Source: Macrostomum lignano
Lineage: Eukaryota
Assembly: GCA_002269645.1 (NCBI GenBank)
Contig: NIVC01000875.1
Coordinates: forward strand, 62,001 to 126,000
Length of the DNA stretch: 64,000 nt
Direction: 5' to 3'
Shown here: positions 1 through 64,000 of the stretch, in pieces
Layout of the letters: every line of letters starts with the position of its first letter
Numbering within the stretch: the first letter of the stretch is position 1
Made by a program: the position numbers and the translations under genes
The notes under the pieces: model-generated
What the model was told of the DNA's origin: nothing
The model's database searches: none
Seen by the model: only the letters and a program-made list of their open reading frames with translations

Positions 1-289
1 AACAGAAGCAACACCGTAGCACTGATCTCGCATATACTCACTTTAAAGTCCTCATATTCATCTCTAGAAAAACGACAATTAACAAACGTTAAACATAAAA
101 CTTTGTAGAACATACCGAATTCCTATAAAATGTTATATCTTTGAACACATTTTCCTACTTTTAAGTAGAATATTGTGTACCAAACACGAATTTAGCTATG
201 AGTCACATGCGAAAGTATTAAAAAAACTTCACCTATAAAAAGAGGTGAAGCAACTCTGCGATTCTTGGGCTTCGCCAAAAAGTATAGCA

Positions 290-1166
290 ATGCCTTGTCT
301 GAGCACTCGCTACTCCCTGCTCATCGCCTGCTCTGCTCTCCTGCTGACCTGTGCGGTCCGTGGCAGAGAGTTCCAAGTTTCCTACATTGGCTGCTTTGTT
401 GACGAGTCTGACAGGGACCTGAATGGGCTGACGGGAATCGACAGAGTCGGTGTTTTTGCCGTTGGCAATCAGCGCACAGAAAACTCGAACATGACTGTCG
501 AGTTCTGCGGTGGCTTCTGCTCTCTGGGAGGCTTCCCGTACTTTGGAGTGCAGGACAAGATGCAGTGCTTTTGCGGCAGTTCCTACGGTCGTTTCGGAAT
601 ATCTAATGAAGCCGATTGCAATTATCCTTGCTCGGGAAACTCGAGTCAGGTGTGCGGAGGCCGTTGGCGCAACTCGGTGTTCTCTCTGACCTATCCTAGT
701 GAGTGTCCAATGGATGTCATCTAGGGTTGATAAAGGTTGACTGTAAACCAATGTTTCATGTTCCTTTTTAAATGATCTAACATTAAATTGGACAAAAAAC
801 TGCCTCTTGTGTAAAATTTAAAACTGCCTCTGCATTCAGAAAAATTATTCTCTTTAGAAAGGTAGATCTATGCATTGACATAAATACTTTGTTGTCACGT
901 GTCCTGCTGTCAACATTCATTTTATTCCAGAGCGGCGCTGCTTCAAGCAGTCGCAGATGCCCAGCCTCAACGTTTCGTCGACTCTACCGACCTCCTGGAG
1001 CATCGCCGCCCAAACAGCTCTGGACTGCCTGATCCCGTGCGAGGCTTCAGCTGACTGCCAGGCTGTGATTTTCTCTGGCCAGCAGCGCCTGTGCCACCTG
1101 TTGAGGTTCGCCTACCCGCCTGCCAGTCTGAGTATCACCGATGGAGACTACTTCGTGCGTGGATGA
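290..1166 (+). CDS. Secreted WSC + PAN/Apple domain protein, copy 1 (type A); exons 290-698 and 931-1166, ~214 aa
   Basis: Hydrophobic signal peptide, then a WSC pattern (YIGCF.D...C..FC....YFG.Q...CFC......C..PC.G.....CGG). Donor a|GTGAGT at 699 and acceptor ttccAG| at 930 join in phase 1 into KRRCFKQSQMPS...CLIPCEASADCQAVIF...CHLL (PAN-like Cys spacing). TATA-like tataaaa at ~234. Confidence 0.85.
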
Positions 1167-2394
1167 AGTGCTGACTGATTGACCGATTGACATCACTTAT
1201 CAAAACCGGATTTTCTTAGACAAGCTTTAAACATATTTTAAACTATACGAGCGTAGAAATTTAGTGGCTTTGCTTGTTGTGGCTAACTGTTCTGCAATCA
1301 AGTAGAATAAATAGATTATAAAATTAAAGAGAAATAAAAAATTAATTCAGAAAACAATTTGGTGATTATTAGAAATGTAAGAACTTCATAGCTGTATGTT
1401 AAGCCTAATTGGCGTGTAGAGTATACTTCATTTCGCGATTTTCAGCCTAAAATATACTGAGTGACAGTTCGTCAGCCGTCATAAGTTCCTTTGGATGGAA
1501 AGGGCATTCGCAGAGTGAGATTGTGTGTGACTGGCTCAACCGATACACCAGGATACTAAGTGCTGGAAGTTGCGCTATTTACACGCAAAATCGGTACAGT
1601 AGGTTGAGAAGCCGTCTCCCTATAGAGCGCGAGCAGGTGCTTTGTGCAGCTTGTCTGTCTGCATTAAATTTGCCAGTGCTGAAGAGAATCAGAAGCATCT
1701 GTGTTCGCGCGGCTCATGCTAGAATGCTAATTGCCAGTGGGAATATCCAAGTCTATGCAATTGTTTTTAGTCCCAACAGTGGTTGCCATCCAACACTAGG
1801 AAACTATTGAGAATCAGGCCTTTGTTTTTCCTGATAAGCATTCATTTTTAGACACGTTGAGGAGAAACTTAAGTGGAAGATGTGCAAGTTCATATTTTAA
1901 CTACCTCTCATTTGGGAAGCTATTCAGCTGAGCACAGTATACTTAACACGTCTTCTTTTCTGCCAATCCGGATTCTCAATTTAGAAATTTTGCGCTTTGG
2001 TATGCAAGAAAGACGACTGGCATATCACTGCAGCTCTTTGAGTTCCACCACGCATTCAATAATTTCCATTGAAAGCAAAAATGGTTAAATTTCTATTTCG
2101 ACTCAAAACCACGGGGTACATTGTGAAAATGATGGATTGTGAGTAAAAATTATTGGCGGCTCTAAAAGACAACTGCACCATTTGGTGATAGACAATATGA
2201 GCAGCAAATGTATGCTCATCGAGGCTGCCAATTCGAGTTGAGATTTTCTCTATTAAATCAAGACTTCAGTGCGCAGCATCTGGATGCCCCAACTATGCCT
2301 TACAAGTGCCCTCTTGACGACACCCGATTTTATCTATTTCCGTCTAACCGTGAGACTTAAGTAGTCAATAAACATTCAGAACGAGAAGCGCGCC

Positions 2395-2860
2395 TATATT
2401 AGGGCTGGCTGCTTTGCAAGCTATCCTAATCCGCGCGTACAAGTGCGAGAAGTGTCAGCAGGCGTTGAAAGGCGATGGTTTGGACGAGACGCCCCTCTTA
2501 AACCTGATGAATCGGCAAGGTGGAACAGGAAGCCTGATCGATAATACCCAATAACGCAGTCATATCTGCAGTCTGTCAGATGGAGCGCACCTTCATGACA
2601 GCAGAGCTGTTCGTTCTGATGTGGGATGAGTCAAAAACGAGAATGTGAAACGTTAAAACGACATTCACGAGAAGAGCACGAATCACATTGAGTGCTGGTA
2701 AAAAGGGCGATGGCCAAGTTTTTGTCAGACTTTTTCTGCATCACTGATGCAACAGGCAGAGGGCACTCGCTCAGCAGAGAAAACAAGGGCACACGATAAA
2801 AAGAAAGACAACTGGGGAACAGAAGAAGCTGATGCAAATAAACGCTATTTACTGGGTGTC
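2395..2860 (+). mobile_element. Degenerate DNA-transposon remnant, possibly the C-terminus of a P/THAP9-like transposase (second copy at 19655-20080)
   Basis: Frameshifted translation YI.GWLLCKL...KCEKCQQAL....LLNLMNRQGG...LI.PN.AVI..VCQMERTF resembles the C-terminal region of P-type transposases (motif recalled, not searched). Near-identical sequence recurs at ~19.66-20.08 kb. Confidence 0.4.
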
Positions 2861-2885
2861 TTCAAGATGAGATCTTTTTACCCTC

Positions 2886-3771
2886 ATGTATAAATTTGGA
2901 GAACGTGGGCAGGAACATGTGAAACAACTGATGAAGAGAGACGGAATTCTTTTTGGTCGCGACAGTGAGGGCCGTGAGTATGCTACCTGCCTCATCTGCC
3001 GTCGTGGTCGATTTCCTCTGAAGCGCGGTGCTACCTCTGATTACAAGCAAGTCCGTATGTGCGATGTCGGAATTCTGAAGCGGTACAAGGACGCCATTCC
3101 GGCTGCTACCAAGGATAACAGTTTTTCCCGAGACCGCTCGAGGGAAAGGGATTTTCTGTGCTGGTCAATCGTGGGACGAATTATTGGAACAATTTCATGA
3201 AAACCATGAGTGCGAAGGCTGGATTGCACAAGCAATACACGAACCACTGTATCCTGTAATTATTAACGTTTAATTTACCTGGCTGTGATTAATTTTAGGC
3301 AGTGAGTTCATGTTTCATTTAATTTCATTTCATTTATGCTTCATTTACGAGCGTACATGTATTTTTCTCACAGGTTGACAAGAATTTGCGACCTGCATGC
3401 GCTTGGCTACCAGTGTCAGTGACATCATGTCCGTGACGGGACACAAGTGTGAAAAGAGTGTGCGCGGCTACCTGAGGGTTCAGAGGGATCCAAGCCTGTA
3501 TCGCGCTTCGATGGCCGTGCAGGATGCACTTCGCATTGTTCCGGCATCACAGTTGAGCACCAGCTTGGTACCAGACAGTCAGTCTGTACAGAATGCAGTG
3601 AGTGTCAGTCAGTTAACACAGTCGCCATCTCTACTAGTGGAAGATCCTCAGCGCCAGGTTTCATTCAGTGACAGTTCAATTGTCGGTCATGCCAGGTCCA
3701 GCATGGATGGGTTCAAGTTCTCAGGATGCCAATTCACAAGCTGCACGTTTATTATTCAGCCGAAAGAATGA
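2886..3771 (+). pseudogene. Crypton-type (DUF3504-like) tyrosine recombinase remnant, frameshifted, with a probable intron at ~3256-3373
   Basis: FGERGQEHVKQL...D.EGREY; RMCDVGILKRY; VGRN..NNFMKTMSAKAGLHKQYTNHCI; then DIMSVTGHKCEKSVRGY (H-x-x-(R)...H...Y recombinase tail); ends FSGCQFTSCTFII. Frameshifts are needed near 3180 and 3410. Confidence 0.7.
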
Positions 3772-3954
3772 GTTTTATGACATCTGTGCTTTGTGGCACT
3801 ACAAACTATACGCAAATTGGTCTGAACCCATGATAGCCCTTCATTACGTTTCTGTTTTTATTGAGTGTAGGTAATGTTGTACTTAATTTGAGTGTCGTTT
3901 AAGTATGACATCGTATGCTGCTTTTTCAGATTTTGTTTTGTCCCTTGCGTGTCC

Positions 3955-4336
3955 AATTCCGGTTTCGTCTATGTTCTATGTCGATGCGACCTTGGTTCCG
4001 GAAATGGAAATAAAAAACGACTAGTGAGCATCAATGGGCAGAGGTAAGAAGCCAGAGAGAGAGAGGGAGAGAGGGAGAGAGAGGGAGAGCCTCCAATCCC
4101 GAGGGCGCTGACACAGCAAAGCAACAAGACAAACAAAAAAGCTAAGAAGTGCTAGTTGCCGATATTTCGAATATGAAATTCTTCATCAAAGCAAAAAGTG
4201 CGAAGGAGTATAATTATTAAGGTGAGAAGCCGACTAATGAATATACCCGAAAAGTGGTTCTATGTCGATGCGACCTTGGTTCTGGACATGGAAATAAAAA
4301 ACGCCAGTGAACATCAATGGGCAGAGGTAAGAAGCC

Positions 4337-4345
<9 letters not shown>
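3955..4345 (+). repeat. ~115 bp direct repeat (3962-4075 and 4257-4345), each copy running into a GA tract
   Basis: ttctatgtcgatgcgaccttggtt...gggcagaggtaagaagccaga occurs twice. Confidence 0.8.

Positions 4346-4425
<80 letters not shown>
4341..4425 (+). repeat. (GA)n microsatellite
   Basis: Near-perfect AG dinucleotide run. Confidence 0.95.
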
Positions 4426-4934
4426 TCAGAGGTTTGGGTGCCGATCGATGGAAGCAAGCGCTTGTCAGCATGAGAGGCTCAACTACAATTGTCATTCTCA
4501 CTACACCACCTCTTTTGGCGCCATCCACATTGCAGAGTAGACAGTAGAGCAAGTTTCCTTGCTGAGCAGAAAAAACTGGAAAAATTGTAAAGGCTCTTTT
4601 AGGCGTATTCAAAAAACCGAGAAGAAGCTCAAGCCGTCACGGGTGAATTCACCAGCAAAAACGCAGAAACGGCCGCTGGGAAAAACAGCGCTGCAAGACA
4701 CATGCCCCCAGCTTTTTCTAAAAAAACCCACGCATCATAGAAAAGCTTTAATCTTTTCAGAATGCGAAATTCTTCCCAGATGAGTCAGGTACATTAGTGT
4801 TAATGAGAGAAGACAAACTATACTTACTGTAGGTTCTACTACTAAAAGTAGCTCATCCGGTGTCTCACCAGTTGCGCATTTAACAAGAAAATACAAACCG
4901 CCAATACATTTTTTGCTTTAAACTATCGGTAAGT

Positions 4935-5200
4935 TAAGGTATTGATGTTTGCAACACAAATGCACAAAATTCCTAAAGTTAAATGAAGATTGGCAGACAA
5001 GAAGTCGCAATGGAACAGCTGTGCTAAGTTGAATAGCTCCCTACTCCCGATGCAGTTTGGGAGCTACATGTAGGATTGCTGAGCATATTGAGAACTGGAG
5101 ATGCGATACAGTGGGTAGTCAAAATAATTAGCTAGCACACCTCCCACTACAGTTTCTACTCAATGGGTCTCTTAAGTAAAATGAATACCTGTCAATAAAA
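4935..5200 (+). repeat. ~260 bp dispersed repeat, second copy at 17692-17930
   Basis: aaggtattgatgtttgc...gaagattggcagacaagaagtcg...aatacctgtcaataaaat is present at both loci. Confidence 0.8.
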
Positions 5201-5876
5201 TCGGAGGCCTGTCTTTCCACAGTTTGCTGATACTGGATGCCAAACCCTGTTGGGACTAAAAACAATTGCATCACACCTGTTCCCACTGGCAATCAAAATG
5301 ATAGCGGGAGCCGCGCAAACACAGCTGCAACTGATTCTCTTTAATACTGGCATCCTGATACAGACAGCCAGGCTGCACAAAGTACACGCACGAACTAGAG
5401 ACGGAGATGGTTTCTGAACCTACGATAGAAAAATATTGTTGAATCTCCTTGCGTATCGATTGAGCTAGTCGTACACAATCCCACTCTGTGAATGTCGGTT
5501 CAATCCAGCAGATTAAGGTACTATTCTACAAAAATTAATCCTTAACATGCAGCTGTAAGATCCGACATCTCTAATAGTGGGAAATTCTTAGGCTGTTCAA
5601 ATTCGAATGCATCTCCTTTTCTTAGCTTCTTTCTAGCTGATCTTCATGGGGCGTCTGGACTGAGAGCTAACAATAAAACGACTACAGTCTTTTTCATGTA
5701 TTAATTAATTAAAACATTACTTTTCTCTTTAAAACAAATTACTCAATAAATTGATGCTAGCACAGATATCTCCATAAAGTGAAGCTCCATTGTTTTCAAG
5801 CTAAAGATATGTTTTCAGATTCTCTATAAAAATCCGGTTTTGATAAACGATGCCAATCGATCAATCAGTCAGCAAT

Positions 5877-6932
5877 TCATCCACGCACGAAGTAGTCTCC
5901 ATCGGTGCTGCTCAGACTGGCAGGCGGGTAGGCGAACCTCAGCAGGTGGCACAGACGCTGCTGGCCAGAGAAAATCACAGCCTGGTAGTCAGCTGAGGCC
6001 TCGCACAGCATCAGGCAGTCCAGAGCTGTTTGGGCGGCGATGCTCCAGGAGATCGGCAGGGTCGACGAGACCGTGAGGCTGGGCATCTGCGACTGCTTGA
6101 AGCAGCTCCGCTCTGAAGCAAACAAACATGGCTAATTTTAGTGCAGGAAGCATCTCACTTGAACAGTAGCGTCCCGCATCTTAAGTTCAGTTTTTTGAAA
6201 GCTTCTAGAATATAATCCAAGTATAGGCTTCAAGACATCAAGCATAAACTCAGACTCAGTTAAACAGAAAGTTTCAACAATTTTAGCCGAACATTTTTAT
6301 TTTTCAGCGAAAGTCCGAAGGTCCGATTTAGGACATTTGCCGTTCAGTTCCTGACTCGAGAAATCGCATGTAATATTTCAAGGGCTAAACAGTAACTGAT
6401 CGCTGATGTCTTGCTGTGATGAACTCGCGTTTCAATTCATCACTTGACTGCTTGAGCGGCTACAAGAATTGAGCCACCAATTCTGATTGAGTAAAATCTA
6501 AGTGCAAGAAAACTCACTCGGGTAGGTCAGAGCGAACACCGAATTTCGCCAAAGGCCTCCGCAGATCTGGCTGGAGTTTCCGTTACAAGGCATGTTGCAG
6601 TCGCTTTCCTTGGCAGGTCCCAGCGAGCCGAAGTCCCAGCTGCAGAAACAGGCCCATGTGTACTGCAACCCGAAGTACGGGAAGCCGCCAAGTGCGCAGA
6701 AGCTGCTGCAGAAGTCCCAACTCATGCTGCCGCTCGATACAAATGAGGTTGAAACGGAGATTTCGCCTACGCTTTCAATTCTCGATAAGCCTCTCATGTC
6801 CCTGGCGCTGTTGTCCATGAAGCAGCCAATGTAGGAGACTTGAATGGCTCGACCAGCGGTGACGTCAATGACGAGCAGGAGAGAGCAGCAGGCAGCTGCC
6901 AAGATTGCTTGGCGATAGCCAAGAAGAGACAT
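5877..6932 (-). CDS. Secreted WSC + PAN/Apple protein, copy 2 (type B); exons 6932-6518 and 6112-5877
   Basis: Start MSLLGY; signal peptide; WSC domain; GTGAGT donor and ttcAG acceptor in phase 1; 236-bp exon 2 as in copy 1. One PAN Cys is changed to Tyr (DYQ). Confidence 0.85.
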
Positions 6933-7117
6933 CTTGGTCTCTTCTTCTAGAGCAGAGAACTCTTTCGTCACTGATTTATATACTACAGCTTGATACGCTG
7001 CTTTTGGGCGTGAATCAAACCTTTTTCTTGAATTCCTTCATCTACTACTGCTCTGAGTAGTGCTGATCGCGTTTTCAAATTGAAATTGTCATTGGGTGTA
7101 TTCGAAGTACGCGCCTA

Positions 7118-7246
7118 CTTACTTACTTACTACTGACGGGGGGCGCAGGCGCCGCGAATAGGCCGCGAGGCCCCTACAGCAACCCCAGGTAAAAGAGCAC
7201 AAGGATTAACCTTGGGGTGCGGCCGGTCCCCGCCAGGTCCCCTGCA
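7118..7246 (-). mobile_element. Short 3' fragment of an RTE-like non-LTR retroelement with a (TAAG)n tail, flanked by ~220 bp direct repeats
   Basis: GC-rich ~130 bp insert ending tagtaagtaagtaag on the minus strand. It lies between duplicated segments ~6896-7117 and ~7242-7463. Confidence 0.55.
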
Positions 7247-8669
7247 AAGATTGCTCGGCGATAGCCAAGAGAAGACATCTTGGTCTCTTCTTCTAGAGCA
7301 GAGAACTCTTTCGTCACTGATTTATATACTACAACCTGATACGCTGCTTTTGGGCGTGAATCAAACCCTTTTCTTAAATTCCTTCATCTACTACTGCTCT
7401 GAGTAGTGCTGATCGCGTGTCCAAATTGAAATTGTCATTGGGTGTATTCGAAGTACGCGCCTAACCAGAAATATTTCATTGATAAATATTTTTGCACTTG
7501 TTATTAACTTGAAGCTAAACCTAAGCACAAGCATTAAGCATTATATAATAAGCATTACCCCAGCCCACAAATATCTGTCGACTGATAAATACAAAGATCT
7601 CACGCTAGAAGTTGATCACACCCAAGCATTTGTGACCAAAGTAAACATGGGAAACAATTTCACTGGATGAGTTCTTCAGCTTCTTTTTAGAACGACAAGC
7701 CGGCGTCTCAGCACAATCTTTTCATGTGGCCGAGCAGATCTGACTGGAGAAGACCAAAGAAGCCAGATCCAGTATTACCATGTATGTCAAATGATGCGAT
7801 AAACCGAGTAATGCTGGAGAGTGCACCTGTGACGACGAGAAAAAAGGCCGATTGGGGCATGACTGTTTTAACGGCGTGGCAGGTGATCAGCAGACTGTTC
7901 GGGTCGCTATGGTCATTCAGGAGATGGCTGGTGAACCAAGAGGTAAGAAAATGAGGATTGAAGCCGATGGAGCAAGCAACAAAGCTGTGTTTCCTTAACT
8001 AAAAAGTTTTAATTTGCCATAAAATGTTAAAATTAACTTAACTTTGCGGTTCTGTTGCTTCTTAGCCCATTCTTAGCCCAACGATTCAAATAAAAAAACT
8101 TTGGTGCTCTATGTCGAGTCGTAAGTTTCGTACTTGTAAAGTTACTACTCAATAATATGCCTCTTAAGATACGGAATTTCAAGAAAACCGTGGCCTCCCA
8201 TTCCATAGTTTGCTAATTGTGGATGACAAACACTGTTGGAACTAAAACTTTGGATAGCGTAATTCACTATTGGGTTCCATTTTTGTGCTTCACATAAGCT
8301 CGTACTAAAATGAATGTCTTTATTTTGTTATGCTTCACTGGAGCGGACAAACTTACACAGTGGCAATGCAATTTCATCTACTTCGCCGAATATTGTCTAT
8401 TTTGACTTTAGATAGCCGGCGTACCTATATTGATTTTCAGGTGCTTTTTAACGTATTAAAAATTGCTATGAAAACTATTAGAACTATAAAAAAGTATTAA
8501 AACTTTTCGCCAAAACAGGTGATTCAATAATCATCAATGATTCCATAATTATCACACAGATAGCCCCATAAAGTGAAGCCCCGTTGTTTTCAAGCTTAAA
8601 AAATGTTTTCACATTCTCTAAAAAATCTAATTTTGATAAATAATGCCAATCCGTCAATCAGTCAGCACT

Positions 8670-8905
8670 TCATCCGCTTACAAAGTAGTCTCCATCAGTG
8701 CTGCTCAGACTGGCAGGCGGGTAGGCGAACCTCAGCAGGTGGCACAGACGCTGCTGGCCAGAGAAAATCACAGCCTGGCAGTCAGCTGAGGCCTCGCACA
8801 GCATCAGGCAGTCCAGAGCTGTTTGGGCGGCGATGCTCCAGGAGGTCGGCAGGTTCGACGAGACGTTGAGGCTGGGCATCTGCGACTGCTTGAAGCCGCT
8901 CCGCT
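8670..8905 (-). pseudogene. Orphan PAN exon 2 of the WSC-PAN family
   Basis: Complete 236-bp exon 2 with the family 3' flank. The acceptor AG is replaced by TG, the upstream sequence is non-homologous, and no WSC exon is nearby. Confidence 0.8.
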
Positions 8906-11629
8906 CAGTTTCAGTCGTTGTTGATATTTTGACCAATGGCGATGTACATGTAGCGACACTGGACGTTATTCTTCCGAAATTGCCTATTACGTGCCGTTGC
9001 AATTTTATACATGTGCTTAGTCAATGCAAACGGAGTCTGCGACATTGATATCAGTGCGCTTGCACTGCAGGTACGAGCTAAGTTGTGTTGACTCGCATCA
9101 GTGCAGTACTTGCCTACTTGTGTGCGAATTATGTTGGGTTAGCTGTTTCGCACCCACCACCTAATTGACTGATATGGCTTATTGGCTTTCGTTCATTAGA
9201 TAGAGATCAGTGACTGTTTCTGGTTACACATAAAATTTGCACTAAGTTTTTCTCTGGAAATTTCTCAGGATTCTGTCGTGCATGTATCCGCAGATGGAGA
9301 GAAATTATCATGTCTAATGTATAAGTTGAATTACTCCAAGAAAATTTGTATCGTCTATTAACGCATTATTATACTGTTCTGCTCTGCATAAGTTGAATAG
9401 GCGAGTTGCTTTCTTCTTTCACCGCGTTTTTTTACCAAAGGTTATGCTCGTCAACTGTGTTAACCGTGTTAACTGCGTAATATGGCGCTACCAGGATTCT
9501 GTAACGCCTGCCAACGTTGTTCCTATTGATGGGTTTCGACCTTCGGGCTCCTTGTTAGGGAAGCCTTCGGGCCTCAGGCTCAGAAATAAATCAATTAGAG
9601 ACCTGGCCCCCCACTCCTGTCAGATGGTCAGCCCCATGGTAGCTTGATCGTGTGGCGAGCAGTCTAGGTCCTATAGCTAAGAGAGGGACAGCGAGAGACG
9701 AGCAGGGAGAATTTTGAAAGTAGAAATTAGCTAATCCGCAGATCAACTAACTTGCTGCCACCAGCCCGTGCGCCCTGGCTCACCACACCGGGACTCTCGA
9801 AATCGGGCTTCCGATTAGAAGGGGCTTTGCACTTACCTGCCAACTAGTGTCTTTTTGCTGTCAATCTCGAAGTCATAGCCGATGATAAGGGACACTGCTG
9901 GGACTAGATCGCATTGGCCATGCAGGTACAGAGGGGACTTGTGCAGGGGATTCTTGCGGTGGCGAGTCTATGGGGTAGCTACATGTACTATTACATTGCT
10001 AAATACGAAGATATGTACTTTTGGCCTTCAACGCGCCAACTAGCCTCTCATAGCGCTGATGATAGGCTAACTCGAACTTCAGAGACCGCATGATTCATTT
10101 ACCCGAGCCGCTTGGCTACCCTAGAGTGCACAAAGTACATCTCTGGCGCCGATCCTGCACTTCTGGCAGTTTTGCTCACTGATTTGATAGATTGGTCGAC
10201 TGAGAACTGCCTTGCCATTGGTCCACTGTGACCGGCGCCTACTAGCTTAGCTACTCATCTGAGCCATCGGCGAACAAAGAAATAAAACTGATAAAAATAA
10301 CTGTTAGATTTAACCTTCTCCTTAGTTCACTTCACACTTCAGATTGAATTGGAGTCTTAGACTACTAGCAGTATTATTGAATGTCTTCTGCCTCAGTAAC
10401 AGCACTACTGAACAAAATGAGCAAAAGTGTGCGCCTAATTCAGCTACTGCAACAGGGGACAGATAAGGGATCACCCAATCAAGCAAGTCCAGGTAGCCTC
10501 TCACCCAACCAATCAGAAACTCAACAGCCGGAGACCAGGTAATCCACAGTGACCGAATCGGCTCGATGCTCTGCAGCTGTAGACTCGGGATGATGCTGTC
10601 ACAATCTTCGCTGTTAGCTAGCAGGTGATGCTCTTAACTTGATGTTCGCTGCTGATGACCGGGGGACTCGTCCTTGATGATGATGGGGGGAAGTCGCAAT
10701 CCGGGGATCAAGAAACGACGGTCAGTTCCGGGCCGGTGGAGTAGGAACCAGGCCAGAGTCGGAACAGATGCACGGGGGCCCGGGGTGAGGTCCGAGCGGG
10801 CCAAAAACACCGGTTTAAATAGCCGCCAACTGGACCGCAGTTTGTTATAATGGAACACGTCGATTCTGATTGGCTGAGCCGTTTTGTTAAAATGAGCGCC
10901 GAATTTTCTGATTGGCTAAGCTTGTTGCTACCCAGAATCACGTGACCGGGAGATCCTATCAGTTCCCACAGGGTCGTAAAAAGATGACAGGTGCGGCCAT
11001 AAATCACTCAAAATCGCAACAAAATGATTTATGACTTTTCGCGTAGGATTGACAGAAATTAATGAAAAAATATACATTAGAAAGCTCTTATTAAATAGAA
11101 AGTGAAGATAATGAAGATAAACTGCTAATCACTAATCCCAAGGTACTTTTAGGGGTAAAACGCATAGCTGTCAAAGCTGTCACACGCTTGAGTGAACACG
11201 AACAATAGACTCTGACCTCATAAATCTTGATGGCCTGTCAAAATGATGAGAAAAAAAGCTACCGCCCGCATCCTCTCAGACCATCTGGCGCCCGCCTCAA
11301 CACTGAGTGAGGCGCAGGTGGCTGTCAGACCAGTTTCGAAAGCGATGATTTATGACCCAAAAAGCTGCGCCTATGTTATTATGACTACTAGTATGACCAG
11401 ACATTATATCTAGTATAGATTCTATGAAAATTCGCAGAAAAAGGATAAAAATGCCCATTGCCCACTGTTAGTAGGCAAGTAAATTTAGAGCCCATGTGCT
11501 AGCGCGGGATTTGGGAAAAAGTGCGTCCTCATCACTATTTTTAATCCAACTTTAGAGTTTCTACTTTAGTACTCCAACTTTGAAGTTTCTAACTTGACTG
11601 CTCCAACTGTGGAGTTTCTACTTTGAATG

Positions 11630-12210
11630 CTCCAACTGTGGATCCGAGTGCAATAGTCGCTCATCACGTGTAGGAGCCTAGGTGATTCTGGTCATGCGAG
11701 TGCAGTTGTAGTGTAGTTGTAGTAGTGTCTGTTGCAGTGTCAGACACGTTTTCAGACATCATAGTTTTTATTGCTGTGCTAGACCTAATAAGCGTCTGTA
11801 GGAGTGTCGAACACACTTGCAGCCGTTATTGTGTCTGTAGCATTGTCAGGCACGCTTCCAGACATCTGCGGTACCTACGTTTCTCTCTGTACGGTATCTA
11901 CGTATCTCACTGTACGCTAGATACGGTATCTAGTGTGTTAGTGTATAGATTACCGTATACGCAGACGTATTAGTGTCAATAGCAGACACGCATGCAGACG
12001 TTGTAGTGTCATTTCTACCTTAGTGTTTTCTACCTTAAGTACTCCAACTTTGGATTCGAGTGCAATAGTCGCTAATCACGTGTAGGAGCCTAGGTGATTC
12101 TGGTCATGCGAGTGCAATTGTAGTGTAGTTGTAGTAGTGTCTGTTGCAGTGTTTTTTTGCAGACATCATCGTGTTTATTGCTGTGCTAGACCTGATAAGC
12201 GTCTGTAGGA
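11630..12210 (+). repeat. ~170-200 bp direct repeat pair (11630-11803 and 12040-12210), preceded by short ctccaact tandem units
   Basis: gagtgcaatagtcgct...gtgattctggtcatgcgagtgca...gcgtctgtagga occurs twice. Confidence 0.8.
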
Positions 12211-12935
12211 CATGACATGACAAGAGTTATGACATAATCAATTTCTCAGTCAGCCAGTATCAGTCTCAATTTAAGTTAGCAATATGGTTACGCAAATTCA
12301 ATCAAGTCGTGTGTGCATTTCTATTTTTAAGAATCCGACCCGATCCTGAAAGTAAAGCCCTTAGACTCTTGCGTGAGAAATTGCCACTGACAATTTGATA
12401 AGCGTAAACAAGGTAATTCATAGTCGAAGAGTGTGAGAGAATTTCCATTTTTGCCATCCTTTTGCATTTCAGGTCTTCTGCGTCTTCTGCGTCTTCTTCG
12501 TCATCGCCGTCACCCGTCCGCCCAGAATGTTCGACCAGATTCTCCAAGAACTCGAAATTGCCGGCAACGCCAGACAAGCTGAGAGAATGGCCATGTGCCC
12601 GGACGTCCCCATCATCCGGGCCGTTCTTGTTCCGGACGGGCATCCTGCTAGTTGCCTACGAACAGCTCTCTGCCCTTGTTTAGCCAGAGCCAGTTCACAC
12701 AGTGGCAGAACGTCAAATAGAGTCCGAATTTTTCGTGGAGAAAATTCGGCTCTGTATTTCCGTCCAGGAAATCGCTGTGCTCTCTTCGTGCATGGCCTGC
12801 CAGGAAACACGCAGCAGCACGTAGAAAGAATCCGGCAACAATTGCTTGCACCGGCAGACGTGCAAAACGGCCCGCCACCGGCAGACGTGCAAAACGGCCC
12901 TCCACCGGCAGACGTACCGGCAGAATCGGTTGGTA

Positions 12936-13474
12936 GGCATTGATACAATCGGCTATGTACCGGTAGACGCCAGAAAAAAGCTGACAAGTAAGTCGGATAT
13001 GACTGTCGAGTGCTGCGGTGTCTTCTGCTCTGTTGGAGGCTTCCCGTACTTTGAAGAGCAAGACAGGACAGAATTATATTGGACAAAATAAACTGCCTCA
13101 ACCTGTATCTTGTATAAACATTAAAACGGCCTCTGCATTCAGAAAACTTATTCTCTTTAGAACGGTAGGTTTATTTATGCATTTACATAAATACGAGTAC
13201 TTTGTTCTGCTGTCACAATTCATTTTATACCAGAGCGGAGCTGCTTCAAGCAGTTGCAGATGCCCAGCCTCAACATCTCGTCGACTCTGCCGACCTCCTG
13301 GAGCATCGCCGCCGCCGCCCAAACAGCTCTGGACTGCCTGACCCCGTGCGAGGCCTCAGCTGACTGCCAGGCTGTGATTTTCTCTGGCCAGCAGCGCCTG
13401 TGCCACCTGCTGAGGTTCGCCTACCCGCCTGCCAGTCTGAGCAGCACCGATTGAGACTTTTTGTTCGCGGCTGA
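12936..13474 (+). pseudogene. WSC-PAN pseudogene (type A): 5' truncated, internal deletion, premature stop
   Basis: Partial WSC exon (PVDARKKLTSKSDMTVECCG.FCS.GGFPYF) runs straight into intron sequence. Exon 2 has a GCC expansion and a GGA>TGA change at 13452. Confidence 0.85.
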
Positions 13475-15233
13475 GTCTGCTCGAAGCAAGACAGTTTGAA
13501 AAACTGCAAATACTTCGTAAAATATATTGTACAGGTCATCTGACGCCAAAAAATAAATCCCTATACTTTTGAAAAATAAGCTAAGTAGTGCACTCGTATC
13601 GGATCATTTGATGCCCACTATACTCCAAATTGACAGCCAAGAAAAGGTCGCACGTAGGGCAGAGGCAAGGCAAAAATTCACAGCAGAGGCGGGTCATGAC
13701 TTGAGCAAGTCGCAACTGGCGTTGGCGCGCATGCAAGATGTCATCTTTTTGAGTGGTGAAGCTGCTTTTCCCCGACAAATTACACCTGCTTGTGACTGGT
13801 AGTTCGAGGGCAAGTGCTAGTGCTGGGAACTGCAATAGGCATAGACTCGATCAAATCCTCTAACACCAAAATAACCTAGAGTAGAGCCCTTATTTGCTAC
13901 CATCAGTCAGCAAAAATTTTTTTGAGTTCAATTTTTAGTGCACTTTGATGAGAGCTATGCCAGCTGCTCAGCTTTATTGATCGTCGAGTCTAGTGAAGCC
14001 CTGACAACTGATAGATGAGAGTGCAAGGATGCGATGCAAACAGCGCATTGTCTCCGGTTTAAAGCAGCTCTGAATAGAAATATACTGACTGTAAGAAGAG
14101 TTTACCATATTTTTCGAATCTTATAATCAAGTGAGCACAGAAGTAAAGCTTTAACGCGGCTTCAAAGCTTCGCTGAATGATTGACAGGAGGAAGTGAAGT
14201 AGTTTTCTGGCCATAATTTTTTTGCAACGTAGCAAAAACTCAAGAAAAAAAATTTGATAGATGCGGTGGTTTGGCCAATATTTTCTATTCGTTTTGGCGG
14301 AGTTCGGTTTAACCCTGTATTTAAATAGACGATTGAAAATAATCTCGGATTATCTACTGCCATTCTAGACGTCAGGCTGGTACAACTAACTTTGTTCTCA
14401 GAGGTTATCAGGGGTAGGAAAAATCCGTCGCATGGGATACATGCGGCATTCGGGGCCTTTGAGACTTTACAACGGCAATCCGGCATGCTCAAGGTTTGTT
14501 TCTCTTCTCAGCTCTCTTTTCTCTTCGATCTCCTCTCCGCTGTTTTATCTCCCTCTTCTCTCATCTCTTTTCTCCTCTTTTCTTTCTCCCTCTCCTATCT
14601 CTTCTCCTCTCATTTTCTCACTCAGATGGCCCTCAGCCGTGAGCTAGATTCTTAATCTTGCCCTTGAAGTAAAAACGTTGCCGACCCCTGCTCTATATAT
14701 GACAATAGCGCTTGTCGCGAGCGCCAAGAAACACATGGGGAACTGCTGGCGTCGCGGAAGTTCAGTCGCCTCGATCGTTTGTGCTTCGGAACAAAATTGC
14801 TGGTTCGGACTGACTGCAGCTCGAGTTGCAGCGCAGACGACCGCGTACTCGACAACTCCACGCTTGCCGTCGAGCGCAGTGATGAAGGATTTGATGATCA
14901 GACCAGATCGAGCCATGATTTTAATGCCTACGTGTTGCATTCCAGCCGTTGTGTTCATGGCCGCCTCCGATGGCAGCCCACAAATCTCGTGAGTCCGTCT
15001 GGTGGCCTGCGGAAGGAAGCGGATGCTGGCTGACACCATTCAGGTGGCTGACTAAAGTTACGGAGACCCATGCGATACTGAGATACAAATACTATAGGCG
15101 AATATGGCTACTAATAGTATTGACGTTTCATCAGACATTTTTATAGCTTTATGGATGACACACATTGGAAGCTAAGCGTATAAAAAGAGAAGGAGAACGC
15201 GAATTACCCTTTTCTCGATAACCGTCACACGCA

Positions 15234-16019
15234 ATGCTCCAGAAGCGCTATTTCTTGCTCATCGCCTGCTCTGCCCTTCTGCTGACCTGCGCGGTCCGGG
15301 GCAAAGAGTTCCGAGTTTCCTACATTGGCTGCTTTGTTGACGAGTCTGACAGGGACCTGAATGGCCTGGAAGGCGTTGATACAGTTGGCTCTGTGCCGGT
15401 AGACTCAAGAAAAAAGCTGACAAGCAGGTCAGACATGACTGTCGAGTTCTGCGGTGGCTTCTGCTCTCTGGGAGGATTTCCCTACTTTGGAGTGCAGGTC
15501 GGGAGGCAGTGCTTCTGCAGCAGGTACTTCGGTCGTTTCGGAATATCCAATAAAACAGCTTGCAATTATCCTTGCTCAGGAGACTCGAGTCAGGGGTGCG
15601 GAGGTTGTTGGCGCAACTCGGTGTTCGCTCTTACCTACCCGAGTGAGTGTTTAATGTCGTCTTGGGCTGCTAAAAGTTAGCAGCCTTTTTAAATAATTTT
15701 ATACGAGCTAATACATTAATCTACGCATCGAAATAAATACTTTGTTGTCACGTGTCCTGCTGCCGCCATTCATTTTATTCCAGAGCGGAGCTGCTTCAAG
15801 CAGTCGCAGATGCCCAGCCTCACGGTCTCGTCGACCCTGCCGACCTCCTGGAGCCTCGCTGCCCGAACAGCTCTGGACTGCCTGATCCCATGCGAGGCCG
15901 CAGCTGACTGTCAGGCTGTGATTTTCTCTGGCCAGCAGCGCCTGTGCCACCTGCTGAGGTTCGCCTACCCGCCTGCCAGTCTGAGCAGCACCGATGGAGA
16001 CTTCTTCGTTCGCAGCTGA
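15234..16019 (+). CDS. Secreted WSC + PAN/Apple protein, copy 5 (type A); exons 15234-15642 and 15784-16019
   Basis: 409-bp exon 1 and 236-bp exon 2, same lengths as copy 1. Canonical phase-1 intron; tataaaa at ~15178. Confidence 0.85.
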
Positions 16020-19000
16020 TGTGCCATTAGAAACTCGTTGGTAAAGGTTGAAATGTTTAGCAAGCTTATAAATATTATTGTTTTCTAGTATAGCACGCTT
16101 GAAAGTCAAGGACTACTTAAGACTTAAGTATATATAGATTTATATATTATATAATATATATTATATTATATATTATATATTAATAAATTAACATTATTTG
16201 AGCTCACATTAGTACCAAGATGCTCGTATTATCTGGTTTATTTAAATTTCCCTGCTTTAATAGCTTCTCTAAAATTACTTAATTCACCAAGAATTAATAA
16301 CTTGAGTCTGTCTAATTCGAACTTCAAATTGACAGTGGAAAGTAATTAAGGGTTTCGAAGTTATTCACAGCAGGCATTCTGCGTCCGGCTATATAGAGTT
16401 TCAGACTAGTTCACAATTCGGCAGACAAGGATTACTGGGCAAGAGCATATCACATGTCACGCGATCTTTGCAACTTGCTTAAACAGAGTGAGACTGTGCT
16501 GGAGTATCTCAATAAATGTGAACATATTTTAAGCTATCATACGTCCTGTAGCTATCAGCTCCTATACGTCCTGTAATTTGCATCTTGTCTGTAACAGGCC
16601 TACTATTTTGCAAGACGCCCAGCAGCTTCTAGACTTTAGTATGTTTGCGCAGCTCACATCTGAATTTTGATTGCTAATGAGAAAAGCCCGTGAAGAAGGA
16701 ACAAGTGCTTGTCATTTATACGACTAGGAGCTGTCTGAGCTCCAAGTTTGTTTGAGAAACCTGGGGTAGGCAGACTTCCAGCTTGTATTGCAACGTATAC
16801 TTTTTTGCTGCAGTCACTCTGCAGTCACTCTGGTACACTACTGCAGCAAGAGATGCCAGTTCAACCTAGCTGTATAAGTGCTACTAAAATGTCATTTTTA
16901 TCTAATCCTAGCTCTCAAATTAATCATCTGCATGCATCTTTATTCTCATCTGAAACCAATTTTGTAATTCTTGTACTGCAAACTGATGAATTACCTCGCT
17001 AATTCGTGCATGTAGAAAGTGTCTGAGGTGTAGCATGTACGCATTTTAAAACATTTACTAAAAGTAGTATAGCGAATTTTCTATTTTGTTTCAAAACACC
17101 AAACGGATTTCTATCGCGTGTGTCCGCCCATTCGACTTTCCCATAATAAACATAAAACTTTTTCGCAGGCTTGCACCATCAGAACAATCTTCCCAAATCG
17201 GGACAGAGTTCGTCAGGCGACTATAAAGCAAACACAGCAGTTCCCTGTGCGTTAGTGACACTTCTAAAAGTTGCTATTACACTCGTACGAATGAATTTTG
17301 TAGTGAAATTTTAACGCGAATAGTATTCGCTAAAGTACGAGCGTATGTAGCTTTGCTTGCAAGTTGATGCGTACGAGTACAATGAGCCGAAGTACAGAAT
17401 GCAAATCCTTTCCATTTTCATTTGGAGTGTATTTGCTCGCATGCAAAAGTGCACGAGTTTCTTCAAAGCCAAAGACTCTTTAACAATTAAACTATACTCA
17501 TATTTCATCACATATCCCAACAATTCAGCTTGAGCTAAGGCTTTTAATAAAGCATAGACGATGCATTGCATCTTTTTATACAACCTTGTGATTTTTTACG
17601 TGCAACATAATGTGATTTTAGTAGTCCTTGACTTCGTGCAGACGGCTCTATATAGGAGAATCTTAACAAAAGTCTCATTGGTTTATGTTGTTAAGGTATT
17701 GATGTTTGCTACACCAATGCACAGCATTCCTAAAGTTAAAATGAAGATTGGCAGACAAGAAGTCGTAATGGAACAGCTGTGCTAGGTTGAATAGCTCTCT
17801 ACTCCTGATGCAGTTTGGGAGCTACATGTAGGATTGCTGAGCATATTGAGAACTGGAGAAGCACATTTCTTCCCACTATAGTTTCTACTCAATGGGTCTT
17901 TTAAGTAAAATGAATACCTGTCAATAAAATTTAAAGATCTCCAAACGTAGTAGACTACAAGAAGTAGTAAGATAAAATTATGAACACCAGTTTAAAAATA
18001 GCTATGCGTCATACTCTATTTTTAGTAATACCAGTAATATCACGCAAACAGCGAGTGACTATGCTATTGTCCGAAAAACCGGTTCTCGACTTCTATTTTT
18101 AGAACTTCCAAATATGGTAAATGTTAACCTGAATGTGACCCAAGTCTCACCCCTCTCTATTCAAAAACCCCACCTGTCAAATAATAAAATTCCTTTCGTG
18201 ACCTCATCAAAAAACCGGTTTTGAGCTCAAGGCCGACAAATTGTGTATAAATACAAACGCGAAGTCCGAGCTGAAATCTCAGACTCGGAGCAGCTTCCAA
18301 AGATCTTGGGCTTTGCAAAAGCAGCCAAACGAGGCTTTATCTCTGAGGAAGAGATAAAAACCAATTGGTAAGCTTTGTTCGAGTCTTCGTTATTTTGATT
18401 ATTGAGAGCGATTGTTATTGCCGGCCGTTACTGTTCAGTTGATTTTATTGAGTCTATTGAGTTTGAGGCCTCCCTTTTCCTAAGGGATTGGGTAGGATCT
18501 GCGGACCGATTCCAATACTCTAAGAGGACTATTGATTGTTTGATTTGTTACCCTAGAGTAACCGATAGGAGCACACGACTCCGATTCCGTTATTTCTAGA
18601 AGAAGACGCCCTTTTTGGAGGATCTCGTCGTTGTTAAAGAATTGACTTTTTTATTAGGGCGCATCTCTGATTTCTGCACTCGAGGAGTACTTCGACGTCG
18701 ACGAATTAAATTGTTAAGCTCTCACGCTCGGCCGATTATAGAATTCAAGAAGACTACTCCGGAGGAAGAAGATTTGAGAAACGAGCTCGGAGAACCTGCG
18801 CAACAAAGAAGAGGAGCCGGCATCAGTAAATGATTACTGCATCCTGTTCCCAGGATTAACGTCTGGAAGTGGGAGTTCGTGCGTTTAGACACTAGACTTA
18901 ATTCTCTTTCTCTCTTTCTTTCTCTCTCTTTCTTTCTCTCTCTTTCCCTCTCTCTCTCTAGTGTGCTAAAGCGAACTCTTTAAAACGCGGAGGCCTGTCT

Positions 19001-19187
19001 TTCCAGAGTTTGCTAATATTGGAAGGCAAACCCTGTTGGGACTCAAAAAGAATTGCATAGACAGCTGTTCCTACTGGCAATCAAAATTGGAAGTGCTTAT
19101 CCCCACGGTCCCGTGCCGATAATTCCAATTTTATTCAAACGGATTCGTGTCGATAATTTTCAGTTTATTCCTACGGTAGCTTATTGC

Positions 19188-19258
19188 TTCATCCACGCAC
19201 GAAGAAGTCTCCATCAGTGCTGCTCAGACTGGCAGGCGGGTAGGCAAACCTCAGCAGG
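19188..19258 (-). pseudogene. 3' fragment of PAN exon 2
   Basis: Matches the last ~70 bp of exon 2 and is followed by the family-associated flank (18985-19090). Confidence 0.75.
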
Positions 19259-20178
19259 TAAACCTCAGCAGATTCTTGTGTAAAAAAATTTAAAAAAATA
19301 TGACTTTATTAGTTATGATACTGGTTGACGATTATGTCATTATAATCAGCGCGTGACACAGTGTCATTATAAATGTAGTATGACTTATATTATATTATTA
19401 ATCCATGCAACTTATATGCATGCAACTTATATTACGAGTATTCATCCATTGAGTACACTCTAGTACGTACACTATACACAATATAGTACACCTTTCTAGC
19501 TCTTCGATCCTCTCCTTTCCAGATAAACTCTTAAAATGAAAATCTCACGCCAGCTATTTATCTTTTGTACCGAAGAAAACTAATTTCCTAACTACCGGAG
19601 ATTTCCAAACCAAAAGAGCTTTTTTTACCTAAGCTCTTCAAATCCGCACCTTCAAGTGCGAAGAGTGTCAGCAGGCGTTGAAAGGCGATGATTTGGAAGA
19701 GACGCCCTTTTGAAGCCAAAAAGTGGGCTGGGTGAAACAGGAAGCCTGATCGATAATCCCCAATAAGGCAGTCATATCTGCAGTCTGACAGATGGAGCGC
19801 ACCTTCATGACAGCAGAGCTGTTCGTTCTGAAGAGGGGTGAGTCAACAGCTGCAAGAGAAGTTCTTTCCATTGTTCTTGCTAACATTCACAGGCAAATCA
19901 GAAATCGCAGTGAGCGCTGCTCTAGGGAGATGGCCAAGTGTTTGTCAGACTTCTGCATCACTGGTCAACTGTCAGCGGTCGCTCGCTCAGCAGAGAAAGA
20001 AAGGGTGCACAGCAAAGATGAAGACAACTGGTGAGAAGAAGACGCTGATGCGAATAACTAACGCTGTTTACTGGGTGTTTTAACATTCGAGTTTGTGTCT
20101 TTCCATAGAAACTGACTCAGTTTTGATTGACCCATTTGCATGTAGACATTCGATCTAACGTTAGGATTCATATCCGGT

Positions 20179-21058
<880 letters not shown>

Positions 21059-21281
21059 CGTATGATGCATGCAGCAGGGTTTTGGACACATACATGATTG
21101 TTGTGACACTTTGAAAACTGTGAAACTTTTAAACTAACATTAGAATTGCCAATATACTAAAAAAATTACCTACAAGTAAATCACTGGTGCAACTGCATAG
21201 AACCTATTGCTTAACGTTAGAGGCTTGAATTTTTAAATAAGCACGCTTGCAATTGACTCTTTTGCGTCATAAAGTAGCTGT

Positions 21282-21437
21282 CAGTGGCGCAATCAGAAAT
21301 TTGTTTAGAGGGGGGGGCAGAGGGGGTGCGGCTCTGTATTTTGGCGAAAATTCGCTTGGTCCCCCCTACGATTTTTTTCTGGTCTCCACCTCCGCCCCGA
21401 CCGCCCCCCCCCCCCCCCCCCCCTGGTTGCGCCACTG
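21282..21437. mobile_element. hAT-type MITE, 156 bp
   Basis: TIRs cagtggcgca...tgcgccactg; 8-bp flanks gtagctgt and gtagatgt (7/8 match). Confidence 0.75.
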
Positions 21438-21650
21438 GTAGATGTAATTCTTCTGCTCAGCACAGTAACAAGGTGCACCGCGTAAATATGTATTGTTTCT
21501 CAAATTTCAACACGCAATCAGCTCTACTCAAAGCAGTAGTAGATGAAGAAATTCAAAAAAGTGATTGATTCACACCCAAAAGCAGCCTATACGACTGTAC
21601 AATATAAAAAAGTGACAAAATAGTTCTCAGATCTAAAAGAAGAGACCAAG

Positions 21651-22624
21651 ATGTCTCCTCTTGGCAGTCGCCCAGCAGTCTTGGCAACTGCCTGCTGCTC
21701 TCTCCTGCTGGTCATTGGCGTCACCGCTGCTCGAGTCATTCAAGTCTCCTACATTGGCTGCTTCAATGACAACAGCTCGAAAGACATGAGAGGCTTATCG
21801 GGAATTAAGAGTGTCGGCGAAATCTCTGTTTCGGAACCAAGAGTGTTAAGCGGCAGCATGACTCAGGACTTCTGCAGCAGCTTCTGTGCACTTGGCGGCT
21901 TTCCGTACTTCGGGTTGCAGTTCGCAAGCGCCTGCTACTGCAGCTGGGACTTCGGCTCGCTGGGACCTGCCAAGGAAAGCGACTGCGATAGACCTTGCAA
22001 CGGAAACTCCAGCCAGATCTGTGGAGGCTCTTGGCGAAATTCTGTGTTCGCTCTGACCTACCCGAGTGAGTTTTCTTGCACTCAATCAGAGTTGATTGTC
22101 TAGACTTCTCGTAGCCGCTCAAGCAGTCAAGTGATGAATTGAAACGCGAGTTCATCACAGCAAGACATCAACGATCAGTTACTGTTTAGCACTTTTGGAA
22201 TATTGACTTTGTACGCTAGTAATTTATCGTGTTATAATAAAATATCCTAAATGGGACCTTTGGACTTTCGGTAAATGGGCTCCAGCAATATTCGGCTAAT
22301 TGCAAGACAAAGGTGCTCGACTCAAAATACGAGCTGTTACTGCTCAAGTGAGATCCACTCAAATTAACGCCCTGTTTGTTTGCTTCAGAGCGGAGCTGCT
22401 TCAAGCAGTCGCAGATGCCTAGCCTCACGGTCTCATCGACCCTGCCGACCTCCTGGAGCCTCGCCGCCCAAACAGCTCTGGACTGCCTGATCCCGTGCGA
22501 GGCCTCAGCTGACTGCCAGGCTGTGATTTTCTCTGGCCAGCAGCGCCTGTGCCACCTGCTGAGGTTCGCCTACCCGCCTGCCAGTCTGAGCAGCACCGAT
22601 GGAGACTACTTCGTGCGTGGCTGA
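21651..22624 (+). CDS. Secreted WSC + PAN/Apple protein, copy 7 (type B); exons 21651-22065 and 22389-22624
   Basis: 415-bp exon 1 (as in copy 2) and 236-bp exon 2. Canonical splice sites; promoter region homologous to copy 2. Confidence 0.85.
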
Positions 22625-23976
22625 GTCTGCAGTTACTAAAGAAAAGTTTAAGAGCAAGAGTTTGACTGTGCTCTGCTTGAATTAACAACACAGCAGTTAA
22701 TGCGCAGTGAACCTGCATGGTTATTTTGGTTTCATCTCTTGATAAAAATGTAATGTGAGCTAGTAGATTGCATGTAAAAACCGATTGGCTCACTAATATC
22801 AATTAAAAGTGCAAACTAGTGCCTCGATCATACTTGACCAAATATTTTTGACGATGATTTTTTACTTCAGAATGCATGATTAGTAAATAATATTTCAGTT
22901 TTAAGGAGACGGCAGAGGTAATTTTACTTTTTTGATAAGAAGCGACTGTGGAAAGTTAGGACTATATATGCTACAGGATATCGCATGTGCAAATACAAAT
23001 GTCTGCAGCAGCTTCTTAGAGCTCCCAGGGGAGGGGGGGGGTTGAAAGCCTATAAAGTCAATTTTTTACATGTTTTTTGAAACTGTATAGGAATATTTGC
23101 CAAATAAAAAGCTTGAAAAGCTAAAATACGTGTAAGCTACAAAGAATAGACGGCAAGAAACGTATTGGTTCTTAGTTCTTAGCTAACACTACTAGCTACG
23201 TATCCAGTCCATCTGGAATAAAAGATGCTTTAGCAGCGGTTACCTGCTACATGTATTTACACTACCGACGAAACTGCTTAAAAAATATCTCGACTCTATT
23301 AGTGATACGAGCGTACATCATATTCTCACTCAATAATCTATAGTTATTTGTGTATAACTATATCTACATGCATTAGATTTATCGTCTTTTTAACCAGTAA
23401 TTTTTGCTTAAGTTACTGTACTTACATGTACATGTAGCTACGAGTCTAATCTCTCTCCTTGTAGTCATTTCCATCGACAGTGACTTAAAAAACATTTACC
23501 AGCAAATTTTGCAAAATTTTAAGACAAGACATTTCATAACTTTGAGCAGAGCACGTTTTTTGGTTTAGCTGAGGCAAAAAAATAATTAATCTAATGCAAA
23601 CATCATGACTGAACAAACACTGTATATAGATATAGGAAAACAGCCAGAAGACCTTACTTATCCCTAAATCCACAAATAGGTTCAGAAGATAATGCAGCAG
23701 TTCTACATGTATGATTTCTGAAAATTTAACGTATACATGTACAGGGGCCGAAGACTAGCGGTCTAGCGCGCAGCGCTCTTACATGTACATGTATGTGTCA
23801 ACGACCGACCGTTTTGCTCGTGCAATTAACACACTGCTCTTGAAGGCTGCAACCCCCAAAGACACAGCTGAAGTGTACATGCAGCCTATAGCGATAAATA
23901 TTAATTAGTTAGGACCGCTCTGTACTCTCCTAGCTGTGTGAGTTGTGTGCCTGTGCGGCTCTGACTGCGTACGTAT

Positions 23977-24782
23977 TGTGACGTTGTCAGTTTAAGGTGG
24001 TCCCGAAAAGGGCCGTTGGACTGCTGTTTCTCTATAGTTTCAACCCTTCAGTTTCACCGTTTCTACTAAACTTTTCCATTTGTTTATTGCGACGTTTACT
24101 TGTAGTAGTGCCCAACGATTTTGTGGCAATTTCTAATTCACTGTATATTTTGCTATCCTCTCTCGCGACCGTATAAAATTGGCACGATCGATAATTTTAA
24201 GTTCTCTCGCCAGCCAATGAAAACCACTCGTGCTTCGCGCTACCCCCCTCTGCGCTCCTTTATTAAACCCCCCGCCTGGCGGCGGGCACTCCACCCTCCT
24301 CTCTCTCTCTCGCTCTCTCTCTCCGTCTGTCCTTGGCCTTGTGTGTGTTTTTACGGCCTTGTTTTCCTTCTCTCTGTCTGGCTGCCTCGAGCCTCCTTAC
24401 CTCACGCCACGACTGACGCCAACCTCGCCATTGCTCATCCGCCTGCCTACTACGTCTCACTGCCTTCACCGTGTACTCATTGCCATTGATCATCACGTTA
24501 CGTCGCCATTACATCACTCGTCTGTCGCTTGAACTCACATCCAATTTCTCTTAAAAGAAACCATTGTTGCAGCCGCCAGTGCCCAGAAAGCAATAGTTTG
24601 TTATTTGCCAGTAACAACCAAACTTACTATTTATATTGATAATAAAAACGACTACGGCAGTTTCCTGCCCTTATTGCCAAGTGCTCCGCTACACCATCCA
24701 CTTCGCCTAAGTTGACTTCAACTTATTTTGGGGACTAAAACGGCCCTTTTAAGGGTCACGGCCAACATCAAATAACGTGACA
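23977..24782 (+). mobile_element. Solo LTR (4-bp TSD, Gypsy-like)
   Basis: TG...CA ends with imperfect inverted termini (tgtgacgtt / aacgtgaca) and GTAT on both sides. Internal CCAAT (~24212), TATA-like (~24260) and AATAAA (~24641) occur in LTR order. Confidence 0.7.
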
Positions 24783-25660
24783 GTATCGATCCGCGCGCTC
24801 GTGTGCCCGCTCAGCTGGGGAGTCGACGGAATAGGCATTAATGCCTCTCTCGCCAGTTGTGGGACAATGTTGCTCAAAGTGCACTAGAGTGCACACAAGC
24901 CGGTCCTTTGCTTGTCTTTAATAGAAAAGTTAAACGTTCGCTGGTAAAAATCAGGTCGAAATGACGTCGAACTATCGAGGTCAAAGTTTTACGTCGAAAT
25001 GATACAGTTTAATCGACGTAATTTTAGCGTCGAGCATTCTAACGAATTCTAGCTCCAATCCTTGTCGCGTGTTGCTATAGTACACGGCGTTAGGTTAGGT
25101 CCACAATAAAAATGCGGCAGGAAAAATCATGCACAAGATTGATGCAGAAGATTGATACAAAAAATGCACAGGACAGATAGTAAAGAATTAAAGACTTGTA
25201 AATTGTTAATATGACAAAATATGCATAAAGTAACTGCTGATGGAATTGTACATAACTTTGTACATTTACATGTACATGTGATATGTAATCATGTACTTTT
25301 GTAATTTACACTGAAAATCAATTCTTAAACTACTTTTAACGTCTTGTGGGTGTTACGCTCCTACATAAACCGTATTTACATGTACAAGCATGCATGTACG
25401 AGCTAGCTAGGCACATACACCGCCCTCTACCTCTTGACGATTTGACTGCTTAGAGTATACGCTTTTAGATTTTAACAAATATAAACTTATCTGTGAACAG
25501 ATTATAAAAGTTTTCTGAAAGTTTAATAATTTTTTTTGTTTTTTAAAGGTTGAATTTTTAACTATAAATAAAATACTACAAACTGATTTTTGTATTTATA
25601 AATGTTTTTAAATGCTAACTTGATCCAGTATAATAATTAAGGATGACATTTCGATCAGAC

Positions 25661-26503
25661 GGCAACCGATCAAAAGGGCGACAGATGAAAAGGGCGACAG
25701 TTAAAAGGGCGACAGTCAAAAGGGCGACACTCAAAAGGGCGACAGGGTATTAGACCAAGAACTACTTAAGTGGAAGGACGGGAAACCTCGTTTCTTAGAA
25801 AATCTTAGAATCTTAGCAATAACAATTTTTGTGCTGACAATTTGTACTTGTATGTTAGAATGGGGTTCTAATATTTAATGTACGCTCATACATTGTACAT
25901 TTTTTTTAAATATATTTTTCTTTACTTCAACAGGCGGTTAGGACCAACAACGACTTAGAGAGCTGGCATCGCGCTCTAAACTACAGAGCCCAGCGAGGAA
26001 ACATCCAATTCTACCTGCTCATCAAGCTCCTATTCAATGAAGCGCGAATGATCCCCGTAGAGGTGCAGCTCCTCTCCCAAGGAGTAATGCGCCGCGTACA
26101 GCGCAACAGATACCGAAGTATGCAGGCCCAGTACTTCAAATACTGGAGAGAATTCAGGCGTGGCAACCGCTCGGCGGATGATCTACTGAAGGCGGTTAGT
26201 GAAATAAATGGACCTCACTGAACCACATTTTAACATTTAATAGTGTGTCCAATACATGTCCAGCTTTTATTCAACCCCATTTTAAGTGCTCGTACAGTTT
26301 TAACAACGCATTTTAACAAATACAAGTATAATACATGTTTAATGCTTAACAAATACTTTTAATGTACGTGGAACTCGTATTTTCAATATGAATACACTGT
26401 AACTGTCGCCCTTTTGACTGTCGCCCTTTTGACTGTCGCCCTTTTGACTGTCGCCCTTTTAACTGTCGCCCTTTTGATCTGTCGCCCTTTTGACCTGTAG
26501 GGC
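25661..26503 (+). mobile_element. Internally deleted MULE (Mutator-like) transposon retaining the last transposase exon (25934-26221)
   Basis: TIRs are built from 15-bp tandem units (aaaagggcgacag / ctgtcgccctttt). TSD cgatcagac at 25652-25660 and 26504-26512. After a caacAG acceptor the exon reads AVRTNNDLESWHRALN...FYLLIKLLFNE, a MULE RTNNxxExWH motif. Confidence 0.85.
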
Positions 26504-28084
26504 CGATCAGACTCTATAGGGCAATGAGGAGTTCAAGGTTAGTGTAAGTTAGCAGCTAGTAAATGAGAAAATAGGGTCTTCAAAAAATTCCTAAAAATGT
26601 AGCCTTTAGCCAAAGACACTATTATTTTAAACTTTGATGTCAATTTTCCGATAAACCTGCTAGATATGCCTTAAGGGTTGCAAATTCGGCAACAGACAAC
26701 TTCGGCGACAGAAATTTAATAGACAAATTCACGGCAATATTTTACTTTCGAATTCGCACGTTTAATTTGGAAATTGTAGATTCTTTTCAGTTCAACGATG
26801 AATATCGTAACTGATTAAATGGAAATTGGAAAGACTGATGAGTTTCACATTACAGATCCCCAACTTTGGAGATGGGAAAAGATTTCCCTAATTTAGTAAT
26901 TGGACAAAAGCAAATGTGGCAATAGAAATAGACTAGGCAAATAGGGTGACGAATCTTCTATATTTTTAACATATTTTTAAATACCAGTTTAGTATATTAG
27001 AATTTATTTTTGTTTTTTTTCAGTGCATATTTAGGTAGCAATAGTTGCAATTGCAAAAGGAGTGCAATGATTTTTATACTAAAGCTTAGGACCTTTGATA
27101 GAAAAAATGAATATCAAAATACAAATTAAATTTATTGGTTTTAAATGGTCCTTTTAATAATAATTATGATAACTATAAGTAATTACTATTTTTAATTACT
27201 ATTTTTCTATGGCCAATAGGCCTAGCCTGGATTAGTCAAGAATAGAGATCAATAAATATTTGGAATATTTAAAGTTGAATCAAATCAACCAAATATTCAG
27301 TTAATAGACCCTATTAAAATTTGAAATTTGACCTAACAATCTAAATAGTGAACAATCACTTTGATATATATAAGGCAAAGATTTGGAATAAGTCATGATT
27401 TGATTTGAATATTGGTCCAAGTGTTATGGCTCATAATTTATACCAGGGAATTAGGTATAATTGTTTTCTAAAGAAATAGAAAGATTAGAAGCATAGCAGT
27501 TAAGCCTATCTATTGTGTTAAGATTTGAGAAAGCTTTAGAAAAAAGAAAAGAAGGTATTGTAGGTTTGTGGTTTATAACTGAGTTAAAAAATTAAAGATA
27601 GAACAATACATGGCATATCTTGGCAAAAAAGGGGTGTTTAAAGCAATTGCAAGCATGTTATACTCAAATTTATGGCTTTAAAAAAGTGAAATAGTAAGAA
27701 ATGTAATTATGGAATATTGATTCTGGGGTAGGCCTATTGATTTTTATAAACTTAGAGGGGTAAGGTTGGCATTTGGTCTGGGCACATTCCATTGGAAATA
27801 ATTAAACATATATGCCTATTATTCAAGGGCTACTAAAGGAAATAGGAGTATAGGACTTAATATTTAATACTATGATATGTTTCTAGCAATGAACAATGAG
27901 TAATAGCAATTTATCTAAAATAAATTCATTTAGCCATTTTAATTAGCTCTATTGGTGAGTGGCTAATAAGTAGTAAGGTAGGCATATTTGTATTTGTCAT
28001 TATTCAATATTTGAATGTTTCATTTGATTCAAATTTAATCAAATTTGGCTCAAAAAATTGTTTTATCTTATCTTTAGACAAAAA

Positions 28085-28829
28085 TAGTGATGGATCGGAA
28101 TTATTTTTCAAATCGAAATCAAAATTGAAATTTTTTGGTTCCTTAGAATTGAAATCAAAATCGAAATTGAAATTTTTGAGCTTAACAAATTTTTACTTTT
28201 TCACTAATCATGCAGAAAGGTTAATACCTTGCCTCTGCATGTATGAGCTTACATGTTTTATAAAAAGTATCTTTGATATGTTTAAACCAGAATACTAAAG
28301 ATTTAACTTACTTTAAAAATACAAAATAGAAAATGCTGGTGTATTATGTATTATACACTCGTACATAGAAATATAGTAGAAGTTGTATTATACTTCACTG
28401 CTGTTCAAGCTGAAGATCTAGATTAGATACGAGTAGCCTATGTCCCTATCATTAAGGCTTTAAGTCTTTAGCTAATTAAAATCCACACCAATGAGTTCAG
28501 CCAGTGGGCTTATGGAGGTTGAGGTGGGTGCAGCACAAGGCCTGGAACAGTTGTGTGCCATGCACAATCTTTCTTGTAGAAAAGGCAATTCTCACCTCCC
28601 CACTGAGTCTTTGAACTACATTTTCTTTCACTTCCTATAGATTTTCTTTCTCATGTAGCATGATCATCAATGTCTAAATTGTTAAAATATAACCAAAATT
28701 TCGAAATGATTTTCAATGAATGGTGTCGTGATTTAGCTGTCACTAAATCAAAATTGAAATTATTTCGATGCAAAATTAGTTTTGAAATTCGGAATATCAA
28801 AATCAAAATTGAATTTTGATCCATCACTA
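28085..28829. mobile_element. hAT-type non-autonomous element, 745 bp
   Basis: TIRs tagtgatggatc...gatccatcacta; perfect 8-bp TSD gacaaaaa. Confidence 0.85.
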
Positions 28830-28942
28830 GACAAAAAAGATTAGTATATTTAGATATAGCATTGAAACCCTAAAATATTTTTGGCAGACAAGCTATATAA
28901 CATCTTTATATTATTTCTATGCATTGCTTCTATGTCCTAACC

Positions 28943-30517
28943 CAGTGTTGGGCAAGTTACTCAAAAAATTAACTTGCATTACTATAACTTAGTTACAACT
29001 TTTTAAAAAGTAACTTCGTTAGCCTAGTAACTTTATATAAAAACTCAGGTAACTTTTAAGTTACTGTCTGTTACTAACTTCCATTACCTATGTTATAAAC
29101 AAAATTTTCTGCCTTTTCACTTTGAGATGTGCAGGAACAGCACAAATGATTGCAAAAGCAAAGAGAATAAATACAACAGTTTATTTTAGTAACTGTATTG
29201 AATTTTAACCACTTTTGGCTATTTCTGTAAAAAGAAAAAAAAGCTGTAGGTCAGAAACTTTATGGCAAAACGCATTTTTAATTTTTTAATAACAATAATA
29301 ACATTATGTGCAGTGCAGTACCAGTGGACTTGTGGAGGCTACAGATAAATTTCTTTCTTTGGTTTTTTGATTTGTTTGAAAATGATCAAAGCAAAAATAG
29401 TTTACCAAAGTTAAAAAAGTAAAAACATGTTTCAAGTATTTCTTCATTAGTTACAGTGCAATACCATACAATACTATTCACTTCATTTTGAATTTAGGAA
29501 TGACAAATGCTAAAAATGTGATAACCGGCATAATAGCTAAGCATATCAGTTTTAAATTTAAATATTGCAATTGTTGCAAAGTAACTAATGGACTTCCAAA
29601 ATTTGAATAACTTATTGTTACTCCGTTACCAAAATAGGAAAGTAACTTGCGCAAGGAACGCTTAACAAAAAAGTAACTTGCGTTACCATTTGCAAGTGTC
29701 AAAGGGCTGTTTTTTCTGTCTCTTCAAATGATTCCACAGCTGTCACTAAAGTTGTCAAATGGCTAAACTCCTATTTTTATAAATGTTGGTAGCTGCTACC
29801 AAGACTATTCTATTAATAAATTATGAGTTTAATAATCTTAGAATAAGTCTGAGAATATTTCTTAGAAAAATTCTGAGTATTTAGTCTGAGTATTATTCTT
29901 AGAAAACTATTACCCCTGAAAGATTTTACTCCTCTGTTAATTTGGTAGCATTCTGTTATTTTAGTAGCGTTCTATTTAATAATTTGGCTTGAACGGTATT
30001 TTGGCTTACTGGTATATGTATTTCATGTACTTTGCAAGTCCTTGGGTGTTACCAAGATCAGAGGGTCACAGCCTCCAGTTATTCTTATACGTATCACTTC
30101 AGATCTATTTCGTATTCTCTTACTACTCAATACTTTCCTTCTCAGTAGTCTATATGGTACACATTTCTGTCTACTTCACTCTTATTTCAACAAATGAAAA
30201 ACTTGGAAAACACCTTTCAATATTTACTTGAAACACTTCTTAACTATATTACTGTTTAAACTGCGAGAGCAAATCGTGAAACAAGACTGAACAGGTTGCT
30301 CTTCTCTTTTCGAAATTTGCTTCTATTTATACCAATTTTTAGGTCTAGTTTTAACAAAAAATAAATTGTGAAATTATTTTAGAAAACATGAATAATAAAA
30401 CAAAATGTCATTCTTAGTTTTAGCATATGTATACTGCATACTAGCAATTTAATTTTTTACATAAAACGAGAGAGGCCTTCCTCACAAGTTACTCAGTAAT
30501 GGAAGTGCCCAACACTG
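28943..30517. mobile_element. hAT-type non-autonomous element, 1575 bp
   Basis: TIRs cagtgttgggca...tgcccaacactg; perfect 8-bp TSD tcctaacc; subterminal gttac/gtaac repeats. Confidence 0.85.
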
Positions 30518-31472
30518 TCCTAACCTATGATTTTAAGACCTATAAAACATAGAAGTTAAACATCTGAAAATGCAAGTTAGGTTAATGAATAATTTGATGT
30601 TTATAACAAATTTGCAATAAATTTTGCACATTAAGTGCATCAAAGATTATTTGTATATCTTGATACCAACATTGGCAATACCAACATTTTCATGGTAAAT
30701 GCTATATTCTTGAATATGGACTTATGGCCGTAGAAAAAATGCTGTAAGTATCGTATTGCATACTCTTATCTTTGTTCTTTCAAATAATTTATTGCAAATT
30801 TCTTTGGTAGTTTTAGTGTTTTTAGGTTAGGGCTTTGCTGTGTACTGTAAAATATCTTTTTACCTGGGCCTTTTCCAACTTTTCCAACTTACATTATACT
30901 GGTTATGCAACTTTTAACAAAACTGCTTGTTTAATGTTTGTTTAGGCCCTAGCTGTCCATTTGTAGCTTTTTGTTCCTTTTTGCTTTTCGTTCACCTTTT
31001 TGTACAGCATCTTGTGTTTTTGTTGTCTTTTGTAGATCTTCTAGAATCTAAAATCGAACCCTTGACCTTCAAGTCGTGAGTCTAATGCTCTAACCACTAG
31101 GCTAGAACTTAGTCTAACTGGAAAAACTTGTGTCCTTGAGCTTAACTCTGCATTGCTTCAGTTCACCCAGCTGTAAAATGGGTTCCAGCATTAGCTGGGT
31201 TAATTGAGGGTGTGCAGCGACCCCCCAGTCCTTAGACTGAACAGCCATATGAAGCCTTCAAATGCACCGCGAAATATCTGCGGCTGAGCTGTCGGTTGCC
31301 CATCTTTCCCAATCGGGGCAGGTGTAATCAATTATTGTTTTTATTATTTCTACAAAGCAAATTATTACAATTTTATACTTCTAACCTACTATTAAGTAGT
31401 ACTTGTGCATATAAATCTTCATATTAAAAAAATGTAAATCCAGTCAAGCTACAATGCTGCTACTTCCAGGCA

Positions 31473-34400
31473 ATGTCTGGCACGCCGTTGCGCCAGCAAA
31501 TGTCGTTTGCAGGCGGCGGCGCCACTGCGCCAGGCAGCGATCCGCGCGCTGGCGCCTCCGCGGAGGTTGCGGCATTTCGACGCAAATCAACTCAGCACGC
31601 TTCGTTGAAGCAGTTCCGCCAGGTGAAGGAGGAGATCAACCAGGTGTACGCGCAGATCTCAGCTTACATTGACGAGTGTCTGGAGTTCTTCAACTCAGAT
31701 TGCTCAGCTAACACGCCGGGAGCAATCGGCGATGCAGCCTCGGTGAAGGTCGAGGAGGCCTGCTTCTCTCGGATCCTCACGCCCGCCGCTGTGCAGTCGG
31801 TGACAGATTTTCGGGCCAAAGTCAGAGGCATCCGGGAGGTGATCTCGCGCAACCAGATGAAGTGCGCCTTCTTTGGGCGCACGTCCAACGGGAAGAGCAC
31901 CGTGATTAATGCTATGCTGGGCAGGAAGGTGCTGCCATCTGGGATCGGTCACACGACTAACTGCTTCCTGCAGGTGAGCATATTGGTGCGCTTTTGTCTC
32001 ATCCCGTTACTGTCTCTTCAATCCCACCTCCTCAATTCCATCTGATCCCATCTCCCCAGTTCAGTCTGATCCCATCTCCCCTATCTGTCTCATCCCATCT
32101 CCGCAATTCCGTCTGATCCCATCTCCCCAGTTCAGTCTGATCCCATCTCCGCAATTCCGTCTGATCCCATCTCCGCAATTCCGTCTGATCCCATCTCCCC
32201 AGTTCAGTCTGATCCCATCTCCGCAATTCCGTCTGATCCCATCTCCCCAGTTCAGTCTGATCCCATCTCCGCAATTCCGTCTGACCCCATCTCCCCAATT
32301 TCTTCTGATCCCATCTCCGCAAATTCTGTCTGATCCCATCTCCCCAAATTCTGTCTGATCCCATCTCCTCAAATTCTGTCTGATCCCATCTCCCCAAATT
32401 CTGTCTGATCCCATCTCCCCTAATTCTGTCTGATCCCATCTCCCCTAATTTCGTCTGATCCCATCTCCCCAAATTCTGTCTGATCCCATCTCCCCTAATT
32501 CTGTCTGATCCCATCTCCCCAAATTCTGTCTGATCCCATCTCCTTAGTTACATCTGATCCCATCTCCCCAAATTCCGTCTGATCCCATCTCCCCTAATTC
32601 TATCTGATCTGGCATCTCCCCTAATTCTATCTGATCCCATCTCCCCAAATTCTGTTTGATCCCATCTCCTCAAATTCTGTCTGATCCCATCTCCCCAAAT
32701 TCCATCTGATCCCATCTCCCCTGTTTTATCTGATCCTATCTCCCCAAATTCTGTCTGATCCCATCTCCCCAAATTCTGTCTGATCCCATCTCCCCAATTC
32801 CGTCTGATCCCATCTCCCCTGTTTTATCTGATCCCATCCCATCTGATCCCATCTCCCCAAATTCTGTCTGATCCCATCTATCCAAATTCTGTCTGATCCC
32901 ATCTCCCCAATTCCGTCTGATCCCATCTCCCCAAATTCTGTCTGATCCCATCTCCCCAATTCCGTCTGATCCCATCTCCCCTAATTCTGTCTGATCCCAT
33001 CTCCCCTAATTCTGTCTGATCCCATCTCCCCAAATTCTGTCTGATCCCATCTCCCCAATTCCGTCTGATCCCATCTCCCCAAATTCTGTCTGATCCCATC
33101 TCTCAGATTCCATCTCACCCGCTAACTCAACAACCCTGTCCCAGGTGGAGGGCACCAGCAAGCAGTCGGCCTACCTACAGACGCCGAACAGCTCGGAGGA
33201 ACAGCCCATCGAGTCGGTCAGCCAGTTGGGCAGCGCGCTGTCAAACGAGAAAATGGACTGCGAGTCCTTGGTTCGAGTCTTTTGGCCCAAGCAGCTCTGC
33301 AGCCTGCTCAGAGAGGATGTGGTGCTGCTCGACTCGCCCGGAGTTGACGTCTCTCCCGACCTGGACACGTGGATCGACCAGTTCTGCATGGATGCCGACG
33401 TGTTCATCCTGGTGTGCAACTCCGAGTCCACCCTGATGAACACTGAGAAGAAGTTCTTTCACAAAGTTGGCAGCAAGCTGAGCAAGCCGAATGTATTCGT
33501 GCTCAACAATCGGTGGGATTGCTCAGATGGTGAGCTGGACTCAGCCGAGCTGGTACGCAAGCAGCACATGGATAAGAGTGTGAGCTTTCTGGCTGACGAG
33601 CTGAAGTCCTGCACCAGGTGACTAGCTTTTTATATTGTTTTAATATTCGAATTGCCTACTGACTTAGTAGTGTAGTAGAATAAATAGCTAATTTCTTAAT
33701 GATTCACCACTAATTGTTTCTCAGATCTGAAGCCGAATCTCGAGTTTACTTTGTATCGGCCAAGGAGGCCCTCGTGAATAGGCTTAAGGAGACTAACCAG
33801 GGCTTGGAGTCTCCTTCACCAGGTAAAATTTACTGATGCCTACATGTTGATGGTGATAGTGCCTCTCTTATAATGTGCTCATACTACTCATAATCAGTGC
33901 TCATACTACTCATGCCACTCATAATCGGAGCTCATTACTTATTACTGTACCACTCACTCTTCAGCTGGCTCCCTCGCGGACGGTTGGCAATCTCGCTATT
34001 TCGATTTCAAAAATTTCGAACGCGAATTCGAGCTTATCCTGTCCGAATCGGCCATTCGAACCAAATTCGCCGCACACGCCGAGCAGGGCCGGCATATCGC
34101 CGGCCAGATGTTCTCCATCTTGGAGGCCGTGTACGAGGGCTCGGTCGAGGAGAAGGACTCGGCGGTGCGGCAGCGGCAGGCACTGCAGAGGGACTTGGAG
34201 AATCTCCGAGTTCGGAATGCCAAGGTATTCAATTTCGTTTATTGAGTTCTTCACTCAGTGTCCCTTCATCCAGTGTCTGTATCCCTTCATCCAGTATCTG
34301 TATCCCTTCATCCAGTGTCTGTATCCCTTCATCCAGTGTCTGTATCCCTTCATCCAGTGTCTGCATCCCTTCATCCAGTGTCTGTATCCCTTCATCCAGT

Positions 34401-37400
34401 GTCTGTATCCCTTCATCCAGTGTCTGTATCCCTTCATCCAGTGTCTGTATCCCTTCATCCAGTGCCTACATCCATTATCCAGCATCTCACATCCCTTCAT
34501 CCAGTGTCTGTATCCCTTCATCCAGTGCCTACATCCTTTTATCCAGCATCTCACATCCCTTCATCCAGTGTCTGTATCCCTTCATCCAGTGTCTGTATCC
34601 CTTCATCCAGTGTCTATATCCCTTCATCCAGTATCTATATCCCTTCATCCAGTGTTTAAATCCCTTCATCCAGTGTCTGTATCCCTTCATCCAGTGTCTG
34701 TATCCCTTCATCCAGTGTCTATATCCCTTCATCCAGTGTCTGTATCCCTTCATCCAGTGTCTGTATCCCTTCATCCAGTGTCTATATCCCTTCATCCAGT
34801 GTCTGTATCCCTTCATCCAGTGTCTATATCCCTTCATCCAGTGCCTACATCCTTTTATCCAGCATCTCACATCCCTTCATCCAGTGTCTGTATTCCTTTA
34901 TCCAGTGTCTGTATTCCTTTATTCAGTGTCTATTCCTTCATCCAGTGCCTGCATCCCTTCATCCAGTGCCTGCATCCCTTCATCCAGTGCCTGCATCCCT
35001 TCATCCAGTGCCTGCATCCCTTTATCCGTGCCTGTATCCCTCGATCCAGTGTCTGTATTCCTTTAATCAGTGTCTATTCCTTTATGCAGTGTCTGTATTC
35101 CTTCATCCAGTGTCTGTATTCCTTCATCCAGTGTCTGTATTCCTTCATCCAGCATTTCATATCCCTTCATCCAGTGTCTCTGTATTCCTTCATCCAGCAT
35201 CTTACACTCCTTTATCCAGCATCTCGCATCCCTTTATCCAGCATCTCACTTCCCTTCATCCAGCATCTTACACCCCTTTATCCAGCATCTCGCATCCCTT
35301 TATCCAGCATCTCACACCCCTTCATCCAGCATCCTACACCCCTTTATCCAGCATCTCACACCCCTTCATCCAGCATCCTACACCCCTTTATCCAGCATCT
35401 CGCATCCCTTTATCCAGCATCACGCCGCAATCTCCCCACGCATCCGCAGGTCGCGGCCAGCACCGAGCGGGACATCCGCCAGACGCTGGAGGGCATCGAG
35501 CGCAAGGTGGCCGGCACCCTGTCTGAAGAGATCCGCCGCCTAGTGGAAATTGTGGACGACTTTGACCGGCCGTTCCACCCGGACAGCATGTCACTGGTCG
35601 TCTACAAAAAGGAGCTAAACGAGCACGTGGAGCGAACGCTGGGCCTGCGATTAACAGAGAACTGCGCCAGACAGCTGGCCAAGGAGGTTCGGCGAGGCCT
35701 GACAGCGATGCAGGACCGGTACACCGCTCTGGTGGGGCAGGAGACCCGGCAGAGAATGCAGGCACATGTGCAGCCCGGCCTGGCCCATTGGGAACCGGCG
35801 TTTCACATCGATTGCCGGAATATCTGCGCCGATTTTCGCGAAGATATCGAATTTCGATTTTCGCTTAGTCCTACCGCTCTGCTGGCTAGGCTTCAGGTTG
35901 GTTGCTAGGGGGAAGGTGTTGCTATGAGAACAGGGATAGTTCGTAAGATGTCTCACAATGCATGCCCGTTATAAAAAGCGTTGCCGTAACACGAATCGCT
36001 AGAGTCATTACATTCCCAACAATGCACTACTAGTGACTCAAGCAACTATGGGGCGACTCCTGTGACTTTTTAACGACTGAATGCTACAAGGTACATGGTA
36101 CAAGCCGTCAAAAAGTCGTCAAAGAATCGCCCACGAATCACTTTGAAGCTTTCTTTATTGCCTGCGACTCTGAAACGACAGTTCTTGGACGACTCTATCG
36201 CGACTCTGTTACGGTTCTGCAACTGACGTGACGCGCTTGTGACGCAACAGTTGCCTCTCCGTCGCATCAGACGTGTTTGAGTCGTTAAAAAGTATCAAGA
36301 GTTGCTTCAATTCTTGTCCCAGTACCTTACGGGTCATGAGCGCATCACATGAGCTGCGCAATCATAAAGAGTCGCGAAAAAGTCGTCCAAAAGTTGTTAT
36401 CAATGTGAAATGCGACTCTAATTTATAAAGTGACGCAGTGATGCAGATGCGCTTGAGATGCAACTCAGTGAAACTACAGCGACTCCGGCACGCCTCAGAT
36501 ACGACTCTACGGCCAGAGAAGAGCCACTTGCATCGCCCCAGAGTCGTTTGAGAGTCGCAGACAATAAAACGAATCAAATTGAATCTTGAAGCGACTCTTT
36601 GACGACGTTTACCGTGACATCTTGTTCGTTTTTTAGTCCTCTAGAGTCACTTTTTATTTAGTGACTCTATAGTTCCTATTTAACCTGAGTCAGGGGCGTC
36701 GCCATTGATTTTATGGTGTGAGGGACAGAGCCGAGAATTCAACATGTACATGTTCATGACTAAATTCCTACATGTTCATTATATTGAGAATCGGTGTTGT
36801 CAGCGCTCATTTTAGCGCCGGAGGCACTAATTTTGGCGCCAAAGGCGCTATATTTTGCGCCCTGAAAGAAAAATTATTGATTACCACAACGGATCTGAAG
36901 GTGGAGAAGTGGTGAGCAAAGCATTGACATGTCCCCCTCATAGATTTTACTGCGGAGGGACATGTCCCCCCCCCTGTCTTGCAACGACTCCGGGTTGCTT
37001 CTTAGCTTGGATACCGTTTTTATCGGGACAAAAAATTACCCAATTCGAAATTTTTATTCTAGCTCTCCATCTAACCCAACCCCCACCTGCAGGGCCGCAA
37101 GCCGCACGAATCGCAGCAGGTGGTTCTACAGGCCTCCGCGGCCACCCCTCGAACTCCGTCGAACACTTCGAACGCTTTGGCCTCGGCCGCAGCCTCCAGC
37201 ATTCAGCAGCATTATCATCATCAACAGCAGCAGCAGCAGCTTCATCAAGCGGCGCCTCTAGCTGCCCAGTTTCCCCTGCTCCTGGCCGCTTTCCCGTCGT
37301 TGATGTCTCGGAACACCCTGGGCGCCGTGGCGGTCGTTGGCGTGGTGTTCAAGGCCACAGGCTGGCGGGTGCTGGCAGTCTGCGGCGCGGTTTACGGAGG

Positions 37401-37752
37401 CCTGTACCTGTATGAGCGGCTGACATGGACCGGCCGGGCCAGGGAGCGCCTGTTCAAGCGGCAGTATGTAGACTATGCCACGGCTAAGCTGCGGCTTATT
37501 GTCGATTTAACGTCGTCTAACGCTTCGCATCAGGTTCGCCAGGAGCTGGTCATGTGCCAGAAGAAACTGCTGCATGAGGTCGAATCTGAGGAGGCTTCGA
37601 AAATGTCCGAAGCGGAGAGACTGGAACGCCTCATCCGCAGGCTAGAGGAGGTCTGCTCAACCGCTAAGCGGCTGAAAAATCAGGCAGCCTTTTTGGACAA
37701 AACTTTGGCTAATTTTCATCAGACCCACATACTGCAGGACCGGCAGGAATAA
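31473..37752 (+). CDS. MFN: Mitofusin (fzo/Marf-type dynamin-like GTPase); exons 31473-31973, 33145-33617, 33725-33822, 33965-34224, 35450-35896, 37093-37752; 812 aa
   Basis: FFGRTSNGKSTVINAMLGRKVLPSGIGHTTNCFLQ|VEG (P-loop); LLDSPGVDV; FVLNNRWD; YFVSAKE; EEIRRL; CADFREDIEFRFSL; transmembrane segment followed by GWR...YGGLYLYERLTWT; HR2. All introns are GT-AG with consistent phases (2439 bp total). Confidence 0.95.
32035..33105 (+). repeat. 24-25 bp minisatellite (tctgtctgatcccatctccccaaat) filling mitofusin intron 1
   Basis: Tandem units are directly visible and account for the spurious minus-strand ORFs. Confidence 0.95.
34257..35420 (+). repeat. 21-22 bp minisatellite (atcccttcatccagtgtctgt, grading to atccagcatctcacacccctt) filling mitofusin intron 4
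   Basis: Tandem units; source of the PFIQCLY / SLHPVSV / IPSSSVC pseudo-ORFs. Confidence 0.95.
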
Positions 37753-37924
37753 CTGCTCTCTTTTATAATTAGGTGACTTGCTGCACTTTTTATTTGGCTG
37801 GCGACCCCGCAAATATACTGACTGAGGCATGGAAAATTGATTTTTTAAACTAGGTCTTAAAGACACTCCTGGTTCGTCACTTGCAACCCCTTGGTGCCAT
37901 TTTGGTGCAAAGTCTATTAAAAAG

Positions 37925-38335
37925 TGACGCTACATCTATAACCCTAGTGGCGCTACATCTATAACCCTAGTGGCGCTACATCTATAACCCTAGTGGCGCT
38001 ACATCTATAACTCTAGTGGCGCTTTATCTTTAATCCTAGTGGCGCTACATATATTACCCTAGTGGCGCTACATCTAAAACCCGAGTGACGCTACATTTAT
38101 TGCCCTAGTGGCGCTACATCTATTACCCTAGTGGCGCTACATCTATACCCTAGTGGCGCTACATCTATAACCCGAATGACGCTACATCTATAACCCGAGT
38201 GACGCTACATCTATTGCCCTAGTGGCGCTTTATCTTTAATCCTATTGGCGCCAAATCTATAACCCTAGTGGCGCTTTATCTTTAATCCTAGTGGCGCCAA
38301 ATCTATAACCCTAGTGGCGCTATATCTATTACACC
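37925..38335 (+). repeat. 23-bp minisatellite (ccctagtggcgctacatctataa); second array at 39957-40105
   Basis: Tandem units are visible at both loci. Confidence 0.9.
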
Positions 38336-39218
38336 CCTGTTGAGGCAGAACACAACAATAATGTAGAAGCTTCCACTTTAACCTAGGCTCCCAGGTACAT
38401 GCTTAACAACAAACTGTTATTTTTAGTGATTCTGTGATGTGAAGACAACCTGACAATGTAATGGAATATCATGTAGCTTTAGGAATAAATGCCGACAATA
38501 GGTAGTCTCATTTTCATGCAGTCTTCTTCTAATCTAAAACTGGTACTCTTAAGTATCCTTAGATTTAGCATCAGTATGGTACTCGCGCGCGGTTTTTATT
38601 TGTTTTCTTAGTTAGTAAATTCTCACCTGTAGCTGTTTATCCAGATTCGGGGAAATTTTCAATCCTACTTCCTCTAACACCTCAATCGTAGTTGAATACA
38701 TTGTTTGTGCTTTGAATTGCCATCCTCGCAATCATTTATTACCTAGGCTTATTGACTTCATCAAATTGTTAAGTTTTGTTATTGAATATTTTTTACCATC
38801 TTATTGTTACCTTAGCTTATGTAGTATTTGACAGTGTCAGCTTAATAAATACCGATCCGTTGAAATAAAATATTCATTTGACCAGCCTATTTTCTGTTGA
38901 AATATAAATGAAGAAATTTTTTTGGATACAAAACCAAATTTTGAGCAACCGTTAGAGTACCTCTAGTGTCATTCATTTATTTGTTTTTATTTTTAGAGTT
39001 GATTCTTCTAAATTTATTAATATTTATATAGTGTTTAATAGGTAGGACTTGCTTTGTGTAGATTTTAGATACTGAGAAACTAATTATTGTCAACCATATA
39101 CTCGTAAGTCTACATAAGTACTACGAAAATTAGTTATTAAAGCGCACCATTTCAGATATGAATAGCAGTCTTTGTCCTAATAATCATTAATAATTATTAT
39201 TTATGAATGTCGCAGAAC

Positions 39219-42200
39219 TCAACGCTCTCCGGTGCCATAGTTGGCTCCGCCAGCCTTCACCAGCAGTTCCTTGATGTACTCCTCGGTGAAGTTCTCGGCG
39301 TTCTCTTCGCCGAACAAGCATTCGACTGCGAAGCTCTAGAAGGACAGAAAGGAAGGTTATTCTGATCTTCGAATGGTACAAGCGTCAGTCGTGCCTTGGC
39401 TTGTGTTCTCGATGTCTGCTTGTCCCCTAGAAAAATAACTCCAAAGAATCTACAAGTAATGTCTGAGCGCTGGGCGTGATGAATCAGGGCTAATCATAAG
39501 GGCTGCGACCATTTTGGAGTAAAGGGGTCGCACAAACAGCGCTGAGGCAATTCTGCCTATTCCGCTGACTCCTTAGCACATGCAATCGTCAGGTATGTAG
39601 CTCATAGAAGACGAAGGCAAAAAGCCTTGGAGGTTAAGATCGTTGTTCCAGTGAGTTATGGATTAGAATTTATTCGGTGTTATCGATGTTTTATTATTTC
39701 CTCTGTGCAGACAACTATGGGCCGAGAATTCATCATCTCTTACCTTGATGATCTCTTTAACCATGGTCTTCTCGGCGCCAGTTTTGGCTCGCTTCAACGG
39801 CGACACGCCGGTGCCAATCCAGGTGATGAAGACGAACTTGGCCCGCTTGCTCAGCTCGTCGCCAGTGTACTGCCGCAGGAATCCGTAGGTGCGCTCGTTG
39901 TCTGCAGGAGTTTTTTGTGACTTAATTAATGTTTCTTTGATGGGTCACTGGTCTTATTTATTACCCTAGTGGCGCCACATCTATTGCCCTGATGGCGCCA
40001 CATCTATTACCCTAGTGGCGCTACATCTACTACCCTAATGGCGTCACATCTATTACCCTAGTGGCGCTACATCTATTACCCTAGTGGCGCCACATCTATT
40101 ACACCGCTTGAAGTATATATATATATATATATAGACGCAAAAAGTTAGATAGCTTTTGCGCGCACGCGCTCGCAGAACAGTCGGGAGGGGCAGGCCATGG
40201 CGGACTGGGGATCAAGTCCGATAGCCTGCAAGTCAGCCAACAGAGTGGTAATTAGCGTCACAGTTCTTCCTTGGCCGCGGCGCAGCCGCTCGGTCGGTTG
40301 GTGCAGGAGGACCAGCGCAAGCGGGTTTCGCTCGCCGCGACCGTGGCTCCTCAGACAGTGGCCCAGCAGCATCTGGCGGCGCCGGCGCAGGGTGACGCTC
40401 AGGGCTGGGACGCCGGCGCGAACCATCAGGTCTCTGGACGGCAGCCTCTCCGGGTAGTGCACGCCCAGGGCGTGGCGCAGCAGGGACCTGTACAGCGCGT
40501 CCAGGGCTTTCTCTCGCGTGGCGGTCATCGGCACTGCTTCCATGCCGTACAGAAGGATAGGCTCAACGGTAGCGCGGAAGAGGCGCACCTTCAGGCTGTC
40601 TCTTGCAGCAGAGTTGAAGACGTTCCTGAGAAGGTGCGCCGCACGCCAGGCCTGATTCCTTCTGTCGGAGACGATGGAGTCGGGACTCATCACCAGGGAG
40701 CCGAGGTACCGAAAGTCCTCGCACACCGCGATGGCGTCTCCGTTGGGCAGATCTAGTACCGGGGCGGTATCAGTGCCCACGTGCAGCACTTCTGTCTTCA
40801 GTGCGTTGATCATCAGTCCAACCCGAGCGCCCTCCTCGCAGAGTCTTAAGAGAGCGCGTTGGGCAGCAGCTGGATCGCGACAGAGGAGTGCGATGTCGTC
40901 TGCATACGCAAGAGCCGGCAGCGGGACTGCAGGGTGTCGGGAGCTTCGACGTGGGACTAGCACATAGCCGTCGTCATCATGGAGAGACCGGCGCAGCACG
41001 TAGTCCACGACCATGATGAAAAGCAGAGGAGCCAGCGTGTCGCCCTGAAGGACGCCAGAGCTTGTGCTGAACTCATCAGTGGGGCCGTCGCTCGACTGAA
41101 CAAATGCCCTGGAATCGCTGTACAGATCCATCACCGCAGCCACCAGTGCAGGGGGACGCCGTAGTAGGACAGCAGCCATGCAATCGCTAGCCTGGCCACC
41201 GAGTCAAAAGCCTTCCGGAAATCCACGAAGACAATCGACACGGAGCGCAGGCGGGTCTTGCAGGCCTCAATGATTGAGCGGATGGTTGCAACCTGCTCAG
41301 TGGTGGACCTGCCTGGCCGAAAACCGCTCTGGAGACTCAGCAGCAGTGGGTTGAGACCTGGCAGGAGGCGGTTGCGCAGCACAGCATTCAGCAACTTTGC
41401 CGTGGTACATTCCAGCGCAATGCCACGCTGGTTGTCCAGGCTTGTAGAAGCCCCCTTCTTCGGGATGGAAACGATCTTGGAGGTGCGCCATTGTGGGGGC
41501 GCGCAGGCGGCCGCGTCGCCTCCAAGACTGCAGTGCTTGTTCAGCACCTCGGTGATGGCGGGGGTCAGCTCTGGTAGCTTCAGGACCCTGGGAGGAATCG
41601 TATCCACCCCAGCAGCGGCGTCGGCACGCATGGTCCTCAGAGCCCGGCCAACCTCGCTCGTTGTGATAGGGCCAACGTTGAAGACGCTAGGTTCTGCTGG
41701 GACAAAGTCTGGGATTGGTAAAAGAGGTAAATTTTGTGCAGGAGCATTAAGCACATCGCGGTAGTGGTTGACCAGCTGAGTCTTGCGATGCTCGATGGAG
41801 TCCGCGCCAACAACTGCGCTAGGCCTGGGCTTCCTGCCAGTCAGCTGGTTGATGGCCCGCCAAGCAGCGCTGTGGCGGCAGTTGTCGGTCGCTAGCTGGA
41901 TCTCGCTCACTGCCTCTTCAACAAACACCTCGGTTCGCTGGGCATAGATGACTTGCAGCTGGTCCCGGGCAGTGTTGGCCTGGTCGCTATCATCGCCATG
42001 GAGGGCGGTGACGCTCTGCACGTGTCGTCGCGCTTGACTGATTGCAGGATCGTTGTCCCACAGCGCCTTGGGATGGTTTGCCATCCGTCTTGGGAGAATG
42101 GATGCTGCATCCTCGACAGCCCTGGTGAAGGAATCGGCCGACTCATTCAAAGCGGGAGTTGCAGCACGCAGCCTGTCCAGAAAGGCTGCCCGCGTAGCTG

Positions 42201-45200
42201 GATTCCTCAGGTCAGCCCATAGCGGGTGAGGAGGGGGGCACTTCAGCTTGGACCAGCGCAAGTCAGTGTCGCAGGCCACCAGACTATGATCGGACCTCAC
42301 GCAGCTAGGACGAATGTTGAGCACTCTGCGCACTCTGGACCTGAGGGCAGAGGGGCAGAGTATCCAGTCTAGCCGGGTGGTCCGTCCATTGGGGCCAAAG
42401 AAGGTCGGGATCTTGCAATAGCGCTGCCGCAGAAAGCCATTAACAGGCGTCAGGTCCCTTGCCTGGATGAAGCAGGACAGGTGATCAGAGTTGGCATTTG
42501 GAGTGCCACAGTTGTTCTTCACCAGGCGGCCATCAGCGGGGAGGGGCGCATTGAAATCGCCAACGACAAAAACTGAATCGCGAGCAGGGAGAGAATCAAG
42601 CAGATGACCCAGAGTGTCATACAGGGCATCTGTGTCTGCCGGATTCTCGCTGGTCCGAGGGGCTGTGGGGGCGTAGACACAGACGACATGCAGGCGCCGA
42701 TCCTTCAGGGCAAAGGATGCGTGTCCGAGGCGCTCAGAGATGAATCTGACATCCAGCAGGGCTTTGGATGCGGCGGGCGAGAGCAGAAAGCCAATGCCTC
42801 CGATCCCACGTGGCGTGGCTGGGGCAGCCTTGAATTGCCACCCGAGGCCCAGGTCCGCGCTTTCATCTCTGCTCCTGCGGTGCTCTTGGATGGCCAGAAT
42901 AGAGATCTCCAGATCCACCGCTAGCCGAGTCAACTCCTGCAGCCTCCACCAGAGACTGAGGGTGCGGGCGTTGAACGTGGCGAGTCGAATCTGGTTCGGG
43001 AGGTGCGGCCGACTTCTCTCTCGGCTTGAAGTAGAACACAACAAAATTAGTTTCCACTTTAGACTAGGCTCTCAGGTACATGCTTGACTATTCTATTCTA
43101 AACAATTATTTTCAATGACAGTGTGAAAACCTGACAATTAAATAGAATATCAAATAGCGTTGGGAATAATGCCGACAATGCGAAGTTTCATTCTCAAACA
43201 GTTTCTAATCTAAAACTCGCGTACTTTTCGGTGTCCTTAGTTCTAGCATCATTATGGTACTCGGTCTGTGATGGCGGGGACTCGTACCAAAATTGGATAA
43301 TTACACTGACGCTTACCAACAAACTGACTGCGAAACTCGGCAAATTCGGCACCCTTTGCTGCTAGCTCGATATCTCCTTCTTCGTTGTACTTCAGAACTA
43401 GCCTGAAATGTTGGCGGCGTGTTCTTTTTGAAGTTCAATTTTTTTAAACTTACGCTAAAGCCTCTCGACTGACCGTCTTGGTTAGGCTCTCCCCTATTGG
43501 CGACGGGACCGTCACATATCACAACTCCGAAAGCACTTCCCATCACAAACCTTAAATATCACAAACCCGAAATATCACAAGCCCGAAATATCATCACTCC
43601 AAAAACTAAGCCTATTGCTAGCACTTTCGGAGTTATGATTTTGTCTGGTTTATGATGGTGACCCGTCTTGGCGACCATAGCTTTTTGAGTTACGAGTCTC
43701 TTAACTTTCATCTTATGAAATATTCTTATCCAGAGTTTAATGAACCGTACCTGTAGAACTTGACAGTAAAAAAATCAAAAGAATAATCGAATTTAAAAGT
43801 ATTATAAATGCACACGAATCTTGTCGTAGTTTACTTCACTTTCACAGCGAAAAAAAACAGATTTTTTAATTATTAACCAAGGAAAACTAGAGATCTGCTC
43901 GATGCTCCCAGGTGAAAAAAATTTGTAGTAAACAAAATGGTGTTTGCTTTATGCAGTGCCTTTGCTAAACTTCACTTCTTGGTGCTCATCCTTTGGTAGG
44001 AGTTCTGCGTACTTTGTCGGGCCTTCATGGCCGTGCTGAAGCGGGATGCGTTGGCGCTCAACAAGCTTTGGCAGAGAATCTTCGACGCTTTGATTTCTTG
44101 CTGGAGGAACCGGCTGCAGGAGTTAAATTGAGGCAAGATGCAGTTTCAGAGAAAGCGTTCTTACAGACGTTCGGAGAGACCAACTGATAATACAAGCCTC
44201 CCTGTGTATTAATACATGTATACTCAGCAACATCGAAAAATCGCCATCACAGAAGATTCCGTTTGTGGTCGCCACTTTTGAGAGTGCAGGTAAAGTCTCT
44301 CAATCTTGCGAGTGACGCAACTCAGCTACGCCGCGGAAGACTTGAATGAAGCGGGAGGGGAGCGGTGTGCGAGGGTTGGACGGATTAAAGCTACCCCGAT
44401 CGATCAGTTTTCTCGTATATTTTACTTCAGAATATTCCAGGAGAAATTTCTCACTGGCGCATAGATTGGCGACATTTCAATGTTGCTGAGTATAGGTGTC
44501 AACGGCATCCTGACTTGGACTATATTGAGGGGCTAATATGAGCGGTTGCAGCGCCACAAAACACTGGGAGGTTTATTGTACTCACTACTTGTAGATGCAG
44601 AGCGCTTCTCTGAGCGTGTAGCTGTAGTCGTAGTCCCTGGGCAGTATGACACCTCGCTCCCGATGCACTCGCTTGACGGCTTCGAGGTACCCGGGCAGTT
44701 TCATCATCATCTCTCGCTTCGCTTGCCTAACAGAGACCTTCTTCGAATTCTCATTGTTTTGAGTAGCCGTTGATGGGGATGCCATATTTCTCTGGTGTGT
44801 GACTTTTATGCTCTTTTGTTTGTTAGTTTGAACTCCAGCGTTCGTCAGTGAGAGCCAATTTACAACGCGTTACATTTATATAGCTAACTAATCATAAATT
44901 AGCTGTTTTATTTGTTGGGCAGGGCTACCCTTATATGTCTATGTGCTTTCATAACTACCAGGTTGTAGCTCTGTTGCTTCTGTCTAATTAGGAATACCGT
45001 CATAAAGTGCTAAAATTATACACTTTGGGGAGAGCATTGAATTTCAGACATCGAGCAGTTAAATTCAGACTTTAAACTCAGAAACAATAGACAAAAAGTG
45101 TGTATTTTGTGACGCTTTTGTCGGACCCTCCAGCTCCATTTGCACGTCGGGCATGCCTTGCCCTGAGTTTTACGGCTTTCTGTGTCGTGAATTCAATGCC

Positions 45201-46088
45201 TTGTCTGTGCCTGGGCCATAGACCTGAGACGGTGTTTTGACCATAGACAAAAGTAGAAGCATTGGTTTAATAATAATTGGCAGTGTCTTCAAACTCTTTT
45301 ATTAAATGTATCAATACATTGATGCACACAGATCAAGGAGAAACAATTCCAATAGGCGCCCTCTGAATTGGAAATTAATGCCTTTCAAAAATGAATGTTA
45401 ATATTTTACCATGACCTTTGTGCCCGCTAGGCACTTATTCTTGCCTTTTAAAGCCATAGACTACATTTAGGCCCGCTTGCAGGAAAGAAATATCGAAATT
45501 AGCGGGCAGTTAATAACATTTAACGCCCGATTATTCTGTCCCACTTTGTCAAGGACACAAATGTCTATGGCACAATGAACTATTGTTGGGCCTGTTGCGT
45601 GGGGGGTTGGGCGTGCGCTTTTACTTTGCGTATCATTTGTGATTTTAACTATGTGCGTGTGCTCATTGTCCATTGCTCACGCTCTTTGCACGTCTCAGCT
45701 CTATTGTGATTGTAATGTACACTGTTGGTGTTTTAGCCCTTGGGTTGGAGAGGCTGCTATTGAACCTCGCTTATAATAAATCGTCTCGGTGTTTTTCAGT
45801 GCACTTGGAACTTTTGTCTCGTCTCGCACACTCTCTGCTCTTGACTTGCTGCTTTTAACAAATGCTGTTACATCAAGATGATTCAATATTTATGAATTTC
45901 ATACTATTACATTAGGGACGATATTAGATATTAGAAAGACCGTAATGAGAAGAAAGTATCAGCGTTAAAATAAAAAACTTTGGCACTTGTTTGGCCTTAT
46001 AACCGCCGACTCACCAATGCGTGTCAGTTTTGTCGTCTCTCACATCCTCGTAGGCGGCCAATATTTCGTCTTTGTCGATTTTCACCAT
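39219..46088 (-). CDS. COTL1: Coactosin-like ADF-H actin-binding protein; exons 46088-46015, 43402-43317, 39901-39744, 39335-39219; 144 aa
   Basis: Spliced by hand: MVKIDKDEILAAYEDVRDDKTDTHW|LVLKYNEEGDIELAAKGAEFAEFRSQFV|DNERTYGFLRQYTGDELSKRAKFVFITWIGTGVSPLKRAKTGAEKTMVKEIIK|SFAVE...ELLVKAGGANYGTGER. GT-AG introns with phases 2, 1, 0. Missed by the ORF track. Confidence 0.92.
40116..43023 (-). mobile_element. RTE-like non-LTR retrotransposon (APE endonuclease + RT), nearly full length, one 1-bp frameshift at ~41153
   Basis: RLATFNART, IQEH, GDFNA, RLDWIL, SDH (APE); QSGFRPGRST, FVDFRKAFDS, QGDTLAPLLF, YADDIAL, FRYLGS (RT). (TA)n tail follows the stop. 10-bp TSD gcttgaagta at 40106-40115 and 43024-43033. 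Located in coactosin intron 2. Confidence 0.93.
43502..43667. mobile_element. Small foldback/MITE-like element
   Basis: Termini gacggg...cccgtc, internal atcac/gtgat repeats, ttggc on both sides. Confidence 0.45.
44585..44785 (-). CDS. Small 66-aa basic ORF nested in coactosin intron 1, unknown function
   Basis: aaatATGG start, tandem TAG TGA stops and AATAAA 5 nt further on. No homology recognised. Confidence 0.4.
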   Translation of the reverse strand: MASPSTATQNNENSKKVSVRQAKREMMMKLPGYLEAVKRVHRERGVILPRDYDYSYTLREALCIYK

Positions 46089-48355
46089 ATTTTGCGGTCT
46101 GTATCGGTCTAGGAGAAGTAAACCCTTGTTAGCAGATAATAAGGAGTTAAAAGTTAGTGCGATCTGCGCTAGCAGTTTCTAAACGCAAAGTCTGTCTAAT
46201 ATATTATTAATAGCTAGCTACACACAGCCGAATTAACTTCGCCAGGCAGTGGTAGAAAATCTGGTTATAAGTCTTACAAACACATTCCACTCGAGCGTGC
46301 CAAATTCCATGCACAGCTGAGCTAATGCAAGCATAGTCAGATATCAAAGTACAGTTTGCACAAGTTACGGAGCCGTGAACACTGTAGCTCGTTCTGCGCA
46401 GCATAGGCTGGCACTGGCAGAAATGAGGAGAGGCGTTCGATGGTATCTGCATGCTTATTCGAATGGCACGGCAGAATGTTTATGGCAATGGCAATCCAAT
46501 CCAGTCCAAGCTAAATCGCTTTTTCTGCGCTTTACTTTCTTAATAGATAAGCCGGCGCATGCAGCCCCAAACCACCATAGCTTTGCAATCCAACTACTAT
46601 TAGTAGGCATTTGTTGGATATTTACAAACTCTAACGTAAGCCAACTCAAAGCCCCAAATGGAGACGTCGTATTTAGGCAGATTAACAAAGTTTACCGATA
46701 AGATAATTAAGGTAGTTTCACTACTTTTGTATTGCAGAAACCCCCCGGACAGGTAGCTACCGTTGCTAGTTCACTTTTTAAGGCTAATTTTAATTCTGAT
46801 CAAGTTTCACCTCGTTCAGGCATTTTAGTATATACACAAGTTTTCTTACTTAAAGTTTGTTATAGTAAATTCTGTCAGACTCTACAGAAGCTGTTTATCG
46901 CTAGTATAAACTTTTCTCTGCAAAGATTCGCACAATCAGTATAGAGTCAACTATAACATGCTGCTGGTCGTAGTAGTTTCAACATGTCGCATATTAACTG
47001 CACGTAAAGTTTTCGAGAATCTGAATTTTTTCAACTACAATTGGACAGTTTTTTTATGCTGGCATGAGGATATAGTATGAAGCTCGTAACTGCATCAATA
47101 GTCCGCAGCTTGTATGTAGGATATTGCGAGCATTTATGCATCCTGGAGTATGAAGGCCAACTGCAAATCCCGGAGATCCTATATACAAATGTCAGTCTGA
47201 ACAAGCAAGCTTTCTAAATAGTCTTTTATTTCGAGAGGCGTCTCCATCTTTTCTGTCTGTCTTTTCCAGTGTTTCTATCTACCTCCCGCCTACGCAGATC
47301 TGCTCAAACTGAGAGAGCCATTTGTTATACGCTCATAGCCTCGTTTCTATTTTTACGGCAGCCTTTCGTCACCTCAACTCTCTCTTACCTCCAGCCCAGA
47401 CGGTTCCAGCCAAGCCGCTGGTTTGTTTAAATTTCAAATATTTGCATTGAATTTTCGCACCAAGACGCTTCTTTAGAAGACATTTTCTACTCGGTCTGGA
47501 AGTTTATTAAAGTTTGTCTAGATTAAACTATAAGATTACAGTTTAAAAATTAAATTACACTCGTGATTTTGATCGGATCAGAAATCTAGAGCCATAGAAA
47601 ATATGAGGCTTTTTTCGTGAAGATTTCTTTTGCAAGAAATTAATCAACGTTTAACATTCCTTTTCTTTCTTTGCTCAACACTGAATTTTGGATGAACTTG
47701 ACATTAGCTGGAAAGTTAAAGCCTGATACAAAAGGCTGAACGCTCTCTGAAAATCTTTTTCTCTCTTTCCTACTAGCCCTGTCTTTTTAAAAGAGATAGA
47801 AGAAGCCCTGACACAGCCACTGTCACAGAGCAGAAGATGTGGGGGGCAGAGAGGGGTCCATTGTCATTGAGCATCGCTACAGCAAGGAGCGGACAAAAGA
47901 AGCTCTCTAATGCCAGCTGCACTTGAGCACAGAGCCGCTCACAGAACACTACTTGCAGAGGCTGAGAAGAAAAGCACTGGCTAAGGCGTTTTAGGCCACC
48001 GTGTTATTGACCCCCAAGCTATTCAGCGCTGCATACAGCTCTCGCTGCGGCACGCGTTCGTGAAACACGCATTCCTCCCGCCCCGAGCCCTTCGCCCTGC
48101 AAGGCTAATGTAGGAGACAGAAGTGAGATGCCAGCAATGTGTATTTATTTACAACCGAGAGATCGTCTATGCGCTCAAGTTTCCGGCTTTGAGCTGTTTG
48201 TGTAATTTTGTTGTTTTGCTCGCTCCGAGCTCTTGAACGCGACTTCGGAAATAGCCATTGTCGGGCGAAAACAAGCCAACAACAGGCTGAGTCAGGCGGC
48301 AGGGTTGGGTCGCGCCGCAGCTACGGGCGGGGACGTGGCGTCGACGACCCGTCTG

Positions 48356-49975
48356 ATGGCTCAGCCGGCTCAGCAGCTGCTGCTCCATCTGCTACTGCTG
48401 ATGCTGACAACCTCTCTGCTGACCTCGCAAGCCTCCAGCGCCGCTGTCAAATCCTCGGATAAACTCGAAGAGGAGCTGCTGCAACTCCGCGAGCTGATCG
48501 CCTCCGAGCTTGAACGACGAGCAGCAGTTAGGCTAGAAGATGGCGACAGTCCGGCGCTGACTGACAGGAAAGCTCCAGCCAGCCTCGCCGATGTCGTGGC
48601 CGGCGCCAAGGCCTACGCCTCCGGCCTGGCTACCTCTGCGGCTCCACCGCCGCCTGGAACCACGCTTGAACTTAAGGACGAAGCTGTGACGCCGATATGG
48701 AGCAACAGTTCCAGCAGAGTGAACGGCACCAGCCCCGCGGGTCTGTTCAGTCCGCAGTGGTTCGCGCACCTGCTGACCGTGATGCCGCTGGCCGCCTGGA
48801 TCGCAGTGCTCTGCGGCGCCGGGCTGCTGCTCTGCGCCCTGCTGGCTCTCATCATCTACTGCTGCTGCTGCCGCTCTAAAGATTTCTACGACGGCTCACG
48901 GCAACGCTTGAAACGGCAAGATGGATACGGTATGACGTTCAAAGATTTGGACATTGTTGGCAAAGAGCAGCCTCCGTACGGCGTCATTAACTATTCGCTG
49001 GAGTACGACGTTCCCTCATGCGAGCTCATCATCACCGCGACCAGCTGCATCGGCCTACCGAAGGATCTCAAGCAGCTCGATCCCTACCTTGTAATGCACG
49101 TGTCGCAGGATTCCATTGCGGGCAAGAAGAAGCATCGCTCGCACTCGGCAGGGCAAACTTCTGAGCGCTCCAAAATAGTGAAGAACACCGTCAATCCGGC
49201 CTTCAACTACACCCGGGTAGTCAAGATCAGGGATAAGCGGCTGCTCAGGCGAACCGTCATCAAGTTTGAGATCTACGACTACGACATCGGCAGTCGGCAC
49301 CAGATGATCGCTCGCCGAGAGCTGAAGCTGGCCAAGCTGGGCGAGAAGCTGGACGACATCCTCGGTAGGAAGGTGGAGTACACGAAAAACTTGAAAGCAG
49401 GCATTAATGAGGAGGCCAATGGACCTGGTGACATCTGCCTGGCTCTGTGCTACAGCACAATGGACAAATTGAACAAGTACCTGTGGGTGCATGTCATCGA
49501 GTGCAAAGGTGTGTTCATTCAACGCTTCGGTGAGCCGGATTTCGACACCCTGCCCAACACCTACGTGAAGCTGGCACTGCATGTTCCCGGCAGCAGGCGG
49601 ACGATCCAGTCCACCAAGCTCATCAAGGCGTCGAGAAATCCGTACTTCAACGAACAGTTCATATTCAAGACAGAGCTGAGCGAGTACATCAGTCTGAGAG
49701 TCTCTCTGATGCACCGCTCCGAGACCCTCGGTATTAAGCGGGTGATCGGGTCGCAGACGCTGTCGATGCAGGCAGACAAAGACAGCATCGAGCGGCTTCA
49801 CTGGAGAGACGTGCTTGAGAAGCAGGACATCCCGAGCGCGCGCTGGCACAGTCTGGTCACGCCAGAGGATGAGCGCAAGACCACGGAGCGCAAGGAGGCC
49901 GAAGAGCGAAAGCGAAAACTTGAGCGGGCGGAGGATGAGGCAGCGGCGGCGGCGGCCGCGGCTCTGTACCAGTGA
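48356..49975 (+). CDS. Intronless synaptotagmin-like protein (signal peptide, luminal region, TM, tandem C2), ~539 aa from the likely Met
   Basis: MAQPAQQLLLHLLLLMLTTSLL signal-like segment; TM ending in CCCC; C2A (GVINYSLEYD...DPY...NPAFN...IYDYD) and C2B (GDICLALCY...YVKL...RNPYFNEQFIF). The open frame extends upstream to 48233. Confidence 0.85.
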   Translation: MAQPAQQLLLHLLLLMLTTSLLTSQASSAAVKSSDKLEEELLQLRELIASELERRAAVRLEDGDSPALTDRKAPASLADVVAGAKAYASGLATSAAPPPPGTTLELKDEAVTPIWSNSSSRVNGTSPAGLFSPQWFAHLLTVMPLAAWIAVLCGAGLLLCALLALIIYCCCCRSKDFYDGSRQRLKRQDGYGMTFKDLDIVGKEQPPYGVINYSLEYDVPSCELIITATSCIGLPKDLKQLDPYLVMHVSQDSIAGKKKHRSHSAGQTSERSKIVKNTVNPAFNYTRVVKIRDKRLLRRTVIKFEIYDYDIGSRHQMIARRELKLAKLGEKLDDILGRKVEYTKNLKAGINEEANGPGDICLALCYSTMDKLNKYLWVHVIECKGVFIQRFGEPDFDTLPNTYVKLALHVPGSRRTIQSTKLIKASRNPYFNEQFIFKTELSEYISLRVSLMHRSETLGIKRVIGSQTLSMQADKDSIERLHWRDVLEKQDIPSARWHSLVTPEDERKTTERKEAEERKRKLERAEDEAAAAAAAALYQ

Positions 49976-50689
49976 GAGCTGCGTGCATTCAGGTGTGCTC
50001 AAACATTTTATAAGAAATTAAGCACCATTCTTAAAACATAAATATATTTTCGGGCCAATTTTTGTAGTCGTGTGTTCCGACAATTACCTACCCCCTTAGT
50101 AAACAACGTACGATGAGATTCACTGATACTGCAGCAGGTCTTTCGACCACGCTGCGGTTTTCGTGGCTGTTGCCGCTCTGGTAATTATTAAGAGTATATT
50201 TTAAGCGTAAGCGTGATCACTATAATATTTTTTATTAAATAAATGGCTAGACAGACAGCTCAGTTATATATTTATTCTGAGTAACAAAACTCATTTCTTT
50301 ACGTCTTTCTTTACGAGTAACGTCTTCTATACTCGTAAAAGCAACTATCTCGAATCGAAATAATATACTTTACAGCTTGTCTACCTACAGTAGTGGCTAG
50401 CTAAATTCAAATTTATAGCAGCAAAGTTTTTTTATAACGAACAAAACAAAACACATGTCAAATCAGCACTCATGACGGGGCACATTCAAAATTCAACTCC
50501 AACCACGCTATAACAACCGAGCCCAACCCAACCGAGTCTGTCGTTGGAGGGACTCGTACTTCTGAATTAAAAAAGTGGTAGCTTTAACGAGCTCGAAAAA
50601 CGAGTAATTGAGGTCTTTCCGACTCGTTTGTTTTAAGGGGTCGCGGGCCCTTTAAGACTTAACAATGGCAATCCAGCCCGCCCAAGGCT

Positions 50690-50960
50690 TGTCTCTTCAG
50701 CTCTCTAACTCTAATAATCCCTTTTCTTTTCTCTCCCTTTTCGCCTCTCGCTTCTCCTCTCAATCCTCTCCTCTCTATCCTCTCCTCTCCATCCTCTCCT
50801 CTCCTCCCCATCCTCTTCTCTCTCCTCTCCTCTCCTCTCCTCTCCTCTCCTCCCCTTTCTTCTCCTCCTCCTCTATTTCCTCGCCTTTCCTTTCTCCTAT
50901 CTGTCTTCTCTCTTCTCTCTTCTCTCAGACCTGATATCTCTCCTCTCCTCTGGGTCGCAG
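50690..50960 (+). repeat. CT-rich low-complexity tract
   Basis: ctctc/ctcct runs. Confidence 0.85.
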
Positions 50961-51925
50961 TCTTCCCTTTGGTGGCCCTAGAGGTAAAGAAATTTTGCCG
51001 ACGCCAGATTTAGATATACAAGTTTAATTTTGAGTCTTACAACGATATTTGAAGTTGCGCCTGAATTGTGAAACCATATGCGGAGCGGACTTGTGCGATC
51101 GTGTGTACAGGAAATAGATTGGCTTATGCCACCTTTACGCTCGGTAAAATTTCAATTAGAAAAATTCTTCATTTCTTTGATATAAGCAGCGAAATTTGCG
51201 CAGTAAACGCAAGAACTGATATTTCCGCTGAGTGCTTTAAATAAACTCTGCAATTGTTCGCAAGGAATCGTACTGAAGGTATTCAAGTATATGTATTCGA
51301 CTATTTAGTAATTGAATCATGGAGTGTCATCACTGTACTACTTATATAGGGTTCAGGGTTAAATTTAAAGGTTAGGGTTGAAGGAGATAGGATAGGATCG
51401 AACCAGGGACCCGTTAAACCAGTTGTCCCTGGGTTGAACGTTTAGAGTAAAAGGGTCAGAGTAAAGCTGGGGTTACGCTAAAAGAGTTAGGGTTAACGGG
51501 TTAGGGCTCACGGGTTCGGGTTTGAAGGGTTAGGGTTGAAGGGTTAGGGTTGAAGGGTTGGTTGTTGAAGCATGTAGTAGGCCTGTAAAACATTTTTCAT
51601 GTAGGGGTCTCCCTAAGTAGAATTAGTAGACGTAGCCTAGTAGAATTACTCTTAGTAGAGTTATTACCGAAGAATACGCGCCACGTTCTCTCCTACGAGT
51701 ATTGCAAAATTAAACTACGTGTGGTCTAGTCTAATGTCGGTAAAAATCTAATTGCGTCGTTGGATATTGCCCCCAACCTACCACTGCGGTGCATTCTTTA
51801 TATTAGCTGTCGACCACTCACTGACAAAACGCTAGCGTTACCGCATGGGCATCGCAAAAACACCATTTTCAGTCAGCCACAATCGAAAGAAAAGCTACAA
51901 CAAAGTAACAAAATCAATCGACTCT

Positions 51926-52672
51926 ATGACGGCTCGGGTGCCAGCTGGAGAATACCGCTGCGACTTCTCCGATTTCGGCTGCAGATTCGTGTCCAACGGC
52001 CCGCAGTCTGAGACTCAACACTATGAGTCCCCTGACGGCAGGCATGAGCACATACGCTTGGCGAGCGACAAGCTGCGCAATCTTCAACAGACAGTCGATC
52101 GTTTGACGCAAAGCGTCAGGCAAAACCAGCAGGAACTTCGTAGAAAAAAGTTGGAAATCGACGAGCTCAATAGGAGGCTGCATCGATTGGAGGCACACAG
52201 CGAGCGCGTGATCTCCGTGTTCGAGCTGAGCATCCGGGATCTGCTCGCTGAGGACCCCGGCTGGCACCGCTGCCTCACGCAGCAGTTCGACTACGGCCTG
52301 GACATCCAGGCCCGCCTGCTCGAGTCTCCGACTGGCGCCGAGTTTCGCTTCCGGCTGCGGCTGCGACCGACGCCGCACGACCGAACTCTGCGGTGGCCGT
52401 TCCGGTCGACTGTCCGGGTCGCCGTTTTTCCTCCGGACGGTCAGCCGCAGCTTCTTCTTGAAGGGAGCTCAGCGACTCTGCTTCCGGAGAGACTTCCGGC
52501 CGATCAGCGGAGGCTGCTGGAAAGACCGGAGGCAGCTGGAGTTGAGGAACGGGAACGGAATTCCATTGAGATTCGAGCTCCGGCTCGACTCAGCAGGGCC
52601 CAGCTGCTCAGTCTGCCTGATGGAAGCTCCTTCGCTGCTCGAGTGGTCCTGCTGCCGGAAGGAGCTGAATGA
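51926..52672 (+). CDS. TRAF-like protein without RING (one TRAF-type zinc finger, coiled coil, divergent MATH-like domain), 248 aa
   Basis: CDFSDFGCRF...H...H; heptad coiled coil; D..LRWPF..V motif typical of TRAF MATH domains. Intronless. Confidence 0.65.
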   Translation: MTARVPAGEYRCDFSDFGCRFVSNGPQSETQHYESPDGRHEHIRLASDKLRNLQQTVDRLTQSVRQNQQELRRKKLEIDELNRRLHRLEAHSERVISVFELSIRDLLAEDPGWHRCLTQQFDYGLDIQARLLESPTGAEFRFRLRLRPTPHDRTLRWPFRSTVRVAVFPPDGQPQLLLEGSSATLLPERLPADQRRLLERPEAAGVEERERNSIEIRAPARLSRAQLLSLPDGSSFAARVVLLPEGAE

Positions 52673-53324
52673 GCACGGATTGCAGGGGTGCAAAATGAGT
52701 CCTGCCGGTATTTGACCTATTGTTCGTGACCTCTATTTCATATTCATTCAGTTCATGATTCAGCTTTAAGGCTTATCTGCATGTACAATAATTAATTCCT
52801 TAGTTTTACCAATGCGGAGTTAGCGCGGTAAGATGTGAAGCTAAGACACTTTTTATTCAGCTTTCTAAGTCAGCACTGTAATTTTCATTTGCGCCTCTTG
52901 CCAATGATACAAATTTTTATCATTTCATAGAACTTTTTTGAAGTCACGGTCATGTACTCGCATAGCTTTTACCATCAGTACTTTTGTTAATATTTCTTTG
53001 AATATTTACTTTTTAATTGTTTTTCATATTTTTTATAGGAAAACAGGCTATTCAATAATGATTGAGCAATACCTAGAGGTACCTATACACATGCAATATT
53101 TGTCTGTTCCTTCAGTTGCTGCGAAAACAAAAGCCGGAGAAAACAAGTGTGCAGAGTTTTTTGTTTCTCCTTTCACCCTGACAGATGCTTTGCTCATGTA
53201 CCCTCGTATCTATGGTAAAAAGCGCAACTTCAAACTGGAATAATCCGCATCGCTCCTATCGTTTTGGTCAGAAATTTTAGATTCCGCAGGGGAATTAAAC
53301 ATCAATCCCCCTTCAGCATCATTC

Positions 53325-54592
53325 ACACCTCAGCAACATTCCCCTCACCATCACCTCCCTCACCATCATCCCCCATCACCATCATCACCCATCACCATCA
53401 TCCCCCATCACCATCATCCCCCATCACCATCATCCCCCATCACCATCATCCCCCATCACCATCATCCCCCATCACCATCATCCCCCATCACCATCATCCC
53501 CCATCACCATCATCACCCATACCATAATCCCCCCTCATCATCATCCGCCCTGCGCATCATCCCCCTCATCATCATCCACCCTGCGCATCATCCCCCCCTC
53601 ATCATCATCCGCCCTAAGCATCATCCCCCCTCATCATCATCCGCCCTGCGCATCATCCCACCTCATCATCATCCGCCCTAAGCATCATCCCCCTCAGCAT
53701 CATCGCCCCTCAGCATCATCCCCCTCAGCATCATCCCCTCTCAGCATCATCCCCCCTCAGCATCATCCCCCTTCAGCATCATCCCCCCTCAGCATCATCC
53801 CCCCTCAGCATCATCCCCCCTCAGCATCATCCCCTCTCAGCATCATCCCCCCTCAGCATCATCCCCTCATCATCATCCGCCCTGCGCATCATCCCCTCTC
53901 ATCATCATCCGCCCTGCGCATCATCCCCCTCATCATCATCCACCCTGCGCATCATCCCCCCTCATCATCATCCGCCCTAAGCATCATCCCCCTCAGCATC
54001 ATCCCCCCTCAGCATCATCCCCCCTCAGCATCATCCGCCCTAAGCATCATCCCCCCTCATCATCATCCGCCCTAAGCATCATCCCCCCTCAGCATCATCC
54101 CCCCTCAGCATCATCCCCCCTCAGCATCATCCGCCCTAAGCATCATCCCCCTCATCATCATCCGCCCTAAGCATCATCCCCCCTCAGCATCATCCCCCTC
54201 AGCATCATCCCCCCTCAGCATCATCCCCCTCAGCATCATCCGCCCTGCGCCCTGCGCATCATCCCCCTCATCATCATCCGCCCTGCGCCCTGCGCATCAT
54301 CCCCCTCATCATCATCCGCCCTAAGCATCATCCCCCTCATCATCATCCCCCTCATCATCATCCGCCCTAAGCATCATCCCCCTCAGCATCATCTCCCCTC
54401 AGCATCATCCCCCCTCAGCATCATCCCCCTTCAGCATCATCCCCCCTCAGCATCATCCCCCCTCATCATCATCCGCCCTGAGCTTCATCCCCCTTCAGCA
54501 TCATCCCCCTCAGCATCATCCCCCTCAGCATCATCCCCCCTCAGCATCATCCCCACTCAGCATCATCCCCACTCAGCATCATCCCCACTCAG
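53325..54592 (+). repeat. C-rich 12-21 bp composite minisatellite (catcatccccctcag and variants)
   Basis: Tandem units are directly visible. Confidence 0.95.
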
Positions 54593-55105
54593 CCCCTCTC
54601 TCCTGTCTTCTTTCTTCTCTATTCCCTCTGAAACGATCTCTCTCCTCTCCTCTGGGCCACAGTCATGCACTGGGGTGGCCCTACATGTATGGGTAAAAAT
54701 ATTGCCGGGCCCCCAATTTACATATACGAGTTTAATTTTGAGTCTTTTGACTTTTAACAAAATGTGAAGTTGTGAATGTCGTACAACCCCATGCGAAGCG
54801 GGCTTGTGCGGTCGTGTGTACAAGCAGTAGATGCACCGGGGTTACGCCACCTTTACGCTCGATAAAATTTCAATTAGGAAAATGTCTTAATTTATTCTTT
54901 GTTATAAGCCGCTGAAATGCACAGCAACCACAAAACTGATACGAGTATTTTTGCTGAAAATGTTTTGAAAAAAATTTCTACAAGGTACTACGGTTTTGAG
55001 TTCTACTGGAATCGCACTGAAAATGTTTGAGTATGCTAAATAATTTGCCATTGAAGCTAAATTGATATAGTTATCGCTGCACTACTCATGAGTCTCTTAA
55101 TAACA

Positions 55106-56492
55106 GGGTTCAGGGTTAGGGTTGAAGGGTTAGGGTTGAAGGGTTAGGGTTGATGGGTTGGGTTGAAGGGTTAGAGTTGAAGGGTTAGGGTTGAAGGGTT
55201 AGGGTTGAAGGGTTAGGGCTGAAGGGTTAGGGCTGAACGGTTAGGGTTGAAGGGTTAGGGCTGAAGGGTTAGGGTTGAAGGGATAGAATTGAAGGGTTAG
55301 GGTTGAAGGGTTAGGGTTGAAGGGTTAGGGTTGAAGGGATAGGATTGAAGGGTTAGGGTTGAAGGGTTAGGGTTGAAGGGTTAGGGCTGAAGGGTTAGGG
55401 TTGAAGGGTTAGGATTGAAGGGTTAGGGTTGAAGGGATGGGATTAAAGGGTTAGGGCTGAGGGGTTAGGGTTGAAGGGTTAGGGTTGAAGGGTTAGGATT
55501 GAAGGGTTAGGGTTGAAGGGTTAGGATTGAAGGGTTAGGGCTGAAGGGATAGGATTGAAGGGTTAGGGCTGAAGGATTAGGGCTGAAGGGTTAGGGTTGA
55601 AGGGTTAGGGCTGAAGGGTTAGGGTTGAAGGGATAGAATTGAAGGGTTAGGGTTGAAGGGTTAGGGCTGAAGGGTTAGGGTTGAAGGGTTAGGGCTGAAG
55701 GGTTAGGGTTGAAGGGTTAGGGTTGAAGGGTTAGGGCTGAAGGGATAGGATTGAAGGGTTGGGGTTGAAGGGTTAGGGCTGAAGGGATAGGATTGAAGGG
55801 TTAGGGTTGAAGGGTTAGGATTGAAGGGTTAGGGCTGAGGGGTTAGGGTTGAAGGGTTAGGGTTGAAGGGTTAGGATTGAAGGGTTAGGGTTGAAGGGTT
55901 AGGGTTGAAGGGTTAGGGCTGAAGGGATAGGATTGAAGGGTTAGGGCTGAAGGGTTAGGGCTGAAGGGTTAGGGTTGAAGGGTTAGGGCTGAAGGGATAG
56001 GATTGAAGGGTTAGGGTTGAAGGGATAGGATTGAAGGGTTAGGGCTGAAGGGTTAGGGTTGAAGGGTTAGGGCTGAAGGGATAGGATTGAAGGGTTAGGG
56101 TTGAAGGGTTAGGGTTGAAGGGTTAGGGCTGAAGGGATAGGATTGAAGGGTTAGGGCTGAAGGGTTAGGGTTGAAGGGTTAGGGCTGAAGGGATAGGATT
56201 GAAGGGTTAGGGTTGAAGGGTTAGGGTTGAAGGGTTAGGGCTGAAGGGATAGGATTGAAGGGTTAGGGCTGAAGGGTTAGGGTTGAAGGGTTAGGGCTGA
56301 AGGGATAGGATTGAAGGGTTAGGGCTGAAGGGATAGGGCTGAAGGGTTAGGGTTGAAGGGTTAGGGCTGAAGGGATAGGATTGAAGGGTTAGGGCTGAAG
56401 GGATAGGATTGAAGGGTTAGGGCTGAAGGGTTAGGGCTGAAGGGTTAGGGCTGAAGGGATAGGATTGAAGGGTTAGGGTTGAAGGGTTAGGG
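55106..56492 (+). repeat. 14-bp G-rich satellite (GAAGGGTTAGGGTT)n containing TTAGGG; short degenerate copy at 51348-51570
   Basis: About 100 tandem units, with variants gggctgaa and gataggattgaa. Confidence 0.95.
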
Positions 56493-57632
56493 TCGTCTCT
56501 CTTCTTACGTATATTGCTTGTACTGTGCAACTGAATTGCATTGCCATAACAAAGTCTGCTCAAGGAATATGGAGCTACATGAACTCATAAATAATTAGCA
56601 TACTACGAGCGCGTACATAGTAAATAATTTAATTCGGTACCTTTTGTTTGGCTTAGCTATTTACCTCTTCAGGTAGGTCAGAAGGAAAATTCTTTAAAAA
56701 TAATTGAGTATCTCAACGGTCCTGAATTATATATCAACTTCAAACGTGCTGCAAATGCACACAACTCAACTTATATGAGTTGCTTACAAGCGTATGGCAG
56801 TAAAGCATTTTTCAGGTAGGGGACTCTTTAGAAGAATTAGTAGACGTGGCCAAGCAGAATTACTCTCAGTAGAGTTACTGGAAGAATAAGCGCCATGTTA
56901 TTTCCTAGTGCATAATTAAACTACGTGTGGTCTATTGTCTAATGCCGATGTGCCCTTCAACCCACCCCTGCGACGCATCCTTTAGCTATACCCGCCAAAC
57001 TTAATTCGTCCGATTTTTTGCTTTTAGCACCGGTATCTTGATCCGGTTTATTGTCCGGAATCGGCCCATATCCACAGTGTAAAGAAACCGGAACAGAGCC
57101 GGATAAAAAGTTACGTTTCAGGACCAGGCGTTCAGATTTTATCGCCTTTGCCCTGTTTTATGTCCGGTGATTATTCCGAAGTTTGTTCCGGTGCCTGATC
57201 CGGTCAAAGAGAGCCGGATGTTGCGCCGGTTTTGTTCCGGTGCCTGATCCGGTCAAAGAGAGCCGGATGTTGCGCCGGTTGCTGGACCGTGGCATTGACC
57301 GATCCAAATGGGATCGAGACCGGACCGAAAGCCGGACCGGCCCGGTTTAATATTGAACCGTTCTCTCCGGAGCAGGAGGCAGTCTTCCACGCGAATAGAA
57401 AATGAAAAGAAAATTGAAGAGTTTAAACTGAAGTACTTTTTTTTCAATCCAGGCATTTGTCAACCTTTCCATTTCCATGGCAATTTATTTTTACTTCCGA
57501 AACATCGAAAGCACCGAACATCGCAAATCACACATGGTCCCTTACAAATGCGTCGCTTCCCTTCTGGCGCTCACAAATGAGTCATAAAGGTGATAAAGGT
57601 GATAAAGGACGTTCAATTGGCCGAACCAACCG

Positions 57633-59544
57633 TCAAACCGCAAGCTTCAGCAAGTCAACGAGGCTACCGGCCGACTGCAAATCGTCCATGCTCGTGACGA
57701 GGTTAGCCGTCGTCACTGAAGCCGCCAACGTATCCGTAGCCGCAGTCGTAGTCGCAGGCGAAGGGTAAATGAGAACCGGATGGTTCTCATCAGGCTCCTC
57801 CATGACGAAAACGATGGCATGGGAGTCTGTCGTCGAGGAGGCCTTCTTCGGCCTCTTGGTAGCGCTTGGCCTCGGGCCGCTCGATCCGGGCCTCGGGCCG
57901 GTGATACGGCGGCACTTCAGTTTCGGCAGACCCTGGCGAACGCGTGCCGTCTCGCGGCAACGCGAGAAAGCGCGTTGTAGTTGGCGCTTAGTGGCGATGA
58001 CGCCAACGTTCTGCAGCCACTGCTTAGCGATAAGCAGTTTGGCTGGGTTAGCGGCAGCAGTCAGCCGGTCCCCAGCTTTCGGCCCGAGAAATTTGCGCCT
58101 GAAAACTCCGTCTCAGAGAACAGTGCCCGCAAGAGACACCGCAACAGCGACGAATGTTCCGAACGCAGTATTGCGGCGTAGTCCGGACGCTCTTCGTCGA
58201 TGTCCACATGTGGCTGGCCAGCCTTTTCTTTGGCCTGCAAATATGTACGGAGATGAGCTTCCAGTATAGAACGGCTCCCGACCTTGACAAATATATTCGG
58301 TTGGCGGTCCGACAGTGCGACGCGCCCACCGCTATTACTAGCACCGGCCGAGTTTTCAGCGCTGCAGGCAGTCATTATCGCGTGGGTGTCGCTGGCAGAC
58401 AAGGCAGCGTCAGCGACGAAGCGTTTGGCCGAGAAATCACTATCGTCCGCGCTATCACAGCTCATGCGTGTTTCGTCGTCGCTGTGACCAGCGACGTGTG
58501 TGCTAGTATCAGCATTGGTGGACAAATTGTCCGGGTCGGCAACAAGCATAGTGGACGCCCTGATCAGGAATGCGTTGCATGATTGCGCCCTGTTTTGCAT
58601 CTGCCGAATGACGTTGTCCTTGCGACGAATCTCACGCTCAAGGCTGCTCTCGCGCAGCGCCAAATAGGAGGTTCGCTCCTTCGCGTCGTCCAGACGCCGG
58701 CGCAGCTCCACTTCGGCAGCCGACTTGTCTCGTATCTCGCCTCCTGTCAGTGGAGACAAAAGTTAATGTTACTCCGATCAATCATACATTCCCCAGAACA
58801 TTCAACACTTACTTAGTGTCTCCACTAAGATGTCCGCCTTGCGACTTTCCAGTAGCAGGCTTCGACAGGACGCGCAGCCTCGAGGTGGCTCTCTGGTCGG
58901 GGCGTGCACATTCGTGAGGCGACAAGAAGCCGTCGCTTCTTCACGACTTTCGAAGGGCCCACGGATGAGAGTGCCGATCCACCGACGGGCAGTTTTCCTA
59001 TTACTTTTGGCCACTTTAATGGCAACAACACTCCCAACAGAAACTGGGATGGGTCCGTCGCTGCGGCGCTGCACAAATTCTCCGTAGTGGAGACAACGTC
59101 CGTGCGTTCCCGGGATTCGTCATAGCGCATGATGAAGAAGCGCTCGGTAGGCTCTTGCTTGTACGGGAGCATATCGGATCCTTCTTTCGACGGGTTGCCA
59201 CCGTCCCGGTTGACTCGCCTGCCACGTGTGTCTCGATCGCCAGAATCAGTAGCTGAGCACCCCGCCTCATGGGCGAAGCAATCGTCTGCGTCTGCACCAT
59301 TGGGCGTCGGATTTGCGGTTGGCGGCTTAGGTATGGTCGTCTGGACAGCATCGATCACGGGTGTTAGCGTGTCACTGCCAGCTGGTAGATTACCATTCGC
59401 AGCTGGCTGATCGTCCTTCGGCTTCGCCTTCGCCTTCTTCAGAGATCTTGGAGCTTTAGACTTCGAAGCAGTACTAGCCGCAGCGGCGGGAGCTGCGGGA
59501 GCGGCAGCTTTTTTTCCGCTTGCGAAGCAGGTCGCCTTGCCCAT
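57633..59544 (-). CDS. BEN-domain protein with coiled coil; exons 59544-58813 and 58743-57633; two apparent 1-bp frameshifts (~59082, ~58078)
   Basis: Phase-1 intron (a|GTAAGT...gacAG|ga). After correcting the frameshifts: ...DVVST/EFVQRRSDGPIPVSVGSVVAIK..., coiled coil, then LLRCLLRALFSETEFSGANFSG/KAGDRLTAAANPAKLLIAKQWLQ...LQRAFSRCRETAR, a BEN-like pattern. Confidence 0.6.
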
Positions 59545-60255
59545 TTAAAGACTGTAAGACATGGAGCAGGTTTTGAAATTAGGTAATTCCACGTAGAGAT
59601 GACAAAACTCACGAGTAAGAAAAGTGTGTTCGCCTGCTTCTACGAAGAGACATGCAAGATGTACAGTATGTGCCTAGGCGTGTAGAAACTCGAAACTAGA
59701 ACGAAAAAGGAAACTAGATTATGCAACATCTATAGTATGCAAGAAACTATACTACAGTTAATAGAGTATGCAAGTTAAAGAACTTTCGAAAGAAGACAGC
59801 TGACAGATACCCAGCGCTTCGCGTGGAGCTGCAGCTCAACAAAAGCAAATCGTTGTTTTTATTGGCATTTCGTCTGTAGCTCCCAGCTCTTCTCCAGATC
59901 CAGACTCCATCATGCAGTCAAAAAGGTGGTAACGAAGAATAACATTAAAAACATACCTCCCCTGTTTACTCCCATGCAGAATTACATGGATGCTGCCACA
60001 AGAAAATTAAGTAGGTATATGTGCACATGTGTAGTTCGCTTAAGAATCAAACAACAACAATCAAACAATAGAGCAAGTTTTTTCTATTGCGCAAATCGAA
60101 ATTACCGTGTCAATGCCTACACTGAGTAACATACTAACGTCCCTCACTAACTAACTCACTCACTAACCTGGAGTCAGTCACGCCTTCGAGAGGATCAAAA
60201 AGTCGGGATCTAAAAAAGTGTGGCTTTTAGTATGCTGCCCAGTATATCAGTCCAA

Positions 60256-61137
60256 TCAATTCTTTCCGTGGGCCTTCTTCTCCTGCTGGAGCTCACGCAG
60301 ATCCCTTAGTGGCCGTCTGCGGCGGCGTAGCGGTCGCATTGCCGCCACAGGTGCTTCCGGCGGAGTCTCGGGCATGTCAATCGCCCAGAACTGACGTGGA
60401 TCCGCAATGGGTTTCGGTTGGTTCGACCGGTGTTTGCCGGCCTGCTGCAGTCGTCTTTGGCGGCTTTCTGGAGACAGGTTAGAATACCACGACTCGCAGT
60501 CCGGACAGCAGTGCGCCTGCAATTCTAGCCTGTCGGCTTTGCGCCTGCATGGGAAGACGCACGCCGGTCTCGAAGTCCTCTCCGGCAACAGGTTGTAATC
60601 AGCGCGGATTTGAGAAGACGACATGCCGGCATACAGGCCTGCAAAGAGACTGACCCGGCGGCTGGGTTCCGGTGCCGGCTCTGCGGCGGGTGGTACGTGG
60701 TACATGTCAGGGCCCTGCGTCTCAGAACCCTCCTCGTCGTCGTAGTTGAACCTGTCGACTGCCTCGGGTTCCGGTGCCGGCTCTGCGGCGGGTGGTACGT
60801 GGTACATGTCAGGGCCCTGCGTCTCAGAACCCTCCTCGTCGTCGTAGTTGAACCTGTCGACTGCCTCATCGGCGGGTTCCTCATTCGATGCCGCCACGGG
60901 TTTCGCTAGCACAAGTGGAGTCGAATCGAAAGGCCACATCGACTGCAACACTTGCGTACTAGGAATGTCATCTAATGCGACGATGGCCCTATGCGCCCGC
61001 ACCATGGACCCCGTGTTAAAAACTGGCGACGTGGGACGTGAACGGCCGAGTCGAAGGAGCTCAGAACGGAGCAAACGGTTCTCCTCTGTGAGGGCGCGGC
61101 AGATGGGACAGCTGGCTGCGTGTGACCAGTGGTCCAT
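60256..61137 (-). CDS. Compact CtIP/Sae2-like protein (N-terminal CxxC + short coiled coil, C-terminal SAE2-type domain), 293 aa
   Basis: C-terminal RRKADRLELQAHCCPDCESWY...RQRRLQQAGKHR...DPRQFWAIDMPET matches the CtIP signature (RKK.ER..L....CxxC..YY......RHR......TP..FW...FP.T). N-terminal CPIC...EENRLLRSEL. Confidence 0.8.
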   Translation of the reverse strand: MDHWSHAASCPICRALTEENRLLRSELLRLGRSRPTSPVFNTGSMVRAHRAIVALDDIPSTQVLQSMWPFDSTPLVLAKPVAASNEEPADEAVDRFNYDDEEGSETQGPDMYHVPPAAEPAPEPEAVDRFNYDDEEGSETQGPDMYHVPPAAEPAPEPSRRVSLFAGLYAGMSSSQIRADYNLLPERTSRPACVFPCRRKADRLELQAHCCPDCESWYSNLSPESRQRRLQQAGKHRSNQPKPIADPRQFWAIDMPETPPEAPVAAMRPLRRRRRPLRDLRELQQEKKAHGKN

Positions 61138-61455
61138 CGCTGTAAAATTGGGGTAATCGTTATGGCGCTGAAGCGCGTTACCGTTCGAAATTCACAGCTA
61201 TTCAACATACTGTGTATACAGCATACTATACTGTACTACAACTAATAGAGGTGCTGGAACTAGTCGTACAGTAACTATAACGATACAAATACAGATCACA
61301 GCAGAAACTGTCGCTGAGTTTGATTTCGACGTGAACGAGTATGTCCGATGACATCCTAGATGCTATAGTCATTGTACAAACGGAAGCAGAAGACAACAGA
61401 AAGGCAATGTGTTTTAACTCTTTTAGTTTTCGTCTCGTTTATTTCAATACCTACC

Positions 61456-61689
61456 TTAATTATATACCTTAGTGTTACATAGAACGGAAGAATTGAAACT
61501 ATAACTTTCATTTTTTAGGCGAAGAAACACATCATCACATTGTCTTAACTTCGAGCAATGAAGACATAACAAACGCTTGTACTGCTGTTCTCGTTGAGAC
61601 AGTCTGACTGGAGCAAAATAGGTGTACATTTTTGGGTGGGCGTGACAGGAATTGGATATGTATTGTTTAGCCTCGGACCACTTAGTCAT
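61456..61689 (-). CDS. Small 77-aa ORF with CxxH and CxxC motifs between the transposase and the CtIP-like gene
   Basis: SCHAHPK...LCLHCSK; co-oriented with the element's genes; ATG start. No homology recognised. Confidence 0.3.
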   Translation of the reverse strand: MTKWSEAKQYISNSCHAHPKMYTYFAPVRLSQREQQYKRLLCLHCSKLRQCDDVFLRLKNESYSFNSSVLCNTKVYN

Positions 61690-61738
61690 CTTAGCCAGTA
61701 GTTAGCGACAAAACAAAGCACCGAAGCATCCGAGTGGA

Positions 61739-64000
61739 TCAATGATATGACAACTGTGGGTGAGGCAACAGTGCGATGTGGCTCTCGGAAAGGACACACG
61801 AACCGATGACATCCTCAAGCGGTAGTAGTAGCGGATCTCCGTAGTCCGCCAAATCGCCGAATGGATCGGCTGCAAGCCGCCGCACGTGAGCGCAACGGCA
61901 GCCACGCCTAGCGGAATTGCCACGTACAGCACATAGTGCCTCTAACGGGTCCTGATCTGGTTCGCGGACCGGTAGAATTAGGACCCGAAGTGACACTTGT
62001 GCACCGGTACTACTAATGGCTTCAACTCGTGCAAAACGAAATGTCGTCGGACGAAACCCGGAAATTGCAACGAAACACGATGCTACAGTGCGGCGCAGTG
62101 GGCGGTTATCGTTTTGTCGGCTGATGAAAACTACAATGACCAGCCCTGAGGGCAGTGTCGCACTGCGCCACCCATCCAGCATGCCATGCGGTCGTCGAAG
62201 AACTATGGAGTTACGGAGAACGATTTCCGTGCGCCGATGGCTCCGTTGTCGCCTCTCCAAGCCCTCAGCACCTAGCAGACGCGCTCCAATCTGGTTGGCG
62301 GCTATCTGTCTCTCCACTGACGTAACCACGTCAGCCTCGTTGTTGCTCGAGCCATGAAGGAGCTGTTGTAATCGTTTGTGCATGGTTTCGAACAACCCAG
62401 TTGATTGATGATGTATCGGCCCACCGGAGTCTACAGCGCTCAGCATGTGGCAGCAAACTTGATGGGCGTTGTACGTAAGCGCCCGAGTGGAATATAAGCG
62501 CGGTAAATTTGCGAGGAAGCATCTGAGGGACACCTCGACGTGGTCCAGTTCGTCCTTTGGCCCACCTTCAAGTCCCATCCAAAACACAGCCGTTGATAGA
62601 ACTAGTAAATGGTTGTAGTGGTCCGGCGGCAGAAAATCACCCAGAACGAGCGGAGCGAACACTAAAATCCACATTTCTAGTTCGTGTCCACGAAGATGGC
62701 GCAGGTCCTTCAGCTTCCTAACACTGTGGCGTTGCACTGATCGTGGCACGAGAATGCGATTGAGACGCTCGCCGACATCGCCAAGTCTGGGGTGCAGGTC
62801 CGGACAGTTAGTGTCTGCACGGTCTGGCTTCTCATTGCGGATTGCGAACATCTGTAGCAATATCCGACGAACGAGCCCGCCGCACAACTGGTGCAAATAA
62901 CAGGGCGGACAACCTTTTATAAAATCAAAGCCAGGCAGCCTGCTTAGAGGAGAGTGTCCGTACACACCGAGTACGTCGCGGCAAGTACCACCGCCGTTGC
63001 TCACATGTAGATCGGCAAGGTGCGAAGTGTCAGCAGCATTACGCACTGTTGTCTGTGTACAGCCTAGCATAGCAGGAGCGTTCAACATGGCGGGTGTAGC
63101 TTCGACGTGAAAAAGTCGCCCGCCGCCTTGCAAGTAACCGGTCCGCAGATAGCATTTGTCGCAGTATTTTCCGGAAAAGCGACGCATGCATAGAGCGTCC
63201 GCCCTCGCCGGGGCGTCCATCATCCCAAGGAGGGGATGGAGGCGCAGGACGCAAGTCTCGCCGTTGGCGTTGTTGTACGTTACACCTATGGTACGCAGGC
63301 TGGACAAGACGTTTACCATAACAGGCAGAAATGCGGCGGCCTTGACTTTTTGCTTGCCAGCCCACACTCCTGCGATGAAAACGTATCGCAGTTTAACTCG
63401 GTCGTGTACCTCTACGATGGAAATGTAGAATGGGCACACTTCGACGCAGCTAGTACTGAACCGAGGAAAACCATCGAAGCAGAAAACGTACGACAGATCG
63501 GCTCGGCGCTGTACATCGATGACCTCCAGAAAGTCTCGGTACAACGAGCTGTTGTACACGTGCAAAACGTCCGGCTGCACGTCGCGGTCAGCAGGCCAAA
63601 CGACGTTGTCAAGAAGTCCACCGCTCTCGATAGACTGTCGGATCTGCTGACGCACGTCGAATGCGTAAAAGTTGGCCACAGATTCTTCGCCGCAGTGTGC
63701 ACAGACGTCACCATCGGAAACGTGCCGAAAACGAGTGCGACGCATGCAGCTATTGCAAACGGCGTTGCAAACCGTCGAACCAATCGCTGACTGCGCTGAG
63801 CTGACGCACGACTCCAGACTTCGTCTTGTTCGCGGTAGACTACAGCCTGGCATAAGGCGATGAAGCAGCGCCATCAGTTTGTCGACTACATGATGCTTCA
63901 TGTGCGTCTCTATGACGAACAGCATAATGTCTGACGCAGCCTGGCCCAGCGTTCCCGGAAGCGCTGGATGGAACGGCTGATGCAGTTGTGCATCCGGTAC
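61739..64000 (-). CDS. CMC-EnSpm (CACTA-type) DDE transposase, 5' end outside the window
   Basis: CxxC...CxxC N-terminal finger; FCFDGFPRF (D1); MMDAPARA...FSG.YCDKC (D2); GVYGHSPLSRLPGFD; CYLH (C/DxxH); TYNAH; GPI...LFE (E). The frame stays open from 63925 to the window end (VPDAQLHQPFHPALPGTLGQAASDI). Confidence 0.9.
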   Translation of the reverse strand, partial: VPDAQLHQPFHPALPGTLGQAASDIMLFVIETHMKHHVVDKLMALLHRLMPGCSLPRTRRSLESCVSSAQSAIGSTVCNAVCNSCMRRTRFRHVSDGDVCAHCGEESVANFYAFDVRQQIRQSIESGGLLDNVVWPADRDVQPDVLHVYNSSLYRDFLEVIDVQRRADLSYVFCFDGFPRFSTSCVEVCPFYISIVEVHDRVKLRYVFIAGVWAGKQKVKAAAFLPVMVNVLSSLRTIGVTYNNANGETCVLRLHPLLGMMDAPARADALCMRRFSGKYCDKCYLRTGYLQGGGRLFHVEATPAMLNAPAMLGCTQTTVRNAADTSHLADLHVSNGGGTCRDVLGVYGHSPLSRLPGFDFIKGCPPCYLHQLCGGLVRRILLQMFAIRNEKPDRADTNCPDLHPRLGDVGERLNRILVPRSVQRHSVRKLKDLRHLRGHELEMWILVFAPLVLGDFLPPDHYNHLLVLSTAVFWMGLEGGPKDELDHVEVSLRCFLANLPRLYSTRALTYNAHQVCCHMLSAVDSGGPIHHQSTGLFETMHKRLQQLLHGSSNNEADVVTSVERQIAANQIGARLLGAEGLERRQRSHRRTEIVLRNSIVLRRPHGMLDGWRSATLPSGLVIVVFISRQNDNRPLRRTVASCFVAISGFRPTTFRFARVEAISSTGAQVSLRVLILPVREPDQDPLEALCAVRGNSARRGCRCAHVRRLAADPFGDLADYGDPLLLPLEDVIGSCVLSESHIALLPHPQLSYH

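What the first reader, a model, noticed from the sequence alone, without database searches (positions are those of the whole stretch)
56991..64000. EnSpm/CACTA-type transposon carrying its own CtIP/Sae2-like DNA end-processing gene plus a BEN-domain gene
An intact-looking DDE transposase is followed on the same strand, with short spacers, by a CtIP/Sae2-like ORF, a BEN-domain gene and then subterminal repeats. Established: CtIP/Sae2 activates the MRN/MRX nuclease to open hairpin-capped or protein-blocked ends and start resection, and CACTA/hAT-type excision is thought to leave hairpin-sealed flanks. Inference: the element encodes a dedicated repair co-factor to resolve its excision site or steer repair towards homologous recombination, which would restore the donor copy and raise copy number. 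I know of no description of such a module, but could not search.
Basis: partly seen in the sequence, partly recalled or inferred. Interest (0 to 1): 0.93.

Follow-up and report, generated by a model that had tools for sequence, protein, structure and literature searches.

The report
Flatworm transposon carrying a CtIP-like gene
The end of this window is one end of a cut-and-paste transposon in the flatworm Macrostomum lignano. Between its RAG1-like transposase gene and its usual second gene it carries a compact copy of the DNA-repair factor CtIP/Sae2; this is an unusual cargo whose use by the element is plausible but unproven.

Summary
Window 56991-64000 (M. lignano contig NIVC01000875.1) is the 3' part of a DNA transposon read on the minus strand. 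It contains a transposase ORF open to the window end, a 293-aa CtIP/Sae2-like ORF, a two-exon third gene, CCGG-rich subterminal repeats and a terminus at 56991.

- **Transposase:** it belongs to the EnSpm/CACTA-Mirage-Chapaev-Transib clade. It has D-D-C(2)C-H(4)H-E, its relatives hit Pfam Tnp2, and the AlphaFold model matches core RAG1. The termini read CCCGC, not CACTA.
- **CtIP-like ORF:** it passes Pfam SAE2. It keeps CxxC, KHR, FW and the T859 equivalent, and has two copies of the NBS1-binding SETQGP motif. Asp replaces the CDK site T847.
- **Not a family feature:** three related elements have transposase followed directly by gene 3, with no CtIP.
- **Third gene:** the "BEN" label is unconfirmed, and this copy carries two 1-bp frameshifts at homopolymers.
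- **Limits:** only one copy was seen, with no expression data. The other end and the TSD lie outside the window.

The repair-cofactor idea is better grounded, because a RAG1-like enzyme implies hairpin flanks, but it is untested. I rate it about 0.5, against about 0.35 for a passive passenger.

The parts
56991..57020 (-). 3' terminus of the element (terminal inverted repeat arm), CCCGCCAAACTTAATTCGTCCGATTTTTTG read inward
   Evidence: Homology to a paralogous uninterrupted site (window about 51.5-51.74 kb) stops exactly here. It shares CCCGC...TCGTCCG.TTTTT with the 33-bp, 97% complementary TIRs of the complete relative L001.
56991..57340 (.). Subterminal repeat region with 17 CCGG-core motifs, including a perfect 49-bp tandem duplication (57182-57279). 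Presumed binding sites for an element protein.
   Evidence: 48.6 CCGG/kb against 1.9/kb background and 1.6 expected. L001 has the same enrichment at both ends, 56 and 45/kb against 1.3/kb inside.
57633..58743 (-). Gene 3, exon 2: coiled coil plus a C-terminal helical domain with the motif LLRALFSxxEFSxxNFSGRK (BEN-like by eye only). There is a 1-bp frameshift at a CCCC/GGGG run near 58070-58075. The stop codon is at 57633-57635.
   Evidence: Homologous to L001 8575-9342, L003 2947-4419 and L004 5097-6365. Frameshift. No Pfam BEN hit. hhalign against BANP/BEND3 BEN gives E 0.056, probability 1%. The AF2 model has pLDDT 43.
58744..58812 (-). Intron of gene 3 (GTAAGT...CAG), phase 1, at the conserved ..TLR.. 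junction
   Evidence: Same position and phase as the intron in L001.
58813..59544 (-). Gene 3, exon 1: N-terminal YWVV...GPFE module and a CxxC. There is a 1-bp frameshift at an AAA/TTT run near 59073-59077.
   Evidence: Alignment with three homologues. An acceptor-like ttacag ends 7 nt before the ATG.
60256..61137 (-). CtIP/Sae2-like ORF, 293 aa, with no intron. Features: C10xxC13 plus a short helix, SETQGP at aa 104-109 and 138-143, C211xxC214, K235-H-R237, D246-P, F250-W251, T258-P.
   Evidence: PF08573 hit above the curated cutoff. Motifs were compared with human CtIP peptides printed in PMC8079451, the RHR motif in PMC6344080 and the 'CxxC...RHR' motif in bioRxiv 10.1101/2023.08.05.552090. 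Positions.
60664..60867 (-). Perfect in-frame 102-bp tandem duplication inside the CtIP-like ORF. It duplicates the 34-aa unit that carries SETQGP.
   Evidence: TRF reports 2.0 copies at 100% identity. Residues 92-124 and 126-158.
61138..61149 (-). Splice-acceptor-like site (ccccaattttacag|cg) ending 2 nt before the CtIP-like ATG
   Evidence: The same feature precedes the ATG of the element's own genes in the window, L001, L003 and L004. Background frequency is 1.8% within 10 nt and 4.4% within 30 nt.
61739..64000 (-). Transposase gene, at least 753 codons visible, with the N-terminus outside the window. It has a CxxC...CxxC zinc finger (C57, C60, C75, C78), DDE residues D151/D237/E513 with C255xxC258 and H488x4H493, and a C-terminal beta-rich domain (aa about 565-728).
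   Evidence: AF2 model: pLDDT 88.5, pTM 0.91. Foldseek: core RAG1 E 5e-9, TM 0.46-0.60; HzTransib E 1e-3.

Best explanation
Window 56991-64000 is the 3' 7 kb of a roughly 10-12 kb autonomous-type DNA transposon of the EnSpm/CACTA-Mirage-Chapaev-Transib (CMCT) clade. It sits in the Macrostomum lignano genome.

The core of the family is two genes:
- a RAG1-like DDE transposase;
- a second gene with a coiled coil and a C-terminal helical domain. It probably binds the CCGG-core subterminal repeats, as TnpA does in En/Spm (inferred).

In this lineage only, a compact intronless CtIP/Sae2-family gene of cellular origin sits between these two genes. It is on the same strand. A splice-acceptor-like site lies directly before its ATG, as for the element's own genes, and an AATAAA follows it. 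So it is probably expressed as one of the element's cistrons, either by cis-splicing from a common leader as in En/Spm or by the SL trans-splicing known in M. lignano (inferred).

Proposed mechanism (inferred, not shown):
1. The RAG1-like transposase excises by nick-and-hairpin and leaves hairpin-capped donor flanks.
2. The mini-CtIP binds NBS1 through its two SETQGP motifs. It co-activates the MRE11-RAD50 endonuclease through its C-terminal CxxC...KHR...D-P..FW domain.
3. Asp at the CDK site would make this independent of cell-cycle phosphorylation.
4. The flanks are then opened and resected. This improves survival of the excision site and may favour copying the element back from the sister or homologue.

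Shown: element identity, gene order, position inside the element, CtIP family membership and motifs. Inferred: expression, MRN activation and any benefit to the element.
For: Transposon identity:
- 5546 relatives, and relatives hit PF02992.
- The CMCT signature D-D-C(2)C-H(4)H-E is invariant (signature defined in PMC12730594).
- The fold matches RAG1 and Transib.
- A complete relative, L001, has 33-bp TIRs and the same CCGG subterminal repeats.
- The terminus is confirmed by a paralogous empty site.

Cargo lies inside the element:
- Transposase and gene 3 are adjacent in L001, L003 and L004. In the window the CtIP ORF lies between them.

CtIP membership:
- PF08573 above the cutoff.
- KPIAD246PRQFWAID aligns with human RYIPPN(pT847)PENFWEVG.
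- WAIDMPET258P aligns with WEVGFPS(pT859)Q.
- DEEGSETQGP (x2) aligns with VQEE(pS)E(pT271)QGP, which binds Nbs1 with Kd 12 uM.
- CxxC...RHR is the conserved C-rich-H motif.

Signs that the cargo is wired in and maintained:
- An acceptor-like hexamer ends 2 nt before its ATG, as for 5 of 5 other assessable element genes. Background is 1.8% within 10 nt.
- The ORFs are GC-rich islands (55-61% GC) between 40%-GC spacers, each followed by AATAAA.
- No close homologue exists among 5.8 billion proteins, which include the annotated M. lignano proteomes. So it is not a recent copy of an annotated host gene, yet all short functional motifs are kept.

Biological plausibility:
- Sae2/CtIP-MRX/MRN cleaves hairpin-capped ends, and no revertants of Ac/Ds excision were recovered in yeast lacking Mre11 or Sae2 (PMC3299998).
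- The T847E/T859E phosphomimic stimulates MRN (PMC6344080).
- A 15-aa C-terminal Ctp1 peptide suffices to stimulate Mre11.
Against: - The CtIP gene is absent from the three nearest elements with the same core genes, from two M. lignano relatives and from 28 long relatives. It is therefore dispensable for the family.
- Only one copy was seen, and no copy or fragment occurs in about 130 kb of other M. lignano DNA held.
- Gene 3 of this copy has two frameshifts. The copy may be decaying, in which case an open CtIP ORF could simply reflect youth.
- A 100% identical 102-bp internal duplication looks like a very recent, unselected event.
- No CtIP N-terminal tetramerisation domain is detectable, and that domain is needed for CtIP function in cells (PMC6344080).
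- None of the three ORFs is in the transcriptome-based annotation of the contig.
- Codon usage is intermediate between host and element genes.
- CACTA-type elements are well known for capturing host gene fragments without function (general knowledge).
Confidence: 0.5

Rival explanations
1. Passive passenger. The CtIP-like ORF is a transduplicated or retro-copied piece of a cellular CtIP gene. It was picked up by this CACTA-like lineage and rides along without any role in transposition. Its open frame reflects the youth of the copy, not selection.
For: - It is absent from all related elements examined.
- Only a single copy was seen.
- This copy already has two frameshifts in gene 3.
- A perfect 102-bp internal duplication is present.
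- The protein is truncated relative to typical metazoan CtIP, with no detectable N-terminal tetramerisation domain.
- It is not annotated or expressed in Mlig_3_7.
- Gene capture by CACTA elements is common (general knowledge).
Against: - It is a complete ORF with its own start and stop and no intron. It retains every short functional CtIP motif examined.
- It has the same acceptor-before-ATG layout as the element's genes.
- No close parent gene is found among the annotated proteins.
- It sits in an autonomous-type element between the two core genes rather than in a deleted derivative.
Confidence: 0.35
2. Interference rather than help. The truncated CtIP lacks the tetramerisation domain and acts as a dominant-negative or decoy for NBS1/MRN. 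It would damp resection or checkpoint signalling at transposon-induced breaks instead of promoting hairpin opening.
For: - No N-terminal CtIP domain was detected.
- The NBS1-binding SETQGP motif is duplicated.
- Tetramerisation-defective CtIP is defective in DNA binding and bridging (PMC6344080).
Against: The C-terminal activating region is complete and carries an acidic residue at the activating CDK site. C-terminal peptides alone can stimulate Mre11. There is no direct evidence either way.
Confidence: 0.07
3. Not one element. The CtIP-like gene is a host gene, or part of a different insertion, that happens to lie between two transposon fragments. Alternatively the arrangement is an assembly chimera of the PacBio-based contig.
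For: - Mlig_3_7 is a Canu assembly of PacBio reads from a highly repetitive neopolyploid genome (PMC5730564).
- The other end of the element was not seen.
- A weak 20-nt inverted match (75%) flanks the ORF.
Against: - Transposase, CtIP ORF, gene 3, subterminal repeats and terminus are colinear, on one strand and in the same order as in L001.
- There are no TIRs, TSD, poly(A) tail or other insertion signatures around the ORF.
- The window is 100% identical to the deposited contig over 21.6 kb.
Confidence: 0.05

Closest known systems
En/Spm (CACTA) of maize and the CMC/CMCT clade (EnSpm, Mirage, Chapaev, Transib, Plavaka)
   Same: [quoted passage not shown]
- Relatives match Pfam Tnp2.
- TIRs plus many short subterminal repeats.
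- A second element gene downstream of the transposase, on the same strand.
- ATGs preceded by acceptor sites, which fits the single-promoter, alternative-splicing strategy of En/Spm.
   Different: - Termini are CCCGC...GCGGG rather than CACTA / 5'-CA..TG-3'.
- No TSD is visible in L001.
- There is no direct Pfam hit for this transposase.
- The second gene is unrelated to TnpA.
- An extra CtIP-like gene is present.
RAG1 / Transib transposase
   Same: The predicted fold of the transposase aligns with core RAG1 over about 620 columns (E 5e-9, TM up to 0.60) and with HzTransib. Both share the C(2)C/H(x)H zinc site.
   Different: - Sequence identity is only 11-13%.
- There are no heptamer/nonamer-like ends and no RAG2-like partner.
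- Hairpin formation by this enzyme is inferred, not shown.
Cellular CtIP / Sae2 / Ctp1 / COM1
   Same: - C-terminal SAE2 domain.
- CxxC...[K/R]HR.
- P-x-x-F-W.
- Thr at the T859 position.
- An acidic SxT (SETQGP) NBS1-binding motif.
   Different: - Only 293 aa.
- No recognisable tetramerisation domain.
- Asp instead of the CDK-phosphorylated Thr/Ser.
- T258 is followed by P rather than Q.
- The SETQGP unit is duplicated.
- It is encoded inside a transposon.
DNA transposons that carry an accessory gene of cellular type: TET/JBP dioxygenase in EnSpm, Plavaka, KDZ and others (PMC12730594); His-Me endonuclease in KolobokP (PMC9587614); RPA-like genes in Helitrons (from memory)
   Same: An autonomous element carries, next to its transposase, a gene that acts on DNA or chromatin and may serve the element.
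   Different: Those cargos recur across many families and species, which is the evidence for their use. Here only one copy in one lineage was seen. A CtIP/Sae2 cargo was not found in the literature searched.
Pack-type gene capture (Pack-MULEs, CACTA and Helitron transduplicates)
   Same: A host-derived coding sequence lies inside a DNA transposon.
   Different: Captured pieces are usually fragments, often chimeric and located in non-autonomous elements. Here a complete ORF with all of its functional motifs sits between the core genes of an autonomous-type element.

Membership tests
EnSpm/CACTA-Mirage-Chapaev-Transib (CMC/CMCT) transposons | [quoted passage not shown] | tested here: met
   D151, D237, C255, C258, H488, H493 and E513 are invariant in 39 sequences and nearly invariant in 150.
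EnSpm/CACTA-Mirage-Chapaev-Transib (CMC/CMCT) transposons | Sequence homology to Tnp2/TnpD transposases (Pfam PF02992) | tested here: met
   There is no direct hit for the window protein or P0001. However, 27/39 and 19/28 HMMER-detected relatives hit PF02992 (best E 3e-18), and some hit DUF1258, DUF4218 or Plavaka. Membership is therefore transitive.
EnSpm/CACTA-Mirage-Chapaev-Transib (CMC/CMCT) transposons | RAG1/Transib-like catalytic core fold | tested here: met
   AF2 model pLDDT 88.5. Foldseek: 29 RAG1 chains at E<=1e-3, best 5e-9, and HzTransib at 1e-3.
EnSpm/CACTA-Mirage-Chapaev-Transib (CMC/CMCT) transposons | Terminal inverted repeats with subterminal repeats | tested here: met
   L001 has 33-nt TIRs, 97% complementary. 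The window terminus resembles them. CCGG subterminal repeats are present in both. Only one end of the window copy is visible.
EnSpm/CACTA-Mirage-Chapaev-Transib (CMC/CMCT) transposons | Termini 5'-CACTA (EnSpm proper) or 5'-CA..TG-3' | tested here: not met
   Termini read CCCGC.../...GCGGG in both the window and L001. So this is not EnSpm/CACTA in the narrow sense.
EnSpm/CACTA-Mirage-Chapaev-Transib (CMC/CMCT) transposons | Target site duplication of 2-5 bp | tested here: inconclusive
   L001 flanks (..acaat | cctca..) show no duplication. The other end of the window copy lies outside the window. The paralogous empty site only fixes the insertion point.
CtIP/Sae2/Ctp1 | C-terminal SAE2 domain (Pfam PF08573) above the curated cutoff | tested here: met
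   22.7 bits against a cutoff of 19.8, E 2.2e-4, residues 227-258 on profile positions 78-108 of 110.
CtIP/Sae2/Ctp1 | 'CxxC...RHR' C-rich-H motif (bioRxiv 10.1101/2023.08.05.552090; RHR = R837-R839 in human, PMC6344080) | tested here: met
   C211-P-D-C214, then K235-H-R237. The first Arg is replaced by Lys, which is a conservative change.
CtIP/Sae2/Ctp1 | CDK phospho-site just downstream of RHR (T847 human / S267 yeast) | tested here: not met
   Aligned on P-x-x-F-W with the human peptide RYIPPN(pT)PENFWEVG (PMC8079451), the window has D246-P. This is an acidic residue rather than a phospho-acceptor. S. pombe Ctp1 also lacks the site (Ile).
CtIP/Sae2/Ctp1 | Acidic SxT motif that binds the NBS1 FHA domain | tested here: met
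   DEEGSETQGP occurs twice (aa 104-109 and 138-143). It matches human VQEE(pS)E(pT271)QGP, which has Kd 12 uM for Nbs1. Binding was not tested here.
CtIP/Sae2/Ctp1 | N-terminal coiled-coil tetramerisation domain | tested here: not met
   No CtIP_N or other N-terminal Pfam hit at E<=1. Only a CxxC plus a helix-like stretch of about 20 aa is present at residues 10-31.
CtIP/Sae2/Ctp1 | Stimulates MRE11-RAD50 endonuclease; hairpin and blocked-end processing | not testable with these tools
   A biochemical or genetic assay is needed.
BEN domain proteins | Match to the Pfam BEN profile | tested here: not met
   No BEN hit at E<=10 for the window gene 3 (raw or frame-corrected) or for its homologues in L001, L003 and L004.
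BEN domain proteins | Profile or structural similarity to solved BEN domains | tested here: inconclusive
   - The profile of 4 homologues against PDB sequences gave no hit.
- hhalign against BANP+BEND3 BEN aligns 52 columns in the expected register, but E is 0.056 and probability 1%.
- The single-sequence AF2 model is all-helical but has pLDDT 43, so it is unusable.

The most novel reading that the evidence does not exclude
A cut-and-paste transposon with a RAG1-like transposase encodes its own streamlined CtIP that does not depend on the cell cycle. The protein has Asp at the CDK switch and a doubled NBS1-binding motif. It would recruit and activate host MRE11-RAD50-NBS1 at the hairpin-capped donor site. 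This would be a mobile element that brings a regulator of double-strand-break repair pathway choice with it, in the way that V(D)J recombination relies on dedicated hairpin opening.
Probability: 0.3. Interest if true: 0.85.

Novelty: new variant of a known kind. Interest (0 to 1): 0.6.

Why it matters
DNA transposons are normally assumed to rely entirely on host repair of the excision site. Which pathway repairs it decides both host survival and whether the element gains a copy. An element-encoded CtIP would be the first case of a eukaryotic cut-and-paste transposon carrying a regulator of end resection.

It would also link CACTA-type elements mechanistically to the RAG1/Transib hairpin pathway. 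It would provide a natural minimal CtIP of 293 aa, with an acidic CDK site and tandem NBS1 motifs, for dissecting MRN activation.

M. lignano is a transgenic, regenerating flatworm model, so the idea is testable. If the gene is only a passenger, the finding is still a clean example of whole-gene capture by a new CMCT family with unusual CCCGC termini.

Tried and rejected
**Searches that found nothing**
- Word-index homology searches: the transposase found only P0001, the CtIP ORF found nothing, and an 8-sequence profile again found only P0001.
- Two metagenome-contig scans and two viral-contig scans for related loci. One attempt failed because no conserved stretch was available.
- PDB sequence searches with the CtIP ORF, a human CtIP C-terminal sequence and the gene-3 profile.
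- Other copies of the element or its terminus in the window or in the other M. lignano loci held.

**BEN**
- Pfam on four homologues, including a frame-corrected translation, gave no hit.
- The single-sequence AF2 model was too poor to use.
- hhalign against solved BEN domains was not significant.

**Origin of the CtIP ORF**
- Nested-insertion or retrocopy origin: no TIR, TSD or poly(A) tail flanks it.
- The N-terminus of the CtIP ORF resembles the CxxC segment of gene 3 (SCPICRALTEE against SCPSCKQLMTE). This is only an 11-aa, non-significant match.
- Codon-usage likelihood ratio, host against element: the CtIP ORF is intermediate (-0.009), so this is uninformative.
- SAE2 or BEN domains fused in long relatives: none.

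**Extending the element**
- Extending the contig past window base 64000 was not possible. No annotated gene lies in the last 14 kb to anchor a look-up.
- The homeologous contig locus ends about 270 bp short of the insertion point.

Full report
**What is there**

On the minus strand of window 56991-64000 lie, in order:
- a long ORF (61739-63925, still open in frame to base 64000);
- a 293-aa ORF (60256-61137);
- two ORFs that form one gene (58813-59544 and 57633-58743, separated by a 69-nt GTAAGT...CAG intron);
- about 650 bp of non-coding DNA ending at 56991.

The three coding regions are GC-rich islands (55-61% GC). The spacers of 601 and 711 bp have 40% GC. Each coding region is followed within 300-400 nt by an AATAAA.

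**Host and context**

A C2-domain gene of the window (48356-49975) is an exact annotated product of Macrostomum lignano assembly GCA_002269645.1. The window is 100% identical to contig NIVC01000875.1 over the 21.6 kb that could be compared. This places the window at contig positions 62001-126000.

The surroundings are ordinary flatworm nuclear DNA: mitofusin, a C2-domain gene, WSC-domain paralogues, a LINE, and TTAGGG-like satellites.

Mlig_3_7 is a Canu assembly of PacBio reads polished with Pilon. Its gene set is transcriptome-based (PMC5730564). None of the three ORFs is annotated on the contig.

**The transposase**

Pfam finds nothing directly. A profile of the window protein and its one close relative (P0001, 49% identity, from a Tara Oceans contig) finds 5546 relatives in an exhaustive search. 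The nearest come from metagenome contigs and from M. lignano itself, at 35-37% identity.

Of the sampled relatives, 27/39 and 19/28 match PF02992 (Transposase_21/Tnp2). Others match DUF1258, DUF4218 or Plavaka.

Invariant residues are C57, C60, C75, C78, D151, D237, C255, C258, H488, H493 and E513. This is the D-D-C(2)C-H(3-4)H-E signature that defines the EnSpm-Mirage-Chapaev-Transib (CMCT) clade (PMC12730594).

An AlphaFold model built on 39 sequences is confident (pLDDT 88.5, pTM 0.91). Its best PDB matches are 29 chains of core RAG1 (best E 5e-9, about 620 aligned columns, TM 0.46-0.60), followed by HzTransib at E 1e-3. The 'DDE transposase of the CACTA kind' is therefore confirmed in the broad sense.

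**The element and its end**

P0001 lies on a 10.2-kb contig (L001) that holds a complete element:
- 33-nt TIRs, 97% complementary (CCCGCTGAAAAAATCGTCCGG...);
- CCGG-rich subterminal repeats at both ends;
- the transposase gene;
- a two-exon gene homologous to the window's third gene, with the intron at the same place and phase.

The window sequence from 56991 inward (CCCGCCAAACTTAATTCGTCCGATTTTTTG) shares the terminal CCCGC and the TCGTCCG.TTTTT block with those TIRs.

CCGG cores occur 17 times in 56991-57340. That is 48.6/kb, against 1.9/kb elsewhere and 1.6 expected from composition. L001 shows 56 and 45/kb at its ends against 1.3/kb inside.

Independently, the 330 bp left of 56991 are a diverged copy of window sequence at about 51.5-51.74 kb. 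The similarity stops exactly at 56990/56991. The terminus is therefore real.

The termini are not CACTA, and L001 shows no target-site duplication. The other end of the window copy lies beyond base 64000.

**The third gene**

It follows the transposase directly in L001, in L003 (about 170 bp after the stop) and in L004 (about 1 kb after). It has three conserved parts: an N-terminal YWVV...GPFE module, a CxxC followed by a coiled coil, and a C-terminal helical domain with LLRALFSxxE(F/L)SxxxxSGR.

That motif resembles BEN domains by eye. However:
- Pfam gives no BEN hit for any of the four proteins;
- a profile search of PDB sequences finds nothing;
- hhalign against the solved BANP and BEND3 BEN domains aligns the right register but without significance (E 0.056, probability 1%);
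- the single-sequence model is unusable.

BEN is therefore unconfirmed.

The window copy needs two 1-bp corrections to read through. One is at a TTT run near 59073 and one at a GGGG run near 58075, on the coding strand. Each would be repaired by one extra base in the homopolymer. They may be real decay or residual PacBio errors. Against the error explanation, the neighbouring 4.8 kb of ORFs show no frameshift.

By analogy with TnpA of En/Spm, I infer that this protein binds the CCGG subterminal motifs.

**The CtIP-like ORF**

PF08573 (SAE2/CtIP C-terminus) matches residues 227-258 above the curated cutoff (22.7 against 19.8 bits). Comparison with human CtIP peptides printed in PMC8079451 gives gap-free matches:

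| Window ORF | Human CtIP | Note |
|---|---|---|
| KPIAD246PRQFWAID | RYIPPN(pT847)PENFWEVG | Asp at the CDK site |
| WAIDMPET258P | WEVGFPS(pT859)Q | Thr conserved, followed by P rather than Q |
| DEEGSETQGP (aa 104-109 and 138-143) | VQEE(pS)E(pT271)QGP | the human peptide binds Nbs1 with Kd 12 uM |

Upstream lie C211xxC214 and K235-H-R237. These correspond to the 'CxxC...RHR' motif conserved in most eukaryotic CtIPs. RHR is R837-R839 in the human protein.

The CDK-phosphorylated residue that switches on MRN/MRX stimulation (T847/S267) is thus replaced by Asp. Phosphomimetic T847E/T859E CtIP stimulates MRN. S. pombe Ctp1, which has Ile at this position, works without CDK.

No N-terminal tetramerisation domain is detectable.

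The two SETQGP motifs sit in a 100% identical, in-frame 102-bp tandem duplication at 60664-60867.

No homologue was returned by the word-index search of 5.8 billion proteins, which includes the annotated M. lignano proteomes. So the ORF is not a recent copy of an annotated host gene. The host CtIP itself could not be retrieved.

**Is it part of the element, and is it a family feature?**

The ORF lies between two genes that are neighbours in every related element, on the same strand and inside the confirmed terminus.

It is nevertheless lineage-specific:
- tblastn finds nothing like it in L001, L003, L004 or two M. lignano relatives with 10-kb flanks;
- none of 28 long relatives carries a SAE2 domain.

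No insertion signatures flank it.

One feature ties it to the element's expression system. An acceptor-like [CT]T[ACT]CAG ends 2 nt before its ATG. The same holds for gene 3 in the window (7 nt), the L001 transposase (4 nt), and gene 3 of L001, L003 and L004 (18, 2 and 27 nt). Only 1.8% of all ATGs in the window have such a site within 10 nt, and 4.4% within 30 nt. This fits splicing from a common leader, as in En/Spm. It also fits SL trans-splicing of polycistronic transcripts, which is documented in M. lignano (PMC5730564).

**Mechanism and weighing**

Shown: a CMCT transposon with a RAG1-like enzyme carries a genuine CtIP-family gene inside its ends.

Established elsewhere:
- RAG1, Transib and hAT enzymes leave hairpins on the flanking DNA.
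- MRX-Sae2 / MRN-CtIP cleave hairpin-capped and blocked ends.
- In yeast, no Ac/Ds excision revertants were recovered without Mre11 or Sae2, although Pso2 does most of the hairpin opening (PMC3299998).

Inferred: the element's mini-CtIP docks on NBS1 and activates MRE11-RAD50 at the donor site, independently of CDK.

For this reading: motif retention in a streamlined protein, the acidic CDK site, the acceptor layout, and the lack of a close parent gene. Against it: absence from relatives, a single copy, a possibly decaying gene 3, a perfect recent internal duplication, no tetramerisation domain, and no transcript evidence.

My estimates are about 0.5 for cargo used by the element and about 0.35 for a passive passenger. 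The remainder is split between a decoy role and an artefact.

**Novelty**

Full-text searches found no paper that describes a CtIP/Sae2 gene in a transposon. The closest precedents are transposons that carry TET/JBP dioxygenases, including EnSpm and Plavaka lineages (PMC12730594), and KolobokP with a His-Me endonuclease (PMC9587614). Ordinary gene capture by CACTA, MULE and Helitron elements is also a precedent.

This is a new variant of a known kind: a new CMCT family with CCCGC termini and an unusual cargo. A genome-wide census, transcript data and an MRN assay would decide whether it is more than that.

Noticed in passing
whole window: The window is Macrostomum lignano GCA_002269645.1 contig NIVC01000875.1, positions 62001-126000. 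It is 100% identical over the 21.6 kb compared. A diverged duplicate of the region (91-98% identity) lies on NIVC01000754.1, as expected for this neopolyploid genome.
   Followed up: yes
window 61739-62230 (transposase residues about 565-728): The C-terminal beta-rich domain of the transposase model gives weak Foldseek hits to BAH and Tudor chromatin-reader domains: rice ASI1 BAH E 0.22 (probability 0.99), SHL BAH, and 53BP1 tandem Tudor. It may be a chromatin-targeting module.
   Followed up: no
window 51470-51740 vs 56480-56990; ORF 51845-52672: The element inserted into a repeated unit (satellite plus about 330 bp). At 51.7 kb the uninterrupted copy lies about 40 bp upstream of the ATG of a MATH/TRAF-like ORF. 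A paralogous gene may therefore lie just beyond the element's other end.
   Followed up: partly
L008 17822-21353 (homeologous contig NIVC01000754.1): A P-element-like transposon (THAP / Tnp_P_element, long TIRs starting CAGGGACAACTAAAACCC) interrupts the AGGGTTAGGGTTGA satellite in the homeologue. It is absent from the window.
   Followed up: no
window 40145-43044 (minus strand): A non-LTR retrotransposon (endonuclease plus RT) with a frame break inside the RT domain. It is absent from the homeologous contig, so it inserted after the duplication.
   Followed up: partly
window 55112-56493, 53300-54593, 51482-51559: Long tandem arrays: a 14-mer AGGGTTAGGGTTGA (99 copies, telomere-repeat-like, interstitial) and a 16-mer CATCATCCCCCCTCAG (81 copies), just left of the element.
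   Followed up: no
window 59650-59780, 60229-60238, 61205-61250: A short motif (TATAGTATGC / CTCTATTA..TGTAGTA) recurs in both spacers flanking the CtIP-like ORF, about 110 and 220 nt upstream of the CtIP and gene-3 ATGs. The individual matches are not significant. It could be a shared regulatory element.
   Followed up: partly
window 61099-61110 vs gene 3 (window about 58850; L001 8118-8150): The CtIP-like ORF starts with SCPICRALTEE. This resembles the CxxC-coiled-coil junction of gene 3 (L001: SCPSCKQLMTE). It is only 11 aa and not significant, but it could hint at a chimeric origin of the N-terminus.
   Followed up: partly
L001 130-720: The 5' subterminal region of the related Tara Oceans element consists of about four tandem 153-bp units, each carrying several CCGG motifs. 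About 3.2 kb of unassigned sequence separates them from the transposase ATG.
   Followed up: no
window 245-724, 6498-6971, 21651-22103; 31473-37752: Three paralogous WSC-domain ORFs are present. There is also a mitofusin gene whose 33.9-35.5 kb stretch, lying between its exons, is an extremely repetitive, strongly C-skewed sequence.
   Followed up: no

What the first reader, a model, noticed from the sequence alone, without database searches (positions are those of the whole stretch)
60361..60550. Natural phosphomimetic at the CtIP CDK site
Anchoring on FW, human CtIP (recalled) RHR...PPN-T847-PENFWEVGFPS-T859-Q aligns with KHR...PIA-D-PRQFWAIDMPE-T-P. The CDK-target Thr is replaced by Asp (codon 60402-60400), and the ATM/ATR-type TQ becomes TP. 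T847E is known to partly bypass CDK control of resection. This copy may therefore be cell-cycle independent, as expected for a selfish-element version. It is also stripped to an N-terminal CxxC/coil plus the MRN-activating domain.
Basis: partly seen in the sequence, partly recalled or inferred. Interest (0 to 1): 0.87.

Follow-up and report, generated by a model that had tools for sequence, protein, structure and literature searches.

The report
Transposon-carried CtIP gene lacking CDK threonine
A mobile DNA element in a flatworm-like genome carries an intact copy of the DNA-break-processing factor CtIP in which the threonine used by the cell cycle to switch the protein on is replaced by a charged aspartate, but ordinary host CtIP genes in two other animals have also lost that threonine, so the change cannot be credited to the element.

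Summary
Window 60256-61137 (-) is an intact 293-aa CtIP/Sae2-family ORF. It passes Pfam's SAE2 threshold and matches a family profile at E 5e-22. Codon 60402-60400 is GAT (Asp246). MAFFT, BLAST and a profile built without this sequence all place Asp246-Pro247 on the conserved Ser/Thr-Pro site, which 61 of 67 relatives keep. Thr258 falls on the second site, 12 residues on, as in mouse-numbered T843/T855.

The gene lies inside a mobile element. A terminus homologous to the inverted repeats of a 10-kb marine transposon (L001) starts at 56991. The gene order transposase, ORF3, ORF4 is shared with L001, and the CtIP gene is an extra gene between transposase and ORF3.

- The closest relative is the three-exon host CtIP of the flatworm Macrostomum lignano, and it has no Ser/Thr at this site either.
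- A host-context animal CtIP has Glu-Pro there.
- Thr-Pro at the second site is as common as Thr-Gln.
- An invariant Thr-Pro remains in this copy, so independence from CDK is not shown.

Only one element copy with the gene is known, and its function is untested. Verdict: a real, unusual transposon-borne CtIP, whose Asp is not demonstrably an element-specific adaptation.

The parts
56991..64000 (-). TIR DNA transposon. Its 3' end is at 56991 and its 5' part is cut off by the window end. Genes are on the minus strand.
   Evidence: The terminus CCCGCC... at 56991 aligns with both inverted repeats of L001, and similarity begins exactly there. The gene order is colinear with L001.
56991..57400 (.). 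Terminal repeat homologue plus a CCGG-dense subterminal region, which includes a perfect 49-nt tandem duplication at 57182-57279.
   Evidence: CCGG occurs 46 times per kb here against 1.9 per kb in the rest of the window. The L001 ends have 46-56 per kb against 1.5 per kb inside. Tandem duplication.
61739..63925 (-). Transposase-like ORF (728 aa), intact.
   Evidence: It is 49% identical over its full length to P0001 of L001. D151, D237, C255-x2-C258, H488-x4-H493 and E513 are invariant. No Pfam hit.
60256..61137 (-). CtIP/Sae2-family ORF (293 aa), intact and without introns.
61048..61110 (-). N-terminal CxxC (residues 10-13) and helix (residues 11-30).
   Evidence: The AlphaFold2 helix has pLDDT of about 88. 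Residues 14-33 align with residues 125-144 of the fish CtIP P0032, with 0 of 300 shuffles reaching the score.
60664..60867 (.). Perfect 102-nt in-frame tandem duplication inside the CtIP ORF. It doubles the DDEEGSETQ block.
   Evidence: The motif is shared with M. lignano.
60331..60561 (-). C-terminal Sae2/CtIP domain (residues 193-269), with C211-x2-C214, K235-H236-R237, F250-W251 and P256.
   Evidence: Profile match at E 4.8e-22. Conserved columns.
60400..60402 (-). Asp246 codon (GAT), at the position of the CDK-target Ser/Thr.
60361..60366 (-). Thr258-Pro259, at the position of the second (vertebrate T-Q) phospho-site.
58825..59544 (-). Element ORF3 (239 aa), function unknown.
   Evidence: Homologous to the 242-aa ORF of L001 (tblastn E 7.7e-10).
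57936..58759 (-). Element ORF4, function unknown. It shows one frame change (or an intron) relative to its L001 homologue.
   Evidence: tblastn with the 255-aa ORF of L001 gives two pieces in different frames.

Best explanation
Shown:
- An intact, intron-less CtIP/Sae2-family gene sits as an internal gene of a terminal-inverted-repeat DNA transposon.
- Its closest relative is the host CtIP of the flatworm Macrostomum lignano.
- It keeps the family's C-terminal anchors (CxxC, HR, FW, P-x-T-P and the basic RRRRRP tail) but has Asp-Pro where most relatives have Ser/Thr-Pro.

Inferred:
- The gene was copied from a macrostomid-type host CtIP into the element.
- The protein still docks on Mre11-Rad50 through the conserved loop. 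Because it has no phospho-acceptor at this position, CDK cannot switch that contact.
- The fixed negative charge could stand in for the phosphate only if the host Rad50 keeps the partner arginine.
- Loss of the acceptor is most likely a trait of this flatworm lineage, inherited or parallel, rather than an adaptation of the element. The M. lignano host gene lacks it too, and the column reads T, A (or Q) and D among the closest relatives.
- The most plausible use to the element is to supply an MRN co-factor at the breaks its own transposase makes. These may be hairpin-capped flanking ends if the transposase works like its Transib/RAG-type motif relatives. This biases repair without waiting for S/G2.
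For: Gene identity and intactness.

Register of Asp246.

Element-borne status:
- L001 is a transposon of about 9.95 kb with 33-nt inverted repeats (97% complementary) and CCGG-dense subterminal arrays.
- The window has the homologous terminus at 56991 and the same subterminal composition.
- The order transposase, ORF3, ORF4 is the same on one strand.

Host origin:
- The best hit is M. lignano PAA54340.1/PAA88737.1, 53% identical over the C-terminal 113 aa, with a shared DDEGSET motif.
- That gene has three exons in an ordinary gene neighbourhood at two loci.

Lineage-wide loss of the acceptor: M. lignano has no Ser/Thr in the segment. The P0038 cluster has Glu-Pro in a host context.

Literature:
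- T847 (Sae2 S267) is the CDK site. T847E, but not T847A, rescues function and opens RAG-made hairpins in G1-arrested Artemis-null cells (PMC6605744).
- Phospho-S267/T847 is modelled as a salt bridge to Rad50 R77/R79, and S267E keeps partial activity. S. pombe Ctp1 has Ile at this position, paired with Leu in Rad50, and acts without CDK (bioRxiv 10.1101/2023.08.05.552090).
- hAT, Transib, MULE and RAG make hairpins on flanking DNA (PMC5499845).
[quoted passage not shown] The same pattern is invariant in ORF728 and P0001.
Against: - Only one element copy with the gene is known. The only relative of the element (L001) has no CtIP-like sequence in any frame.
- There are no expression data.
- The N-terminal region is reduced to one 20-residue helix and no tetramerisation motif was found, so the protein may not assemble like canonical CtIP.
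- The transposase superfamily is unresolved. There is no Pfam hit, the termini are not CA..TG, and the structure model is unusable (pLDDT 32). The hairpin argument therefore rests on a motif pattern read from two sequences.
- The host CtIP and Rad50 of the source species were not available.
- No target-site duplication or poly(A) marks how the gene got in.
Confidence: 0.5

Rival explanations
1. Asp246 is an adaptive, element-specific phosphomimetic. It makes the transposon's own CtIP constitutively active in all cell-cycle phases, in contrast with a CDK-gated host CtIP.
For: Asp sits exactly on the acceptor column with the following Pro kept. 61 of 67 relatives keep Ser/Thr-Pro. Glu at this site partly replaces phosphorylation in human and yeast proteins (PMC6605744; 10.1101/2023.08.05.552090). 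A second related fragment (L004) also has Asp near this position.
Against: The nearest host gene (M. lignano) has already lost the acceptor. A host-context CtIP has Glu-Pro, so acidic residues are not element-specific. Thr258-Pro259 remains as a possible CDK site. The host CtIP of the source species is unknown. L004 carries one in-frame stop and has no known context.
Confidence: 0.2
2. A passive passenger. It is a recently captured host gene copy with no role for the element, still intact only because it is young.
For: L001 lacks it. Perfect 102-nt and 49-nt tandem duplications point to very recent sequence turnover in this copy. The N-terminal region is shortened. GC3 (0.66) resembles host ORFs (0.68-0.74) more than the transposase (0.56).
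Against: All family anchors are conserved at only 53% identity to the closest relative, so the sequence was under constraint for most of its history. The ORF is open over 882 nt and the internal duplication is in frame.
Confidence: 0.2
3. An interfering variant. With the MRN-binding C-terminus but without the tetramerisation region, the protein competes with host CtIP and damps resection rather than promoting it.
For: Only one short helix is predicted. It aligns with the distal coiled-coil segment and not with the tetramerisation motif, which is residues 18-32 in the human protein per PMC8205527.
Against: Short CtIP-family proteins exist in the same clade, for example P0003 at 315 aa with a similarly placed helix. 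The M. lignano N-terminus is itself incomplete in the record. Nothing shows an inability to oligomerise.
Confidence: 0.05
4. Not element-borne. It is the host's own CtIP gene, and the transposon genes around it are unrelated fragments that landed on either side.
For: The 5' end of the element lies beyond the window, so the paired repeats could not be seen. No second copy is available.
Against: Transposase, ORF3, ORF4 and the terminus keep the order, strand and spacing of L001, with the CtIP ORF in the single transposase-ORF3 gap. No direct repeats bracket the ORF.
Confidence: 0.05

Closest known systems
CtIP / Sae2 / Ctp1 family (Pfam PF08573), MRN/MRX endonuclease co-factors
   Same: The C-terminal domain has CxxC, HR, FW, P-x-T and a basic tail. 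It scores above Pfam's curated threshold, and 66 relatives were found by phmmer.
   Different: Asp replaces the CDK-target Ser/Thr. The N-terminal region is very short. The gene has no introns and lies inside a DNA transposon.
Macrostomum lignano host CtIP (PAA54340.1 / PAA88737.1)
   Same: It is the closest sequence: 53% identical in the C-terminal domain, with a shared DDEGSET motif and the invariant P-x-T-P second site. It also lacks the CDK acceptor.
   Different: The host gene has three exons and lies between ordinary genes. It has Ala/Gln rather than Asp, is 481+ aa long and has a longer N-terminal helix region.
Engineered phosphomimetics: human CtIP-T847E and yeast Sae2-S267E
   Same: An acidic residue at the same column, followed by Pro. 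These mutants partly replace CDK phosphorylation (PMC6605744; 10.1101/2023.08.05.552090).
   Different: Here the residue is natural and is Asp, not Glu. Its activity has not been measured. In the literature the mimic is only partial.
S. pombe Ctp1, a natural CDK-independent variant
   Same: The acceptor at this column has been lost naturally (Ile283), and MRN stimulation works without CDK (10.1101/2023.08.05.552090).
   Different: Ctp1 uses an apolar contact that co-evolved with Rad50 Leu77. The window protein has a charged residue, and its Rad50 partner is unknown.
P0038 cluster, an unnamed metazoan CtIP last exon next to ADAMTS genes
   Same: A natural acidic residue (Glu-Pro) at the CDK column. 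All five cluster members have it.
   Different: It sits in a host-like context, not in an element. It also has Asp/Glu at the second site, where the window keeps Thr.
Cargo-carrying DNA transposons of the EnSpm/Mirage/Chapaev/Transib clade and the KDZ group (for example the fungal elements carrying TET/JBP genes, PMC12730594)
   Same: A TIR element with a large DDE-type transposase, extra ORFs and a captured host-type enzyme or co-factor gene. The D, D, C(2)C, H(4)H, E motif order is shared.
   Different: There is no statistical match to any described transposase family. The termini start CCCGC, not CA. The cargo is a DNA-repair co-factor. None of the full-text searches run here turned up a transposon-borne CtIP.

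Membership tests
CtIP/Sae2/Ctp1 (PF08573) | C-terminal domain matches the family model above the curated threshold | tested here: met
   22.7 bits against a cut-off of 19.8, E 2.2e-4. A profile of 61 relatives gives E 4.8e-22.
CtIP/Sae2/Ctp1 (PF08573) | Conserved anchors: CxxC, (R/K)HR, F-W, P-x-T and a basic tail | tested here: met
   C211/C214, K235-H236-R237, F250-W251, P256-x-T258 and RRRRRP are present. C211, C214 and H236 are invariant, and R237, F250, W251 and P256 are at least 90% conserved, across 50 sequences.
CtIP/Sae2/Ctp1 (PF08573) | Ser/Thr-Pro CDK acceptor after the HR motif (human T847, yeast S267) | tested here: not met
   Asp246-Pro247. The feature is not universal in the family: S. 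pombe has Ile283 (10.1101/2023.08.05.552090), and M. lignano and the P0038 cluster also lack it.
CtIP/Sae2/Ctp1 (PF08573) | Second phospho-site Thr (human T859), an S/T-Q site in vertebrates | tested here: inconclusive
   Thr258 is present at the right spacing (+12), but it is followed by Pro. TP is as common as TQ among relatives.
CtIP/Sae2/Ctp1 (PF08573) | N-terminal oligomerisation region (tetramerisation motif plus coiled coil) | tested here: inconclusive
   One helix, residues 11-30, matches the distal coiled-coil segment of vertebrate CtIP. No counterpart of the tetramerisation motif was found.
CtIP/Sae2/Ctp1 (PF08573) | Stimulates the Mre11-Rad50 endonuclease | not testable with these tools
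   This is a biochemical property. No Rad50 or Mre11 of the species was available.
TIR (cut-and-paste) DNA transposon | Terminal inverted repeats that bound the element | tested here: inconclusive
   Met in the relative L001 (33 nt, 97% complementary). In the window only one terminus (56991) is present, recognised by homology. The other end lies beyond base 64000.
EnSpm/Mirage/Chapaev/Transib (CMCT) clade | [quoted passage not shown] | tested here: inconclusive
   D151, D237, C255-x2-C258, H488-x4-H493 and E513 are invariant in two sequences. The assignment was made by eye, without a statistical match.
EnSpm/Mirage/Chapaev/Transib (CMCT) clade | Sequence or fold match to a described transposase family | tested here: not met
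   No Pfam family even at E<=5. Only P0001 was found among 5.8 billion proteins. The AlphaFold2 model has pLDDT 32.
EnSpm/Mirage/Chapaev/Transib (CMCT) clade | 5'-CA..TG-3' termini and 2-5 bp target-site duplications | tested here: not met
   The termini begin CCCGC in the window and at both ends of L001. The flanks of L001 show no matching duplication.

The most novel reading that the evidence does not exclude
A eukaryotic cut-and-paste transposon maintains its own end-resection co-factor. This would be a pared-down CtIP whose Rad50-contact loop carries a built-in negative charge, so that MRN can process the hairpin-capped or blocked breaks left by the element's transposase in any cell-cycle phase. 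It would be the first case of a transposon that carries its own licence for host break repair.
Probability: 0.15. Interest if true: 0.8.

Novelty: new variant of a known kind. Interest (0 to 1): 0.55.

Why it matters
CtIP phosphorylation at this threonine is the textbook switch that confines DNA-end resection to S/G2. Natural variants show how that switch can be rewired. A mobile element carrying a CtIP copy would link transposition directly to the choice of break-repair pathway, and none of the three full-text searches run here turned up such a case.

The comparison made here also gives a sober result. The acceptor has been lost or replaced by an acidic residue in at least two host-context animal lineages, M. 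lignano and the P0038 group. The column is therefore less fixed in animals than vertebrate and yeast work suggests. Whether the partner Rad50 residue changed with it, as it did in fission yeast, can now be asked with sequence data alone.

Tried and rejected
- Word-indexed protein search with the CtIP ORF found nothing. The exhaustive phmmer search was needed.
- PDB sequence searches with the whole ORF and with the C-terminal 95 aa found nothing.
- Classifying the transposase failed by several routes: Pfam, a profile search (one attempt timed out; the repeat found only P0001), JGI metagenome and IMG/VR scans and AlphaFold2 (pLDDT 32). Because the model was unusable, no fold search was run.
- A second metagenome scan with the CtIP alignment found nothing.
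- Exact look-ups of the window's CtIP ORF and transposase ORF found no public contig, so the source organism could not be named.
- Rfam and tRNA scans of the window were empty.
- I looked for signs of retroposition of the CtIP gene into the element (flanking direct repeats, a poly(A) tail) and found none.
- I considered that the N-terminal CxxC plus helix corresponds to the vertebrate zinc-hinge CxxC. The alignment there was not better than shuffles (P0022: 54 of 300), whereas the match to the distal coiled-coil segment was (P0032: 0 of 300).
- I considered that M. lignano might keep the acceptor in a shifted register. This was rejected because there is no Ser/Thr anywhere between its HR and FF anchors.

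Full report
**1. What is at the coordinates**

The minus strand of 60256-61137 holds one open reading frame of 293 codons. Its translation ends with ...CCPDCESWYSNLSPESRQRRLQQAGKHRSNQPKPIADPRQFWAIDMPETPPEAP...RRRRRPLRDL.... Codon 60402-60400 is GAT, which is residue 246, Asp.

- Pfam's SAE2/CtIP C-terminus model (PF08573) matches residues 227-258 at 22.7 bits, above its curated cut-off of 19.8.
- A word-indexed search found nothing.
- An exhaustive phmmer scan of 1.84 billion representative proteins found 66 relatives at E<=1e-3. All match through the same C-terminal stretch.

This is a genuine member of the CtIP/Sae2/Ctp1 family and not a chance motif.

**2. Is Asp246 really on the CDK site?**

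All comparators came from the searches. Named ones are:

| Id | Source |
|---|---|
| P0022 | spotted gar RBBP8 |
| P0017 | a nemertean |
| P0013 | a sea anemone |
| P0041 | a spider |
| P0002 / P0068 | Macrostomum lignano |

P0078 is an 893-aa protein with Thr843 in PPNTPENFW and Thr855 in FPSTQT. PMC6605744 states that mouse T855 equals human T859, and that human T847 (yeast S267) is the CDK site. P0078 therefore gives the numbering bridge.

- MAFFT of 68 C-terminal domains puts I-A-D-P-R-Q-F-W of the window under P-S-T-P-E-N-F-W.
- A profile built from the 61 canonical sequences alone, without the window, puts Asp246 on the consensus Thr and Pro247 on the consensus Pro.
- Thr258 falls on the second site, 12 residues downstream, as in T843/T855.

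At the first site the 67 comparators read TP in 42, SP in 19 and something else in 6. The window has one more residue than vertebrates between HR and FW, so a gap must be placed. In no register does the window have Ser/Thr-Pro in this segment.

**3. The surroundings: a DNA transposon**

Upstream on the same strand lies a 728-codon ORF (61739-63925). Downstream lie two further ORFs (58825-59544, and 57936-58759 with one frame change). The 728-aa protein has a single relative in 5.8 billion proteins. This is P0001, 49% identical over its full length, carried on a 10.2-kb Tara Oceans contig, L001.

L001 is a nearly complete mobile element.
- It has 33-nt terminal inverted repeats that are 97% complementary, at 97-129 and 10011-10043.
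- Both ends carry CCGG-dense subterminal arrays, 46-56 CCGG per kb against 1.5 per kb inside.
- Its genes run transposase-like ORF, then a 242-aa ORF, then a 255-aa ORF. The last two are homologous to the window's ORF3 and ORF4.

In the window, similarity to both L001 repeats begins exactly at CCCGC at 56991. The next 400 bases have 46 CCGG per kb, against 1.9 per kb elsewhere in the window. The element therefore runs from 56991 to beyond the window end, and the CtIP ORF lies inside it, in the gap between the transposase gene and ORF3.

L001 has no CtIP-like sequence in any frame. The gene is an addition in the window's lineage, or a loss in L001's.

The transposase-like protein has invariant D151, D237, C255-x2-C258, H488-x4-H493 and E513. 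PMC12730594 describes this motif order for the EnSpm/Mirage/Chapaev/Transib/RAG1 clade. Three things argue against filing it there:
- no Pfam model matches;
- the termini are not CA..TG;
- the structure model was useless.

I treat that affiliation as a lead only.

**4. Where the gene came from**

The best relative by far is the CtIP of the flatworm Macrostomum lignano. It scores E 9e-21, is 53% identical over the C-terminal 113 residues, and shares a DDEGSET motif in the disordered middle. In M. lignano the gene has three exons and sits between an acetyl-CoA synthetase gene and an EMP24 gene at two homeologous loci. That is an ordinary host gene.

The window copy has no introns. No poly(A) tract or bracketing direct repeats show how it entered the element. 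The source organism could not be named. A macrostomid-like flatworm is an inference from this one gene.

**5.

Four results bear on it.

(a) The M. lignano host gene has HRDNQRPPVQAPNFF, with no Ser or Thr between the anchors. BLAST places Ala-Pro opposite Asp-Pro, while MAFFT and the profile place Gln-Ala. Loss of the CDK acceptor is therefore not confined to the element copy.

(b) A cluster of five metazoan sequences (P0038 and relatives) has ...TKEP(D/N)(N/S)FW... and ...FP(S/T)(D/E)E.... That is Glu at the first site and an acidic residue at the second. One member lies on a 14-kb contig next to ADAMTS genes. Natural acidic residues therefore occur in host-type genes.

(c) At the second site, TP and TQ are equally common among relatives, 19 each. 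Thr-Pro is invariant among the window, M. lignano and P0003. It is the common invertebrate state, and it leaves a proline-directed site on the protein.

(d) Among the closest relatives the first-site column reads:
- Thr in P0003, from a metagenome;
- Ala or Gln in M. lignano;
- Asp in the window;
- Asp nearby in L004, a 910-nt fragment that carries one in-frame stop.

The column is labile in this clade.

The literature adds a precedent. Fission-yeast Ctp1 has Ile at this position, paired with Leu instead of Arg in Rad50, and needs no CDK (10.1101/2023.08.05.552090). The same work models phospho-S267/T847 as a salt bridge to Rad50 R77/R79. Whether Asp246 mimics phosphate thus depends on a Rad50 residue I could not see.

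**6. Architecture**

AlphaFold2 was run with a 50-sequence alignment (mean pLDDT 64). It gives one confident N-terminal helix (residues 11-30), a disordered region of about 130 residues, and short helices in the C-terminal domain. The loop 236-260 is unstructured.

The helix aligns with the distal coiled-coil segment of vertebrate CtIPs. Against P0032 residues 125-144, 0 of 300 shuffles reach the score. It does not align with the tetramerisation motif, which is human residues 18-32 per PMC8205527. The CxxC at residues 10-13 is real, but its equivalence to the vertebrate zinc hinge is not supported.

'Stripped' is a fair description. Short relatives do exist, though: P0003 is 315 aa.

**7. Most likely mechanism**

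Shown: a conserved, open CtIP-family gene inside a TIR transposon, with no CDK acceptor at the Rad50-contact loop.

Inferred: the protein binds Mre11-Rad50 through the conserved loop, independently of CDK at this contact. If it serves the element, it does so by helping MRN process the transposase-made breaks. The link is attractive for two reasons. Transib/RAG-type enzymes leave hairpins on flanking DNA (PMC5499845). CtIP-T847E, but not T847A, opens RAG hairpins in G1-arrested cells (PMC6605744). Every step of that chain is inference here.

My estimates:
- lineage-inherited loss of the switch in a captured, probably functional copy: 0.5;
- a young passive passenger: 0.2;
- an interfering variant, or a gene that is not element-borne: 0.05 each.

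**8. Novelty and verdict**

The CtIP family, natural loss of the CDK site (fission yeast) and engineered acidic mimics are all known. A natural Asp at this column and, above all, a CtIP gene carried by a DNA transposon were not turned up by any of the full-text searches I ran. I rate it a new variant of a known kind, with interest 0.55. The evidence rests on a single copy and has no expression or partner data. The descriptive checks listed under next steps would settle it.

Noticed in passing
window 60664-60867: A perfect 102-nt in-frame tandem duplication inside the CtIP ORF. It doubles a 34-aa block containing DDEEGSETQ. The same motif occurs once (DDEGSETL) in M. lignano CtIP, so it is probably a functional short motif, possibly a phospho-dependent docking site.
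   Followed up: partly
window 57182-57279: A perfect 49-nt tandem duplication within the CCGG-dense subterminal region of the element. Like the 102-nt duplication, it suggests very recent sequence turnover.
   Followed up: no
window 61139-61152 and 59552-59563; L001 3907-3918 and 7479-7490: Pyrimidine-rich ...AG acceptor-like sites lie 2-20 nt upstream of the ATGs of the CtIP ORF, of ORF3, and of the L001 transposase and 242-aa ORF. They may be cis- or spliced-leader trans-splice acceptors that resolve a multi-gene transcript.
   Followed up: no
L006 1081-1401 (P0038 cluster): A metazoan CtIP last exon next to ADAMTS genes has Glu-Pro at the CDK column and Asp/Glu at the second phospho-site in all five cluster members. 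This is a natural double acidic variant in a host-type gene.
   Followed up: partly
L004 (Logan SRR31628425), 910 nt: A fragment of a CtIP-like gene, 40% identical to the window copy, with Asp near the same column and one in-frame stop. Organism and context are unknown.
   Followed up: partly
window 55112-56493, 53300-54593 and 51482-51559: A telomere-like 14-mer satellite (AGGGTTAGGGTTGA, about 99 copies) and a 16-mer satellite (CATCATCCCCCCTCAG, about 81 copies) lie just outside the element end. Segments around 50.7-51.7 kb and 54.6-56.9 kb are diverged duplicates of each other.
   Followed up: no
window 40145-43044 (-): A LINE-like retroelement with an endonuclease/exonuclease/phosphatase domain and a reverse transcriptase domain. 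The reverse transcriptase is split over two overlapping ORFs, so there is at least one frame break.
   Followed up: no
window 31473-37752 (+) and 48233-49975 (+): Host genes: mitofusin exons (a dynamin-type GTPase start, and the fzo C-terminal region at E 2e-49) and an ORF with C2 domains. They confirm that the window is ordinary eukaryotic chromosomal DNA.
   Followed up: no
L001 97-700 and 9650-10043: The marine relative of the element has units of about 153 nt of CCGG-containing subterminal repeats at both ends. No target-site duplication is visible next to its inverted repeats.
   Followed up: partly
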